The notes: generated by a model from the letters alone, not told the origin. Numbered from the stretch's first letter, positions 1 through 56,630 are shown. The stretch: 56,630 nucleotides of DNA from Bacteroidota bacterium (GCA_011042635.1 DQWH01000073.1:1-56630), one strand, 5' to 3'. Numbers and translations: made by a program.

Positions 1-330
1 AAGTTCTCTTACCGGGTCCCAGAAAATTTCCTGAAAACGGACCACACAATCATTCTCCACCTTGATCCCTTCACTTTCCAGCAATTGCTGCATCATATTC
101 CGGCCCATGAAATGATGTTTGCCGGTAAGCAGCCCGTTGCGGTTCACCACTCTGTGGGCGGGAATCGTTTCATCCACGGTGTGGCATTTGTTCAGGGCCC
201 ATCCCACCATGCGGGCCGACCGGCCGGAACCCAGGTAGCGTGCAATAGCTCCGTAAGAAGTAACCCTTCCGGGAGGGATCAGACGGGTTACCGCATACAC
301 CTTTTCAAAGAAACTGTTATTCTCTGTCAT
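1..330 (-). CDS. MGMT-family / alkyltransferase-like (ATL) DNA-binding protein; 3' end runs off the window
   Basis: I translated the minus strand from the ATG at 328-330: MTENNSFFEKVYAVTRLIPPGRVTSYGAIARYLGSGRSARMVGWALNKCHTVDETIPAHRVVNRNGLLTGKHHF... This matches the Ogt/MGMT DNA-binding domain, but the PCHRV active-site Cys is Ala (PAHRV). The frame is open to position 1. It overlaps the trmB stop by 14 nt. Confidence 0.75.
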   Translation of the reverse strand, partial: MTENNSFFEKVYAVTRLIPPGRVTSYGAIARYLGSGRSARMVGWALNKCHTVDETIPAHRVVNRNGLLTGKHHFMGRNMMQQLLESEGIKVENDCVVRFQEIFWDPVREL

Positions 331-1024
331 CGGGCAGGTCGGTTATTTCTTTTTCAGGATCGAGGCTAAATCTCAGATAATGGATGGGAAGTCCCTGTTC
401 CAGGAACTGGGTTTCATAAAAGGTACGGATCGACAGGATATCATCGGCCAGTCCCGATCCGTACAGATCGTCGGTAGTCAGCAGGGGTTCCAGTCCGTTG
501 TTTTTTAGAAGCTTCAGGGTATAGGTATAAAGAGGCCGGCTATCGGTTTTCAGGTGGATGAGCGCCCCCGGCCTGATCATCCGGCGGTAGGTATTCAGAA
601 AGCGGGGAGCGGTAAGCCGCTTTTTGCTCCTCCTGCGTTTGAGCTGGGGATCGGGGAAGGTCAGCCATATTTCCGAAACCTCTCCGGGAGCGAAAAAAGA
701 CGTTATGAACTCGATGCGTGTTCGGAGAAATCCCACATTAGACATACCGGCTTCCAGTGAATTTTTGGCACCTCTCCACATCCGGGCTCCCTTGATATCC
801 ACCCCCAGGAAATTTTTGTCCGGATATTTTTTTGCCAGCCCCACGGTATACTCGCCTTTACCGCAGCCCAGTTCCAGCACCAGAGGCTGTGAAACGGGGA
901 AAAAACGGGTATTCCACTTTCCCTTCAGGGGGTGGTCGCGTTGGAACACTTCCTCAAACGGAGGCTGTACCACATGCGGGAAACGCCCCATCTCCTCGAA
1001 TTTCTGTAATTTTCCTTTTCCCAC
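317..1024 (-). CDS. trmB: tRNA (guanine-N7)-methyltransferase
   Basis: 235-aa ORF. It has the SAM-binding motif LELGCGKGEYTVGLAKKYP and the TrmB-typical EIWLTFPDPQLKRRRSKKRLT and IHLKTDS segments. Confidence 0.9.
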   Translation of the reverse strand: MGKGKLQKFEEMGRFPHVVQPPFEEVFQRDHPLKGKWNTRFFPVSQPLVLELGCGKGEYTVGLAKKYPDKNFLGVDIKGARMWRGAKNSLEAGMSNVGFLRTRIEFITSFFAPGEVSEIWLTFPDPQLKRRRSKKRLTAPRFLNTYRRMIRPGALIHLKTDSRPLYTYTLKLLKNNGLEPLLTTDDLYGSGLADDILSIRTFYETQFLEQGLPIHYLRFSLDPEKEITDLPDDRE

Positions 1025-1033
1025 GGGCGGAGA

Positions 1034-1516
1034 TTAGGGTTCGACTTTCTCTATCCTGAGTCCGATATCGGTGATATGTTTGAGAATATCGCGTCGCATG
1101 GCTTGTTTGATCTCAAACCGATACATACCGGGGTAGGGAAACTTCACGCCCATTTTGTAAGGTGCCTGTACAAAGTACAAATCTCCCAGACCGCTCCCGT
1201 ACCATTTGCCGTTTTCATCGGCCAGCAAGCATTCCAGTGTGTCTGTCACGAAATGTCCGCTGGGAGCAGTGGTGGTAATGAACAGGAAAAGATTCCGGTT
1301 TTCGTATTTTCCGGAGTTTCTGATATTGATAAAGACGTGATGTGCCGAGGCGGTGTCTTCTATGGGTACATTGAATATGACGGGCTGTTCTTTGGACCAT
1401 TCTGCCGAAGGCAGGCGGGTGTTCTTTTCATACACCCGGTGCGGATCACAGGCGGTTGTTATCCATAATCCGGTTATGATGATCAACCCAACGGTTTTCC
1501 CTCGCATGTCCATCAT
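1034..1516 (-). CDS. gldH: GldH-like gliding-motility lipoprotein
   Basis: 160-aa ORF with a lipobox (ITTAC). Its size and its position next to the PSP1/holB genes match what I recall for Bacteroidota gldH. The assignment is from recall only. Confidence 0.55.
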   Translation of the reverse strand: MMDMRGKTVGLIIITGLWITTACDPHRVYEKNTRLPSAEWSKEQPVIFNVPIEDTASAHHVFINIRNSGKYENRNLFLFITTTAPSGHFVTDTLECLLADENGKWYGSGLGDLYFVQAPYKMGVKFPYPGMYRFEIKQAMRRDILKHITDIGLRIEKVEP

Positions 1517-2691
1517 GAATTTCGTTTTTCTTTCCGGTTGGGACGGTTTTTCCCCCTTTTCCTGCTCCCGCCTTTCTTTTTCCGGTTCTTTGAGAACCTT
1601 TCAGGGTCGTCATTGTGGAGGTCATTGCCTGTCTGTCCCGGAGCAACTCCTATGTTGACCACCTCTTCTATGATTTTTTTCACGGGTATTCCTTTCCGGT
1701 TCATGGCAATAATCTCGTTTACCCGGTCTACCGAAAGGCATACCTGCCTGCCGGCCGATTCTTTTTCGGTGGAATACCACATCATACGACTGAACACATC
1801 GGTTTTCTGGTGATACAGAGGACCTTCTTCGGTTTCCAGCACGATCGATCCGTCGGGAAAATCGCGGGTGGCGTCGAGATAACATTCCAGTTCGTAATTC
1901 AGGCAGCATTTCAGCTTACCGCATTGACCCGCCAGTTTCTGGGGATTCAGCGACAGTTCCTGTTGGCGGGCAGCCCCCGTGGTAACCGACACGAAATTTG
2001 CTATCCAGGTAGAACAGCAAAGTTCCCGTCCGCAGGGACCGATCCCTCCGATACGCCCGGCTTCCTGCCGTACACCGATCTGGCGCATCTCGATCCGGAT
2101 GCGGAATTCTTCCGCCAGTACCTTGATGAGTTCCCTGAAATCGACCCGTTCGTCGGCTATGTAGTAGAAAATAGCTTTGGTTTTGTCTCCCTGGTATTCC
2201 ACATCACCGATCTTCATATCCAGATTCAGGTCGGCGGCGATTTTCCGGGCTTTGATCATAGTGCTGTGCTCCAGCCTGATGGCCTCTTTCCATTTCTGAA
2301 GATCGGCTTCCTTGGCTCTCCGGTAGATCTTTTTCATGTTTTCATCCTCCGGATCCACCCGGTATTTTTTCATCTGCAGGGCGACCAGCTCCCCGACCAG
2401 GGAAACAATTCCGATATCATGCCCGGGTGATGCCTCCACCGCTACAATATCGCCCTTTTTCAGCCTGAGCTGGTGTACATTTCTGTAAAATCCCTTACGG
2501 GTATTTTTGAACTTGACTTCCACAATGTCGAAACTCCTGGCAGTATCGGGAATATCCTGTAACCAGTTGTATGTATTCAGGTTTGAACAACTGTCAAGAC
2601 TAACAGGAGAAACCTCCCCGGTTTGTTCCAGGGTTTTGTCCTGCATGCAACGTTTACATATCCTTCCATTGATGATCACCGGTTCCTTCAT
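1513..2691 (-). CDS. PSP1 domain protein (RicT/YaaT-like)
   Basis: 392-aa ORF with the Cys-rich PSP1 C-terminal signature GGIGPCGRELCCSTWI...LAGQCGKLKCCLNYE. It has a 4-nt ATGA overlap with the downstream gene. Confidence 0.85.
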   Translation of the reverse strand: MKEPVIINGRICKRCMQDKTLEQTGEVSPVSLDSCSNLNTYNWLQDIPDTARSFDIVEVKFKNTRKGFYRNVHQLRLKKGDIVAVEASPGHDIGIVSLVGELVALQMKKYRVDPEDENMKKIYRRAKEADLQKWKEAIRLEHSTMIKARKIAADLNLDMKIGDVEYQGDKTKAIFYYIADERVDFRELIKVLAEEFRIRIEMRQIGVRQEAGRIGGIGPCGRELCCSTWIANFVSVTTGAARQQELSLNPQKLAGQCGKLKCCLNYELECYLDATRDFPDGSIVLETEEGPLYHQKTDVFSRMMWYSTEKESAGRQVCLSVDRVNEIIAMNRKGIPVKKIIEEVVNIGVAPGQTGNDLHNDDPERFSKNRKKKGGSRKRGKNRPNRKEKRNS

Positions 2692-2732
2692 GGTTTTCCG
2701 TTTTCAGGCTTTCCTGCAGGGAACAAAGTTAA

Positions 2733-3884
2733 TCAATTCTCACGGTAGATCAATTCTGACAGCTTCAGGCTCAGGTCAAGAAATACGATCCGCGCGTAAG
2801 CATTGGCTTCGATATGCCGGATGGCCTCATTGAATTCCCGGGTGATTGCCTCAATATTCCCGGCATGTATGAAGGCAGAGAACTTATGTGAGAAATTCTC
2901 TTCTTCTTTATTCATGAAAACCAATTCCTGTTTTTTATCGGCCATCATTCCCAGGAACAGGTTTTCACGGATCATCCGCAGACCATATACCAGGAACTCT
3001 TTCTGCTTTTCCCGTCCGAGGGCGGATATTTCATCCACCCATGAGAGGAGCTCCGGCATCTTTTCGTTGCATTTGAACGAAAGTCGCATCAGGGAGATGA
3101 ACTGCCTGAGGCGTTCCTGGTTTTCTTCTTTCAGCCTGACCGTTTCCATGGCCCGGTACATATCCCCCCTGGCCAGCCTTATCACTTCTTCGAGCTCCTT
3201 CCCGGGAAGGGCATACCTTGCTGCTATAGTATTTTTCAGTGACTCATGGTCCACCGGCGGAAGTACGAATATCTGGGTGCGGCTGGTCACGGTGGTCAGC
3301 ATCGATTCAGGATTCTCGGCCACCAGGATGAATACGGTCCCTTCCGGGGGTTCCTCCAGGATTTTTAATATTTTATTGGCCGCCTGCTGGTTCATTTTTT
3401 CGGGATACCAGATGATCATCACCTTGTATTCCGATTCATAGGTCTTCAGACTGAGTTTTCTGAGGATTTTCCCTGATTCAGCGGTGGTGATGATCCCTTG
3501 CTGGTTTTCAAAGCCCAGCTGCTCATACCAGCGGTTCAGAGTGAAATACGGTTCTTCCAGGAACAATTCCCTCCACAGAGGAATGGCATCATCGCTTACA
3601 GGTTCTTTCACATCCAGTTTTTTCCCTTTGTTCACCGGAAAAACAAAATGCAGGTCGGGGTGAATGAGCTTCTTGTATTTGAGGCAGGAAGGGCAGGTCC
3701 CGCAGGAATCTTCTTCCCCGCGGTTATTACAGGAAATATACTGTGCCAGCGCTACCGCCAGAGGCAAACCGCCATAACCCGGAGGACCCGCCAGCATGAG
3801 AGCGTGGGGAAGACGGTTTTCCCGGATCATGCGGATGAAACGGTTTTTAAGCTCTTTCTGCCCTGTTACTTCGCTGAATTTCAT
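2733..3884 (-). CDS. holB: DNA polymerase III subunit delta'
   Basis: 383-aa ORF. It has LPHALMLAGPPGYGGLPLAVALAQYISC followed by the zinc-module-like CGTCPSCLKYKKLIHPDLHFVFP, and the SRTQ motif in TSRTQIF. Confidence 0.85.
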   Translation of the reverse strand: MKFSEVTGQKELKNRFIRMIRENRLPHALMLAGPPGYGGLPLAVALAQYISCNNRGEEDSCGTCPSCLKYKKLIHPDLHFVFPVNKGKKLDVKEPVSDDAIPLWRELFLEEPYFTLNRWYEQLGFENQQGIITTAESGKILRKLSLKTYESEYKVMIIWYPEKMNQQAANKILKILEEPPEGTVFILVAENPESMLTTVTSRTQIFVLPPVDHESLKNTIAARYALPGKELEEVIRLARGDMYRAMETVRLKEENQERLRQFISLMRLSFKCNEKMPELLSWVDEISALGREKQKEFLVYGLRMIRENLFLGMMADKKQELVFMNKEEENFSHKFSAFIHAGNIEAITREFNEAIRHIEANAYARIVFLDLSLKLSELIYREN

Positions 3885-3978
3885 TCGTGTAACTTTTTCT
3901 TGCCGGCCGGAAAAGTAACCTCACAGCAGGTGCGGGGATTTCTTTTACCGATAAATTGCCAATCCCCAAATATCTTAA

Positions 3979-3986
3979 TATTTTTG
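3979..3986 (+). promoter_or_regulatory. Candidate Bacteroidota sigma-A -7 box (TATTTTTG) for pgk
   Basis: Matches TAnnTTTG and lies 56 nt upstream of the pgk ATG, in the divergent holB/pgk spacer. Confidence 0.4.
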
Positions 3987-4041
3987 CCTACCTGAAAATC
4001 GGAAATGCATTTATTTAAGATATTCACTAATCCGGAAAACA

Positions 4042-5301
4042 ATGAAGAACATTGACAATTATCCGTTCAAGGGCAAAAAAGTCATCATGCGTGTGGATTT
4101 TAACGTTCCATTGAACAGCCAGCTCGAGGTAACCGATGATACGAGGATCAGGGCCGCCCGCCCAACGATTCTGAAGGTGCTGGAGGAAGGCGGTTCCGTG
4201 ATCCTGATGTCCCACCTGGGCCGGCCTAACGGAAAACCCCAGGAAAAATTTTCCCTGAAGCATGTGGTTCCCACTGTGGAAAAGGTGCTGGGGAAAAATG
4301 TGATCTTTGCCGATGATTGTGTGGGAGAAAAAACAGCAGAAATGGCCGCCGCTCTGAAACCCGGCGAAGTCATGCTGCTCGAAAATCTGCGGTTCTATGA
4401 GGAGGAGGAAGGGAAACCCTATCACCTGGCGAAAGATGCCTCCGAAGAAGAAAAGAAGGCGGCTAAGGTACAGGTAAAGGAAAAACAGAAGGAATTTGTT
4501 AAAAAACTGGCTTCCTACGCCGATTGCTATGTGAACGATGCTTTCGGAACAGCGCACCGTGCCCATGCTTCAACTGCCCTTATTGCCGCTTATTTTCCCG
4601 AGGACAGCATGTTCGGATATCTTATCCGCAATGAGCTGGATGCCATGGACAAAGTGCTGCACCATCCCGAAAACCCCATGACGGCTATCATGGGTGGGGC
4701 TAAAGTTTCGGATAAAATCATGGTGATCGAAAACCTGCTCGAACGGGTAGACAACCTGATCATCGGAGGAGGCATGACCTATACGTTCATCAGGGCCCTG
4801 GGAGGGAAAACAGGTAATTCGCTGGTGGAGGAAGATAAGCTGGACCTGGCCATTCAGGTTATGGAAAAAGCAAAACAAAAAGGGGTAAACCTGCTGTTGC
4901 CTGTGGACAATGTGGTTGCCGATAAATTCGACAACAATGCCAACCGCAAAGTTTGTCCTGTTGATCAGGTGGAAGATGGTTGGATGGGTCTGGATATTGG
5001 TGAGGAAACCATCCGGCTGTTCAGCGAAGTGATCATGAAATCGAAAACCATTCTGTGGAACGGACCCATGGGCGTGTTCGAAATGCCCAATTTCCGGAAT
5101 GGTACGGTGGAAATAGCCAGAGCCATTGCCGCCGCCACGGAAAAAGAGGCTTTCAGCCTGGTGGGGGGCGGCGACTCAGTGGCTGCCGTGAACCAGTTCG
5201 GCCTGGCCGGTAAAGTGAGTTATGTATCCACCGGCGGCGGAGCCATGCTGGAATATATTGAAGGGAAAGAGCTCCCCGGGATAAAGGCCATCAAAGGATA
5301 A
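4042..5301 (+). CDS. pgk: phosphoglycerate kinase
   Basis: 419-aa ORF with [25 protein letters not shown] and STGGGA(M/S)LE motifs. Confidence 0.97.
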
Positions 5302-5597
5302 AGAAGACGGATTCCGTACCCGTGTCCGGTTCACAGGAGAAAAACAGAGAGCTGTCTTAAAAGTCAGGAATAATTTAACAACGAAGGACACGAAGGGAAT
5401 CATAAAGGATTTTTTACCAGGACTATAAACTTTATGTCCTTCGTGCGTACCTGCCTGCTGCCGGAAGGCAGGGCAGGCGGGCAGGGAATCTTTTGTGGAT
5501 AAGAACACTTTTTAAGCAGTCTCTTCTAACCATCAGGACCAATTTTTGTTATAACTTTGAAGAAGGTGAGACGTTTCGATGTAAAAATCGTCATGCT

Positions 5598-6152
5598 ATG
5601 AAAAAGTTACCGGTTTTCCTGTGGATTATTGGACTGATGGTTGCTTCCTGCAGCAAGAAGGACGAGCCCGTTCCCGTTTCGGGAACGGTTACCCTCGATT
5701 CCCGCATGTACTTCAACAGCGAAACACAGAACTATTACATGTACGGATTCGATTTCGACCTGGCAAAAAAGGTGAAATACGAAAGAATGGTCAGCGGGGC
5801 CGGAACCGACCTTGTGCTGTCGGCCCTTCCCGGGGTGGGTGAGGGTCCTGAAGGAGGTTATTTTACCAGCCCGCATAACGAAGAAGCCTTTTACCTGGCC
5901 GGTTCTTTTGGCAGTTCTGAAGATGCCGGGGATTTCTATCACAGCCTGCAGAGTTTTGCCCTGCCCGTGTTTGACGAATGGGCCAACCCGGTCCTTCCCG
6001 ATCAGGTGTGGATTATACAGACAAAGGAAATGACTTATGCAAAATTGTGGATCCGTTCGGTGGAGGTGGCGGGGCCTTCGGGTGACGAATATGTGGAATG
6101 CTCCTTCGAATGGACGTATCAGCCCGACGGATCCATGTTCTTCCCGGAATGA
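5598..6152 (+). CDS. hypothetical lipoprotein
   Basis: I placed the start at the internal ATG at 5598, giving MKKLPVFLWIIGLMVASCSKK (signal peptide plus lipobox Cys). I recognise no family. Confidence 0.6.
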   Translation: MKKLPVFLWIIGLMVASCSKKDEPVPVSGTVTLDSRMYFNSETQNYYMYGFDFDLAKKVKYERMVSGAGTDLVLSALPGVGEGPEGGYFTSPHNEEAFYLAGSFGSSEDAGDFYHSLQSFALPVFDEWANPVLPDQVWIIQTKEMTYAKLWIRSVEVAGPSGDEYVECSFEWTYQPDGSMFFPE

Positions 6153-7138
6153 AGCAACCGTTTTCCACCGGCGATATCATCAGGAACCATACTGCCCGGG
6201 AATTTGAAGAAAAAGCCCTGGAAGTTTTCAGGTTCCAGGCCAAAAATAACGAAGTATACCGGGAATACCTGCAGTATCTCGGCATCAGTCCCGGGTCTGT
6301 TGGAAGGCTTTCGGAAATTCCCTTTCTCCCGGCCCGTGTGTTCAAAACACGGCGCGTAATATGCGGTCACGGGAAGCCGGAGGCGGTTTTTACCAGCAGC
6401 ACCACCACCGGTTCCGTTCCTTCCCGGCATGAAATCACCGACCTGTCCATGTACCGGCGGTCACTGTTCACCGGTTTTGAGAGGGTTTACGGTCCTGTTG
6501 AGGACTGGTGTATCCTGGCCCTTCTTCCGTCATACCTGGAACGGAAGGATTCTTCCCTGGTGTTTATGGCCCGGGAATGGATCGAACGAAGCCGGCATCC
6601 GCAAAGCGGTTTTTTTCTTGATCATACCGGTGAGCTGACAGAGATACTGAACCGACAACAGAAATCAGGCGAAAAAACTCTGCTCCTGGGCGTAAGCTTT
6701 GCTTTGCTCGACCTGGCCGAAGAAGGACCTTTCGGATTTTCCCGCATTACCGTGATGGAAACCGGAGGTATGAAAGGCCGGCGCAGGGAAATGACCCGCC
6801 AGGAACTGCACGGGATGCTGAAAAAAGGACTGGGAATCAAAACCGTGCATTCTGAATACGGGATGACCGAACTTCTTTCCCAGGCCTATTCCACCGGCAA
6901 CGGCCTGTTTTATCCTCCTCCGTGGATGGGGATATTTATCCGAGACCGGTACGATCCCTTTGCCAGGGTGCCTGACGGCACCACCGGAGGGATCAATGTG
7001 ATCGACCTGGCCAACATGAAATCGTGTGCCTTTGTAGAAACAGAGGACCTGGGCAGGCGTTTACCCGGCGGAGGTTTTGAGGTACTCGGCCGCTACGACC
7101 AGAGCGAGATCAGGGGATGTAACCTGATGGCCGGGTAA
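6149..7138 (+). CDS. LuxE/PaaK-like acyl-protein synthetase / adenylate-forming acyltransferase
   Basis: Start taken at the ATG at 6149, which overlaps the upstream stop (ATGA). TSSTTTGSVPSRH, METGGMKGRRREM and SEYGMTELLSQAY resemble the LuxE family. From recall only. Confidence 0.55.
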   Translation: MKQPFSTGDIIRNHTAREFEEKALEVFRFQAKNNEVYREYLQYLGISPGSVGRLSEIPFLPARVFKTRRVICGHGKPEAVFTSSTTTGSVPSRHEITDLSMYRRSLFTGFERVYGPVEDWCILALLPSYLERKDSSLVFMAREWIERSRHPQSGFFLDHTGELTEILNRQQKSGEKTLLLGVSFALLDLAEEGPFGFSRITVMETGGMKGRRREMTRQELHGMLKKGLGIKTVHSEYGMTELLSQAYSTGNGLFYPPPWMGIFIRDRYDPFARVPDGTTGGINVIDLANMKSCAFVETEDLGRRLPGGGFEVLGRYDQSEIRGCNLMAG

Positions 7139-7170
7139 ACCTGGCCCCGGTTCTTCCGGTAAATCAGTGA

Positions 7171-8343
7171 TTATTTACCGGTTTCCCATTTTTCCGTGAT
7201 ATTTTCCGGAACGGCATCCCTGTGCACCATGATGGCAATGGTTTTCAACTGGACGTATGGGACCGACATCCGCAGAAAGCCTCCGGATTCGTTGCTTTCA
7301 GGTCCGTATGAGTTCTTGGTAATATAATAGCGGTTACCGTTCCGGTCTTCGGAAATGCCCACGATGTGCATCAGGTGGTCGTCGGTGGTGAGAAAGTTGT
7401 TAAATGTTTCCTGCCGCATCTCCTGGGTTACCTCCTTTTCCGGGAAGGGGGCTTTGAAGATGTTTTCCCGTTCTTCGGCCGTCATGTCATCCCATTCCTT
7501 TTCGGGAAGAATAGCCAGCCCGTTCCGGTGCGACATTCCCTGCTCGCTCACATCGCCGTCCCAGGCTACCGTATAGCCGTTCATCAGGGCATGATCGATC
7601 ACTTCCATCATTTCTTCCACAGGCAGGTTGTAATACAGATCGCCCGACCAGTTATCGGGTACTTCCAGGTTGATCTTTTCATAGAAAGGATGATGGGTGT
7701 AGGAAGTGATCTCCACGTACTGCTCCGGATCGAATCCGGTGGATTCCATATAACTTTTCGGTGTAAAGGTTTTTCCTTCCGCGGTAAAAGCTGAAGGTTC
7801 TTCTCCCAGGTAGGTTTCCGCCACTTTCCGGAAACCTTCATGCCATACCGGGCTGAGGGTGCGGATACGTCCTCCGGTCAGTCCGTCAAGGAATCCCCTT
7901 AGCACGGCCGACAGTTCTCCATGATTGTGGGTGTCGGATCCGTAGTTTTTCCCCGGATACACGGTTTCGGGAACAAATCCGTGTTCTTTTACCACGTTCA
8001 TCACATCGTGTGCCTGGCCTCCCTGGCCGAAATTGGCCATTCCGTGATAGCGTATGTACAGATCGGCTTTGTTGAGGTATGCGTGTTTAACGAAATACAT
8101 TTCCGACAGATCCGTCTCGGGCAGTCCCATCCTCATCAGTTCTGACTCGATAAATGAGGTGGTGGCGAAGGCCCAGCAGGTACCAGTTCTCTGCTGATTT
8201 TTCACCGCACTGGCCGGCAATTTCACCAGATCGGTGAATCCGTATCCGTCTTCTTTTTTTTCTCCCCTTTTTTTCTGGGCGGTGAGGGTGCCGGGAATCA
8301 GAAACAGGGAAATCAACACCAGGGAAAGGATTTTTGTTCTCAT
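7171..8343 (-). CDS. pepC: C1-family cysteine peptidase (aminopeptidase C / bleomycin hydrolase-like), secreted
   Basis: 390-aa ORF with a signal peptide. It has the papain-type nucleophile motif QQRTGTCWAFATTSFIE and a later HLMHIVG His region. Confidence 0.8.
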   Translation of the reverse strand: MRTKILSLVLISLFLIPGTLTAQKKRGEKKEDGYGFTDLVKLPASAVKNQQRTGTCWAFATTSFIESELMRMGLPETDLSEMYFVKHAYLNKADLYIRYHGMANFGQGGQAHDVMNVVKEHGFVPETVYPGKNYGSDTHNHGELSAVLRGFLDGLTGGRIRTLSPVWHEGFRKVAETYLGEEPSAFTAEGKTFTPKSYMESTGFDPEQYVEITSYTHHPFYEKINLEVPDNWSGDLYYNLPVEEMMEVIDHALMNGYTVAWDGDVSEQGMSHRNGLAILPEKEWDDMTAEERENIFKAPFPEKEVTQEMRQETFNNFLTTDDHLMHIVGISEDRNGNRYYITKNSYGPESNESGGFLRMSVPYVQLKTIAIMVHRDAVPENITEKWETGK

Positions 8344-8378
8344 TTTTGAAATGTTTTTATGGGTTAATATCGAATTGG

Positions 8379-8945
8379 TTAAATATGTGTTACTCCTCCT
8401 GAAACGATAAATTTCATGGCTTCCGCCGAAGGCAGGTCGAGTGGGGTGACTTCCCCGGAAGGGACCAGAAAAAGTTCCCCTGAAAAGTTATAGGAATGGG
8501 GGAAATACACGGCCACCAGTTCGGTTTTCCCCAGTCGCGACAGGTCTTTCTGTGTCAGAAAGCCCAGCTTGTGGAGATTGGAAATGTTGTTCACGCGCAC
8601 CAGTACGGGTTGTGTGAACTTTTTTTCCTTGCCCATAAAGGCCGACAGCAGGTCATGAATGGACGAATAGATTACCTTTAGGAGGGGAAACCGCTCCAGA
8701 ATGCCTGCCATCAGCTTTTTGATGGGCCGGAAGAGGATTGACTGGGTAATAAACCCAAGCAGGGTGATCAGCAGAAAAATGGTGATCAGTCCCAGGCCGG
8801 GAATTCTAACCTGCAAGAAACTGTAGATCCATTCACTGAGCAAACCGTCAATAAACTTGAAAACCACATACACCACATATGCGGTTACTCCCAGAGGGGC
8901 AACAACCAGAAGCCCCTGAAGGAAATACCTGCCGATTCGTTTCAT
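8379..8945 (-). CDS. DUF502 family membrane protein
   Basis: 188-aa ORF. It has two N-terminal TM segments (FLQGLLVVAPLGVTAYVVYVVF, PGLGLITIFLLITLLGF), typical of the DUF502 layout. Confidence 0.65.
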   Translation of the reverse strand: MKRIGRYFLQGLLVVAPLGVTAYVVYVVFKFIDGLLSEWIYSFLQVRIPGLGLITIFLLITLLGFITQSILFRPIKKLMAGILERFPLLKVIYSSIHDLLSAFMGKEKKFTQPVLVRVNNISNLHKLGFLTQKDLSRLGKTELVAVYFPHSYNFSGELFLVPSGEVTPLDLPSAEAMKFIVSGGVTHI

Positions 8946-8952
8946 GGTGATA

Positions 8953-9306
8953 TTATTTTTTTAATAATTCTTTTTGCCTGTACAAAGGTAAACTTTTCAC
9001 CACTTCATTCCAGGAATGGTCAATCCATTGCCGGATGAGGCCTCCGGGTATGGACCCGTCCAGCATTACAGTATTCCAGTACTTCTTGTTCATATGGTAC
9101 CCGGGCAATACCGCCGGATACTGTTCCCGCAGGATGACAGCTTTTTCCGGGTCACATTTGAGATTGACAGAATGCGGGTTCTCCAGATTCAGCAGGGCGA
9201 ACATTTTTCCACCTACCTTGAATACCAGGGTAGACTCATCGAAGGGAAATTCTTCCGTAACATCTTTTTTCCCAAGGCAGTATTCTCTTATCTCTTCCAG
9301 GTTCAT
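8953..9306 (-). CDS. MmcQ/YjbR family DNA-binding protein
   Basis: 117-aa ORF. The REYCLGKKDVTEEFPFDESTLVFKVGGKMFALL...LKCDPE...GYHMNKKYWNTV pattern is typical of YjbR. Confidence 0.8.
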   Translation of the reverse strand: MNLEEIREYCLGKKDVTEEFPFDESTLVFKVGGKMFALLNLENPHSVNLKCDPEKAVILREQYPAVLPGYHMNKKYWNTVMLDGSIPGGLIRQWIDHSWNEVVKSLPLYRQKELLKK

Positions 9307-9701
9307 GACAGGATATCGGGATAAATGGCGTCTTCAATATGATCTATCTCGTTGCGGTTGGGATGGCATATCACTGATATCACATCGAAACGGGCTTTCA
9401 GATCGATGCCGGTTTTTTCTATGTAACAATGGGCGGCTTCCACCAGGAGGCGCTGTTTTCTGGGGGTGATCGATTCAAAAGGGAGCTCAGGTGAATCGGA
9501 ACGTCGGGTTTTCACCTCCACGAAAACCAGGGTATCGCCTTTTACGGCAATTATGTCAATTTCCCGGTGCCTGTCGTGCCAGTTCCGTTCCAGAATCCGG
9601 TACCCTTTGTTGCAGAGGTGGGTGGCAGCAAGCTCTTCACCGTACCTGCCTGCTTCGGTTGATTTTTTATTATCGTGTTTGCCTGATCCGGCCATTTGCA
9701 T
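9303..9701 (-). CDS. YraN family (UPF0102) endonuclease-like protein
   Basis: 132-aa ORF. GEELAATHLCNKGYRILERNWHDRHREIDIIAVKGDTLVFVEVKTRRS matches the YraN core. Confidence 0.85.
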   Translation of the reverse strand: MQMAGSGKHDNKKSTEAGRYGEELAATHLCNKGYRILERNWHDRHREIDIIAVKGDTLVFVEVKTRRSDSPELPFESITPRKQRLLVEAAHCYIEKTGIDLKARFDVISVICHPNRNEIDHIEDAIYPDILS

Positions 9702-9734
9702 TCAGCATTATTTTCCGTTAGTCCATACCCGGCT

Positions 9735-10667
9735 CTATCCGTGTGACACTTCCCGGTGAGCGGGCATGAACCGAAGCCGGCAGCCGGTCTGTGCCACTTC
9801 CATTTCCACGGTCCTTCCCAGGATTAGCGCCAGGTTGGGCTTGCGATGACCTGCCGGGAATCCGAAGGATACCGGATATCCGGCATCCTCTGTATACCCG
9901 GCCACAATATTTTCTGCATTTTTCCCGAAGGGTATTTCATTGTCACGCATCCGATCGAATCCGCCTGCGATTAGCCCCTTCAGGGAGTCCAGCCGGTTTC
10001 CCAGCCACAGGTTGTTCATCATGCGGTCTATATGATACAGGTATTCGTCCACATCTTCCAGGAACAGAATACGGTGACCGGTCCGGAGGTCGTAGGAAGT
10101 TCCCCGCAGGCTGTACAATACCGAGAGATTCCCCCCGCAGAGTATGCCGCGGCATATGCCGGGACGGTTCAGGGGATTGGGTTCCCAGCGGTATTCCACC
10201 GGCTCGCCGAAGAGGGCTTTCCGCAGGCTTTCCATTCCTTCGGGATCGGCATGCTCCCCGCCGAAATGCAGGGCCATGGGAGCATGCATGCTTTCCACCT
10301 GAAGGTTTGTTTGCAGGTGAACATGCAGGGCGGTAATATCGCTGAAACCGGCCAGCCATTTGGGTGAACGCATGAAAGCGGAAAAATCGAGATAGCGGAG
10401 CAAACGGGCCGTACCGTACCCGCCGCGGGCAAAAAGGATCAGCCGGATATCGGGGTTATCGAGCATTTCCTGCAGATCGGCCAGCCTTTCGCGGTCGGTT
10501 CCCGCAAACTGACCGTGCCTGCCGTACATGTGCCTGCCCACAACAGGCTCCAGTCCCCATTTCTGGAGGGTTTCCAGGCACGCTTTCATTTCGTCGGGTG
10601 ATACCGTACGGGCCGGGGCCATTACCCCCGCCTTCATCCCGCGCTGCAAGTATTCAGGGCTGATCAT
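9735..10667 (-). CDS. LD-carboxypeptidase (peptidase S66)
   Basis: Start trimmed to the ATG at 10665-10667 (MISPEYLQRG...), because the longer ORF would overlap the metG promoter and start. It has the S66 nucleophile motif LAGFSDITALH and a C-terminal FGFPAGH. Confidence 0.8.
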   Translation of the reverse strand: MISPEYLQRGMKAGVMAPARTVSPDEMKACLETLQKWGLEPVVGRHMYGRHGQFAGTDRERLADLQEMLDNPDIRLILFARGGYGTARLLRYLDFSAFMRSPKWLAGFSDITALHVHLQTNLQVESMHAPMALHFGGEHADPEGMESLRKALFGEPVEYRWEPNPLNRPGICRGILCGGNLSVLYSLRGTSYDLRTGHRILFLEDVDEYLYHIDRMMNNLWLGNRLDSLKGLIAGGFDRMRDNEIPFGKNAENIVAGYTEDAGYPVSFGFPAGHRKPNLALILGRTVEMEVAQTGCRLRFMPAHREVSHG

Positions 10668-10689
10668 TCGTGAAACTTGAAAATACTTG

Positions 10690-10697
10690 TATCTTTG
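10690..10697 (+). promoter_or_regulatory. Candidate -7 box (TATCTTTG) for metG
   Basis: TAnnTTTG match 50 nt upstream of the metG ATG, in the 79-nt divergent spacer. Confidence 0.45.
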
Positions 10698-10746
10698 CCA
10701 GCATCTAAAAATAACCATTCTTGCAGGAACTATCCATATCTGTGTC

Positions 10747-12783
10747 ATGAAAAAGTTCAAGCGACACCTCATTACTTCCGCCCTTCCCTACGCCAACGGT
10801 CCCATTCATATCGGCCACCTGGCCGGCGTATATGTTCCTTCCGACATTTATACCAGGTATCTGCGCCTGAAAGGGGAGGATGTTATTTCCATCTGCGGAT
10901 CGGACGAGCATGGCGTTCCCATCACACTGAAAGCCAGACAGGAAGGTGTAAGTCCGCAGGAAATTGTCGACCGTTACCATGCCCTCAATAAAAATTCTTT
11001 TGAAAAACTGGGCATTGCCTTCGATATATATGCCCGCACCTCTTCCCCGGTGCATTATGAAACGGCTTCGCAGTTTTTCAGGACCTTATACGATAAAGGC
11101 GGGTTTATTGAAAAAACCACCGAACAATACTACGATGAGGAAGCAGGTCAGTTCCTGGCCGACCGGTACATTACGGGTACCTGTCCCCACTGCGGACATG
11201 ATCATGCTTATGGTGATCAGTGTGAACACTGCGGCACTTCGCTGAGTCCTACCGACCTGATCAATCCCCGCTCGGCTATCAGCGGCAGCAAACCTGTTCT
11301 GAAGGAAACACGGCACTGGTACCTGCCTCTCGACAAACACGAGCCTTTTCTCAAAAAATGGATACTGGAAGAACACAGGGAGTGGAAACCCAATGTATAC
11401 GGGCAGTGTAAATCGTGGCTCGACCAGGGTTTGCAACCCCGGGCAGTAAGCCGCGATCTCGACTGGGGGGTACCGGTTCCTGTGGAAGGGGCCCAGGGGA
11501 AAGTATTGTACGTATGGTTCGATGCCCCCATCGGATACATTTCCGCCACACGGGAGCTGACCACCGAATGGGAAAAATACTGGAAAGACCCGGCCACCCG
11601 TATGATCCATTTCATCGGGAAAGACAATATCGTTTTCCACTGCATCATATTTCCCGTCATGCTCCGGGCCGAGGGAAGCTATATTCTTCCCGACAATGTA
11701 CCCGCCAATGAATTTCTGAACCTGGAAGGAGACAAGATTTCCACTTCCAGGAACTGGGCCGTGTGGTTGCATGAGTACCTGGAGGAATTTCCCGGGAAGG
11801 AAGATGTATTGCGGTATGTGCTGTGTGCCAATGCTCCGGAGACCAAAGACAATGATTTTACCTGGAAAGATTTCCAGTCAAGGAACAATAACGAACTGGT
11901 TGCCGTGCTGGGAAATTTCGTGCACCGGGCCCTGGTACTGACGCACAAATATTTCGAAGGCAAAGTGCCGGAAAGGAAAATGCTTACCGGTTTCGACCGG
12001 AAGGTGCTGCAAGAGATGGGATCCATTAGGCAACGGGTCGAGAAGAGCCTGGATCAGTTCCGTTTCCGGGAAGCTCTGAACGAGGCCATGGGAATGGCCC
12101 GGCTGGGAAACAAATACCTGGCCGACACCGAGCCATGGAAAGTATTCAAAACCGATCCCGTACGGGTACAGACCATTCTGAACATTTCCCTGCAGATTAC
12201 GGCCGGTCTGTCGATTTTGCTTGCCCCCTTCATTCCCTTTACCATGAAAAGGCTGCAGGATTTTCTGAATCTCGAAAAATCCTCGTGGGACCTGGCCGGA
12301 AGCGATCATCTCCTGCTGGCGGGTCATCCGGTCAAAACGCCTGCTTTGCTGTTTGAAAAAATAGAGGATGCCGTGATTGAAAAACAGGTGAGCAAGCTCG
12401 TGGCCACCCGACACGCCAACAACGGTGGAAAAGCCTCTGCCGTTCCGCCTGTCAGGGAAACCATATCGTACGAAGATTTCATGAAGATGGATATCCGCAC
12501 GGCCACCGTGGTGGATGCGGTGAAGGTCCCCAAAACCAAGAAGTTGCTGAAGCTTACGTTGGATACGGGAGTTGACCGCCGTACCGTGGTGTCGGGCATT
12601 GCCGGGGTTTTCGATCCGGCCGAACTGGTTGGCAGGAAAGTGTGTGTACTGGCCAATCTTGCCCCGCGGCGGATCAAAGGGATCGAGTCGAACGGTATGA
12701 TCCTGATGGCCGAGGATACCGAATCGCGACTTTATCTGATCTCCCCTCCGGATGACACTCCCGACGGATCGGAGGTAAAATAG
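10747..12783 (+). CDS. metG: methionine--tRNA ligase
   Basis: Start at the ATG at 10747 ([31 protein letters not shown] motif). It has the Zn knuckle [23 protein letters not shown] (the KMSKS equivalent) and a C-terminal tRNA-binding (EMAP-like) domain. Confidence 0.97.
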
Positions 12784-12846
12784 CTTGCCCTGAGGAAGAT
12801 TATGTTATCAGGGGAATAACAGATAACATGCTGACAAAACAGCCGG

Positions 12847-12884
12847 CAACTACGTAGGCAGCTACGTTGCAATCTACGTAGTTG
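12847..12884. other. Perfect 11-bp inverted repeat (CAACTACGTAG / CTACGTAGTTG) with a 16-nt loop
   Basis: Read directly from the sequence 64 nt downstream of the metG stop. No T-run follows, so a terminator role is uncertain. Confidence 0.6.
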
Positions 12885-13172
12885 TAAGCCATCCCGAATT
12901 TGCGTGTCATTATGATAGATGTGTTATTATATTTTTAAGGGTATTTTGCAAAAAAGAAGGTTGCTCCGGCGGGTTTGCCCTGACATGGCTTTTGAACGAA
13001 AAAGAAACAAAAATCCGTCGCATCCTGTTTTTTGGTTTGGAGCCGGGGGTATAGGTTGGCCCCGAAGCCTCTGCGCCCTTATCCGTTTTGGCCGGATATA
13101 AATAATTTCAAAATAAACAACGCGCCCTGCCTTTTGCAATGGCAGTATCACAAAAAACCGTTGGGAATTCCA

Positions 13173-13180
13173 TATATTTG
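13173..13180 (+). promoter_or_regulatory. Candidate -7 box (TATATTTG) for gltX
   Basis: TAnnTTTG match 28 nt upstream of the preferred gltX ATG at 13208. Confidence 0.45.
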
Positions 13181-13207
13181 AACGTTGATTTGCTCAATGA
13201 CCAGCCT

Positions 13208-14734
13208 ATGAAGGAAGAAGAAACTGTGCGTGTGCGTTTTGCTCCCAGTCCCACGGGACCATTGCATATCGGCGGGGTGAGAACGGCCCTGTACAATTAT
13301 CTGTTTGCCAGGAAATACAGGGGGACCATGATCCTGAGGATTGAAGACACCGACCGGAACCGGTTTGTGCCGGGGGCCGAGGAATATATCATTGAATCGC
13401 TCAAATGGTGCGGCATACAACTTGATGAAGGGGTGGAGGAAGGTGGGCCTGCCGGACCCTACCGGCAATCGGAACGCAGGGATATATACCGGGAACATGT
13501 CATGAAGCTGGTAGAGACAGGTTGGGCCTATTATGCCTTTGATACTCCCGAAGAACTGGAGGATAAAAGACAGGAGGCCGCCGCCGCAGGGAAAGACATT
13601 TTCCAGTACGATATCCATACCCGGATGGACATGTGCAACTCGCTTACCCTCGAAAAAAAGGAAGTGGACAGGCGACTTCAGTCGGGCGACTCTTTTGTTA
13701 TCCGTTTCAAAATGCCGGAAAATGAAGAGATCAGGTTTTCCGACCTGATCCGGGGCGAGATCCGTGTGCTTTCCGATACGCTGGACGACAAGGTGCTTTT
13801 TAAATCCGACGGGATGCCTACTTACCACCTGGCCAATGTGGTGGACGATCATCTGATGTATATCAGCCATGTGATCCGGGGCGAGGAATGGCTGCCTTCG
13901 CTTCCCCTGCATGTAATGCTGTACCGTGCTTTTGGATGGAACCCTCCCCGGTTCGCACACCTTCCCCTGCTTCTCAAACCCACAGGTAAGGGAAAACTGA
14001 GCAAACGTGACGGCGATAAAATGGGCTTTCCTGTTTTTCCCCTGGAATGGAAGGGACCTAATGGAGAAACTGCCCCGGGTTACCGGGAATCGGGATATTA
14101 CCCTGAGGCCTTTGTGAATATGCTGGCCCTGCTGGGATGGAATCCCGGCGGTGAGAAGGAACTGCTGAGTATGGATGAGATGATTGGCCGGTTCTCACTG
14201 GAAAGAGTGGGGAAGGCCGGAGCCCGTTTCGATCCCGGAAAGGCCAGATGGTTCAACCATCAGTATCTTATCAGGAAAGATCCTGAAACCCTGGCCCGGG
14301 AATTCCGGCCTTTGCTTGACGAAAAAGGCGTACAAACGCGTTTTGACAGGCTGGTCCGTATCGTGGTCATGGTCAAAGACCGGGTGGATTTTGTGCATGA
14401 GCTTTGGAGAGAAACCTGGTTTTTCTTCCTGCCGCCGCAGGAATATGATGAAAAAATGGTAAAGAAACGATGGAAACCGGAAACCCCCGGAATACTGACC
14501 CGCCTGGGCGAAAGTCTGGCAAAAACGGAACCTTTCAGAGCAGCGGAACTGGAAGCGACCGTTAAGAATTTCCTGGAAATGGAGCATCTGGGAATGGGCC
14601 AGGTAATGAATCCCCTGAGGCTTGCCCTGGTGGGTGCCATGGCCGGTCCCGGGCTGTTTGAACTCTGTGAAATACTCGGCCGCGGGGAAGTAATGAAACG
14701 AATTGAACGGGCCTGCCGTACAATAAGCACATGA
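13208..14734 (+). CDS. gltX: glutamate--tRNA ligase
   Basis: Start trimmed to the ATG at 13208 ([23 protein letters not shown]). The HIGH-type motif and KLSKR are both present. Confidence 0.95.
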
Positions 14735-15426
14735 TCCCTTTCCCTCATAGAAGCGATCTTATTGACCTGCATACCCACAAAATGACCGTGCCGGCAGGCG
14801 TTTTTGCTATTACCAACCTATTTGTGCAGGATATCCATAAATGGCCTCCCGGTCATGGAGCCGCTTTTTCCGCGGGAATACATCCCTGGCACCTGGAACA
14901 GGTAGACCGCAGCAGCCAGCTCAGAAAGCTCAAAACGCTGCTCGACGATCCCATGGTGGTGGCTGTGGGAGAAGCTGGTCTGGACCGGGGGGTGGATATT
15001 TCCTTTGATCTCCAGACCTCTCTTTTTCTGGAACAGGTGTGTCTGGCGGAAAAGGCCGGGAAACCCATGATTGTTCATTGTGTGCGCACCTATTCCGACC
15101 TGCTGGAGATTCTGAACCAACATACCGCCCGGGTTCCGCTGATCATACACGGTTTTCGCGGTACCAGGGAAATGGCCGAGAAATTACTCGACAGGGGGGC
15201 ATACCTTTCCTTTGGTCACAGTCTGCTGCATCCAGCTTCCCGGCAGGCTCTGTTTTTTGCGGATCTGCCTCCGGAAAGGGTCTTTTTCGAAACGGATATG
15301 TCGTCTCTGGGTATCCGCGACCTGTACAAACGGGCATCGGCCCTGAAGGGCTGGAGCCTGGACGAATGGGTTGCCACTATTTACAATAATTATTCTTCCT
15401 GTTTTTCCTCTTCAGGAACCGGTTAA
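14731..15426 (+). CDS. TatD-family metal-dependent hydrolase
   Basis: 231-aa ORF with an ATGA overlap with gltX. It has [26 protein letters not shown] and FETD motifs. Confidence 0.75.
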
Positions 15427-15443
15427 CGAAAATACATCACATG

Positions 15444-15476
15444 AAAAAGGAGACTTCTGCCGGAGTCTCCTTTTTT
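15444..15476. terminator. Bidirectional rho-independent terminator between the tatD-like gene and galM
   Basis: AAAAA-GGAGACT-(8-nt loop)-AGTCTCC-TTTTTT, read directly between the convergent genes. Confidence 0.8.
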
Positions 15477-15510
15477 GTAACAGGTATCAAATAAGCAAAT
15501 GGCTGTCGTT

Positions 15511-16644
15511 CTATTCGGTGATACTGAACCTGAACACAGAGGTCTGAGTGTAGGTGTCGCCCGGTCTCAGCACCGTACCTGGGAAATCGGGTTGATTGGG
15601 TGAATCGGGGAAATGTTGTGGCTCGATGCAGAATCCTTCGCGGTAGCCATATGGTTTTCCCGCTTTCCCGGTGTGCCTTCCGTTCATGAAGTTGCCGCAG
15701 TAAAACTGAACACCGGGTTCTGTGGTAAGCAACTCAAGCACCCTGCCGGTTTCCGGATCGGTTACCCGTACCGCCAGTTCCAGGCCTTCTCCTTTCCGGG
15801 TGAGCACGAAGTTATGGTCGTATCCCAGTCCGTAAATGAGCTGGGGATGATTCTGGTCAATCCTTTCCCCGATGGGATGAGGTTCCCTGAAATCGAAAGG
15901 AGTGCCTTCCACGGGCATAAATTCGCCCGTAGGAATCAGGGTGGAATCAACCGGGGTGATATAATCGGCCATGATCTGCATATCATGATCCAGAATGGTT
16001 CCGGATCCTTCCCCGCTCAGATTGAAATAGGCATGGTTGGTGAGATTGACAATGGTAGCCTGGTCGGTGGTGGCTTTGTAGTCGATCCTCAGTTCGTCTT
16101 CATCGGTCAGTGTGTAGGTAACCCACACGTCCATGTTCCCGGGATATCCTTCTTCCATGTGGGGGGAATGATAGGTAAAGGTAACGGAATTGCCTTCTTG
16201 CTCACCTTCCCACACCTGGTCGTCAAAACCTTTGACTCCTCCGTGCAGGGTATTCGGTCCGTCGTTGAGCGCCAGCTGGTAGGTTTCCCCGTCCAGTTCA
16301 AACTGTCCTCCTTTGATACGGTTGGCGTACCTTCCCACCGTGCAGCCCAGGTTCAGTCCTTCGCCCGGATATTCTTCGGCGGTGGAAAAGCCCAGGGTGA
16401 TATCCGCCCAGTTCCCTTCCCTGTCGGGGGTATAAATGGAAACGATTCTCGCACCGTAATTGGTCAGGAGGATCCTGATCCCGTTCTTATTGGTCAGGGT
16501 ATACAGTTCAACCGGTTTGCTGTCAATTTCTCCCCGGAAGGTTTCCGGTTTCGGTTCATTGGGGTATTCGGGTTTAGTGCCGGTCTGGCATGCGGTGTAC
16601 ATCATCATGCCGGCAATCAACATCAGGAAAGTGGATTTTCTCAT
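15511..16644 (-). CDS. galM: aldose 1-epimerase (galactose mutarotase)
   Basis: 377-aa ORF with a signal/lipoprotein N-terminus. It has GCTVGRYANRIKGGQFELDGETYQLALNDGPNTLHGG and FCIEPQHFPDSPN. Confidence 0.9.
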   Translation of the reverse strand: MRKSTFLMLIAGMMMYTACQTGTKPEYPNEPKPETFRGEIDSKPVELYTLTNKNGIRILLTNYGARIVSIYTPDREGNWADITLGFSTAEEYPGEGLNLGCTVGRYANRIKGGQFELDGETYQLALNDGPNTLHGGVKGFDDQVWEGEQEGNSVTFTYHSPHMEEGYPGNMDVWVTYTLTDEDELRIDYKATTDQATIVNLTNHAYFNLSGEGSGTILDHDMQIMADYITPVDSTLIPTGEFMPVEGTPFDFREPHPIGERIDQNHPQLIYGLGYDHNFVLTRKGEGLELAVRVTDPETGRVLELLTTEPGVQFYCGNFMNGRHTGKAGKPYGYREGFCIEPQHFPDSPNQPDFPGTVLRPGDTYTQTSVFRFSITE

Positions 16645-16801
16645 GGCTCTTGTTTAGATTTGGTGACAGGATGTCAAAAATAATGATTTTTCGATAAGGT
16701 GTGGAAAGGGCGGAGAAAAAACTCCGGAAAAGGTGATGTGGAAAAATTCAGGTTGCCACATACTTTTCTTTTTAATGAAAGGTTTATTTTCGTTGCAGGA
16801 A

Positions 16802-19051
16802 ATGAAAAAAAGAAGGAAAAAAACAAAACCGGTTGTCCGTTGGTTGGTTCTGCTGGCATTAGCTGGACTGGCATTTGTGGGGATGCTGACCCTGATCACC
16901 CTGATGGGAGGCTTCGGCGCCATGCCCCGGCAGGATGAGCTAAGGAATCTGAGGGACGAACGGGCCACCCTGGTGTACAGCAGCGACGGTAAAATGATCG
17001 GGAAAATTTTTGCACGTAACCGCACTCCTGTTTCCCTGGAAGAAGTTCCGCCCCACCTGATCGATGCCCTGATTGTGACCGAAGACCTTCGTTTTTTCAG
17101 TCACAACGGGATCGACAATCGCAGCCTGCTGCGGGTATTGATAAAATCCATTCTGATGGGTAACCGGGAAGCAGGAGGGGGAAGCACTCTTACCCAGCAA
17201 CTGGCCAAGAATCTGTATGGCCGTCGTAAGCTCGGATTTCTTACTATACCGGTGGCCAAGATCAGGGAGGCTATCCTGGCCCTCAGAATGGAAGAAGTGT
17301 ATACCAAGGAGGAGATCCTTTCCCTGTACCTGAATACCGTCCCTTTCGGGGAAGAAGTGTACGGTGTGGAAGCTGCGGCGAACCGGTATTTCAACAAGCA
17401 CGTAAAAGAGCTGGGGGCGGAAGAATCGGCCCTGCTGGTAGGCATGCTCAAGGCCAACACCTATTATCACCCCCGCCTGCATCCCGAAAGGTCCCGGGAG
17501 AGAAGAAACCTGGTACTTGAGCTGATGAAACAGCACGGGAAGATAGACAGTACCGAAGCAGTCAGGCTGCAGGGGTTGCCCCTGAAACTGGATTATTCGA
17601 ACTTCAGGCTGGAGGGGCCTGCCCAGTATTTCCTTTTTCAGGTAGAGAAACAGGCGCGCGAGATACTGGCCTGTCAAAAAAAATTGGGTGAAGAAGCCGG
17701 GTGGGATATTGAAAAAGACGGTCTGAAGATCATCACCACCCTCGACCTTCGTTTGCAGGAGATGGCCCTGCGGTCGGTAAGGGAGCATCTTTCGGTAATG
17801 CAGCCGCTACTGGAAAAAGACCGGCGTATCAGAAAACTTAAGAATGATTTTTACCGTGAGCATTCCGGCCGGAACGGGGAAAAACGCCTGCGTGAAATAT
17901 GGACCTGGGAAGGAACGAAAGTGGACAGCATGAGCGTAGCCGACAGCCTGTGGCATTACTATGCCATGCTGCATGCCGGCGTTTATGCCGTGGAACCTTT
18001 CACGGGGGGAATCCGGATATGGGTGGGAGGGAATCATTTCAGGTACCTGCCGTATGATCTGGTTCGGGCACGCCGTCCGGCCGCTTCGGCTTTCAAGCCA
18101 TATCTGTACACGGCTGCCCTGGAAAACGGGTTCAATCCGTGCTATTATCTGGATAACGAATCCAGAATGTATCCTGAATTCGATGACTGGAAACCCGAAA
18201 ATTATGACGGTACTGAAGGAGGGGAGGCGGCCCTGTGGTACGCACTGGCTCATTCGCTTAATATGCCCACGGTTGATCTGTATTTCCGGCTTGGATTTGA
18301 GCCACTGGAATACTTCTGCCTGCGTTTCGGCTTGCCTGCCCTGCCGCAGGATAAACCGGCGGTCGCCCTGGGAGCATACGATCTGTCGCTTACCGAGGCT
18401 ATCAGGCTTTATGCCTGCCTGGGAGCCGGTGGAGAACTGGCGGAACCTTATATGATTGAAAAGATCATCGGACCGGAGGGGCAGGTGCTTTATAAGCATA
18501 CCCGGGAGGAACCGGCCCGGGTGATGCGTGAGGAAATAGCCGGGCAGATGACAGCCATGTTGCGCAGGGTGGTCAATGAAGGCACGGCTGTTCCTCTGCG
18601 AACGGCCTGGGGTGTACAGGCCGACGTGGCTGGTAAGACCGGCACTTCCCAGGAATACAGTGATGCCTGGTTCTTCTGGTATACTTCCGGCCTGGCGGGA
18701 GGAGTATGGGTGGGAGCCCGCGATCCGGAGGTGCACTTTTCAACGGGCGGATACGGAAGCGGTACGGCACTGGCCCTACCGGTGGCGGGAAGATTGCTGA
18801 ACAGGATGGAAGCACGACGTGACCTTTCCTCAGCTTACCTGCCGTCTTTTGATTTACCGTTCTTTTCCGAGTGGAGTATGAAGTGTGAAGGGATCAGGGA
18901 AAAAGATGCTTTCAGGGATGTCTGGGAAGAAATATTCGGTCGTCCCCGTTACCGTTCGGCACTCGATACGCTTGAACACAGCCGGAAAAGGCAGCTACGA
19001 GACCTGATCAGGGAACTGTTCCGAAGGAGGGATACGGAAAGGGAAAAGTGA
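16802..19051 (+). CDS. mrcA: class A penicillin-binding protein (GT51 transglycosylase plus transpeptidase)
   Basis: Start at the ATG at 16802 (MKKRRKKTKPVVRWLVLLALAG, TM anchor). The GT51 motifs are EDLRFFSHNGID and GGSTLTQQLAKN. The transpeptidase part has SAFKP (SxxK) and KTGTS. Confidence 0.85.
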   Translation: MKKRRKKTKPVVRWLVLLALAGLAFVGMLTLITLMGGFGAMPRQDELRNLRDERATLVYSSDGKMIGKIFARNRTPVSLEEVPPHLIDALIVTEDLRFFSHNGIDNRSLLRVLIKSILMGNREAGGGSTLTQQLAKNLYGRRKLGFLTIPVAKIREAILALRMEEVYTKEEILSLYLNTVPFGEEVYGVEAAANRYFNKHVKELGAEESALLVGMLKANTYYHPRLHPERSRERRNLVLELMKQHGKIDSTEAVRLQGLPLKLDYSNFRLEGPAQYFLFQVEKQAREILACQKKLGEEAGWDIEKDGLKIITTLDLRLQEMALRSVREHLSVMQPLLEKDRRIRKLKNDFYREHSGRNGEKRLREIWTWEGTKVDSMSVADSLWHYYAMLHAGVYAVEPFTGGIRIWVGGNHFRYLPYDLVRARRPAASAFKPYLYTAALENGFNPCYYLDNESRMYPEFDDWKPENYDGTEGGEAALWYALAHSLNMPTVDLYFRLGFEPLEYFCLRFGLPALPQDKPAVALGAYDLSLTEAIRLYACLGAGGELAEPYMIEKIIGPEGQVLYKHTREEPARVMREEIAGQMTAMLRRVVNEGTAVPLRTAWGVQADVAGKTGTSQEYSDAWFFWYTSGLAGGVWVGARDPEVHFSTGGYGSGTALALPVAGRLLNRMEARRDLSSAYLPSFDLPFFSEWSMKCEGIREKDAFRDVWEEIFGRPRYRSALDTLEHSRKRQLRDLIRELFRRRDTEREK

Positions 19052-19060
19052 TTTTACCGG

Positions 19061-20245
19061 TTATTTTTTCAGACGCAGCAGGATCACGTCCCTGGCAGGT
19101 ACGGTGGCTTCAAAGAAAGAGCGTGTGTTCCCGGTATTTTTTCTTGCCCATACGTCTCTTATGCGGTAGACCACCCGTAATCCAACCACCTCCCAGTCGA
19201 AGGTCAGATCGTAATCTTCATTTCCCCGGTTCAGGAAGCATATTGCCAGGTCCTCTCCCTTGAGGTCTTTGACCCAGACTTCCAGGTCTCCTTCATCCAC
19301 CACTTTGAAAGCCTGGATACCCATATGGTCCTGGTTGATCTCCAGCACTTCATCATGGGTCAGGATATCGAGGGTGGTTTTATCCATATTTCTCAGGTCG
19401 TTTCCTGCCATGAGCGGGGCGGCCAGCATGCACCACATGGTAAAATGTGCCCGGTATTCATTGGGGCTCAGGTTTCCCATACCGACGATCAGCATATCCG
19501 GGTCGTTCCAGTGATCGGGGCCGGCATATTTATCCAGACCCACCTGCATGTCGAGTATCTGGGTCCATCCCAGTCCGTTGGCCTGCGATCCGTCGGGGAA
19601 GGTGCCGTTCCACGAATCGGCAATATCTCCCGTGGTGCGCCACATATGACCAATCCCCTCGCCCCATTTCCAGGGTTCGTTTTTGCCCCATTCACAGATA
19701 CTGAATACCATGGGGCGCCCCGCCTTCCGGATGGCATCGCTCATGGTGCGGTATGAATCCACTGCACTCTGGGTTCCGGTGTGGCACCAGTCGTATTTCA
19801 CGAAATCCACTTCCCAGCGGGCAAAAGTGCGGGCATCCTGGTATTCGTATCCCCGGCTTCCCGGTTTCCCTCCGCAGGTCTGGGTTCCGGCGCAGGCATA
19901 GATGCCCAGTTTAAGTCCCAGGGAATGAACATAATCGGCCAGAGCTTTGATTCCTGAGGGGAATCGTTCAGGGTCAGGGATGAGGTATCCCTCTTCGTCA
20001 CGCCCTGAAGCCCATCCGTCGTCGATAACCACGTAGGCGTACCCGGCATCTTTCATGCCGCTGCTTACCATGGCGTCGGCGGTTTCCCTGATCAGTTGTT
20101 CGTTGATGTCCATCCGGAATGTATTCCAGCTGTTCCACCCCATGGGGGGAGTAAGGGCCAGCCCTTCAAAAGCCTGGGCTGACAGGCTTATGGGGGCCAG
20201 TAGTCCGCATACGAAAGAAAGGAGGCAGATCCGTATTTTTTTCAT
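19061..20245 (-). CDS. GH27 alpha-galactosidase, secreted
   Basis: Start trimmed to the ATG at 20243-20245 (MKKIRICLLSF... signal peptide). It has LTPPMGWNSWNTF, YVVIDDGW, FVKYDWC and the CEWG region typical of GH27. Confidence 0.85.
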   Translation of the reverse strand: MKKIRICLLSFVCGLLAPISLSAQAFEGLALTPPMGWNSWNTFRMDINEQLIRETADAMVSSGMKDAGYAYVVIDDGWASGRDEEGYLIPDPERFPSGIKALADYVHSLGLKLGIYACAGTQTCGGKPGSRGYEYQDARTFARWEVDFVKYDWCHTGTQSAVDSYRTMSDAIRKAGRPMVFSICEWGKNEPWKWGEGIGHMWRTTGDIADSWNGTFPDGSQANGLGWTQILDMQVGLDKYAGPDHWNDPDMLIVGMGNLSPNEYRAHFTMWCMLAAPLMAGNDLRNMDKTTLDILTHDEVLEINQDHMGIQAFKVVDEGDLEVWVKDLKGEDLAICFLNRGNEDYDLTFDWEVVGLRVVYRIRDVWARKNTGNTRSFFEATVPARDVILLRLKK

Positions 20246-20339
20246 GGTGGGGGAATGGGTTTTGTTTTCAGAAAGATAGTAAAATACATGGAAAATACAT
20301 GGGAAGTAGCCTGATAATGGTATACATAGCAGGGAATGA

Positions 20340-21059
20340 TTACTTTCCGAAACGGGACAACGCCTCTTCCATGATGGCTTCGGTAGCAGAAGTACCGATC
20401 CTTTCGGCACCTGCTTCCTTCAGGGCCAGCAACTGATCAAGGCTGCGTATGCCCCCCGATGCTTTTACCCTTACCTTTTCGCCGGTATGTTTTCTCATCA
20501 GACGCACATCAGCTATTGTGGCACCCCGGGTAACCATATACCCGTCTTTGTCTTTGAAAAATCCGAAACCGGTGGAAGTTTTTACGAAATCCACTCCCAG
20601 TGCGCTACACAATTCACACAGCCTGATCTTGTAATGATCGGTGGGAAGATAATCGTTCTCAAAGATCACCTTCAGCAGGGCATTGTTTTCACAGGTAACC
20701 GATACGATGGCAGCGATTTCCGCTTCCACGTATTTCCAGTCTTCCTGCAACACTTTTCCAAGATTCGGTACCATATCGATTTCTTTTGCCCCGTCGTCAA
20801 TAGCCTCTTCCGTTTCATAAATTTTTACTTCAATGGAACTGTTTCCATGAGGAAATCCGATGACAGAGGCTACCGGGACACCTGAATTTTCAAGATATTC
20901 AACTGCCTGCCGCACGGCATAGGGCTTGACACACATGGAAGCAACCCCGTACCGGGCAGCGGTTTTACATCCTTTTTTCAGGTCGGCATCGGTGTGTACC
21001 GGATGCAGTACCGAATGATCGATCATTTTTGCGATTTCGTCAGTTTTATTTTTATTCAT
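20340..21059 (-). CDS. deoC: deoxyribose-phosphate aldolase
   Basis: 239-aa ORF. IDHSVLHP, MCVKPY, VIGFPHG and the Schiff-base Lys context FVKTSTGF are present. Confidence 0.9.
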   Translation of the reverse strand: MNKNKTDEIAKMIDHSVLHPVHTDADLKKGCKTAARYGVASMCVKPYAVRQAVEYLENSGVPVASVIGFPHGNSSIEVKIYETEEAIDDGAKEIDMVPNLGKVLQEDWKYVEAEIAAIVSVTCENNALLKVIFENDYLPTDHYKIRLCELCSALGVDFVKTSTGFGFFKDKDGYMVTRGATIADVRLMRKHTGEKVRVKASGGIRSLDQLLALKEAGAERIGTSATEAIMEEALSRFGK

Positions 21060-21198
21060 TACAGGTCATTTAGTAGAAACAAGAATATAAATATACAAAT
21101 CTCAATAAATCTTATGTATTTTCGTGATTTCTGTATCTTTTTTTCATTTCATACGTCTTACCTAACATTAATAAAATAATAAATCATAAAATCATTGT

Positions 21199-23814
21199 AT
21201 GAAGCGTTACTTGTGTGTTTTTCTGATGCTCGTACTGGCTCATCAGGGATTTTCGCAGGGGTTCCCCAAAAGACTGTATACCACCCACCGTATTGATAAT
21301 CCTCCGGTAATTGACGGTAATCTGGATGACGAGGCATGGATGCAGGGCGAATGGCAGGGTGATTTTATTCAGTTTGAGCCCTATGAAGGTCGGTCTCCGT
21401 CAAAGCCTACCGAATTTAACATTCTTTTCGACGACCTGTACCTGTATGTGGCCATGAAATGCTATGACCATCCAGACAGTATTACCGTCAGAATGACCCG
21501 ACGGGACAATGATGACGGCGATATGGTAATGGTCCTGTTCGACAGTTACCATGATCTGCGAACCGGTTTTGTTTTCGGTGTTACTGCCGCCGGAGTGCGC
21601 CTTGATGTTATCATGTCTAATGACGGGGCCAATGAAGACGCCTCGTGGGACCCCATCTGGCAGGCCAAGACAAAGATACACGACTGGGGTTGGGTGGTCG
21701 AGATGAAAATACCCTTTACACAGCTCAGATTTGAAAAGAATTCCTCCGAGGTGTGGGGGCTGGAGGTTGCCCGGATGATCTACCGCTACAATGAAACAAA
21801 CCTCTGGCAACCGATCAGTCGCACTTCCTCGGGCATCGTGCATGCCAGTGGAGAAATGACGGGACTTCAGGAAATCACTCCCCGCAAGCAGTTCGATGTG
21901 GTACCCTATGGCGTGGCAAGCTACCATACTTCGGAACCTGAACCGGGAAATCCTTTTGCCACAGGAAGAGAATTCAGATACAATGCGGGCCTTGATGCCA
22001 AAGTGGGAATTACCAACAACCTTACCCTTGATCTTACCGTCAATCCCGATTTCGGCCAGGTGGAAGCCGATCCCTCGGAAGTGAATCTGACAGCTTTCGA
22101 GACTTTCTTTCAGGAAAAAAGACCGTTCTTTATTGAAGGAAGCAGCATTACCAGTTTCAATGTGGGTCTGGGAGACGGGGAAGCAGGGAACGACAACCTG
22201 TTCTATTCCCGCAGAATTGGACGCAGGCCCCACGGCTATCCCGACCTGGAAGAGGAAGAATATGCCAGGGTTCCCAGTTTTACCAATATTCTGGGTGCGG
22301 CCAAAATTACGGGAAAAACCGAGAAGGGGCTTTCTGTGGGTATCCTGGAAAGTGTGACCGCCGAGGTGAAGGCCGAGATAGATCGTGAGGGGGAACGCCG
22401 GAGTGAAGTGGTGGAGCCTTTGACCAACTACAGCCTGGTGAGGTTACAGAAGGACCTGGACCAGGGAAACACCATTTTCGGGGGTATGGTAACTTCTACC
22501 AACCGAAAGCTGGATGGTACCGGAATAGACTGGATGCATTCGGGAGCTTATACGGGAGGGATCGATTTTACGCAGTATTTCCGGGAGAAGAGCTACCTGC
22601 TCAGCACTTCATTGATTATGAGCCATGTTACAGGCCCGGAAGAAGCCATTACCGCAACCCAGCGTTCATCGGCCCGGTATTTTCAGCGACCCGATGCAGA
22701 CCATATGGAGTATGACTCAACACGGACATCCCTTACGGGCCACGGCGGTAAACTCGAGTTCGGAAAGGTTTCGGGGAATTTTAATTTCCTGTTCATGAAC
22801 ATATGGAAAAGTCCGGGGCTGGAACTCAATGATATGGGCTTTATGAGAGAAGCGGATTTTATACTGAACGTGCTGTGGGGAGGATACCATTTTACAGAAC
22901 CGTTCAGTATTTTCAGAAGCCTCAGACTGAACAGCGATGTGGTATCGGCATTTGATTTCGGAGGGAACCTCACGGGTCTTTCCTATGAGGGAAACATACA
23001 GGCCGATTTTCTGAATCACTGGGATTTCGGGATAGGCGGAGGATACAATTTTTTCCAGCTTTCCAATACCCTCCTGAGGGGAGGCCCTTCCATGCTGTTA
23101 CCGGCCGACGGAAGGCTGTGGTACTATTTGGCCACCGACCAGCGGAAAAAGGTTCATATAAAATTCCGCGGGAACCTCAACCGGGGCACAGGAGGCTATA
23201 CCAAAAGAAACGGGTACTCCGTGTCGCTCATGTTCAGGCCTGTAAATACCATGACCGTTTCTCTGAACCCCTCCTTTATGAAATCAATGAATGAGTTACA
23301 GTACCTTGAAACGCTTGATCTGAACGGAGAGGAAAGTTACCTGTTTGGCACGGTGAACCAGAAAATTTTCAGCTTGTCGCTGCGGGTGAATTACAGCATA
23401 CTGCCCGACCTTTCGATACAGTACTGGGGACAACCCTTCTCGGGCGATATCCGGTTCAGTGAATTCAAGATTATTACCGATCCGAAAGCCCGGAAGTATA
23501 CGGATCGTTTTCATGTGTATGAGGAAGGGACAGAGATCAACTACGTTGACGGGGATTATTATGTTGACAACGGGGAATACAGCTTCGATTTTTCCAATCC
23601 CGATTTCAAGACTAACGAATGGCTGTCGAACCTGGTGGTGCGATGGGAATTCCTTCCCGGATCCACTGCCTATCTGGTCTGGTCACAGACAAGAAATTAC
23701 AATGGAGAACCGGGAAGCTACAGCCTGGGAGAAAACCTGGACCGGCTTTTTACTCATGAAAAGGCGGATAACGTATTTATGATCAAGTTTTCCTATCGGA
23801 TCGGCCTGAGGTAG
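21199..23814 (+). CDS. CBM9-like / DUF5916 domain outer-membrane-type protein
   Basis: 871-aa ORF with a signal peptide. The N-terminal IDGNLDDEAWMQGEWQGDFIQFEPYEG pattern recalls CBM9/DUF5916 proteins. The rest is a long beta-rich region ending in an aromatic-rich terminus. Confidence 0.55.
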   Translation: MKRYLCVFLMLVLAHQGFSQGFPKRLYTTHRIDNPPVIDGNLDDEAWMQGEWQGDFIQFEPYEGRSPSKPTEFNILFDDLYLYVAMKCYDHPDSITVRMTRRDNDDGDMVMVLFDSYHDLRTGFVFGVTAAGVRLDVIMSNDGANEDASWDPIWQAKTKIHDWGWVVEMKIPFTQLRFEKNSSEVWGLEVARMIYRYNETNLWQPISRTSSGIVHASGEMTGLQEITPRKQFDVVPYGVASYHTSEPEPGNPFATGREFRYNAGLDAKVGITNNLTLDLTVNPDFGQVEADPSEVNLTAFETFFQEKRPFFIEGSSITSFNVGLGDGEAGNDNLFYSRRIGRRPHGYPDLEEEEYARVPSFTNILGAAKITGKTEKGLSVGILESVTAEVKAEIDREGERRSEVVEPLTNYSLVRLQKDLDQGNTIFGGMVTSTNRKLDGTGIDWMHSGAYTGGIDFTQYFREKSYLLSTSLIMSHVTGPEEAITATQRSSARYFQRPDADHMEYDSTRTSLTGHGGKLEFGKVSGNFNFLFMNIWKSPGLELNDMGFMREADFILNVLWGGYHFTEPFSIFRSLRLNSDVVSAFDFGGNLTGLSYEGNIQADFLNHWDFGIGGGYNFFQLSNTLLRGGPSMLLPADGRLWYYLATDQRKKVHIKFRGNLNRGTGGYTKRNGYSVSLMFRPVNTMTVSLNPSFMKSMNELQYLETLDLNGEESYLFGTVNQKIFSLSLRVNYSILPDLSIQYWGQPFSGDIRFSEFKIITDPKARKYTDRFHVYEEGTEINYVDGDYYVDNGEYSFDFSNPDFKTNEWLSNLVVRWEFLPGSTAYLVWSQTRNYNGEPGSYSLGENLDRLFTHEKADNVFMIKFSYRIGLR

Positions 23815-23876
23815 GAATTGTCTTCCTGCTCCGGGTTCATTATCTTTGATGATGTATACCATTAAAAAGCAGAAAG

Positions 23877-24587
23877 ATGAAAACCACGTGGCTTATGTTC
23901 CTGTTCGCATGGATGCAATCCGGGCTTTTCGCCCAGGATTATCAGAAAGATGTTATTGCCACTTCATCAGGCGATCTGGAGATTACCTTCATTGCCCACG
24001 GTACCCTGATGATGCAGTACCAGGGCAGGGTGATCCATATCGATCCGGTTTCGATGTTCGGTACCGATTATGCAAAGATGCCCGATGCCGATCTGATCCT
24101 GATTACCCATGCTCACGGCGATCACCTGGATCCCGATGCCATTGCCAGGATCCGCACGGACAAAACCATGACCATTCTGACCAACCAGTGTTTTGAACGG
24201 CTCGGGTTTGGCCAGGTGATGGCCAACGGTGACCAGAAAACGGTGTTCGGGATAAGGATCGAGGCGGTTCCCGCCTACAACTTGAAATCAGCTTACCATC
24301 CCAAAGGGGTGGGCAACGGGTATGTGTTGCATTTCGGGGATAAGAAGGTGTATGTGGCAGGGGATACGGAGAATATCCCCGAAATGAGCGATCTGAAGGA
24401 TATCGATGTAGCTTTTCTGCCCATGAACCGGCCTTACACCATGACTCCCGAAATGGTGGCCGAAGCAGCCCGGAGATTCCGTCCGAAAATTCTGTATCCC
24501 TACCACTACGGCGATACGGATACCGGAAAACTGGTGGAATTGCTGAAAGACGAGGAGGATATTGAGGTGAGGATCAGGAAGATGTAG
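23877..24587 (+). CDS. MBL-fold metallo-hydrolase, secreted
   Basis: 236-aa ORF with a signal peptide and the metallo-beta-lactamase motif LILITHAHGDHLD. Confidence 0.8.
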   Translation: MKTTWLMFLFAWMQSGLFAQDYQKDVIATSSGDLEITFIAHGTLMMQYQGRVIHIDPVSMFGTDYAKMPDADLILITHAHGDHLDPDAIARIRTDKTMTILTNQCFERLGFGQVMANGDQKTVFGIRIEAVPAYNLKSAYHPKGVGNGYVLHFGDKKVYVAGDTENIPEMSDLKDIDVAFLPMNRPYTMTPEMVAEAARRFRPKILYPYHYGDTDTGKLVELLKDEEDIEVRIRKM

Positions 24588-24639
24588 AAAATTTCTCTGT
24601 ATGTGTAATTTGCATTATGTAAATTGCATAATGTAGGGT

Positions 24640-24663
24640 TTGCTGAAAAAGTCAGCAATTTTT
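24640..24663 (+). terminator. Rho-independent terminator of the MBL-hydrolase gene
   Basis: TTGCTGA-aaaag-TCAGCAA followed by TTTTT. It is the last native-looking element before the island. Confidence 0.65.
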
Positions 24664-24748
24664 GTTTCCATTTATACAGATTTACTCCGTCCTCATAAAT
24701 ATCTTTCCAAAAATCAACCTCAATATTAAGGACAAAAAATACTCCTTC

Positions 24749-24919
24749 TCATATTTCAGCAGGTTTATGACAAAAGGGATAGCGCTGATCCAGCTTTCGG
24801 ATGTGTTCTGCCAGATATCGACGTACCGTTTCCCGGTTTATCCTTAACTCACGCGCTATTCTGCGTTCTGAATAACCATCCCGGAACCTGTGCAGGATAA
24901 TTTTTTGCTTCGTACTCAT
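24749..24919 (-). pseudogene. Stub of a transposase N-terminal HTH domain (IS21/IS30-like), 56 codons
   Basis: My translation is MSTKQKIILHRFRDGYSERRIARELRINRETVRRYLAEHIRKLDQRYPFCHKPAEI*. It has a typical transposase HTH and no catalytic part follows. Confidence 0.5.
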
Positions 24920-24990
24920 TCTTATCATTTTTTATTCTTCTCTCATTGGTAAAAATGAGTGAAGATAAGCATTGATAAGTGGTATGGTTT

Positions 24991-25197
24991 TCAACTGAAA
25001 TTTGGTATGGTTTTCAACCGGTATATACAATGCAGGCTGCTCTATCAGTCTTTGAATACATTGAGTCGTGGTACAATACCGATAGAATTCATTCTGCCCT
25101 GGAAATGTCGATAAAAGATTTTAATGCAATAAATAATGAACAAAAATTAGTAGCTTAACCTACTGCCCGAGAATGGGTAGAAACCTCATAACTATCA
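24991..25197 (+). mobile_element. 3'-terminal fragment of an IS3-family element (last ~55 codons of orfB plus terminal inverted repeat)
   Basis: My translation is ..STEIWYGFQPVYTMQAALSVFEYIESWYNTDRIHSALEMSIKDFNAINNEQKLVA*, with the stop at 25156-25158. This is the conserved IS3 OrfB C-terminus. The downstream GCTTAAC...ACTATCA ending at 25197 resembles the reverse complement of the terminus at 45618-45653. Confidence 0.65.
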
Positions 25198-25210
25198 GAT
25201 TAAGTCTTGA

Positions 25211-25444
25211 CTAATTCAGGTGATATTTAAGAGTGTAAATAAATTCAAGTACCGGGGCCACATCATCTTTTGCATTGCATAAACAACATATGGTGTCCTG
25301 GTCTATATCCAAAACTCCAAAATAGACTGGTTGCCTGTCTTTCAATTTAATTATCCAAACGGTGCCTATAAAACTGAATGACCAGTTACCGAATGGATTT
25401 ATCATCATCATTTCAGTAATTCTGTATCTGTCTTTATTGTCCAT
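25211..25444 (-). CDS. orphan hypothetical protein (77 aa)
   Basis: This is only an ORF in AT-rich debris between the IS3 fragment and the integrase remnant. It has no recognisable motif and coding status is uncertain. Confidence 0.25.
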   Translation of the reverse strand: MDNKDRYRITEMMMINPFGNWSFSFIGTVWIIKLKDRQPVYFGVLDIDQDTICCLCNAKDDVAPVLEFIYTLKYHLN

Positions 25445-25617
25445 ATAATCATATGTATAGGTATCTACTCCTTTGATGCCCCCCGGGGAAGGGGGTGGGT
25501 CAATCTGTACCGGGGTGTTCTATTAAGATCTTTTGCACCTCTTTGAATCAATTATCGGAAACGAACAAGAAATTTCTGCAGGAAAAAATCAAAAACATAT
25601 CCATGGATTATAAAATA

Positions 25618-26732
25618 TTACAATTTATTATAACTATAAACGAATATATATCTGATAAATACGGGTTGCTCTATTAATGCAGGGAACATGTATTGCTTCA
25701 CCTGGCTTGCATGGTCCACATCGTCAATCCGCAAATAGTGGAGGGTGTGCTTAACATTCTGATGGCCGAGCAGGATCTGCAATAAATGAACAGGTAGTTT
25801 TCGATCGAAGCATAAGATCGATGCAAAAGTCTTCCGTGCCATTTTATTATTCAGTTTGAAATCAATTCCGGCCAGTTCACTGATTCTTTCAGGATGTTTA
25901 TTGAAGTGTGTTAGTAAAAAATTTAATAGGAAATTCTTACCGGTGGAAAGTTTATATTCTTTGATGGTTTGATCACCGATGAATATCCCCTCAGATTCTA
26001 TCGGAATACTCTTGCACAGGCTCCCGTTCTTTGTTCTTCGGTATTTAAAAATTTGAAATCTCCATCATTCAGGATTGATATTTTGGACTTTTCTGGATGT
26101 CAGAGTGATACATCCCGAAGGAGATCATAAATAGAAAGCAATCGAGGGAATGAATCAGATTTCCCCGTTTCATTTTGAATTGCAATTCCTGCAGTTCTGC
26201 CGGGATATTATCCGTGAAGTCATTGGCTTCAAGATCGATTTCGCCTGATGTTATCTGTCTTATTAATTCGATGAGTCTTTTCACCTGTTGAACAGTCAGT
26301 GTAATATCATCCGGCAGGTTCCAGGTTATCATATTCTTCGGTGTATACAGAATTCTTATAGGTTGGATCGACATTTACTCTATTAACTTCATCCATGCGT
26401 ATAAATGCTTTCACCCTGGTATGAAGCTTAACCTGTAATTATGTTTTCCCTTTATGAAGTGATTGAAATTATCAAGAACCGCCTTATTGATTTCTGAGGG
26501 ATGCCCGTTCAGCTTATTCTTCTCTTAGGTATCTTTTGAAATATTCCCCGGCCGACAGATATGACGTGATAGTAGTTTTAACAAGTTTATTGCGGGTCTT
26601 TTTATTGCTACTGTTCTTCTTGTAGGCAATGAATTCATCGAAGTAACTGAGAATGGATGTCTTTTTCCTGACCTGCATATTGATGTACTGGTCAATAAAT
26701 TCTTCTACAGCTTCTCGTGTAATTTCTCCCTT
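25618..26732 (-). pseudogene. tyrosine recombinase/integrase, 5'-truncated and multiply frameshifted
   Basis: Pieces lie in different frames. The SAM-like N-domain is at 26514-26732 (SILSYFDEFIAYKK...TITSYLSAGEYFKRYL). The core is at 26069-26374 (LTVQQVKRL..., CFLFMISFGMYHSDIQ). The catalytic C-terminus is at 25618-25842 (ARKTFASILCFDRKLPVHLLQILLGHQNVKHTLHYLRI, the R...H..R...Y region). Further in-between fragments read in other frames. Confidence 0.75.
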
Positions 26733-26876
26733 TTCGACTCGGTACTGAACGGGAACTCCCGCAGGGACCTCCGCTTTATGGATTTCTTCCCGGCTGCAAT
26801 TGTGGATATGCATCAACAGGGAGCGCAGGCTGTTGCCGTGGGCGGCTACCGGCACATTTCTGCCGACAGTGAAACA
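26733..26876 (-). pseudogene. gpmA: internal fragment of 2,3-BPG-dependent phosphoglycerate mutase fused to the integrase remnant
   Basis: CFTVGRNVPVAAHGNSLRSLLMHIHNCSREEIHKAEVPAGVPVQYRVE matches the GpmA segment ..RVIIAAHGNSLRAL......EEI..L.IPTGVPLVYE. It is preceded by an in-frame TGA, and both the N-terminal ~175 aa and the C-terminal ~28 aa are missing. Confidence 0.7.
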
Positions 26877-26902
26877 TCATATGCCCGAACCAGACTTTTC
26901 TA

Positions 26903-26910
26903 TATCTTTG
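26903..26910 (+). promoter_or_regulatory. Candidate -7 box (TATCTTTG) for the ECF sigma gene
   Basis: TAnnTTTG match 41 nt upstream of the ATG at 26951. Confidence 0.45.
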
Positions 26911-26950
26911 CGGCCTTGATTTAACAACAGGTGACAGCAATTATTCTGAC

Positions 26951-27529
26951 ATGAAAAAATCAGGCCTAAAGACATATACTGACCAGGAGTTGTTTGACAG
27001 CCTTTTCAGGGCGACATATGCCCGCCTGCATAATTTCGCCCGCATGATCCTTGGGCATGAATCCGTAGCTGATGACATGGTACAATCGGCATTCATGAAG
27101 CTTTGGCAATCAAAGAGGGAAGCGCTGCACGACCATCCGGAGCGATTGCTTTTTGTGATTGTCAGAAATAATTGTCTGAACTATATCAGGCATCAAAAGA
27201 TCATTAAGGAAAAACACCAGGATCTGCTCAGGGTGAGCCAGTGGGAAGACCTTTACAGAATTGAGTTTATTGGTAACCAGCCATATACTCTCATTCAAAA
27301 GGAGATTGAACATGAGATGGAAGAGATTGTCAACGGCTTGCCCAAACGCTGTGGTGAGGTTTTCAAACTGAGCCGTTTTGACGGCCTTAAGCAGCAGGAA
27401 ATAGCTGACAAGTTGAATATTAGCGTTAAGAGCGTACAAAAACACATTACCCATGCCCTGAAAATCTTCAGGGAAAAGTATGGAGACCAGATTTATTACC
27501 TTTTGATTCTGTACCTCCTGTTAAAGTAA
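26951..27529 (+). CDS. ECF-type sigma-70 family RNA polymerase sigma factor
   Basis: 192-aa ORF. The region 2-like segment is DDMVQSAFMKLWQS...FVIVRNNCLNYIR. The region 4 HTH is CGEVFKLSRFDGLKQQEIADKLNISVKSVQKHITHALKIFR. Confidence 0.9.
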   Translation: MKKSGLKTYTDQELFDSLFRATYARLHNFARMILGHESVADDMVQSAFMKLWQSKREALHDHPERLLFVIVRNNCLNYIRHQKIIKEKHQDLLRVSQWEDLYRIEFIGNQPYTLIQKEIEHEMEEIVNGLPKRCGEVFKLSRFDGLKQQEIADKLNISVKSVQKHITHALKIFREKYGDQIYYLLILYLLLK

Positions 27530-27598
27530 GGCGAAGTTTTAATAAAAAAAAACTGATTTCGGGTAGGGGATCAGCCCGGTCAGGTGTTTGTTTTATGT

Positions 27599-28600
27599 AT
27601 GGAGGAAAATAATAAACTCAGGAGCTCTCTGGATGCCTACCTTAACGGGTATGCTAAAGATGAGGATATTGAACGGCTTTCGGGCTGGTTAGCAAAGGAG
27701 CCGGCAAACAGAAACAGGTTCCTGCAACTGTGCAGACGCTTTGAAAGCAAAGACAATAAGATAGAGAAGAAACTCCATGAGCTGCATTCGAAACTGGGGC
27801 TGCCGGAGCACCGTTATAACCACAGGCTTCCTGAGATAGGATATCGTCGTGCAGTAGTACGTACCTTATCGGCAGCAGCTCTTTTTGCCATGGGCATACT
27901 CTCGGGTGTATTAATTTACCGACTAAGCCATAATGTTGACAGGCAGCAATATACGGAAGTTTTCACTCCTCGTGGCGAGAAGACGAAGGTACGCTTGCCC
28001 GACAGCACTATAGTATACCTAAACTCCGAGAGCAGCCTGAAGTTCTTGGCTGACAACTTTCATAAGGAGCGACAGGTAGACCTTACCGGGGAGGCCTACT
28101 TCGAAATAGCCCAGGACAGCCGGGAACCCTTTGATGTAAACACTCATGACTACACGGTCAGGGCCACAGGCACGGCATTCAACGTTATGGCATATGCTGA
28201 TTTTAAGCGTACCGAAACCACGCTGGTTTCCGGAAAGGTGAATATCCTGTACCGGGACAAAACCATACCATTGGAACCTAATACAAAATTCATCCTTAGA
28301 GGCAATACCATTTCAGTTGAAGAAGCTGAGGTGTTTTCAGAAACCTGCTGGAAGGACAACAAATTTAATTTCAACAAGATCCCTTTTACGGAGCTTATCC
28401 GCAGACTGGAACGCTGGTACAATGTAGATATAGCAATTAACGAACCCGGAGCGTTTGCCGATCAATATTATTCAGGGACCTTCAGACATGAAGAAACCAT
28501 ATGGCAGGTACTGGATGTGATCCGCATGACCACTCCCTTTGACTACGAGACTATTGGTTTTCGTGAAATATCAATTACTGCTAAACCTAACAACAACTAA
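27599..28600 (+). CDS. FecR-family anti-sigma factor
   Basis: Start taken at the ATG at 27599. It has one TM helix (LSAAALFAMGILSGVLIY) and the FecR core VRLPDSTIVYLNSESSLKF...LTGEAYFEI...VRATGTAFNV. Confidence 0.9.
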   Translation: MEENNKLRSSLDAYLNGYAKDEDIERLSGWLAKEPANRNRFLQLCRRFESKDNKIEKKLHELHSKLGLPEHRYNHRLPEIGYRRAVVRTLSAAALFAMGILSGVLIYRLSHNVDRQQYTEVFTPRGEKTKVRLPDSTIVYLNSESSLKFLADNFHKERQVDLTGEAYFEIAQDSREPFDVNTHDYTVRATGTAFNVMAYADFKRTETTLVSGKVNILYRDKTIPLEPNTKFILRGNTISVEEAEVFSETCWKDNKFNFNKIPFTELIRRLERWYNVDIAINEPGAFADQYYSGTFRHEETIWQVLDVIRMTTPFDYETIGFREISITAKPNNN

Positions 28601-28708
28601 CAAATGAAAAAAATAATCAAGGGGCCTTAAGTATCAGGGGAAGAGCTGCGACCTCCTCCCCTGAAAAACAGCGTTAAACACTACGAATAATGTTAACACC
28701 ACAAAATT

Positions 28709-31700
28709 ATGAAAAAAACACCAAACCGAAAGGGAAATTTTATTCCCTGTTCCGATAAGAATATTTTTCGGATTATGAAAATTTCAGCTTTATTATTGCT
28801 TGTTTGCCTGCTACCGGTTTCTGCGTCTACATACTCACAAACCAAAAGGGTATCATTCAAGGTAGAACAGGCCACCATGAAAGAGACTCTGCACAAGATT
28901 GAGCAGAGCACAGAGTTTTCCTTTTTCTATAACGATAATTTGCTTGTCTCTGAGAATAAATACACCTTAGAGGTAGAAGATGAGCTAATTACGGATGTCC
29001 TTGAGAAACTATTAAGCGGGAAGTCTTTAGATTATGTTATAAATGACAAAGTGATTGTCATTGTTCCTGAGAAGAATCAGCAGACCTACACACAGCAGAA
29101 GCTGGTAAGCGGTACTGTTTGTGATGATCAGGGCATCAGCCTTCCCGGTGTTACCATCCGCATAAAAGGTAAAAACATTGGTACTACCACCGATCCCGAT
29201 GGCTATTTTGAGATCCAGGCAGAGATTGATGATGTATTGATCTTTTCCTTTATTGGTATGCGTGAACAGGAGGTAATCATTCAGGATTACACTCCCCTGA
29301 CCATTGTAATGGAGAATGATCTATTGCGCCTGGAAGAAGTGGTAGTCACAGGTGTTGTAGCGCAGACCCAGCGTAAGAAGCTGAGTTTTACAGTTGAAAA
29401 AATCAACTCTGACCTTTTACAAACCGTTCCTGCAGCCAACCTGGCAAATTCACTTACCGGGAAGGTGGCAGGGATAAAGATCAGTAACAACGCCGGGAGC
29501 CCGGGTGCTGATGCCGATATTCAGCTCCGTGGGGCAACGGCCATTTTTGGTTCTTCCAATCCCCTTATTATAATCGATGGTATACTCACCGAAGGACGGC
29601 TCTCTGACATTAACTCAGAAGACATAGAATCCATAGAAGTTGTAAAAGGGGCATCAGCCTCATCTCTCTATGGTTCAAGGGCTGCAAACGGGGTAATCCA
29701 TATTAAAACAAAAAGAGGATCCAATCTGAGCTCCGGCTCAACGGAAATCAACTACAGAAGTGAATTCGGGGCCAGCTACATACCCTTTACCCCCGAGAAA
29801 ACCACCGCTACAAACTTTATAGTAAGCGGTGGAGCTGTAGACTACAATACTCCTTCGGCTGATGGTATTTACGACAATCCCTATCCTACCCTTACCGACC
29901 CCGTGGGCCAGTTTTTCAACCCCGGATCATATAATACCAATTACCTGTCGTACAGTACAAACAGCCAGGATGGTCGTACTTCCCTGTTTGGGTCTCTCCA
30001 CTATACCGATGAAGCCGGTGTGGTAAAGCTCACAGATGGTATGCAACGGACAAACTTCCGCATAAACGCCGACCATTGGATAAGTGACAAGATAAAGGTC
30101 ACCACCTCCAATTTGTACAGTCAATCGACAATTGACCAGCGTGCGGGAGGTATATGGGACCTGTTTTATTATGCCGATCCGGATGTGGATTTACTGGCCC
30201 CCAACGAGGAGGACGGAAGTGCTTACAACGTTGACCCCAACCACAACAATCCACGGCTGGCAAACCCGCTTTACCTGATCAACAATAGCAAGAATTTCGA
30301 AGAAAGAACCCGTTTCCTGGGACATTATGCAGTGCAGTATAAACCCCTTGATTACTTGGACTTTTCATTGGCCTACGGTATCGACCAGATTTCACGCAAC
30401 AGTTTCTCCCTATCACCGAAAGGCCTGTTGCAGGCCGATAGAGATGAGTTAACCTATGGGTCTGTTTACAAGAGCCATAATAATACCACGGCACAGACCG
30501 TACAGGTAGACGGATTCTTTTATAAAAAATTGGGTGATTTCCTTACCAAGGCAAAACTGCAATACCTGTACGAATCGAATGAGTATTCATATTTCGCCGG
30601 TTCCGGAACACACCTGGCTGTAAAGGGCATGGATGTCACCAGCCTGGAGCAGGCATCTGAAGACATTAACATCAGTTCTTATGAGAGTGCCATTGTGGCC
30701 AATAATGTCTCAGGTGTATTTAATCTGGTGTACAAGGACAAATACATTTTTGATGCTTTGATCCGTCAGGACGGAGTGTCCTTGTTTGGGGCAAATGTAC
30801 GGTGGCAGACCTTTTACCGTATGTCGGGCGCCTGGAGGGTCACTGAGGACTTCAGGATTCCTGGCTTTGAGGAACTGAAAGTACGGGCATCATATGGTGT
30901 TGCCGGCTTAAGGCCTCCTTTCGAGTCGCAGTACGAGACCGTAGGGCTCTCGGACGGTACTATTACATCACCGGTAGCAATTGGTAATGCTGACCTGAAA
31001 CCTTCATTTGCCAAGGAGACAGAACTTGGCCTTGATGCTTCTTTCCTGAACAGGTTCTCCTTTACCTTTAACTATGCACACTCGTTCAATACCGACCAGA
31101 TATTGGAAGTACCTGTATCGGCAACTACAGGTTTTGCAACCCAATGGCAAAATGCAGGGAAACTTGAATCGCATGCCCTGGAAGCATCATTAAAAGCCAA
31201 CCTGATAAACAGCAGCGACTGGAATTGGGATATCACACTGCTATGGGACAGGATAACACAAAAGGTTGTGGAACTGAACCGCCCGGGGTATGCTATCATT
31301 TCCGGAGGTATTTTCCGTATTGAAGAAGGCCAGGATTTTGGTACCCTCTACGGTCATAAATGGGCAACAAGCCTTGAGGAAGTGGCTAACCAGGTGCCGG
31401 AAGGTATGGCAGTGGAAGATTACTTTACAATTAATAACCAGGGGTTTGTAGTACGTACAACAACCATCGGTACCGTGGATGAAGAACCCATTAAAATAAA
31501 AGATGACAATGGGAACGACAAAGAGATGGTCATAGGGTCGGTCATCCCCGATTTCAACATGAACCTGTCCAGTTTCCTGACCTACAAGAACCTTGAATTG
31601 TATATGCTATGGGGTTATCAGCAGGGAGGGGAAACCTACAACCACATGCGCAGGTATATGATGATCAATGGAGTATCTTCGGAGCTTGACCAGACAGGCA

Positions 31701-32032
31701 AACCCGACAATGAAGTAAAATCGGCCAAGTATTTTGACCGGCTTACAAGCTGGAACAACAGCCACTTTGTTGAAGATGCCTCTTATGTAAAATTAAGAGA
31801 GTTATCTCTTAACTATAGTCTGAAAGAGAATATTCTCAAAGGATTCCTTGGTATTGAACGGATCCGTCTGGGTATTGTGGGCAGGAACCTGTTGACCCTC
31901 ACCAAGTATTCCGGTTTTGATCCCGAAACAGGGAAGTCGGAGGAAGGTGTGGATTCCAATGTATTGAAATTTGACCTTTCCAGTTATCCGAATTATGCCA
32001 CCGTTTCCGGGACAATTCAAATCACGTTTTAA
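28709..32032 (+). CDS. susC: SusC/RagA-family TonB-dependent transporter with N-terminal STN signalling domain
   Basis: 1107-aa ORF. It has an STN-like segment (VSFKVEQATMKETLHKIEQSTEFSFFYN) and a CarboxypepD_reg segment (VSGTVCDDQGISLPGVTIRIKGKNIGTTTDPDGYFEI). The plug segment is IESIEVVKGASASSLYGSRAANGVIHIKTKRG, and the protein ends in Phe. Confidence 0.93.
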   Translation: MKKTPNRKGNFIPCSDKNIFRIMKISALLLLVCLLPVSASTYSQTKRVSFKVEQATMKETLHKIEQSTEFSFFYNDNLLVSENKYTLEVEDELITDVLEKLLSGKSLDYVINDKVIVIVPEKNQQTYTQQKLVSGTVCDDQGISLPGVTIRIKGKNIGTTTDPDGYFEIQAEIDDVLIFSFIGMREQEVIIQDYTPLTIVMENDLLRLEEVVVTGVVAQTQRKKLSFTVEKINSDLLQTVPAANLANSLTGKVAGIKISNNAGSPGADADIQLRGATAIFGSSNPLIIIDGILTEGRLSDINSEDIESIEVVKGASASSLYGSRAANGVIHIKTKRGSNLSSGSTEINYRSEFGASYIPFTPEKTTATNFIVSGGAVDYNTPSADGIYDNPYPTLTDPVGQFFNPGSYNTNYLSYSTNSQDGRTSLFGSLHYTDEAGVVKLTDGMQRTNFRINADHWISDKIKVTTSNLYSQSTIDQRAGGIWDLFYYADPDVDLLAPNEEDGSAYNVDPNHNNPRLANPLYLINNSKNFEERTRFLGHYAVQYKPLDYLDFSLAYGIDQISRNSFSLSPKGLLQADRDELTYGSVYKSHNNTTAQTVQVDGFFYKKLGDFLTKAKLQYLYESNEYSYFAGSGTHLAVKGMDVTSLEQASEDINISSYESAIVANNVSGVFNLVYKDKYIFDALIRQDGVSLFGANVRWQTFYRMSGAWRVTEDFRIPGFEELKVRASYGVAGLRPPFESQYETVGLSDGTITSPVAIGNADLKPSFAKETELGLDASFLNRFSFTFNYAHSFNTDQILEVPVSATTGFATQWQNAGKLESHALEASLKANLINSSDWNWDITLLWDRITQKVVELNRPGYAIISGGIFRIEEGQDFGTLYGHKWATSLEEVANQVPEGMAVEDYFTINNQGFVVRTTTIGTVDEEPIKIKDDNGNDKEMVIGSVIPDFNMNLSSFLTYKNLELYMLWGYQQGGETYNHMRRYMMINGVSSELDQTGKPDNEVKSAKYFDRLTSWNNSHFVEDASYVKLRELSLNYSLKENILKGFLGIERIRLGIVGRNLLTLTKYSGFDPETGKSEEGVDSNVLKFDLSSYPNYATVSGTIQITF

Positions 32033-32050
32033 CGCCTTAACCGCAAGAAA

Positions 32051-33541
32051 ATGAAAAATTTAAAATATATATTCATACTAATCATTGCCATAGGCTTAAC
32101 GCATTGCGATTCGTTTGAAGACCTTGAGGTGCCAAACTACAATAATCCTGACCTTGACCAGGTATATTCCAATGTTGAAGATTACCCGTCATTATTATCG
32201 GGAGCCTACAGTACTTGGTGGAACCATTGCATAGGCACCAATCCTAATTTCGCTCTTGCACCGGCTTCAGAGACCATGAATACGGGTTATGGTTCTTGGG
32301 GGGCCACTCCCTATTACAGGATACCCCGGGAGCCTGTACCAAACCAGGATGGTGACAGGGTGCTTTACCCTACCTGCGGAGGGTGGTTTGGATACTATCA
32401 GGCCATACCCACCGTGAACAACATTCTCAACAAACTGGTAAATGATGGCCTTACTGTAGTAATCGGGGAAGAAGACCATACGACCTCTACCCTTGCACAT
32501 GCTTATTTCCTGCAAGGTATCCTGTACGGGCATTTGGCCTTGCTTTATGATAAGGGTTTCCTGGTTACAGAGAATACCGATATAAGCAGCTTTGATTTTG
32601 AATTCACGGGATACAGCAGCATGATGGATTTTGCCATTTCAAGGATTGAGCAGGCCATACAGATTTGTGAGTCCAATACTTTCACTGATCCTATCGAGAT
32701 GATGCCGGGCAATACTTTCACAAATGAAAGCCTGGGGCGTTTGGCAAATTCATATGCTGCCCGTCTGCTTGCCTACAATGCACGCACAGCAAGTGAGACT
32801 CAGGCTGCAGACTGGGGCAAGATACTGGCCTTCGCACAAAAAGGTATTACCACCGATTTCATGGTTACCAGCCAACCCGGATGGAAGGGGCTTGCTATTG
32901 AACGTGACCCCTACAGCTACCTGGACGTCACACTCTGGGGGTGGACCCGGATACACCAGAGGCTATTGAACATGATGGCCCCTGATGACCCCAACGCAGT
33001 ATATCCATGGCCGTATGGCGTTTCAACGCTTGGTGAAATTAATTCACCTGACACCCGTTTTGATGAATATTTCACCTATAACGCATCGATTCCCTGGGCA
33101 AAATACGCTACCTCAAAAGGGTACCATATAATGTCGCACTACACATTCAACCGGTTCTCCGATCTGTACGACTGGGGCGTGGGCAGCGTACCATTCTTCC
33201 TTACCACTGAAAACGATTTGTTAATCGCCGAGGCCCTTATCCGTACAAATGGAGACAAAGGGATGGCAGCCGGCCTGATTAACAAAACACGGGTGACATC
33301 AGGCAACCTGCCGGCAGCTGATGCATCTGATACAAACCTGATGGAAGAATTATACTATGAGCGTTTTGTTGAATTGCTGATGACCTATCCCCTCTCGGGT
33401 TATTTCGATCGCCGACGTACCGATGTGGAGGGTATGGGCCTGTATGAAGGAACCGTGCGTCACCTGCCAGTACCATATCATGAGTTAGTAATACATAGTT
33501 ATGATATCTATACCTTCGGCGGGGCAGGTAACGAGATGTAA
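32051..33541 (+). CDS. susD: SusD/RagB-family nutrient-binding lipoprotein
   Basis: 496-aa ORF directly after susC. It has a lipobox (IGLTHC) and SusD-like helices, including ENDLLIAEALIR and LYYERFVELL. Confidence 0.88.
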   Translation: MKNLKYIFILIIAIGLTHCDSFEDLEVPNYNNPDLDQVYSNVEDYPSLLSGAYSTWWNHCIGTNPNFALAPASETMNTGYGSWGATPYYRIPREPVPNQDGDRVLYPTCGGWFGYYQAIPTVNNILNKLVNDGLTVVIGEEDHTTSTLAHAYFLQGILYGHLALLYDKGFLVTENTDISSFDFEFTGYSSMMDFAISRIEQAIQICESNTFTDPIEMMPGNTFTNESLGRLANSYAARLLAYNARTASETQAADWGKILAFAQKGITTDFMVTSQPGWKGLAIERDPYSYLDVTLWGWTRIHQRLLNMMAPDDPNAVYPWPYGVSTLGEINSPDTRFDEYFTYNASIPWAKYATSKGYHIMSHYTFNRFSDLYDWGVGSVPFFLTTENDLLIAEALIRTNGDKGMAAGLINKTRVTSGNLPAADASDTNLMEELYYERFVELLMTYPLSGYFDRRRTDVEGMGLYEGTVRHLPVPYHELVIHSYDIYTFGGAGNEM

Positions 33542-33574
33542 TTTGTTTATTAACCTTGAATAAAGAAAAGACAC

Positions 33575-33958
33575 ATGAAAAAACTCACCTATATAATCTC
33601 AATTGCCCTTATTCTGGGCATTATGGGGTGCGAACGTGGTTATGAGATTGAGACTGTTTCTGAAACAAAGCCTGAATTACATGTATTCGTTCAGGACGAT
33701 TTATCGGTAGCAGTTGCAGGAGCTACAGTAATCATCTACAAGAATGAGGACGATTACAATAACCAGGCAAATGCTTTGGCCAGTAAGTCAACCGATGCAG
33801 AAGGTAAGGCTGTTTTTACCAAGTCGGAACTCAAGGAGCCCGGGATTTTTTATGTCTATGCTTCTGAGGGCAGCCGAACAAATGCCGCCTCCACAATAGC
33901 TACGCCCTACATGTTGCTAAACGACGGTCATACTTTTTTCTATACTGTAATTGAATAG
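33575..33958 (+). CDS. small surface lipoprotein, prealbumin/CarboxypepD_reg-like fold candidate
   Basis: 127-aa ORF with a lipobox (IMGCE). The LHVFVQDDLSVAVAGATVIIYKNEDDY pattern occurs in small beta-sandwich PUL lipoproteins. Confidence 0.6.
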   Translation: MKKLTYIISIALILGIMGCERGYEIETVSETKPELHVFVQDDLSVAVAGATVIIYKNEDDYNNQANALASKSTDAEGKAVFTKSELKEPGIFYVYASEGSRTNAASTIATPYMLLNDGHTFFYTVIE

Positions 33959-33968
33959 TAACATTCAT

Positions 33969-34011
33969 GAGCATGCCGGGGCATAATCACGGACCCGGCA
34001 TGCTCTTTTTT
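33969..34011 (+). terminator. Strong rho-independent terminator inside the PUL
   Basis: A perfect 12-bp stem, GAGCATGCCGGG / CCCGGCATGCTC, with a 13-nt loop and a following TTTTTT. Confidence 0.85.
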
Positions 34012-34056
34012 CTTCTTAATACCTTTTTTACAGGAAGAGGGGTAAATCCTGTAAGG

Positions 34057-34064
34057 TATATTTG
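34057..34064 (+). promoter_or_regulatory. Candidate -7 box (TATATTTG) for the enzyme operon
   Basis: TAnnTTTG match 27 nt upstream of the ATG at 34091. Confidence 0.5.
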
Positions 34065-34090
34065 TTAATTTCCATTCGAAAAACATCTCG

Positions 34091-36061
34091 ATGAAAAGAA
34101 AATTAAGAGACCTGCCTGCAGGCCTGATTGTTCTATTTATCCTGCTTACCACCGGTTCATGTCGTCAGCGCTTACTTCTTTCAGAACTGCTCTCGGGAGG
34201 GTCAATAATCACTGAGAAAGCCAAGATGGTTCAGGTATCAAGCTATGACAAAACAGGAGGGAATAACGACCGCATCAATGTGCATGCAGGGGATACTGCA
34301 GTATTTTTTCAGGCAGAGGGGCCTGGCCTCATAAGCCGAATCTGGATGACGATAGACTCCAGGGATCCTGCTGCACACCGTAGCCTTCTCCTTCAGATTT
34401 TTTGGGACGATGAAACGGACCCTTCGGTAGAAGTGCCCCTGGGTGATTTCTTTGGCTGCGGGTTCGGTTACCAGCACTACTGCGCTCAGTATACTGGTAT
34501 GAGCAGCGGTGGATACTACTGCTATTTCCCAATGCCCTTCAGGAAAAAAGCACGAATGGCGCTTGTCAATCAAAGTACCGAAGAACTATATGCTTTTTAT
34601 TTCCATGTAGACTATTACCGTTTAAACAAAAAGATGCAGGCAAGGACGCCCTATTTTCATGCACACTGGGCCCGGGATATCCGCACTACCTCAGATAAAA
34701 ATTTCACTGCTGTTGAGGCAGAAGGCAAAGGTGTTTTCGTAGGAATGAATTTCAGCGGACAACCATATAACAACAGCCTCTTTTACCTGGAAGGTGATGA
34801 AATGATATATGTTGACCATGAAATAAAACCATCAATACATGGGACAGGTTTTGAAGACTATTTCACCAGTGGGTGGTATTTCAAAAACGGCACCTTCAGT
34901 GCTCCCTACCATGGACTTGTTTTACTTGATGAATCAAATGGCAGAGTAACAGCCTATCGTCACCATATCCCTGATGCCATACCCTTTGAAAAATCTCTTA
35001 AGGTAACTTACGAACATGGTCACGGCAATGAGTCGGTAGCAGATTTCAGCACTACCTGCTATTGGTACCAGGTTGAGCCCCATAAGCCACAGGCGATGCT
35101 CCCTGCCCCTCTCCGAAAACCTTTGTCAAGGCCTGTTGCCCCCCGGGCTATAGATAGCAGGGACCTTAACTGGATGGAAGCAAAAAATATGTATGAGGAA
35201 GACATGACATTATTTGGTCCGGACTGGCTGGGGGGCAGCCAGATGGCCTTCGTGGGAAGCCCTGGAGAACATTTTACCTTAAGCATACCCGAACTTGAAG
35301 AAGACTATTATAACATTACAATATATGCCACCGGAGGCCCGGACTATGGTAAGCTGGAGGTAATATCAAACAATAGTACTATTGCCAGCATTGAAGGCAA
35401 TAAGCCTGAGATTATACCCCTTGAAGCTATTCACCTGAACCACATAGCCAGCAATGACAATGAAATACGGCTTGTATTTAAGTTTACGGGTCCAGCGGAA
35501 ACACAAAAAGCAGGTATTGATGCCATATTGATAGAACCTGTCCGGAATTTCATTACCGACTGGCAATTGATCGGGCCGTTTGATAACCCCAGGGAAAGTG
35601 ACGACCTTAGATATGGACTGGATACGCCTTACCCCCCGGAACGGGAGATTGATTTTTCCGGCTCCTATGATGGGAAAAACGGGCAAGTGCACTGGGAAGG
35701 CTATTCAGGGGATGGGGCTGGATATGCAATGGGTCTTAACAAACGGTATCAACCATCAGAATTCATTATTAGCTATGCCTACACGGGTATATATACCCCG
35801 GAGGATACCAACGTACCCTTGCTCATTGGCAGCGATGACGGTCTGAAAGTATTCCTTAATAAACAAGAGCTTTACCGCTATTTACAGGTAAACATATGTG
35901 CTCCCGACCAGGACACAGTCATGCTGCCTCTGCGGAAGGGCTGGAACGAACTCCTCCTAAAAGCTGAAAACAACTTTGGGGGATATGCCTTTTTTGCCCG
36001 TATCCCGGATGCTCATAGAAAATCCCTGCTAATTAACTCCCATAAAATAAGAAAGAAATGA
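34091..36061 (+). CDS. DUF2961 / GH172-like glycoside hydrolase lipoprotein with ~330-aa C-terminal beta-sandwich extension
   Basis: 656-aa ORF with a lipobox (LTTGSC). The DUF2961-like motifs are VSSYDKTGGNND, ISRIWMTI, LLLQIFWDDETDPSVEVPLGDFFG, GGYYCYFPMPF and TTCYWYQ. The C-terminal WQLIGPFDNP...GSDDGLKVFLNKQELY...LLLKAENNFGGYAFFARI resembles lectin/PA14-like modules. Confidence 0.65.
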   Translation: MKRKLRDLPAGLIVLFILLTTGSCRQRLLLSELLSGGSIITEKAKMVQVSSYDKTGGNNDRINVHAGDTAVFFQAEGPGLISRIWMTIDSRDPAAHRSLLLQIFWDDETDPSVEVPLGDFFGCGFGYQHYCAQYTGMSSGGYYCYFPMPFRKKARMALVNQSTEELYAFYFHVDYYRLNKKMQARTPYFHAHWARDIRTTSDKNFTAVEAEGKGVFVGMNFSGQPYNNSLFYLEGDEMIYVDHEIKPSIHGTGFEDYFTSGWYFKNGTFSAPYHGLVLLDESNGRVTAYRHHIPDAIPFEKSLKVTYEHGHGNESVADFSTTCYWYQVEPHKPQAMLPAPLRKPLSRPVAPRAIDSRDLNWMEAKNMYEEDMTLFGPDWLGGSQMAFVGSPGEHFTLSIPELEEDYYNITIYATGGPDYGKLEVISNNSTIASIEGNKPEIIPLEAIHLNHIASNDNEIRLVFKFTGPAETQKAGIDAILIEPVRNFITDWQLIGPFDNPRESDDLRYGLDTPYPPEREIDFSGSYDGKNGQVHWEGYSGDGAGYAMGLNKRYQPSEFIISYAYTGIYTPEDTNVPLLIGSDDGLKVFLNKQELYRYLQVNICAPDQDTVMLPLRKGWNELLLKAENNFGGYAFFARIPDAHRKSLLINSHKIRKK

Positions 36062-38199
36062 AAAGATTCATCCATCTGTTACTTTTGGCCCTTTTGTTCC
36101 CCAATCTGCCGGGGCAGGAACTGCAACTATCTGATCCCTGGTTGTATGTTAATGCCCGCTCAAACGATCCTTTATATACAACCTATACGGCAAGCATGGA
36201 ACGTTCGAGGATGTATGCCGACAGAGGGTACAAGATGGTTTATGACAATCCGGGGAGGCCCCTTTCCTATACCACCGATCAGGCGGGCAGTATGTATACA
36301 TTATGGCTTGTTAACGATGTAGCAGTATTCAATACCGGCGAATATGATGAAAAACCCGTTGTTACTGTCTCCTTCCCGGATATGTGCATAAGTGAGTACA
36401 AACCATACAACGGGCTCAAAGTGCAGGAAACCTTCCTGGTGTACAGCTCCCGTATAGCTTTGGTGCGACAATATATTACCAATACTTCGGATCGAAGTTT
36501 AAAGATAACCTGCTTCCCGGTATTGGAAATAGGGAACGAAGAAATAGATCTTCAGGAATATAACAGTGAACATGAAGCATACGTAAGCTGCCGCTTCGAA
36601 AGCCGGAAAAGGCTTATCAGCAACATGAATGAAGCTTATCCGGTAGATTTTCGGGAGTGTTTCACAGCCAATTACAAGCCCTATTCATATGGAGCTTACA
36701 AGGGTTCCAATGAAGAATTCTACCAAACAATAAAAACCGATCATTATGCCGAGGACAAGTATAATGACACATTGAACCTGAAAACCCGGGGACGCTTTGA
36801 TTTCCTGGCTTTACAGCATAAGCGGGTACTGGAACCGGGTGAGAGCATCGAATTACGCTACCTCAGGGGTATTGAGACTCTGGATGAAGACCTGGCTGAG
36901 CTGGAAGAAGAAATGGGAAAGCTGAAAGACGAGCCATTACAACCGTACCTTGCGGCTAATGAAAGCCTTTATGAAGGGGTCCCGCGCCTTCAGTTTAAGC
37001 GCGGGGATGACAAAACAATTTATATCAGTGCCCTGAACCTTGCCAGGGGGTGCATGCTGCCCCCGGAGGGTCAAACCTCATTCAACTACTATGCATTTTC
37101 ACGTATGCCATTATGGGGATGGGGCCACGGACACCAGGTCTTACACGAATCATTGAGTATGTTGGCCTATGTATACCTTGATCCCGAATCGGCCCAAAAC
37201 TCCCAACGGGTGTATATCGAACAGCAGGCAGATGACGGATTGATTGCCTACCGTCACGGCCCCAGAGGCCGGCAGGATTACCCGCATCAGGGTGAACCTA
37301 CTACTTCCGCCCCCTTCTTTTCATGGATAAATTGGGAAGTTTACCAGGTAAGCAAAGATCAAAAATTCCTGGAAGAAGCCTATTTATCGGGTTGCAGGTA
37401 TATGGAATGGTTACAGAAAAACCGCGACGATGACCGGGACGGAACCTTCGAATGGGGGCCATACGGTATTATTGAAAATGTAAGAGACTGGTATAACGTG
37501 GTATTCCAGGTTTCAGCCGAAAGATACCTGGATGTGGACAAGGAAGATATTTCCGATGAACTGGAATGCCTGGACCTGTCATTGATGATCGTTAAGGAAA
37601 TGCGTTCACTGGAAGCCATGGCCAGGGAATTGAAGCTGGACCGGCAGGCGGATAAATGGCACCAGCAGGCGGAAAAAACCGCTGCTCTGATCAATGAGAG
37701 GATGTGGGATGAAAAAACAGGTTTCTATTATAATGTTAATGCAAAAGATCATAGTTGGTTCTTTATGGACAGGGACCTCCGACGACAGGAAATTATCGGG
37801 CTTTTGCCCCTTTGGGCGGAGGTGGCTGACGCTAATCAGGCTGAAAAACTTATTGGCCACCTGAGTAATCCCGACAAATTCTGGAGAAAATACGGTATCC
37901 CAACTGTTGCGGCCGACGATGTTTGGTACAGTCCTGATGTAGACTATTGTTGTAAATGGAACGGGCCGGTATGGCTCCTTTGGAATTACATGATCTACGA
38001 CGGACTCAAAAACTATCACCAGGATGAACTGGCACATGAACTGGCACAGAAGATGATCTCTGCCGCTGAAAACCAACTGAGGAAAAACCACAACTTTTGG
38101 GAATCCTTCAGCCCCGACCATGAAACACTCAATAGTCCGTCAAACTATATATGGGATGCCATACTGGCCAAATTGTATATTGAAGAACTGACAAAATAA
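36058..38199 (+). CDS. (alpha/alpha)6 six-hairpin glycosidase, GH63 / MGH1 / trehalase-like
   Basis: 713-aa ORF with a signal peptide and an ATGA overlap with the upstream gene. C-terminal motifs are RDDDRDGTFEWG, YGIPTVAADD, KWNGPVWLLWNYMIYDGLKNY and FWESFSPD. The family call is from recall. Confidence 0.5.
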   Translation: MKRFIHLLLLALLFPNLPGQELQLSDPWLYVNARSNDPLYTTYTASMERSRMYADRGYKMVYDNPGRPLSYTTDQAGSMYTLWLVNDVAVFNTGEYDEKPVVTVSFPDMCISEYKPYNGLKVQETFLVYSSRIALVRQYITNTSDRSLKITCFPVLEIGNEEIDLQEYNSEHEAYVSCRFESRKRLISNMNEAYPVDFRECFTANYKPYSYGAYKGSNEEFYQTIKTDHYAEDKYNDTLNLKTRGRFDFLALQHKRVLEPGESIELRYLRGIETLDEDLAELEEEMGKLKDEPLQPYLAANESLYEGVPRLQFKRGDDKTIYISALNLARGCMLPPEGQTSFNYYAFSRMPLWGWGHGHQVLHESLSMLAYVYLDPESAQNSQRVYIEQQADDGLIAYRHGPRGRQDYPHQGEPTTSAPFFSWINWEVYQVSKDQKFLEEAYLSGCRYMEWLQKNRDDDRDGTFEWGPYGIIENVRDWYNVVFQVSAERYLDVDKEDISDELECLDLSLMIVKEMRSLEAMARELKLDRQADKWHQQAEKTAALINERMWDEKTGFYYNVNAKDHSWFFMDRDLRRQEIIGLLPLWAEVADANQAEKLIGHLSNPDKFWRKYGIPTVAADDVWYSPDVDYCCKWNGPVWLLWNYMIYDGLKNYHQDELAHELAQKMISAAENQLRKNHNFWESFSPDHETLNSPSNYIWDAILAKLYIEELTK

Positions 38200-38205
38200 T
38201 GGGAC

Positions 38206-41040
38206 ATGACAAAGATATCAGTAACTCTTACCTTACTTATTCTGATGCTGACAGGTCTTAAGGCACAAACCCAAGGGCAAGGGCATCATATTGACATCAG
38301 CGAACAGAATCTTTCAATAACGGGAATAAGTTACCAGGGAAATCACTACGGGATGACCGCTATACCTCTTATAAGTTTTCGCATAGACAATAAACTGGTT
38401 ATGGGGTCAATGTGTGAAAGAGAAGCAACACAGGATAGTGTTTCTTACATCTGGGACCAAAAATTACGGATAAGCTACGAGCGTTTCACTGAATATGCTC
38501 CTGCAGAGGGTCTCAGAATCTACTTTCTGAATATCAGTCAGGATACGCTCGATATAACCAACGTAGTACCCTTTGGGGAGGAACCCTCCAGAATGTACAT
38601 CACTGGTAAAGGTGAGCATTATCTTTCCAGGACACATCTGTTTCGCCCTGGCTATAATCCGGTAAATGTTATTGTACCCGATAATGCCTGGGAATTAGGA
38701 TTTAGCGAAATTCAGTTCAAGGAAGGCCATAGCCTGGCTGCCTTATGCCGGCGGGAATCTTCTTCTGCTGCGCATCGCCACCGGTTTTCCACTACCCTCT
38801 ATCCCGGCGGGTGGGTTAGTTACCGTTTATGGAGTGAACCCTATACCGGGGCCTGGCAGGAAGGGATACGTAAGATTTTCCAGGAGCGTTATCTATACGA
38901 TGTATTGCCGGGAGCATTTGACAATTCCCTTTTTGAAAGACCCGACCTGCAATGGATCCGTCATACATATGCCAACACTTCCATAATGGCCTGGGACAAT
39001 TATTATTATGACTGTGCTGATGATTCATTCAATCTGCTGGGTTTTGAGGAATACTGCAGGGAGCTGTATGGAGGCAATGATTTCATTGCTCTTTGGCCCA
39101 CCTGGCCAACACTGGGCGTTGACCAGCGCAACCAGTGGGACTTATACCGCAGTTTACCCGGGGGCATGGAAAAAATACGCTCCCTGGCTGAGGGGCTCCA
39201 AAATTCCGGCAGCCGTCTGTTCATATGCTATAATCCCTGGGACCAGAGCACCAGGGATGAGGAACATGCCAGGGGTATGGCCTCCATTATTAAGGCTACA
39301 AAGGCCGACGGGGTGGTCCTGGATACCCGAGGAGAATCAAGTTATGAACTGCAACATGCTGCCGACAGTGTCAGACCCGGCGTAGTAATGTACTCTGAAG
39401 GTATGGCTGTCCCTGAAAACATGCAGGGAATTGTGTCCGGAAGGGTACATAATGCCTTGTATTACTGCCCCATGTTAAACCTGAATAAATTTATCAAGCC
39501 CGAATTTGCAATATTTCGTGTTGCTGAATTGTTTAGGGAACCTATCCGCAGGGAATATAACCTTAGCTTTTTTAACGGGTACGGTACCGAAATGAACTTA
39601 TTTCACCCCGGGAAACCCGACTGGGCAGAAGAGCAATACCTTTACTGGGGCAAGATACTCAGGATACAGCGTGAGAATACCCATAATTTCGTAAGCCGTG
39701 ATTATATACCTCTTATCCCTACACGCAGGGACAGTATTTTTGTGAATTACTGGCCGGGGGAAACAAAAACAATCTACACCATTTACAGCCTTATTCCCGG
39801 GGGGTATAACGACCTGCTGTTCGAAGTCCAGCCCAAGGAAGGGTATCATTTTGTCGACATATGGCACCACACCGAACTGGAACCGGTAAAGGAAGGAGGG
39901 AAATGGTATATTCATGCAAAAACAAATGCATTCAATTCTTTCGAACTGGGTACTAACAATGAAGGTTCCGTTGACTGCATTGCAGGTTTTCCTGCCTTAT
40001 TGAAGGTTAGCCGGGAGGGTGATTTTCTCAGCCTAAGCTGTTCTGAAGGGGACTGTATTAAAATATGGGCAGGAGAACCTTCCTACAACAAGGAACCCCT
40101 GATACTAAACCCGGGAGATCATGAAATCAGGATCCATGAACATTTTGGCCGTTACGAGGGGAAACTGGTTGTTCAGGCTTTCGAAGAGGACATCCTGCTT
40201 GATGAAAGAATACAAACACTGCCAACGGCTGAGGCCCGTTTGATAAGCGAAAAGGTGCAAACATCTCCTGCACGCAGATGCCCAAAGGGAATGGTGCGCA
40301 TCCCGGAAGGGAACTTTACTTTTCACCAGACTCATGGCGACGACTTTATCCCGTATCCAGAGTATCAGGAAGGGAAAACATATAAAATGGGACCTTATTA
40401 TATGGATATTCATCCGGTAACTAATGCAGAATTCCTGGAATTCATCAGGGACAGTGGTTACCAACCCAGTGACTCTAGTCGTTTTCTGGAACATTGGGTA
40501 CAAGGTGCTATCCCTGATGGCCTTGAGGACTATCCGGTAGTATATGTCAGTCTGGAGGATGCCCGGGCTTATGCAAAATGGGCCGGGAAACGGCTGCCCA
40601 CAGAACTGGAATGGCAATATGCAGCGCAGACCGGAGAGCTTAATCCCTGGCCATGGAAACAAAAAGAACCTGTAACAAGAAAAAACACTCCCGTTACCGC
40701 TACATTAACCGTAATGGAAATAGAAGGTATAGACTCCTGCCGTTGTAACCTGGGAACCGGAGTGCCCGATCCTGTGGGGAAATACCCTGAAGGCAGAAAT
40801 CCGTTTGGGCTGGAGGACCTGGTGGGTTCAGTATGGCAGCTTACCAATGATGTGTACCATAACGGTAGTTACCGCTACATTCTTATGAAAGGCGGTAGTT
40901 ATTATAAACCTACTTCCAGCTGGTGGTATGTGCAGGGAGGCCCCAGGGAACTAACATACCGGCAATACTTACTCAGGGTTTCACAGGGTTTTGAGAGAAA
41001 TGCCACCGTGGGCTTCCGATGTGTTAAAGATGCCCGATAG
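38206..41040 (+). CDS. secreted fusion protein: ~650-aa uncharacterised N-terminal region plus C-terminal FGE/SUMF1-fold domain lacking the catalytic Cys pair
   Basis: 944-aa ORF with a signal peptide. The C-terminus has MVRIPEGNFTF...MDIHPVTNAEFLEFI...YPVVYVSLEDARAYAKWAGKRLPTELEWQYAA...NPFGLEDLVGSVWQLTND...MKGGSYY...GFRCVKD. There is no Cys between GGSYY and GFRC. Confidence 0.7.
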   Translation: MTKISVTLTLLILMLTGLKAQTQGQGHHIDISEQNLSITGISYQGNHYGMTAIPLISFRIDNKLVMGSMCEREATQDSVSYIWDQKLRISYERFTEYAPAEGLRIYFLNISQDTLDITNVVPFGEEPSRMYITGKGEHYLSRTHLFRPGYNPVNVIVPDNAWELGFSEIQFKEGHSLAALCRRESSSAAHRHRFSTTLYPGGWVSYRLWSEPYTGAWQEGIRKIFQERYLYDVLPGAFDNSLFERPDLQWIRHTYANTSIMAWDNYYYDCADDSFNLLGFEEYCRELYGGNDFIALWPTWPTLGVDQRNQWDLYRSLPGGMEKIRSLAEGLQNSGSRLFICYNPWDQSTRDEEHARGMASIIKATKADGVVLDTRGESSYELQHAADSVRPGVVMYSEGMAVPENMQGIVSGRVHNALYYCPMLNLNKFIKPEFAIFRVAELFREPIRREYNLSFFNGYGTEMNLFHPGKPDWAEEQYLYWGKILRIQRENTHNFVSRDYIPLIPTRRDSIFVNYWPGETKTIYTIYSLIPGGYNDLLFEVQPKEGYHFVDIWHHTELEPVKEGGKWYIHAKTNAFNSFELGTNNEGSVDCIAGFPALLKVSREGDFLSLSCSEGDCIKIWAGEPSYNKEPLILNPGDHEIRIHEHFGRYEGKLVVQAFEEDILLDERIQTLPTAEARLISEKVQTSPARRCPKGMVRIPEGNFTFHQTHGDDFIPYPEYQEGKTYKMGPYYMDIHPVTNAEFLEFIRDSGYQPSDSSRFLEHWVQGAIPDGLEDYPVVYVSLEDARAYAKWAGKRLPTELEWQYAAQTGELNPWPWKQKEPVTRKNTPVTATLTVMEIEGIDSCRCNLGTGVPDPVGKYPEGRNPFGLEDLVGSVWQLTNDVYHNGSYRYILMKGGSYYKPTSSWWYVQGGPRELTYRQYLLRVSQGFERNATVGFRCVKDAR

Positions 41041-41064
41041 ACTCATCCTTAAAAATATTGTGTA

Positions 41065-44000
41065 ATGAAAAACGCATTCTTGTTGTTATTATGCATACTT
41101 TGTTTTTCGTCCTGTACTAAACATGAGCAGAAACCCGATATCCTGGTCCTTACAGAACAAAAACCCTCTGTCGGAGAAACAGAAGCCATGAAAAAAGCCC
41201 TGTCTCCTGAGTGCAGGTTTATTAAGCTGGTTTCTTTGCAACAACTGAAAGAGGATCCTGATTTACTGAATGCCTATGATATTCTATGGTACCACAGGCA
41301 TGATTCTTCCGATATTTATCCTGAGGAAGAAAGACTCGGGGAACCCGTTTCGAAATGGGTTTCAGAAGGTGGAAAACTGGTGCTGAGCCTTGACGCTGTA
41401 AGGTTACTCAATGCCTGGGCAATTGAACCCAGCCCCATTGAACCCAGTACCTTTATGGTTGTTGACCAGGGTTTTGGGCGTAAAAGGGGCTTCCATGCCT
41501 ACCATCAGCACCCCTTATTTTCAGGTTTACACGGAGGAGCTTATATATGGAATCCCAATTCAGACCAATATTGCCGCACCCTGGGTTTCCGTAAAGGAGT
41601 TCTCCCTGCAGCAAAGGGGAGTAAGGTTATTGGTATCGACTGGGCGTATATCACATATCACGAGGATGACAAATTGGTATGGCAAACACCTGTTGGAAAA
41701 GGGACTGTCCTGGCTATTGGTGGTTACATGCATTTTGCCGATGATAACCGGAACCAGCCACATCTGGAACGGTTCACACAAAACTGTATTTCTTACCTTG
41801 TATCCGGTGATTCGGAAGAGGAAGGATGCTACTGGGACTATTCGCCCCTGGAAATATGCAACGACCTTAAACTCCCTGAAGGGGAAAAACCGCCTGTGGC
41901 TACCCTTTGGCAATGGCCTGAAGCCTCATTATCCATTGGCCATACTTGTCCGGAAGGAAGGGTACCATACGATTTATCAGGGAACCAGCTTACCTTAATG
42001 GGAAACGAAAGTGGTGGCATTGAAGAGTTCTGGAGTCATCCGTTTATGGCTTTCAGGGATATCCACACCGCTGTAATCATGCCTGAGGGAGAGTCACCGG
42101 TATGGCTGAACCAGTGTAAGCCGGAGGTTAAAAAGAGTCCGGGACGTATGATGCGAACTTATACTATTAAGGATTTGCAGCTGCAGGAAATAATTGTTGT
42201 TGATTATAAATCTGCATCAGCAGTGGTTCATTATCAATGGTCGTCCGGCAATGATTTCAAACTTCAGGTCACTTCGGCCAGTAATTTACGTCAGATGTGG
42301 CCGTATTCACAGCGGTCAACCGGGAGCCTTCATTATGCCTGGTCGGGATCAATGCAGGCAATGGCTGTTGTAAACACCGACAAAAGGTATGCCTCTTTCA
42401 TAGGATTTTCGCAAAAGCCCGCTTCGCATACCGAGGGGCAGTATCTAAAACCTGAACCCGGTAAATACACCAGCCGGCTGAAACCTTCCGCAGACCATCT
42501 TGTCAGAGGCCTTTGGGAGTTCCCTTGCCCCAAGGAGGGAGCACTGGATATTTACCTGGTCACAGGTATGTCTGGGCCCGAAAAACTGATAAGCGATTAT
42601 GAAAGACTGACAGAAAACCCGGAATCACTGCTTGATGCATGTGAAGCAAATTACAGGCAGGAACGTGCTCTGCAGCCTGAGATAATAAGCCCCGACACCT
42701 TGTTTAACGAAGGGTTCCGCTGGGCGCAGACATCCGACCACGAATTCTTTATAAAAACAGAAGGCATTGGCCTTTCTTTAATGGCAGGTTATGCAACCTC
42801 CAACCATGGCTGGGACGGGAACCAGAAGATTAGTGGCCGGCCGGGGTACGGATGGTATTTCGGCCGAGACGCTGCCTGGAGCGGCATGGCACTGCTCAGG
42901 GATGGTAACTATGAAAAAGTACGTGACATCCTTTTAACAATGGGAAAATACCAGGATATTACCGGTAAAATATACCACGAATTAACTACAACAGGATCTG
43001 TCCATTATGATGCTTCAGATGCGACTCCCCTGTATGTTGTCCTGGCAGGTTTATACCTGGAAACCACCGGTGATATGGAATTTATCACGAGCCAGTGGCC
43101 CCATATCAGGAAAGCCATGGATTTCTGTTACAGTACCGATACCGATGATGACGGGCTCATTGAAAATACAATGGTTGGCCACGGATGGATTGAAGGTGGA
43201 GCACTCCTGGGGGCCAAAACTTCGTTTTACCTGGCAGCTCTATGGACAGAGTGCCTGTATCAGGCCTCATTCCTGGCAAATGCAACAGGGAATAAGGAAC
43301 TTTCACGCAAATACGGGACCGATGCCGCGAGGGTTCAGGCCATCCTTAACCGGGACTACTGGAGCGAAGAGTACAACTACTTTTATTTCGGAAAGTTCCC
43401 CGACAACACCTACCGGAGTGTAAAGACAGTATTCCCTGCCATCCCGGTATTCTGGGGCCTTCTTGATGAGGACAAAGCAGGGATAGTGGCCGCCTTATTA
43501 TCTTCGAATGAATTCACAACTGAATGGGGAGTACGGATCCTGTCAAGCAAAAACCCGCTGTTTAACCCATCCGGCTATCATTACGGAAGCATTTACCCGC
43601 TCTTCACGGGCTGGTCTTCTCTGGCACAATACAAAACTGGAAGACCTGTCCAGGGTTTCAGCCAGTTGTACGGAAGCCTGCAAAACTACATGCACTGGAA
43701 TATGGGACATATAGAAGAAGTATTACACGGGCAGAACTATGTCCCTTCAGGGGTATGTTCACACCAGTGCTGGTCGGAATCAATGGTTGTACTACCGGTC
43801 CTGGAGGGTATGATGGGCTTAAGGGCAAACCCGGCACAAAATAGTCTTCAGTTAAGCCCGGCAATACCCTTCAACTGGGACAGCCTTAAGGTAAATAACA
43901 TACGCTTTGGAAACGAACGTATAAATTATTCATTTCACCGGGCAAACGGAAAAATTCACATCCGTATGTCCACCACCTCCGGTCGGGAGGTGTTCATAAA

Positions 44001-44451
44001 TTATAGGCATTACCTGCCGGCGGGTACAAGCGTTGAGTCGGTAATGCTTAACAACAAACCTTTTGACTGGGAATTGGCAGAGGGAGACCCTTATCCCCTG
44101 TTCTGCACCAGGATACCCTTGAATCCCAATGGTATTACAGAGCTTGTAATAGGATATGACGGCGGCATTGGAGCAGTGCCGCCAAAATTCATGGCTGAAA
44201 TATCCAAACCTACCGGACACAGTAGAATTATTTGCGAAAAATTCCAGGAAAATGAGTACACATTGTATACAGAAGGAGAATCAGGCCAGAGCCACTTCTT
44301 CTATTTATATGCAGAAAATAAACCGGATACAGTTATAGGAGCATCCATTAGCTGTTTGGGGAACAAAATGTACCTGTTGCAGGCCCAATATCCTGAGGAC
44401 GTACCTTCTGAGAACATACAGACGAAGAAGATCGTACTTAAAACACGATGA
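41065..44451 (+). CDS. large lipoprotein with C-terminal GDE_C-like (amylo-alpha-1,6-glucosidase type) six-hairpin domain
   Basis: 1128-aa ORF with a lipobox (FSSCT). It has GWYFGRDAAWSGMALL, HYDASDATPLYVVLAGLYLETTGDMEFI and DDDGLIEN..VGHGWIEGG. The N-terminal ~550 aa is unassigned; its first ~200 aa has a possibly GATase/ThuA-like flavour. Confidence 0.55.
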   Translation: MKNAFLLLLCILCFSSCTKHEQKPDILVLTEQKPSVGETEAMKKALSPECRFIKLVSLQQLKEDPDLLNAYDILWYHRHDSSDIYPEEERLGEPVSKWVSEGGKLVLSLDAVRLLNAWAIEPSPIEPSTFMVVDQGFGRKRGFHAYHQHPLFSGLHGGAYIWNPNSDQYCRTLGFRKGVLPAAKGSKVIGIDWAYITYHEDDKLVWQTPVGKGTVLAIGGYMHFADDNRNQPHLERFTQNCISYLVSGDSEEEGCYWDYSPLEICNDLKLPEGEKPPVATLWQWPEASLSIGHTCPEGRVPYDLSGNQLTLMGNESGGIEEFWSHPFMAFRDIHTAVIMPEGESPVWLNQCKPEVKKSPGRMMRTYTIKDLQLQEIIVVDYKSASAVVHYQWSSGNDFKLQVTSASNLRQMWPYSQRSTGSLHYAWSGSMQAMAVVNTDKRYASFIGFSQKPASHTEGQYLKPEPGKYTSRLKPSADHLVRGLWEFPCPKEGALDIYLVTGMSGPEKLISDYERLTENPESLLDACEANYRQERALQPEIISPDTLFNEGFRWAQTSDHEFFIKTEGIGLSLMAGYATSNHGWDGNQKISGRPGYGWYFGRDAAWSGMALLRDGNYEKVRDILLTMGKYQDITGKIYHELTTTGSVHYDASDATPLYVVLAGLYLETTGDMEFITSQWPHIRKAMDFCYSTDTDDDGLIENTMVGHGWIEGGALLGAKTSFYLAALWTECLYQASFLANATGNKELSRKYGTDAARVQAILNRDYWSEEYNYFYFGKFPDNTYRSVKTVFPAIPVFWGLLDEDKAGIVAALLSSNEFTTEWGVRILSSKNPLFNPSGYHYGSIYPLFTGWSSLAQYKTGRPVQGFSQLYGSLQNYMHWNMGHIEEVLHGQNYVPSGVCSHQCWSESMVVLPVLEGMMGLRANPAQNSLQLSPAIPFNWDSLKVNNIRFGNERINYSFHRANGKIHIRMSTTSGREVFINYRHYLPAGTSVESVMLNNKPFDWELAEGDPYPLFCTRIPLNPNGITELVIGYDGGIGAVPPKFMAEISKPTGHSRIICEKFQENEYTLYTEGESGQSHFFYLYAENKPDTVIGASISCLGNKMYLLQAQYPEDVPSENIQTKKIVLKTR

Positions 44452-44509
44452 ATTGAGATCTAAAAATAAAGCACTGAAATTTAACTCCTTATTGGTTAAA
44501 AAGAGAATA

Positions 44510-44551
44510 GGTTTAGTTTAGGTTTGGTTTGGTTAGGTTAGGTTAGGTTGG
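44510..44551. repeat. Degenerate tandem penta/hexanucleotide repeat (GGTTW)n, 8 units
   Basis: GGTTTA GTTTA GGTTT GGTTT GGTTA GGTTA GGTTA GGTTG, read directly from the sequence. Confidence 0.9.
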
Positions 44552-44574
44552 AGAGGGCCCCCGGGGGGGATCAT

Positions 44575-44606
44575 GAAAGGAAAACGCAAAATTGTGTTTT
44601 CCTTTC
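44575..44606. other. Perfect 11-bp hairpin (GAAAGGAAAAC / GTTTTCCTTTC, 10-nt loop)
   Basis: Read directly. It lies 124 nt after the last PUL gene, in the junk sequence that replaces the 3' end of IS3 orfB. It is a possible terminator (followed by TTCGTTTG). Confidence 0.5.
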
Positions 44607-44622
44607 TTCGTTTGTAAACTGT

Positions 44623-45336
44623 ATCCCAGCAGTTCCCTTTCCGGCTCATGCTGCGTTTAACCAGTACATATCCCTCAAGAAGGGTCCTGAATTCATTACA
44701 GGCATACTGTGCCCCCCGATCTGAATGAAAGACCAGATCCCGAACAATCGGGCGGTTGTTAACAGACATGAACCAAGCTGGAATCACCGTATTCACAGCC
44801 TTCAATGACCGGCTTATGGACCATCCAACGACTTTCCGGTCCCAGAGGTCAATGATCACTGTAAGATACAGCCAGCCCTGATAAGTTCTTATATAGTTCA
44901 GATCTGAAACCCAAACCTGCCCGGGGCCGGTTACCATGAAATTGCGATTGAGCAAATTGCCAACAACCGGATAGTTGTGCTTGGAATCAGTGCTCACAAC
45001 GAACTTCTTCCTGACAACACTTCTAAGACCCTCTTTCCTCATAATGGCCGCAACCCGGTTTTTCGAGACCCGGAACCCCAGTTTCTTCAACCTCGTGGCG
45101 ATCCGGGGACTACCATAAGTCTTTTTACTCTTGAAAAAGATTTCTCGGATCATACGGGTATGCCGCTCGTTTTCCAATCCCCTTTTACCCGGTTTATGGT
45201 TTAACCAACTTTAATATGCACTTCTGCTTACTTTCAGCATTTTACACATCTTCTCAATGGGAAATATTGTGCAATGATCCTTCATGAATTGGAATATTTG
45301 CCATCGCTCCTGGAGAAAATGCTCACCGCTTTTTTT
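44623..45336 (-). pseudogene. IS3-family transposase OrfB, with a nonsense codon and 3' truncation
   Basis: The -1 frame after the A7G site reads ..[28 protein letters not shown].. (TAA at 45211-45213). It continues ..YGSPRIATRLKK...VWVSDLNYIRT...FHSDRGAQYACNEF...MSRKGNCWD and then turns to unrelated sequence. Confidence 0.8.
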
Positions 45337-45593
45337 AATATATCCCTCTCCATCTGAGTGTCACGAAGCTCTTTCTTCAACTTGGCTATCTCTTTCTGTT
45401 CTTCTGTTTGCTTTGGGTTGCCATGGCCAGGGAAAGCCCCTCCCCGGACTTGTTGGGCCTCTCTTCTCCACCTATACAAAAGATCTGGCTTAATATCCAA
45501 CTCCTCAGCCAATTTGCAGATATCTTCTCGATGACGACTAAGTTCAACAGCCATCTTTTTAAATTCTTGATCGTACTTTCTTCTTGTTTTCAT
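45282..45593 (-). CDS. IS3-family transposase OrfA (HTH)
   Basis: 103-aa [22 protein letters not shown]...LLYRWRRE...[18 protein letters not shown]. This is a classic OrfA with a leucine-zipper-like tail. Confidence 0.85.
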
Positions 45594-45686
45594 AGGACCA
45601 AAAGTTAAGATTTATTTGCTTAACTCTCTGTCCGGTTTTTTAGGGCAATATCACCTTATGAAAGCAAGCTTTCAACGGACAGTAGT

Positions 45687-45721
45687 AAAAAATCCCCGGC
45701 CACTACGTGGCGGGGATTTTT
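45687..45721 (-). terminator. Rho-independent terminator of tRNA-Cys
   Basis: On the minus strand, AATCCCCGCCAC-GTA-GTGGCCGGGGATT (one bulge) is followed by a T-run, immediately 3' of the tRNA. Confidence 0.7.
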
Positions 45722-45725
45722 GCGG

Positions 45726-45796
45726 AGGTCGGTAGCGGATTCGAACCGCTGTAACTGGTTTTGCAGACCAGCGCCTAACCACTCGGCAAACCGACC
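45726..45796 (-). tRNA. tRNA-Cys (anticodon GCA)
   Basis: I folded it by hand. The sequence is GGTCGGTTTGCCGAGTGGTTAGGCGCTGGTCTGCAAAACCAGTTACAGCGGTTCGAATCCGCTACCGACCT. The acceptor stem is 7 bp, the anticodon stem is CTGGT/ACCAG with loop CTGCAAA, and the T-arm is AGCGG-TTCGAAT-CCGCT. No CCA is encoded. Confidence 0.9.
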
Positions 45797-45946
45797 TTAT
45801 CAAATGCAAATTAACGAAAATTTGTTGATTTTTACCAGAACAAACTGGAATGTGCATTTGAAATTATTTGGAATCCACCGGAAAGGGATTTCTGAAAACG
45901 GCAGAACACCAGCCTGTACTCGTTTACAGAGTTGTTTTCCGGGTTG

Positions 45947-47158
45947 TCATTTGTCCCCGAATCTTTGCAAAATCTCCAGGCACATCCGGCTGTTGTGGTA
46001 AGGGCATTTCCAGAATCCGGCCTTGTCGTTGTCGGTGTTTACCCTTCCGTCGGCCCGGATGCTCCAGTACCACTCCCCGTTCTTTCTGTCTGCCAGATGG
46101 TTTGTGATATAGCTAAAACAACGGTCTGCCTTCTCAAGGTATTCTTTCCTGCCGGTCAGCTGCCAGGCATGGATCAACCCTACTACCGCTTCGGCCTGAA
46201 CCCACCAGTGACGGTCCCTGTCGGTGCGTCCTGTTGCCTCATCTGTTTCATAAATCATACTGCCGTCTTCCTGGAATCCTTCCAGGGCTGCATCCACCAT
46301 TTTTACCGAAATGTTTGACACCCGGTCTATAAGCGACCTGTCCTCCAGCACCTGTGCGGTTTCGTATAGCAACCAGGCTGCTTCGATATCATGCCCGTAG
46401 GAGACCAGTTGTGACCTGCTATTCCAGAATTCATCGAAAAACAACCGGAGGTGAAAAGTGACCGGATGAATGATTTTTTCCAGAAAACTATGTAGTAAAC
46501 TACGAAGTTGATTACGCAAATACCTGTCGGGACACGCCCTGGCCAGCATAGTATATGCCTCCAATACATGAAGGTTGGTATTGGTGGTTTTTTTCTCATT
46601 TTGATCTTTTTCGCTCAGCCGGAGATCCTCCAGCTCTATCCATTCACGGCTGAAAGCTTCCAGGTAACCTCCGTATTGTCTGTCAAGGCTGTGTTCTTCC
46701 AGCAGATCATACAGTTCCACGGCTCTTTTCCTGGCGTTTTCATTCCCTGCGGTAATGAAATGCTGGCTCAGGGCATAAATAAAGAAAGCCTGCGCATACA
46801 CCTGTTTTTTTGTTTCCAGGGGAATGCTGTTACTGTTCAGACTCCACCACACGCCACCGTATTCCTCATCGAAAAAATACCTGTTGACATACTCCCATGC
46901 CCTGGTGGCTGTTTCCAGGTAAGATGGGATCCCCAGTATATAATGGGCTGAAGAAAAGGTCCACAGAATGCGGGCGTTCAGTACAGCTCCTTTCGGGGCA
47001 GCGGGGTGAACTGTGTTTTTTCCGTCAATCCGGCCGTAAAAGCCTCCCTGTTTCCGGTCGGACATGCGTTCTATCCAGAAAGGGAGGATGTTTTCCGTCA
47101 GTTCCTTCCGGGCATTTTCCTTTAACCGCTGTATGATGTCTTCTTCGGAACGGCTCAT
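45947..47158 (-). CDS. AGE-family epimerase, cellobiose 2-epimerase-like
   Basis: 403-aa [23 protein letters not shown]...[16 protein letters not shown] and later (alpha/alpha)6 repeats match N-acylglucosamine 2-epimerase / cellobiose 2-epimerase. It is operon-linked to the GH130 gene by an ATGA overlap. Confidence 0.75.
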
Positions 47159-48351
47159 TTCCCTTCGAGGTATTTCCGGTTTTTGGCAATCAACTTTTTT
47201 ACGTTCTGTACCGAGGCGGCGGAACGATACCCGTCAGTGGGCGTGTTCAGGCAGTAATCCGTGAGCCTTTCGATACTGGAAACGGCCACATGCATGCGGG
47301 TGTCTGATGAACCGTAATAAATATACACCGTCCCGTCCTCATCGGCTATCCAGCCGTTGGAAAACAATACATTGGAAACATCTCCCACACGTTCCTCCCC
47401 CTCGGGAGCCATGAAATATCCTGCCGGTTCGGCAAGTGTGCGTTCGGGGTGTTGAAGGTCGGTTAGGTACAGGTAGAGCACATACCGTAAACCGGCGGCA
47501 CAGGCTCTTACTCCGTGTGCCAGGTGCAGCCATCCGTGAGGGGTTTTCAGGGGCGGAGGGCCTTCCCCGTTTTTCATTTCATTAACCGTATGATACCGGC
47601 GTGGATTGATGATCACTTCCTCACCGATTTCTGCGCGGGTGATATCCTTTACCAGAGCCCATCCAATGCCCCCGCCGTTTCCGGCCTCGATAAACCCTTC
47701 CTGGGGGCGGGTGTATAGGGCATACTGGCCGTTTACAAATTCAGGATGCAGTACCACATTTCGCTGCTGGTATTTCGAACGCAGGTCAGGCAGCCTTTCC
47801 CATGTTTTCAGGTCGTGGGTGCGTGCGATGCCGGCTGCTGCCACAGCCGAAGACAAATCGCCCGGCGGGGCGTTGGGGTCTTTTCTTTCCGTGCAGAAAA
47901 TGCCGTATATCCAGCCGTCTTCATGCCGGGTAAGCCGCATATCGTATACGTTCACATCGGGGTCTTCCGTTTCGGGCAAATCCACCGGTTCGTCCCGGAA
48001 ACGGAAACGATCGGTTCCATTGGGACTTTCTGCAATGGCAAAGAAAGATTTCCGGTCAACGCCTTCCACCCTTACGGCCAGCAGGTATTTTCCGTTCAGC
48101 TTGATGGCCCCGGCGTTGAAGGTGGAATTGAAACCGATCCTTTCCATTATGAAAGGATTGGTTGTGGGATTCATATCGTACCTCCAGTACAGGGGGACAT
48201 GAGCTGCGGTAAGCACAGGATAACGGTACCGGTGGTAGATGCCGTTTACCGACCCCAGCGGGGGATTGTCCCGGTTCACCAGCTTTTCATATTCCTTTAT
48301 CAGTCTTTGTAGGCGTTTCTCAGGTGCTTCCATGGTTTGCTCCGTTGACAT
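47155..48351 (-). CDS. GH130 4-O-beta-D-mannosyl-D-glucose phosphorylase-like
   Basis: 398-aa [80 protein letters not shown] closely resembles the Bacteroides GH130_1 enzyme as I recall it. Confidence 0.8.
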
Positions 48352-49476
48352 TTACCAGTAAATGCTTTCCATTGTGATCTCGTGCTGAAATAACGTGCCG
48401 GGAAGGTTATAAAATTCAATAAAATCGTGTTCACTGACATGTCCCGGATAGGGGGCATAATGATGCCCTGGCCGGTTGTGGGCATTTCTCCACACCAATA
48501 CGTAGGAAATGGGATGCTCTTGAACGGCAGGCCACAGCACGCCGGTCCACCATTCGGGATCAGGGATGCCTTCCAGACCTGTTTCCGTAAGGGCCGCGAC
48601 TTTATGATGCTTTGCGGCCACTTCGGAAAGTATATCCAGCTTCCTGCTCACACGGTCTCTGAAATTTGTCTTTTCGTCAGGACCCATCTGGTAATCATCG
48701 AAACCGATCAGATCAACATATTCGTCTCCCGGATACCTTTCCAGGTATTCCTCTTCCGATTCGAATCCCGAAGAGGGAGAGTAGGCAAACAGCAGATGGT
48801 GTACCTGTTTTTCCTGACACAGGTAATTTACCGTGAACCTCCAGAGATCAATGAATTCCCGGGCAGTACAAAGGTCTTTTCCCCACCAGAACCAGCTTCC
48901 GGTATGCTCGTGATAGGGACGGAAGATAACGGGGATAGCCTGGCCCTGTTCGTTGTACAGGGTATGGAAAAAGTTGGCCAGGCGGTCGAGCCACTGCTTG
49001 AATATTTCGTGTTTTTCCCCCCCGGGCAAAACCGATTGCACTGTCATACGGGAACTGATATCCCAGGCTGAACCACGGGTGAGAGGATTATCGGCGTGCC
49101 AGCTTATGGTGATGACCCCTCCGCGGGAAAAGATGTTACGGGCAAAGCTCCGCATCTGCTCGAACGGAACCGAGTCGAGGTTGACCGGTGAGCCTTTTTC
49201 CAGGTGTCCGAGGTCCATTCCGTAAACGGCGGGGAAATCGCCACATACCCTTTTAACATCCGATTCCCCTTCGGGATATACCCAGCCAATTCCATAAGCC
49301 AGGTCGTCCTGATGACCGAACAGGATGCCTTTCTGGGTAAGTTTATGCAGGGATTTCAGGAGATTATCCGTTTGCAGGGAGGCGTGTTGATCGGAAGGTT
49401 TTATGTTGTCTTCCTGTTTTCCAGTGCAGGCTGGCCATGCCAGCAGAAAGCAAAAACAGAGGTAAAGAGGTTTCAT
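48352..49476 (-). CDS. GH26 endo-beta-1,4-mannanase lipoprotein
   Basis: 374-aa ORF with a lipobox (WPACT). The GH26 signatures are ISWHADNP and FRPYHEHTGSWFWWG. Confidence 0.8.
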   Translation of the reverse strand: MKPLYLCFCFLLAWPACTGKQEDNIKPSDQHASLQTDNLLKSLHKLTQKGILFGHQDDLAYGIGWVYPEGESDVKRVCGDFPAVYGMDLGHLEKGSPVNLDSVPFEQMRSFARNIFSRGGVITISWHADNPLTRGSAWDISSRMTVQSVLPGGEKHEIFKQWLDRLANFFHTLYNEQGQAIPVIFRPYHEHTGSWFWWGKDLCTAREFIDLWRFTVNYLCQEKQVHHLLFAYSPSSGFESEEEYLERYPGDEYVDLIGFDDYQMGPDEKTNFRDRVSRKLDILSEVAAKHHKVAALTETGLEGIPDPEWWTGVLWPAVQEHPISYVLVWRNAHNRPGHHYAPYPGHVSEHDFIEFYNLPGTLFQHEITMESIYW

Positions 49477-49497
49477 CTATGGCTTATTGAATGATTT

Positions 49498-50277
49498 TTA
49501 AAAGTTTCCGGTTGTCACCAGGTGGTTGGGATCCGTTTCTTTGATCAGGGCAGCTACTTCCCTGGTCCATTTTTCAAAGGCAGGGATGCTTTCCCTGGAA
49601 AAAGCACGGGGCTCATTACCGATCTCCCAGGTCATGATCACCGGATCTTCGGTGTATTTCATGCCGGTATACCGGTTAGTGCGCCCGAGAATGAATTTTA
49701 TATGTTCCTTGAATTGCCGGAGGCAGTTTTCGCAATGGTGAAACCGGCCTGCATAGCTCATGAATTCCTGCCATGTATGAGGTTTCACTGAAGGATAGGG
49801 GATGGGCCCGTATCCGTTCCAGTTAAGGTACTGGGCATACCCACCCGACCAGTCCCAGCTGTTGTTCAGGTACAGAACAGCTACCTGTCCCCGTTTTTTC
49901 ATTTTGGCCAGAAGAAAATCGAGTCCGTCAAGCAGCTCTTCTTTGTAAACCCCCGGTACGAGCTGCAGGGCGGGTGTTACACGAAAAGGTTCCCCGTCAG
50001 GACCCTCGGCGCCCACCAGGATGCGAAGATTGTTCACCCCGATTTGTTTCAGATGATCAAGCTCCCTGATCAGCCTTTCCCGGTTTCCGTATTTCCCGGA
50101 CGAGCCAAGAATTCCTCCGTACCAGTAATTAGTCCTTATGAAATAATAAGGCTGGCCGTTCTTCATGAATGTACTGTGCTGCACGGTAACGTATTTATCC
50201 GAATGAGCCGGCTGGCCGGTAATATGACCGGGAATCAAAGCCAGCAACAGGAAAGTGGTTAGCAAGCTGTATTTCAA
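49498..50277 (-). pseudogene. GH5 beta-mannanase-like gene truncated after the acid/base region (259 aa)
   Basis: It has a signal peptide, LYLNNSWDWSGGYAQY and MTWEIGNEPR (acid/base Glu). It ends ..DPNHLVTTGNF*, 21 nt before the GH26 start. The part that should carry the nucleophile Glu is absent. Confidence 0.55.
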
Positions 50278-50599
50278 TCGATTGATATTTAATTACCTGC
50301 TTAGTAAAAATAATAAACCAGCCTGTTCCGGGATAATACGTTTCTTTTAAATCATAATACAATAATGCCCATTTTGTTTTTCCCGCAATTTCATTCTGCC
50401 GATTTATCCGGGTTTGTATGCATTCTCTTTCTTCTTCGAATATTTTCCTGATTATTCTTGTATGGTACTATTTTGTCAAGAATTGGATAACAAATTTTCC
50501 TTGCAGGCTGAAATGCCGGTACATTGATTTATGGATCTGATCATTATATGCACCATAATATAATGTGAATATTATATTTTTTTATTTCATTGATTTTTT

Positions 50600-50607
50600 T
50601 ATATTTG
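50600..50607 (+). promoter_or_regulatory. Candidate -7 box (TATATTTG) for the AraC regulator
   Basis: TAnnTTTG match 28 nt upstream of the ATG at 50635. Confidence 0.45.
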
Positions 50608-50634
50608 AATCAACCGGGAAATCTGAACCAGATT

Positions 50635-51516
50635 ATGGCTGAGTCCATTCTTCGTGAGATCACCCCGCTAACGCAATCCGATTGTTTCACCCTGTTTTAC
50701 AGGACCAAGTCGGAATTCGATTTCCCCCTGCATTATCATGAGGAAATGGAACTGAATTTCATTATGAATGCCAGGGGGGCCAAAAGGATCATAGGCGATC
50801 ACATAGGTGAAATCGGCCGGTATGAACTGGTGCTGATGGGACCTAACCTGCAGCACGGATGGTTTGGATCAGGATTCAGGCCGGATAAGGTGGAAGAGAT
50901 CACCATTCAGTTTCATAAGGATTTTTTTGATGAAAAATTCCTGCAGAAAAATCAGTTAAGTTTTATCCGGAGCATGTTCCGGAAATCGTTGCGGGGGATC
51001 CTGTTTTCACAGGAAACCATACGGCAGGTGAAGCCTCGCCTGTACAGGCTCAGGGAAAAGCAGGGATTCGATTCGGTGCTCGAATTGATGTCCATTCTGC
51101 ATACCCTTTCCATCTCGGGGGATTACCGGGTATTATCCGACAGCGGTTTCAACACGCACGAAGTGTTTTCGTACAATAGCCGGCGGATTGAAAAGGTCAT
51201 GGAGTTCATCCATACCGGGTTCGACAAGCCCATTACCCTGGAAGAAGCGGCTCATATAGCGAATATGACCGAATCATCATTCAGCCGTTTCTTCAAGCTG
51301 AGAACCGGGATCACTTTTATAGACTGCCTTACCGAGGTGAGGCTGGGGCATGCCTGCCGGATGCTAATCGATACAACCAAAACCATTGCCGAGATAGCCT
51401 ATTCCTGCGGGTTCAACAACATTTCCAATTTCAACCGCATATTCAAAAAGAAAAAAGGCTGCACTCCGAAAGAATTGCGGGATAGTTACGACCAGGGGAA
51501 CCGGCTTTTCATCTGA
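50635..51516 (+). CDS. AraC-family transcriptional regulator with N-terminal cupin domain
   Basis: Start trimmed to the ATG at 50635. It has a cupin-like FPLHYHEEMELNFI and the C-terminal AraC HTH pair (ITLEEAAHIANMTESSFSRFFK, IAEIAYSCGFNNISNFNRIFKKKKGCTPKE). Confidence 0.88.
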   Translation: MAESILREITPLTQSDCFTLFYRTKSEFDFPLHYHEEMELNFIMNARGAKRIIGDHIGEIGRYELVLMGPNLQHGWFGSGFRPDKVEEITIQFHKDFFDEKFLQKNQLSFIRSMFRKSLRGILFSQETIRQVKPRLYRLREKQGFDSVLELMSILHTLSISGDYRVLSDSGFNTHEVFSYNSRRIEKVMEFIHTGFDKPITLEEAAHIANMTESSFSRFFKLRTGITFIDCLTEVRLGHACRMLIDTTKTIAEIAYSCGFNNISNFNRIFKKKKGCTPKELRDSYDQGNRLFI

Positions 51517-51524
51517 AGAGGGGC

Positions 51525-53914
51525 TTATTCGATACGCAAAACACATTCGGCCGGTTCCAGCCCTTCCGAGGTTGCCGTTACGGTAACCGTTCCTTTTTCC
51601 TTTCCTGCCTTCACCACCAGAAGGCACTTCCCGTGAAAAGCCCTGCGGGTATCTGCCTGAAAGGGTTCATGGCTTGTCTGGCTTCCATTGTCTACTCCGG
51701 CAATGGTAGCATCTCCCCCGATGGAAAACCTGACCAGGTTATCAGCCAGGGGAACCGGGTTGTTTTCACGATATGTGACTGTTACCGTTATGAATGACAA
51801 ATCGGATCCGCCGGCTGCCAGCTTGCCCCTGTCGGGCTCGAGAAGCAGAGGGGCCGGTTTTCCGGCCGTTTTTACACGGGCGACCATGCTTTCCTTTTCC
51901 CTGTTTTTTCCTACAGCCATCAGGGGGCCTTCTTCAAAAGGGACTCTCCACATCAAAAGCAGATCATCTGCTTTTTTTCTTTCTTTCCCAGCGATCTGTC
52001 ATTCAGGAAAAGCTCCACTTCGTTACAATTGGTATAAACCCATACATCTACCGTTTGGCCGGGCTCCCAGTGCCAGTGTGGGAAAAGATGGAGTAACGGG
52101 GTGTCGGTCCATTTGCTCTGGTACATATAATAGGCATCTTTTGGGAAGCCACAAAGATCGATGATACCGAAATAGGAGCTCCGCGCCGGCCATCGGTATG
52201 GGGTGGGTTCCCCCAGATACTCAAAACCCGTCCGGATAAACATGCCGGATAGGAATTCGTATTTTTTGATGATCTCCCAGCTTTCCCTGTGTGTTGATCC
52301 CCAGGGGGCCGAACAGTTGTCGTATGATGAACAGGAATAATCGGGGTTTACTCCGGTAAACGGGATATTCCATCGAATGGGCCAGCGGCGTACCGAATCG
52401 GAAGGCATATCGTAGTTGCCCCGGGTAGCCAGGGCTGACGTGGTTCCCGTGGTGATAAATGCCTGGCCCGGGAAATCGGACAGAAACCGGGGGAAAGTCT
52501 CATGGTGATAGTTGTAACCGATGAGGTCTAGTGCTCCGGATTGAATAACGGGATTTTCAGGTTCGGGATAATTGCACCCGGAGGTAATGGGGTGGGTGCC
52601 CATGGCCGATCCTGTGCTGTCCCATTGCTCCATGACTTCGTTCCCGATACTACAGATGATCACGCTGGGATGGTTGCGGTCGCGCAACACCAAATCTTCC
52701 AGGTCTCTCCGGTGCCATTCGTCCCAGTCACGACTGTAATCATATTCCGTTTTGGAAATTTTCCACATGTCGAAAGCCTCATCCATGACAAGAAATCCCA
52801 TTTGGTCGCACAGGTCGAGAAGTCGGGGGACGGGGGATTATGGGCGGTACGGATAGCATTGCAGCCCATATCTTTCAGCAATTCCAGGCGGCGTTCAATA
52901 GCCCGGATATTAATAACTGCTCCCAGGCACCCCATGTCATGGTGTTCGCAAACCCCTCTGATTTTCATGGTTTTCCCATTCAGAGAAAAGCCTTTTACCG
53001 GGTCGAAACGGAACGAACGGATCCCCGTGACCGTTTCATATACGTTGAGAAGACGTTTTTTTCCTGATGTTCGAAACCACCCGGTAGAGGGCAGGGTTAT
53101 CCACCGACCATAACTGCGGTTCTTCCTCGGTAAGTTCCTGTTGCACCACCGTAACAGTATCTGTCAGGTTTATCCCGTTGGTACTGACCATGGAAACGCG
53201 CCGGTTGTTCCTGTCGTAAACCGATGTTTCCAGGGTTACCGTCTCCGGTTTCCCGGTGGTGTTCCTGATGCGGGTCTCGATATGTATCCGGGCCGAATGC
53301 TCGTTCACTTCCGGGGTGGTGACAAAGGTTCCCCAGTGATCTACGGCTACAGGCCCGGTGGAAACAAGCCATACATTCCGGTATATGCCCGATCCGGAAT
53401 ACCATCTGGAATTGGGTTGTTGCGAATTATCCACCCTGACGGCCACGACATTTTCCTGATTTCCAAAATGAAGCCAGGGAGTGAGTTCATCCCGGAATGA
53501 GCTGTAACCGTAATGTCTTTTTCCCAGGTAATGGCCGTTGATCCATACTTCACTCACTGTTGCGGTATATTCCGTCGAATTCCATGTAGAAAAGTTTTCC
53601 TTTCTGTCCGGTATCAAGGTGGAAGGTTTTCCGGTACCATCCGATACCTCCGGGAAGGGCTCATCCGCCTGCCGTGGCGGGGTGGTCTTCGCTGAAGGTC
53701 CCCTCGATGCTCCAGTCGTGGGGCAGATCCGGCAGCCTCCATTCCGAATCGTCAAAACCGGGTTCAGAAGCGGCTTCATTATCCGCAAGCGTGAATTTCC
53801 ACCCGGTACCGAAGTTGATTTTTCCCTGGAAACTTTTTTCGAACAGGATCCCAGGGCTGTGATTATGACGGAAAGATTAATAACTGTAAAAAAATGAGAG
53901 ACGATTGGTTTCAT
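51525..53914 (-). pseudogene. GH2 beta-galactosidase-like gene, extensively decayed (at least 7 frameshifts/nonsense codons)
   Basis: The GH2 sequence is recoverable only by hopping frames. The pieces are: signal peptide; [68 protein letters not shown]; VWINGHYLGKRHYGYSSF..; YETVTGIRSFRFDPVKGFSLNGKTMKIRGVCEHHDMG..NAIRTAHNPPSP; LLDLCDQMGFLVMDEAFDMW..SIGNEV..; and WRVPFEEGPLMAVG..DLSFITVTV.. Confidence 0.85.
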
Positions 53915-53943
53915 AATCGGGAAGTCATGATTTTATTTACCTG

Positions 53944-56630
53944 TTAATTCAGCGGAAGGCTTATTTCACTTCCGTTATATTGAACCGTGTAATGTGGCGC
54001 ACCAACGGGGTAAGCCGGTACGGGTTCGCCGGTATCCACATACACAATATGGAAGGTGCGTTGGTTCAGCATTCCCTGGAACGACCCCGTTCTTTCACCG
54101 ATGATCAGCGTTTTACCGGCTTCGTTGTACCTGATGGGGATCAGCGTATATGCTCCATTCTCGTAGTTGTAATTGGTATTTTCATCTTCATACAAAACAA
54201 ATTCTCCGTCAGCCCCGGCATACACATACAGGGTGACCGGGTTGGGGGCTTTCTCGTCGGCATACTGCAGGGGAGGGCCGAAAGGGATGATGGCTCCTTC
54301 CCTTACAAATATGGGCATTTCGTCGAGGGGAGCGGGTACTTCCAGCTTTTTCCCCCCTGAGGCAAATTCCCCTGTGAACAGATTATACCAGCCGGTCCCG
54401 GCAGGCAGATAAACGCTCCGGTTGCGGGCCCGGTATTCGCAAACGGGGCTGATCATGAGCCAGGGCCCGAACATGTACTGGTCGCCGATATCGAACACGT
54501 TCGTATCTCCCGGGAAATCCATAACCAGTCCGCGCATCAGGGTATAATCGTTGAGCCATACGTGCCCGGCCAGGGAATAGATATATGGCATGAGGCGATA
54601 TCTCAGGTGAACGAATTTCAGCATACTCTGATAGGCGGGATGAGATTCCGGAGCCACATGGAATATTTCCCGGTAGGGGTATTGCCCGTGTGCCCGGAAA
54701 ATCGGGCAGAAAGCACCGAACTGGTACCAGCGGGTCATTAGTTCCCGCCATTCCTCCTGATCTGCCGGGGAGGGGTTGTAATACCTGCTTTCCACGGCAA
54801 ACCCTCCGATATCCATAGTCCAGTAGGGGATTCCCGACATACAGAAATTCACTCCGCAGGGGATCTGGGCTTCCATGTCGTGCCAGCGGGCGGCGATATC
54901 ACCGCTCCAGTTGGCGGCCGAATATCTTTGCAAACCGGCATATGCCGAACGGGTAAGAATGAATACCCGCTGGTTGGCTCTGACCCTCCGCTGGCCGTTG
55001 TAAATTCCCCCGGCCTGTACCAGGGAATAGGCATTAAAATACTGGTCGGCCGGGCCCAGAGCGGTAGGGTGCATCAGGGCTTTCCGTTCCTCCATGGGAA
55101 GGTTCGAGCAAATATCCGGCTCCGTGGCATCGAGCCACCAGGCATCGAAGCCTCTGCTGAACAAACTGTCGTTAAGCTGGTTCCAGTAGGCTTTGCGTGC
55201 CTCGGCATTAAAGGCATCGTAGAAGGTGGAAACGTAACCCAGCCAGTCTTTCTGGTCTTTTTCCGCGTTCCGGGTGTACAGCCATCCCCGGCTGTTCATG
55301 GCTTCGTAATTTTCGGTCCTCACGTAATATTTTGGCCACACCGAGATCATGATGTGTGCATGGAGCGAATCGTGAAGGGTTTGTACCATGCCGTCAGGAT
55401 CGGGGAAGCGTGACCGGTCAAATCCGTGGTCGCCCCATTTGTCGATGGGCCAGTATTGCCAGTCAAGCACCATATTGTCGATGGGAATATTTCTTTTCCT
55501 GAATTCCCTGGCAGTGGATAGCAGTTGTTCCTGGGTCATGTACCTTTCGCGGCTCTGCCAGAAGCCCATGGCCCACCGGGGCATAACCGGCGCTTTCCCG
55601 GTTACTGTGCGGTATCCGCCGATCACTTCGTCCATGTTCTCCCCGGCTATGAAATAGTAATCAATCTGTTCTCCCACTTCGGAAAACAGGGAGATGCGGT
55701 TATGCAAATCTTCTTCCGGAGGATCCAGGTGCCGCAGGGCGATAAACGATTCTCCCCCGTCGGGGATCCATTCGATTTTCAAATAGATTTTTTCGCCCTT
55801 ATTCATGGGCAGGTTAAAATGGTTCGATGAGGGATTCCAGCACTGCCTCCACCGGTCGAAAACCAGGCTATCGCCGATCCATAATCTGGCATAACCGGCG
55901 GAAGTGAATACGAAAGAATGCGTACCGGTGGTGTCCGATTCCAGATAACCTTCCCATGTTACAAAACCGTTGTTCAGATCATAGCCGGCGGGGAATTTCG
56001 CCAGATCGGGGATGAACTGGTAATTAATTTCTTTTTCTTCGCGGGTAGTAACCCTGTCTCTTTTGTTTCTGTCGGCATAGGTGGCGGTAAGGCCGCCTTC
56101 TTCTCCCCGGCTGTTGTAGAGTTTCAGGGAGGAAAGCTCCATATAATCGCGCACGTTACCGAATTTGCTTCTGGAATAGTTGTCCCACAGGATGCCATAG
56201 TTTTTCGTCGAAAGGAGGAAAGGTACCACTGCCTGGGTGTTGTACTGGTACAGGTCGAAATTTTTTCCTCTCATATTCATGAAGGAAGTTTGATTGCCGC
56301 CCAGTCCGTACAGGGCTTCTCCGGGGGATAAGCCGAACAGCTGTCTGATGGCAAAAAACGGTTCTCCGTGGATGGTTACCGGTTGAAAAGTTTTTCCTCC
56401 TCCCGGTATTTCCGACAGGATGGGGCTGCCGTCGGAACGGTGAAAAGACACTTCTCCGGTTTTCAGGGATACTTTTACCAGGAGCGCGGATGTTTGGAGG
56501 TTTACTTCACCGTTATCGCGTTTAACTGAAAATTCAGCATTTTCAGGCGGTTCGGCGATGGCCATGAGACTTTTTGTTTCCGGGAATTCCTTCCCGGGAA
56601 AGGAGGTGACCCGGATAATCCGGTCGGATA
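53944..56630 (-). CDS. GH31 alpha-glucosidase/alpha-xylosidase with PA14-like insert; 5' end beyond the window
   Basis: The frame stays open upstream of the listed Met to position 56630 (..SDRIIRVTSFPGKEFPETKSLMAIAEPP..). GH31 core motifs are GFDAWWLDATEPD and SGIPYWTMDIGGF. The PA14-like stretch is TWEGYLESDTTGTHSFVFTSAGYARLWIGDSLVFDRW. Confidence 0.85.
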   Translation of the reverse strand, partial: SDRIIRVTSFPGKEFPETKSLMAIAEPPENAEFSVKRDNGEVNLQTSALLVKVSLKTGEVSFHRSDGSPILSEIPGGGKTFQPVTIHGEPFFAIRQLFGLSPGEALYGLGGNQTSFMNMRGKNFDLYQYNTQAVVPFLLSTKNYGILWDNYSRSKFGNVRDYMELSSLKLYNSRGEEGGLTATYADRNKRDRVTTREEKEINYQFIPDLAKFPAGYDLNNGFVTWEGYLESDTTGTHSFVFTSAGYARLWIGDSLVFDRWRQCWNPSSNHFNLPMNKGEKIYLKIEWIPDGGESFIALRHLDPPEEDLHNRISLFSEVGEQIDYYFIAGENMDEVIGGYRTVTGKAPVMPRWAMGFWQSRERYMTQEQLLSTAREFRKRNIPIDNMVLDWQYWPIDKWGDHGFDRSRFPDPDGMVQTLHDSLHAHIMISVWPKYYVRTENYEAMNSRGWLYTRNAEKDQKDWLGYVSTFYDAFNAEARKAYWNQLNDSLFSRGFDAWWLDATEPDICSNLPMEERKALMHPTALGPADQYFNAYSLVQAGGIYNGQRRVRANQRVFILTRSAYAGLQRYSAANWSGDIAARWHDMEAQIPCGVNFCMSGIPYWTMDIGGFAVESRYYNPSPADQEEWRELMTRWYQFGAFCPIFRAHGQYPYREIFHVAPESHPAYQSMLKFVHLRYRLMPYIYSLAGHVWLNDYTLMRGLVMDFPGDTNVFDIGDQYMFGPWLMISPVCEYRARNRSVYLPAGTGWYNLFTGEFASGGKKLEVPAPLDEMPIFVREGAIIPFGPPLQYADEKAPNPVTLYVYAGADGEFVLYEDENTNYNYENGAYTLIPIRYNEAGKTLIIGERTGSFQGMLNQRTFHIVYVDTGEPVPAYPVGAPHYTVQYNGSEISLPLN

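Follow-up and report, generated by a model that had tools for sequence, protein, structure and literature searches.

PULs are the main route of complex-carbohydrate turnover in Bacteroidota, and those newly decoded usually reveal both new enzyme families and new glycan flux. Six-hairpin enzymes of the GH63/MGH1-like type, such as E. coli YgjK and Thermus TTHA0978, are typically inverting alpha-glucosidases or alpha-mannosidases. The only GH172 enzymes known to act on polymers are exo-alpha-D-arabinofuranosidases, and D-arabinan systems, namely PUL42 of Dysgonomonas gadei and a cluster of Microbacterium arabinogalactanolyticum, combine a GH172 with a six-hairpin exo-enzyme (PMC10115798, PMC10509167). 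A further point of reference is alphaFFase1, the GH172 of Bifidobacterium dentium (7v1v), in which E270 is the acid/base and E291 the nucleophile (PMC10941961). In the literature searched, GH172 is never combined with GH63, GH127 or an FGE domain, and the gene combination set out below is nowhere described, in keeping with an earlier sequence-only reading which could not map it to any described substrate.

The locus lies in a 56,630-nucleotide stretch of Bacteroidota DNA (hereafter the window), where four co-directional ORFs, P1 to P4, occupy 34091-44451 on the + strand. P1 (34091-36061, 656 aa) overlaps P2 (36058-38199, 713 aa) by 4 nt; from the coordinates, P2 is separated by 6 nt from P3 (38206-41040, 944 aa) and P3 by 24 nt from P4 (41065-44451, 1128 aa). 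As read from the translations, P1 and P4 carry lipoboxes (...LLTTGSC and ...CFSSC, respectively), P2 has a cleavable signal peptide and that of P3 ends ...LKAQ. On the 5' side of these genes, also on the + strand, are an ECF-type sigma factor (26951-27529; Sigma70_r2, r4_2, ECF), a FecR-type anti-sigma factor (27584-28600; FecR and FecR_C), a SusC-like TonB-dependent transporter (28709-32032; TIGR04056 576 bits, SusC signature, Plug), a SusD-like lipoprotein (32051-33541; weak SusD-like_3 match) and a 127-aa Ig-like lipoprotein (33575-33958; faint Big_1 and bMG3 matches). The N-terminal signalling extension of the SusC protein matches STN at 25.2 bits (E 1.4e-5), slightly below the Pfam cut-off of 28.4. 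The SusD-like lipoprotein is probably surface-exposed, since acidic residues follow its lipid cysteine. In other words, adjacent susC and susD homologues stand with four same-strand glycosidase-type genes, as expected of a Bacteroidota PUL, and with a dedicated regulator in which the Sigma70_r2/r4_2 and FecR/FecR_C domains are clear. The packing of the four genes, the signal peptide or lipobox on every product, the ECF/anti-sigma/STN-SusC sensor and the calls of DUF2961/GH172, MGH1-like/GH63, FGE and GDE_C domains had all been proposed by the sequence-only reading, and are borne out by the exact coordinates, the translations and the Pfam scores. The locus is not an assembly artefact, being identical on more than 20 independent metagenome contigs. 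An Rfam search of the window returned one tRNA and nothing else, and promoter and terminator scans stayed at background level.

Set against the D-arabinan loci, the arrangement shares the GH172 and the six-hairpin exo-enzyme and, as in D. gadei PUL42, SusC/SusD-type uptake, but it has no GH183 endo-arabinanase, its P4 is GDE_C-like rather than GH116 subfamily 4, its P1 belongs to a different, longer GH172 subfamily, and GH63-like enzymes and P3 are additional. The isomerase and kinase found near D-arabinan loci are matched in one relative only (locus L088, below). Membership in the known D-arabinan PULs was rejected because both GH183 and the D-arabinose isomerase/kinase are absent from the window; a related function is weighed further on. 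Moreover, none of P1 to P4 exceeds about 30% identity to any characterised enzyme, and profile searches place none in a characterised subfamily, all NCBIfam equivalogs scoring far below cut-off.

P1 matches DUF2961 at E 2.4e-76 (256.8 bits against a cut-off of 27), with a catalytic domain at residues ~44-330, and finds 4kq7, 7v1v, 8ah3 and 8ic8 in the PDB at E 5.7e-54 to 8e-30; the match to alphaFFase1 itself is 1.3e-52. E234 and E255, in the motifs LEGDEM and GTGFEDYF, align with alphaFFase1 E270 and E291, and on this alignment P1 is predicted to be a GH172 retaining furanosidase with both catalytic glutamates kept. The domain and the glutamates are common to alphaFFase1 and BACUNI_00161 (4kq7); P1 differs from both in being a lipoprotein, in an extra, uncharacterised C-terminal region of ~320 aa and in a genomic context unrelated to fructan use, and the C-terminal helix region of alphaFFase1 is missing from P1 in the alignment. 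Its own subfamily, of ~655 aa and 48-59% identity, has no characterised member.

The two six-hairpin proteins are equally remote from described enzymes. P2, a periplasmic protein with an N-terminal beta-sandwich, matches the whole MGH1-like catalytic domain (MGH1-like_GH 1.1e-44, 153.9 bits) and more weakly Trehalase (4.9e-12) and Glyco_hydro_63 (7e-10, 38.7 bits against a cut-off of 22.4). By these profile matches it appears to be an (alpha/alpha)6 enzyme of GH63/MGH1-like type, distant from YgjK (1e-9; equivalog 95 bits against a 625-bit cut-off), with orthologues of 57-59% identity in loci L088, L091 and L092. P4 is an (alpha/alpha)6 enzyme of GDE_C type. In its model, which is good (AF2, pLDDT 87, pTM 0.90), an alpha/beta N-domain (25-246) precedes a beta-sandwich (290-500), the GDE_C-like (alpha/alpha)6 barrel spans 505-920 and further beta-sandwiches lie C-terminally; the GDE_C match covers residues 593-908 (4.5e-12, 46 bits against a cut-off of 21), and the best match by both sequence (5.8e-13) and structure (Foldseek TM 0.74) is the archaeal amylo-alpha-1,6-glucosidase 7vma. 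Many P4 homologues carry the NCBI label 'GH116 family', and P4 does match DUF608 (2e-7, 30.9 bits with a cut-off of 26.3) in a stretch of only about 100 residues; with TxGH116 the TM is 0.5, and assignment to GH116 is thus not supported over GDE_C. The beta-sandwich and (alpha/alpha)6 architecture is common to P4, 7vma and TxGH116, but P4 is only 18% identical, nearly twice as long, adds the N-domain and the C-terminal beta-sandwiches, and is a lipoprotein in a PUL. Its full-length family is 35-43% identical. The N-domain, like that of many homologues, has weak, below-threshold matches to the levan-binding SGBP family PF16324.

P3 is the least expected of the four. The sequence-only reading had called it an FGE-fold fusion, and the FGE fold is indeed real: residues 694-941 (40285-41040, + strand) match FGE-sulfatase at 133 bits (2e-38), with a Foldseek TM of about 0.5 to 6muj, 2q17 and 1y1e. 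That description, however, passes over the greater part of the protein, an unannotated glycosidase-like domain of ~690 aa (38206-40280, + strand), and the FGE module has no catalytic cysteine pair. C336 and C341 of human FGE, the copper-binding catalytic pair, align to T917 and L922, and the sole invariant cysteine of the module is C939 of GFRC. Since both catalytic cysteines are absent, the module is, judged from its residues, catalytically dead as an FGE, as in SUMF2 and PorK of the FGE/SUMF2/PorK-GldK group, which share the fold and likewise have no such pair; P3 differs from that group in the fusion to the 690-aa region. Assignment as a true FGE, EgtB or PvdO-type enzyme was rejected on the missing pair, on NCBIfam equivalogs far below cut-off and on a best PDB match to the non-catalytic SUMF2. 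Nor is P3 a sulfatase maturase, given the fusion and the scarcity of Pfam Sulfatase matches among neighbour ORFs of related loci (2 of the 64 scanned).

The N-terminal region belongs to a family of 1172 50%-clusters. It has no Pfam match at E<=10 in 23 close relatives and none in 45 distant relatives, no PDB sequence match with either single sequence or profile, and no significant hhalign match of its profile to single GH97, GH27 or GH31 sequences (that to GH97 puts D373 on KID, with a probability of only 1.6%). The AF2 model is moderate (pLDDT 66, pTM 0.47, residues 398-476 poor) and runs from a beta-sandwich through an alternating strand-helix barrel and beta-sandwiches to the FGE module. 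In this model the region looks like a barrel glycosidase of the GH97/GH101/GH129 type: the best Foldseek matches are GH97, GH101, GH129 and GH36, at E 4.5e-10 to 1e-7 and, on a model of pLDDT 66, TM 0.15-0.21. In the model, P3 appears to share with these families both the order of beta-sandwich, beta/alpha barrel and C-terminal beta-sandwiches and a conserved Asp after barrel strand 4, but sequence similarity is not detectable, such that P3 is by sequence a member of none of them. D346 (NPWD), D368 and D373 (ADGxxLDT) and E398 are invariant in the 23 close relatives and conserved in the 45 distant ones, D373 following a predicted strand at 369-372. The glycosidase assignment is drawn from the fold resemblance together with these acidic residues.

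Within the Fibrobacterota-Chlorobiota-Bacteroidota (FCB) group the gene set forms a module that is both conserved and mobile. It is not peculiar to the window genome, occurring in Bacteroidota, Balneolaceae and Calditrichota, and many Bacteroidota and relatives from soil, freshwater, sediment and marine settings have it; across these genomes it is never found in a PUL of known substrate. A Balneolaceae MAG (L092) keeps the window's order of GH172 (55% identity), GH63-like (58%), P3 (56%) and P4 (41%), after which come mutarotase, SSS, galK and galT. Aureibacter (L088) has nearly the same order as the window, with nearly identical protein lengths: SusC, SusD, small lipoprotein, long GH63-like, GH172, GH63-like, P4 and mutarotase. 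SusC orthologues (47-60% identity) adjoin P3-family genes in other genomes, SusD homologues (38-59%) stand beside SusC in 10 related loci and in L088, and the 127-aa lipoprotein, 32-51% identical over ~100% of its length in the same number of related loci and 43% in L088, is a conserved companion of the pair, orthologous trios accompanying the module in 11 loci. More widely, parts of the module are found recombined with GH127, mutarotase, galK/galT and amino-acid transporters across at least 90 loci, and P4 and a GH63-like enzyme are naturally fused in P0193 (1838 aa). The gene most often found beside P3 is GH127 (39 of 80 loci, 34 of them contiguous on the same strand), and L014 and L033 hold the gene set together with GH127. 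Each of P3, P4 and GH127 is also found alone amid housekeeping genes, and so they need not always act together. The gene galK lies near P1-type GH172 in L014, L092, L094 and L095; this Leloir-gene linkage is confined to these four loci and may partly be chance adjacency.

The locus is predicted, with somewhat better than even confidence, to be a functional SusC/SusD PUL under trans-envelope ECF-sigma/anti-sigma control, whose four co-transcribed genes form a periplasmic exo-glycosidase cascade for an undescribed glycan. SusC/SusD and the 127-aa lipoprotein would import an oligosaccharide or glycoconjugate, as suggested by the lack of any surface endo-acting enzyme encoded at the locus and of an acidic surface-export motif after the lipid cysteine of P1 and P4; the missing endo-enzyme also makes such a target more likely than a large polymer. 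P1 would then take off alpha-linked D-arabino-configured furanose caps, and P2 and P4 alpha-linked hexoses by inversion. P3 would act as a new barrel-type retaining glycosidase, with D373 (strand 4) as putative nucleophile and E398 as putative acid/base, its FGE-fold module having a binding role. Galactose is probably among the end products, since related loci run into mutarotase, a sodium:solute symporter (SSS), galK and galT. For the substrate, the best guesses are a glycopeptide or fragments of a microbial envelope glycan that contains D-arabinofuranose and galactose. A broader and more tentative proposal is that the N-terminal 690 aa of P3 are a new GH family of thousands of proteins, as a rule fused to an FGE-fold module that lacks the cysteines and has been co-opted for binding of substrate, possibly peptide, and that this family, alongside GH127, GH172 and two six-hairpin families without characterisation, makes up a widespread, horizontally mobile FCB-group pathway for a class of furanoside-decorated glycan or glycopeptide of undescribed turnover.

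An unlikely alternative is a variant D-arabinan/arabinogalactan locus for cell-wall glycans of the Mycobacteriales type. Here the GH172 would remove alpha-D-Araf and P4, as a GH116-like six-hairpin enzyme, the beta-D-Araf caps, with mannan or glucan parts left to the GH63-like enzymes for trimming and galactose from galactan entering the Leloir pathway. The activity of the polymer-active GH172 enzymes speaks for it (PMC10115798, PMC10509167), but P1 lies in a subfamily without a characterised member, and the GH116 labels and DUF608 score of P4 are set against its closer likeness to GDE_C. Some 3-8 kb downstream of the P4 homologue in L088 lie genes for an L-fucose/D-arabinose isomerase, an FGGY kinase and an MFS transporter; the isomerase and kinase, with an oppositely oriented sigma gene between, are confined to that one locus and possibly form an ordinary fucose operon. 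The galK/galT linkage would fit, but P3 and GH127 are given no role, the ORFs of the window locus all have other assignments, leaving none for a GH183/DUF4185 endo-arabinanase, and none appears among the families listed in neighbour scans of related loci (25 of 82 families in the broad scan).

GH101 and GH129 cleave sugar-Ser/Thr links, GH97 includes alpha-galactosidase and beta-L-arabinopyranosidase, and the FGE fold of true FGEs binds unfolded peptide. By analogy, a glycopeptide or glyco-amino acid target may be considered, such as hydroxyproline-rich plant or algal glycoproteins or bacterial O-glycoproteins, with P3 as a peptide-directed glycosidase, the FGE-fold module gripping the peptide, GH127 in relatives removing beta-L-Araf, and freed amino acids or peptides being imported. 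This is rated improbable. The structural neighbours of P3 and the frequency of GH127 beside it point this way, as do two minimal PULs (L027 and L034) in which SusC, SusD, P3 and GH127 are joined by an amino-acid permease and a Cys/Met PLP enzyme, an amino-acid permease in the L093 module, a POT peptide transporter close to the P3-GH127 pair of Prolixibacteraceae loci and a PNGase-F-like gene adjoining P3 in L016; D-Gal or L-Ara as products would accord with mutarotase and galK/galT. Against this, the window locus has neither GH127 nor amino-acid transporters, linked genes for an alpha-L-arabinofuranosidase (GH43/GH51) or a peptidase are lacking, the GH172 is left without a role, the transporter links are perhaps lineage-specific synteny, and peptide binding by the module is purely inferential. 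Degradation of alpha-D-fructofuranosides, for example difructose dianhydrides from inulin or levan, is very improbable: the likeness of P1 to alphaFFase1, the PF16324 matches of P4 and the right-handed beta-helix/PA14 proteins of 8 related loci recall such a system, DFA-forming GH91 enzymes being beta-helical (PMC10941961), but the PF16324 match is below threshold, for the beta-helix protein, which the window does not encode, the PDB offers no sequence match, no GH32 beta-fructofuranosidase is among the families listed in neighbour scans, and the galactose genes are unexplained.

The module holds four enzyme lineages in which no member is characterised; one is a large domain that neither Pfam nor PDB sequence searches recognise, paired with a repurposed FGE fold. 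Decoding the module could yield a further glycoside hydrolase family, explain what thousands of proteins annotated 'formylglycine-generating enzyme family protein' do and widen the still very small set of known GH172 activities; the module is directly testable, because cultured carriers exist, among them Pontibacter mangrovi and Aureibacter tunicatorum.

The window copy lies on a low-GC island in its source genome and has no GH127, long GH63-like paralogue, adjacent mutarotase or galK/galT, all frequent partners elsewhere; homologues of GH127, galK, galT, fucI, FGGY, the beta-helix protein and cluster 15 were sought in the window, and nothing beyond an unlinked mutarotase (15511-16644) came up. 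Directly after P4 is an IS3-family transposase (44533-45653, - strand; orfB 44533-45177, orfA 45282-45593; HTH_21, rve and HTH_Tnp_1 matches), and from its position and the absent partners the window locus may be an incomplete version of the module. Terminal inverted repeats of the element were not found; its right edge is placed near 45653, where a second contig (L001), 99.97% identical up to that point, begins to differ.

The genes for P1 to P4 form a compact operon on the forward strand, in which P1 (34091-36061, 656 aa), P2 (36058-38199, 713 aa), P3 (38206-41040, 944 aa) and P4 (41065-44451, 1128 aa) are separated by a 4-nt start/stop overlap and then by spacers of 6 and 24 nt. ORF calling reproduces exactly the coordinates and spacing of the sequence-only reading; each of its domain calls was confirmed by Pfam, and its proposal that all four products carry a signal peptide or lipobox is borne out by the N-termini, with a lipobox in P1 and P4 and a cleavable signal peptide in P2 and P3. 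On the same strand, 5' of P1, lie genes for an ECF sigma factor, a FecR anti-sigma factor, a SusC-type transporter, a SusD-like lipoprotein and a 127-aa lipoprotein. The SusC-type transporter carries an STN-like extension, such that the dedicated ECF/anti-sigma/STN-SusC sensor previously suggested is indeed found directly upstream. More than 20 independent metagenome contigs carry the identical locus.

From its alignments, P1 is a genuine member of GH172 (DUF2961/GH172 in Pfam, E 2.4e-76). Its PDB matches are BACUNI_00161 (5.7e-54), the Bifidobacterium dentium enzyme alphaFFase1 (1.3e-52), DgGH172c of D. gadei (8.5e-49) and a Microbacterium exo-alpha-D-arabinofuranosidase (8.3e-30). Moreover, E234 (in LEGDEM) and E255 (in GTGFEDYF) of P1 align respectively with E270 and E291 of alphaFFase1, which are the acid/base and the nucleophile of that enzyme (PMC10941961). 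The P1 subfamily is populous, its members being about 655 aa long, of which some 320 aa form an additional C-terminal region, 48-59% identical, and distributed over Bacteroidota, Balneolaceae, Calditrichia and Ignavibacteriales; no functional name is attached to any of the members found. P2, for its part, is predicted to be a GH63/MGH1-like six-hairpin enzyme distant from all characterised members, matching MGH1-like_GH in Pfam (E 1.1e-44) and, more weakly, Trehalase and Glyco_hydro_63. Its match to the E. coli GH63-type enzyme YgjK is only 1e-9, and in a separate comparison with the YgjK equivalog it scores 95 bits where the cut-off is 625. In P4, GDE_C covers residues 593-908, with weak matches to MGH1-like, GH116 (DUF608) and DUF4960, and the full-length family of this type is about 1130 aa long with 35-43% identity. 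The AF2 model of P4 is confident (pLDDT 87, pTM 0.90) and has an alpha/beta N-domain followed by a beta-sandwich, then an (alpha/alpha)6 barrel and finally beta-sandwiches at the C-terminus. Its top structural match is the archaeal amylo-alpha-1,6-glucosidase 7vma (TM 0.74), albeit at 18% identity, with GH94, GH63, GH116, GH15 and GH121 scoring below it.

The least conventional product is P3, in which the Pfam match to FGE-sulfatase is confined to residues 694-941. A role as a formylglycine-generating enzyme was ruled out, since the catalytic, copper-binding Cys pair is missing (C336 and C341 of human FGE align to T917 and L922) and the closest PDB entry to the C-terminal domain, SUMF2, is non-catalytic; the sole invariant Cys of the FGE-fold domain sits in a structural GFRC motif. 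The N-terminal ~690 residues gave no Pfam match at E<=10 across 23 family members, and no PDB sequence match with either single-sequence or profile queries. The AF2 model, which is of moderate quality only (pLDDT 66), runs from an N-terminal beta-sandwich through a barrel region of alternating strands and helices (~257-500) and more beta-sandwiches to the FGE fold. Foldseek neighbours of the N-terminal part, all with low TM-scores, are GH97, GH101 endo-alpha-GalNAc-ases, GH129 and GH36, the nearest GH97 being the alpha-galactosidase BT1871 (4.5e-10), and a beta-L-arabinopyranosidase also appearing. Among close relatives D346 (NPWD), D373 (ADGxxLDT) and E398 are invariant and D368 merely consensus; among 45 relatives at 25-40% identity, conservation extends to all four positions. 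D373, which shares the ADGxxLDT motif with D368, directly follows a predicted strand at 369-372. None of these 45 distant members has a Pfam catalytic domain, and 27 of them also carry the FGE domain. We infer that P3 may be a new barrel-type glycosidase with its FGE-fold module as a binding domain. The P3 core falls into 1172 clusters at 50% identity. In several genomes the ~940-aa form is immediately preceded by another P3 paralogue, longer (~1035 aa) and likewise with an FGE domain at its end, as at 7883-10987 in locus L007, 7874-10990 in L013 and 3781-6882 in L087.

Relatives of P3 occur in at least 551 GTDB species genomes, and among 80 P3 loci fetched for comparison all those titled with a taxon are from Bacteroidota. 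Clustering of the ORFs of these 80 loci places a GH127-like protein beside P3 in 39 (contiguous and on the same strand in 34), a GH63-like protein in 15-18, GH172 in 11, P4 likewise in 11, a beta-helix/PA14 protein in 7-8, and orthologues of the SusC, SusD and small lipoprotein of the window in 10-13; a mutarotase is also among the neighbours. Minimal PULs (L027, L034) consist of SusC, SusD, P3, GH127, an amino-acid permease and a Cys/Met PLP enzyme, while P3, P4 and the P3-GH127 pair occur amid housekeeping genes too. The closest parallels came from look-ups anchored on homologues of P4 and P1. L092 (Balneolaceae) runs long GH63-like, GH172, GH63-like, P3, P4, mutarotase, sodium:solute symporter (SSS), galK, galT, in which the counterparts of P1 (55% identical), P2 (58%), P3 (56%) and P4 (41%) keep the order of the window. 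In L088 (Aureibacter tunicatorum), SusC (1107 aa), SusD (495), a 138-aa lipoprotein and a long GH63-like gene are followed by GH172 (653), GH63-like (716), P4 (1127) and a mutarotase, and near this module lie a fucose/D-arabinose isomerase, an FGGY kinase and an MFS transporter. L093 (Calditrichota) and L094 hold the module without SusC/SusD, beside permease, ABC, SSS and galK genes. In L091, a natural fusion protein (P0193, 10001-15517, 1838 aa) unites a P4-like enzyme with a GH63/trehalase-like domain; it adjoins a GH63-like gene, GH172 and P3, and constitutes a Rosetta-stone link between the two six-hairpin partners of the module. With the toolkit spread over related loci in this way, the four genes of the window are one arrangement of a modular and widely shared set. 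Cultured bacteria among its carriers are Pontibacter mangrovi HB172049, Aureibacter tunicatorum, Flavobacterium granuli, Pedobacter borealis and Flavisolibacter ginsengisoli DSM 18119. Two further features of these loci are a recurrent protein of ~360-400 aa (cluster 15), without a Pfam match, which precedes GH172 in 6-8 loci, and, in L017, URO-D-family proteins (4654-5736 and 19836-20678, one with a Tat-like signal) flanking a GH172-P3-GH127 PUL.

As a system type the PUL is well known, but the enzyme content of this one fits no PUL described in the open literature searched, in keeping with the earlier claim of a gene combination without a described substrate. Judged by database matches, all four enzymes come from uncharacterised lineages, one domain being without a family by Pfam or PDB sequence search, and there is a realistic chance that the set contains a new glycoside hydrolase family.

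In the mechanism proposed, SusC/SusD and the small lipoprotein would capture an oligosaccharide or glycoconjugate and import it, and its binding would be signalled through the STN extension to the anti-sigma/sigma pair. The export signal of Bacteroidota lipoproteins lies in the residues after the lipid cysteine. Starting at the cysteine, P1 reads CRQR and P4 CTKH, whereas SusD reads CDSFED. Because of this difference, and because the locus encodes neither an endo-acting nor an obviously surface-exposed enzyme, breakdown is probably periplasmic and exo-acting. P1 would strip an alpha-linked D-arabino-type furanose, P2 and P4 alpha-linked hexoses, and P3 one more residue, which the structural neighbours of P3 suggest may be alpha-Gal- or beta-L-Ara-like. 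Galactose would be a product, as pointed to by the mutarotase that recurs in six related loci and the galK/galT/SSS genes in four.

A microbial D-arabinofuranose/galactose glycan, such as arabinogalactan fragments of Mycobacteriales, is one hypothesised substrate, and accounts for GH172 and a six-hairpin partner as well as for the isomerase and kinase of L088 and the Leloir genes; however, a GH183 endo-arabinanase is missing, and P3 and GH127 are left without a role. A second candidate is glycopeptides, for example hydroxyproline-rich glycoproteins, a hypothesis consistent with the GH101/GH129/GH97-like predicted fold of P3, with the FGE fold as peptide binder, with the GH127 partnership and with the links to amino-acid and peptide transporters, but one which leaves GH172 unexplained and several of whose supporting partners are missing from the window. 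Difructose dianhydrides are a weak candidate. The window has no GH127, galK, galT or fucI, and its only mutarotase lies 18 kb from the PUL amid housekeeping genes; compared with the loci most similar to it, the PUL may have lost partner genes downstream. This mutarotase, an aldose 1-epimerase that shares 46% identity with the module-linked one of L092, stands with a GH27 alpha-galactosidase, a DeoC-type aldolase and a DUF5916/CBM9 protein in housekeeping surroundings (15511-23814), 10-18 kb upstream of the PUL.

The PUL stretch (~24-46 kb) has a GC content of 0.41-0.48, against 0.49-0.55 outside it. At its upstream end, 2.3 kb with a GC of ~0.41 (24600-26950) contains no long ORF, and its short ORFs resemble the decayed C-terminal end of an rve-type integrase, pieces of HTH transposases and the 'LLGH...' motif of tyrosine recombinases. 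Right after P4 comes an IS3-family element on the reverse strand (44533-45653; orfA 103 aa, orfB 214 aa), for which no terminal inverted repeats were found; an eightfold (TAGGT) tandem repeat with a G/C run (44508-44549) lies between the P4 stop codon and the IS. A tRNA gene (45726-45796, reverse strand, Rfam 63 bits) follows, tRNA genes being typical island boundaries. Bordered by decayed mobile-element genes on one side and by the IS3 element and tRNA on the other, the PUL as a whole resembles an acquired island. Through position 45653, contig L001 matches the window at 99.97% identity; thereafter it carries different genes, CobA and GH97 in place of the tRNA and mannan genes; since identity stops there, the IS3 element marks a point of strain-level rearrangement. 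Beyond the tRNA, on the reverse strand, is a separate beta-mannan-type cluster (45947-51516) of an N-acylglucosamine-2-epimerase-family enzyme, GH130, GH26 and a GH5-like mannosidase, with a divergent AraC regulator beside it. Further on, a GH2 gene on the reverse strand (51953-53914) appears split into ORFs of 282 and 292 aa, with the C-terminal GH2 domains on the first and the N-terminal ones on the second, and is probably a frameshift or pseudogene.
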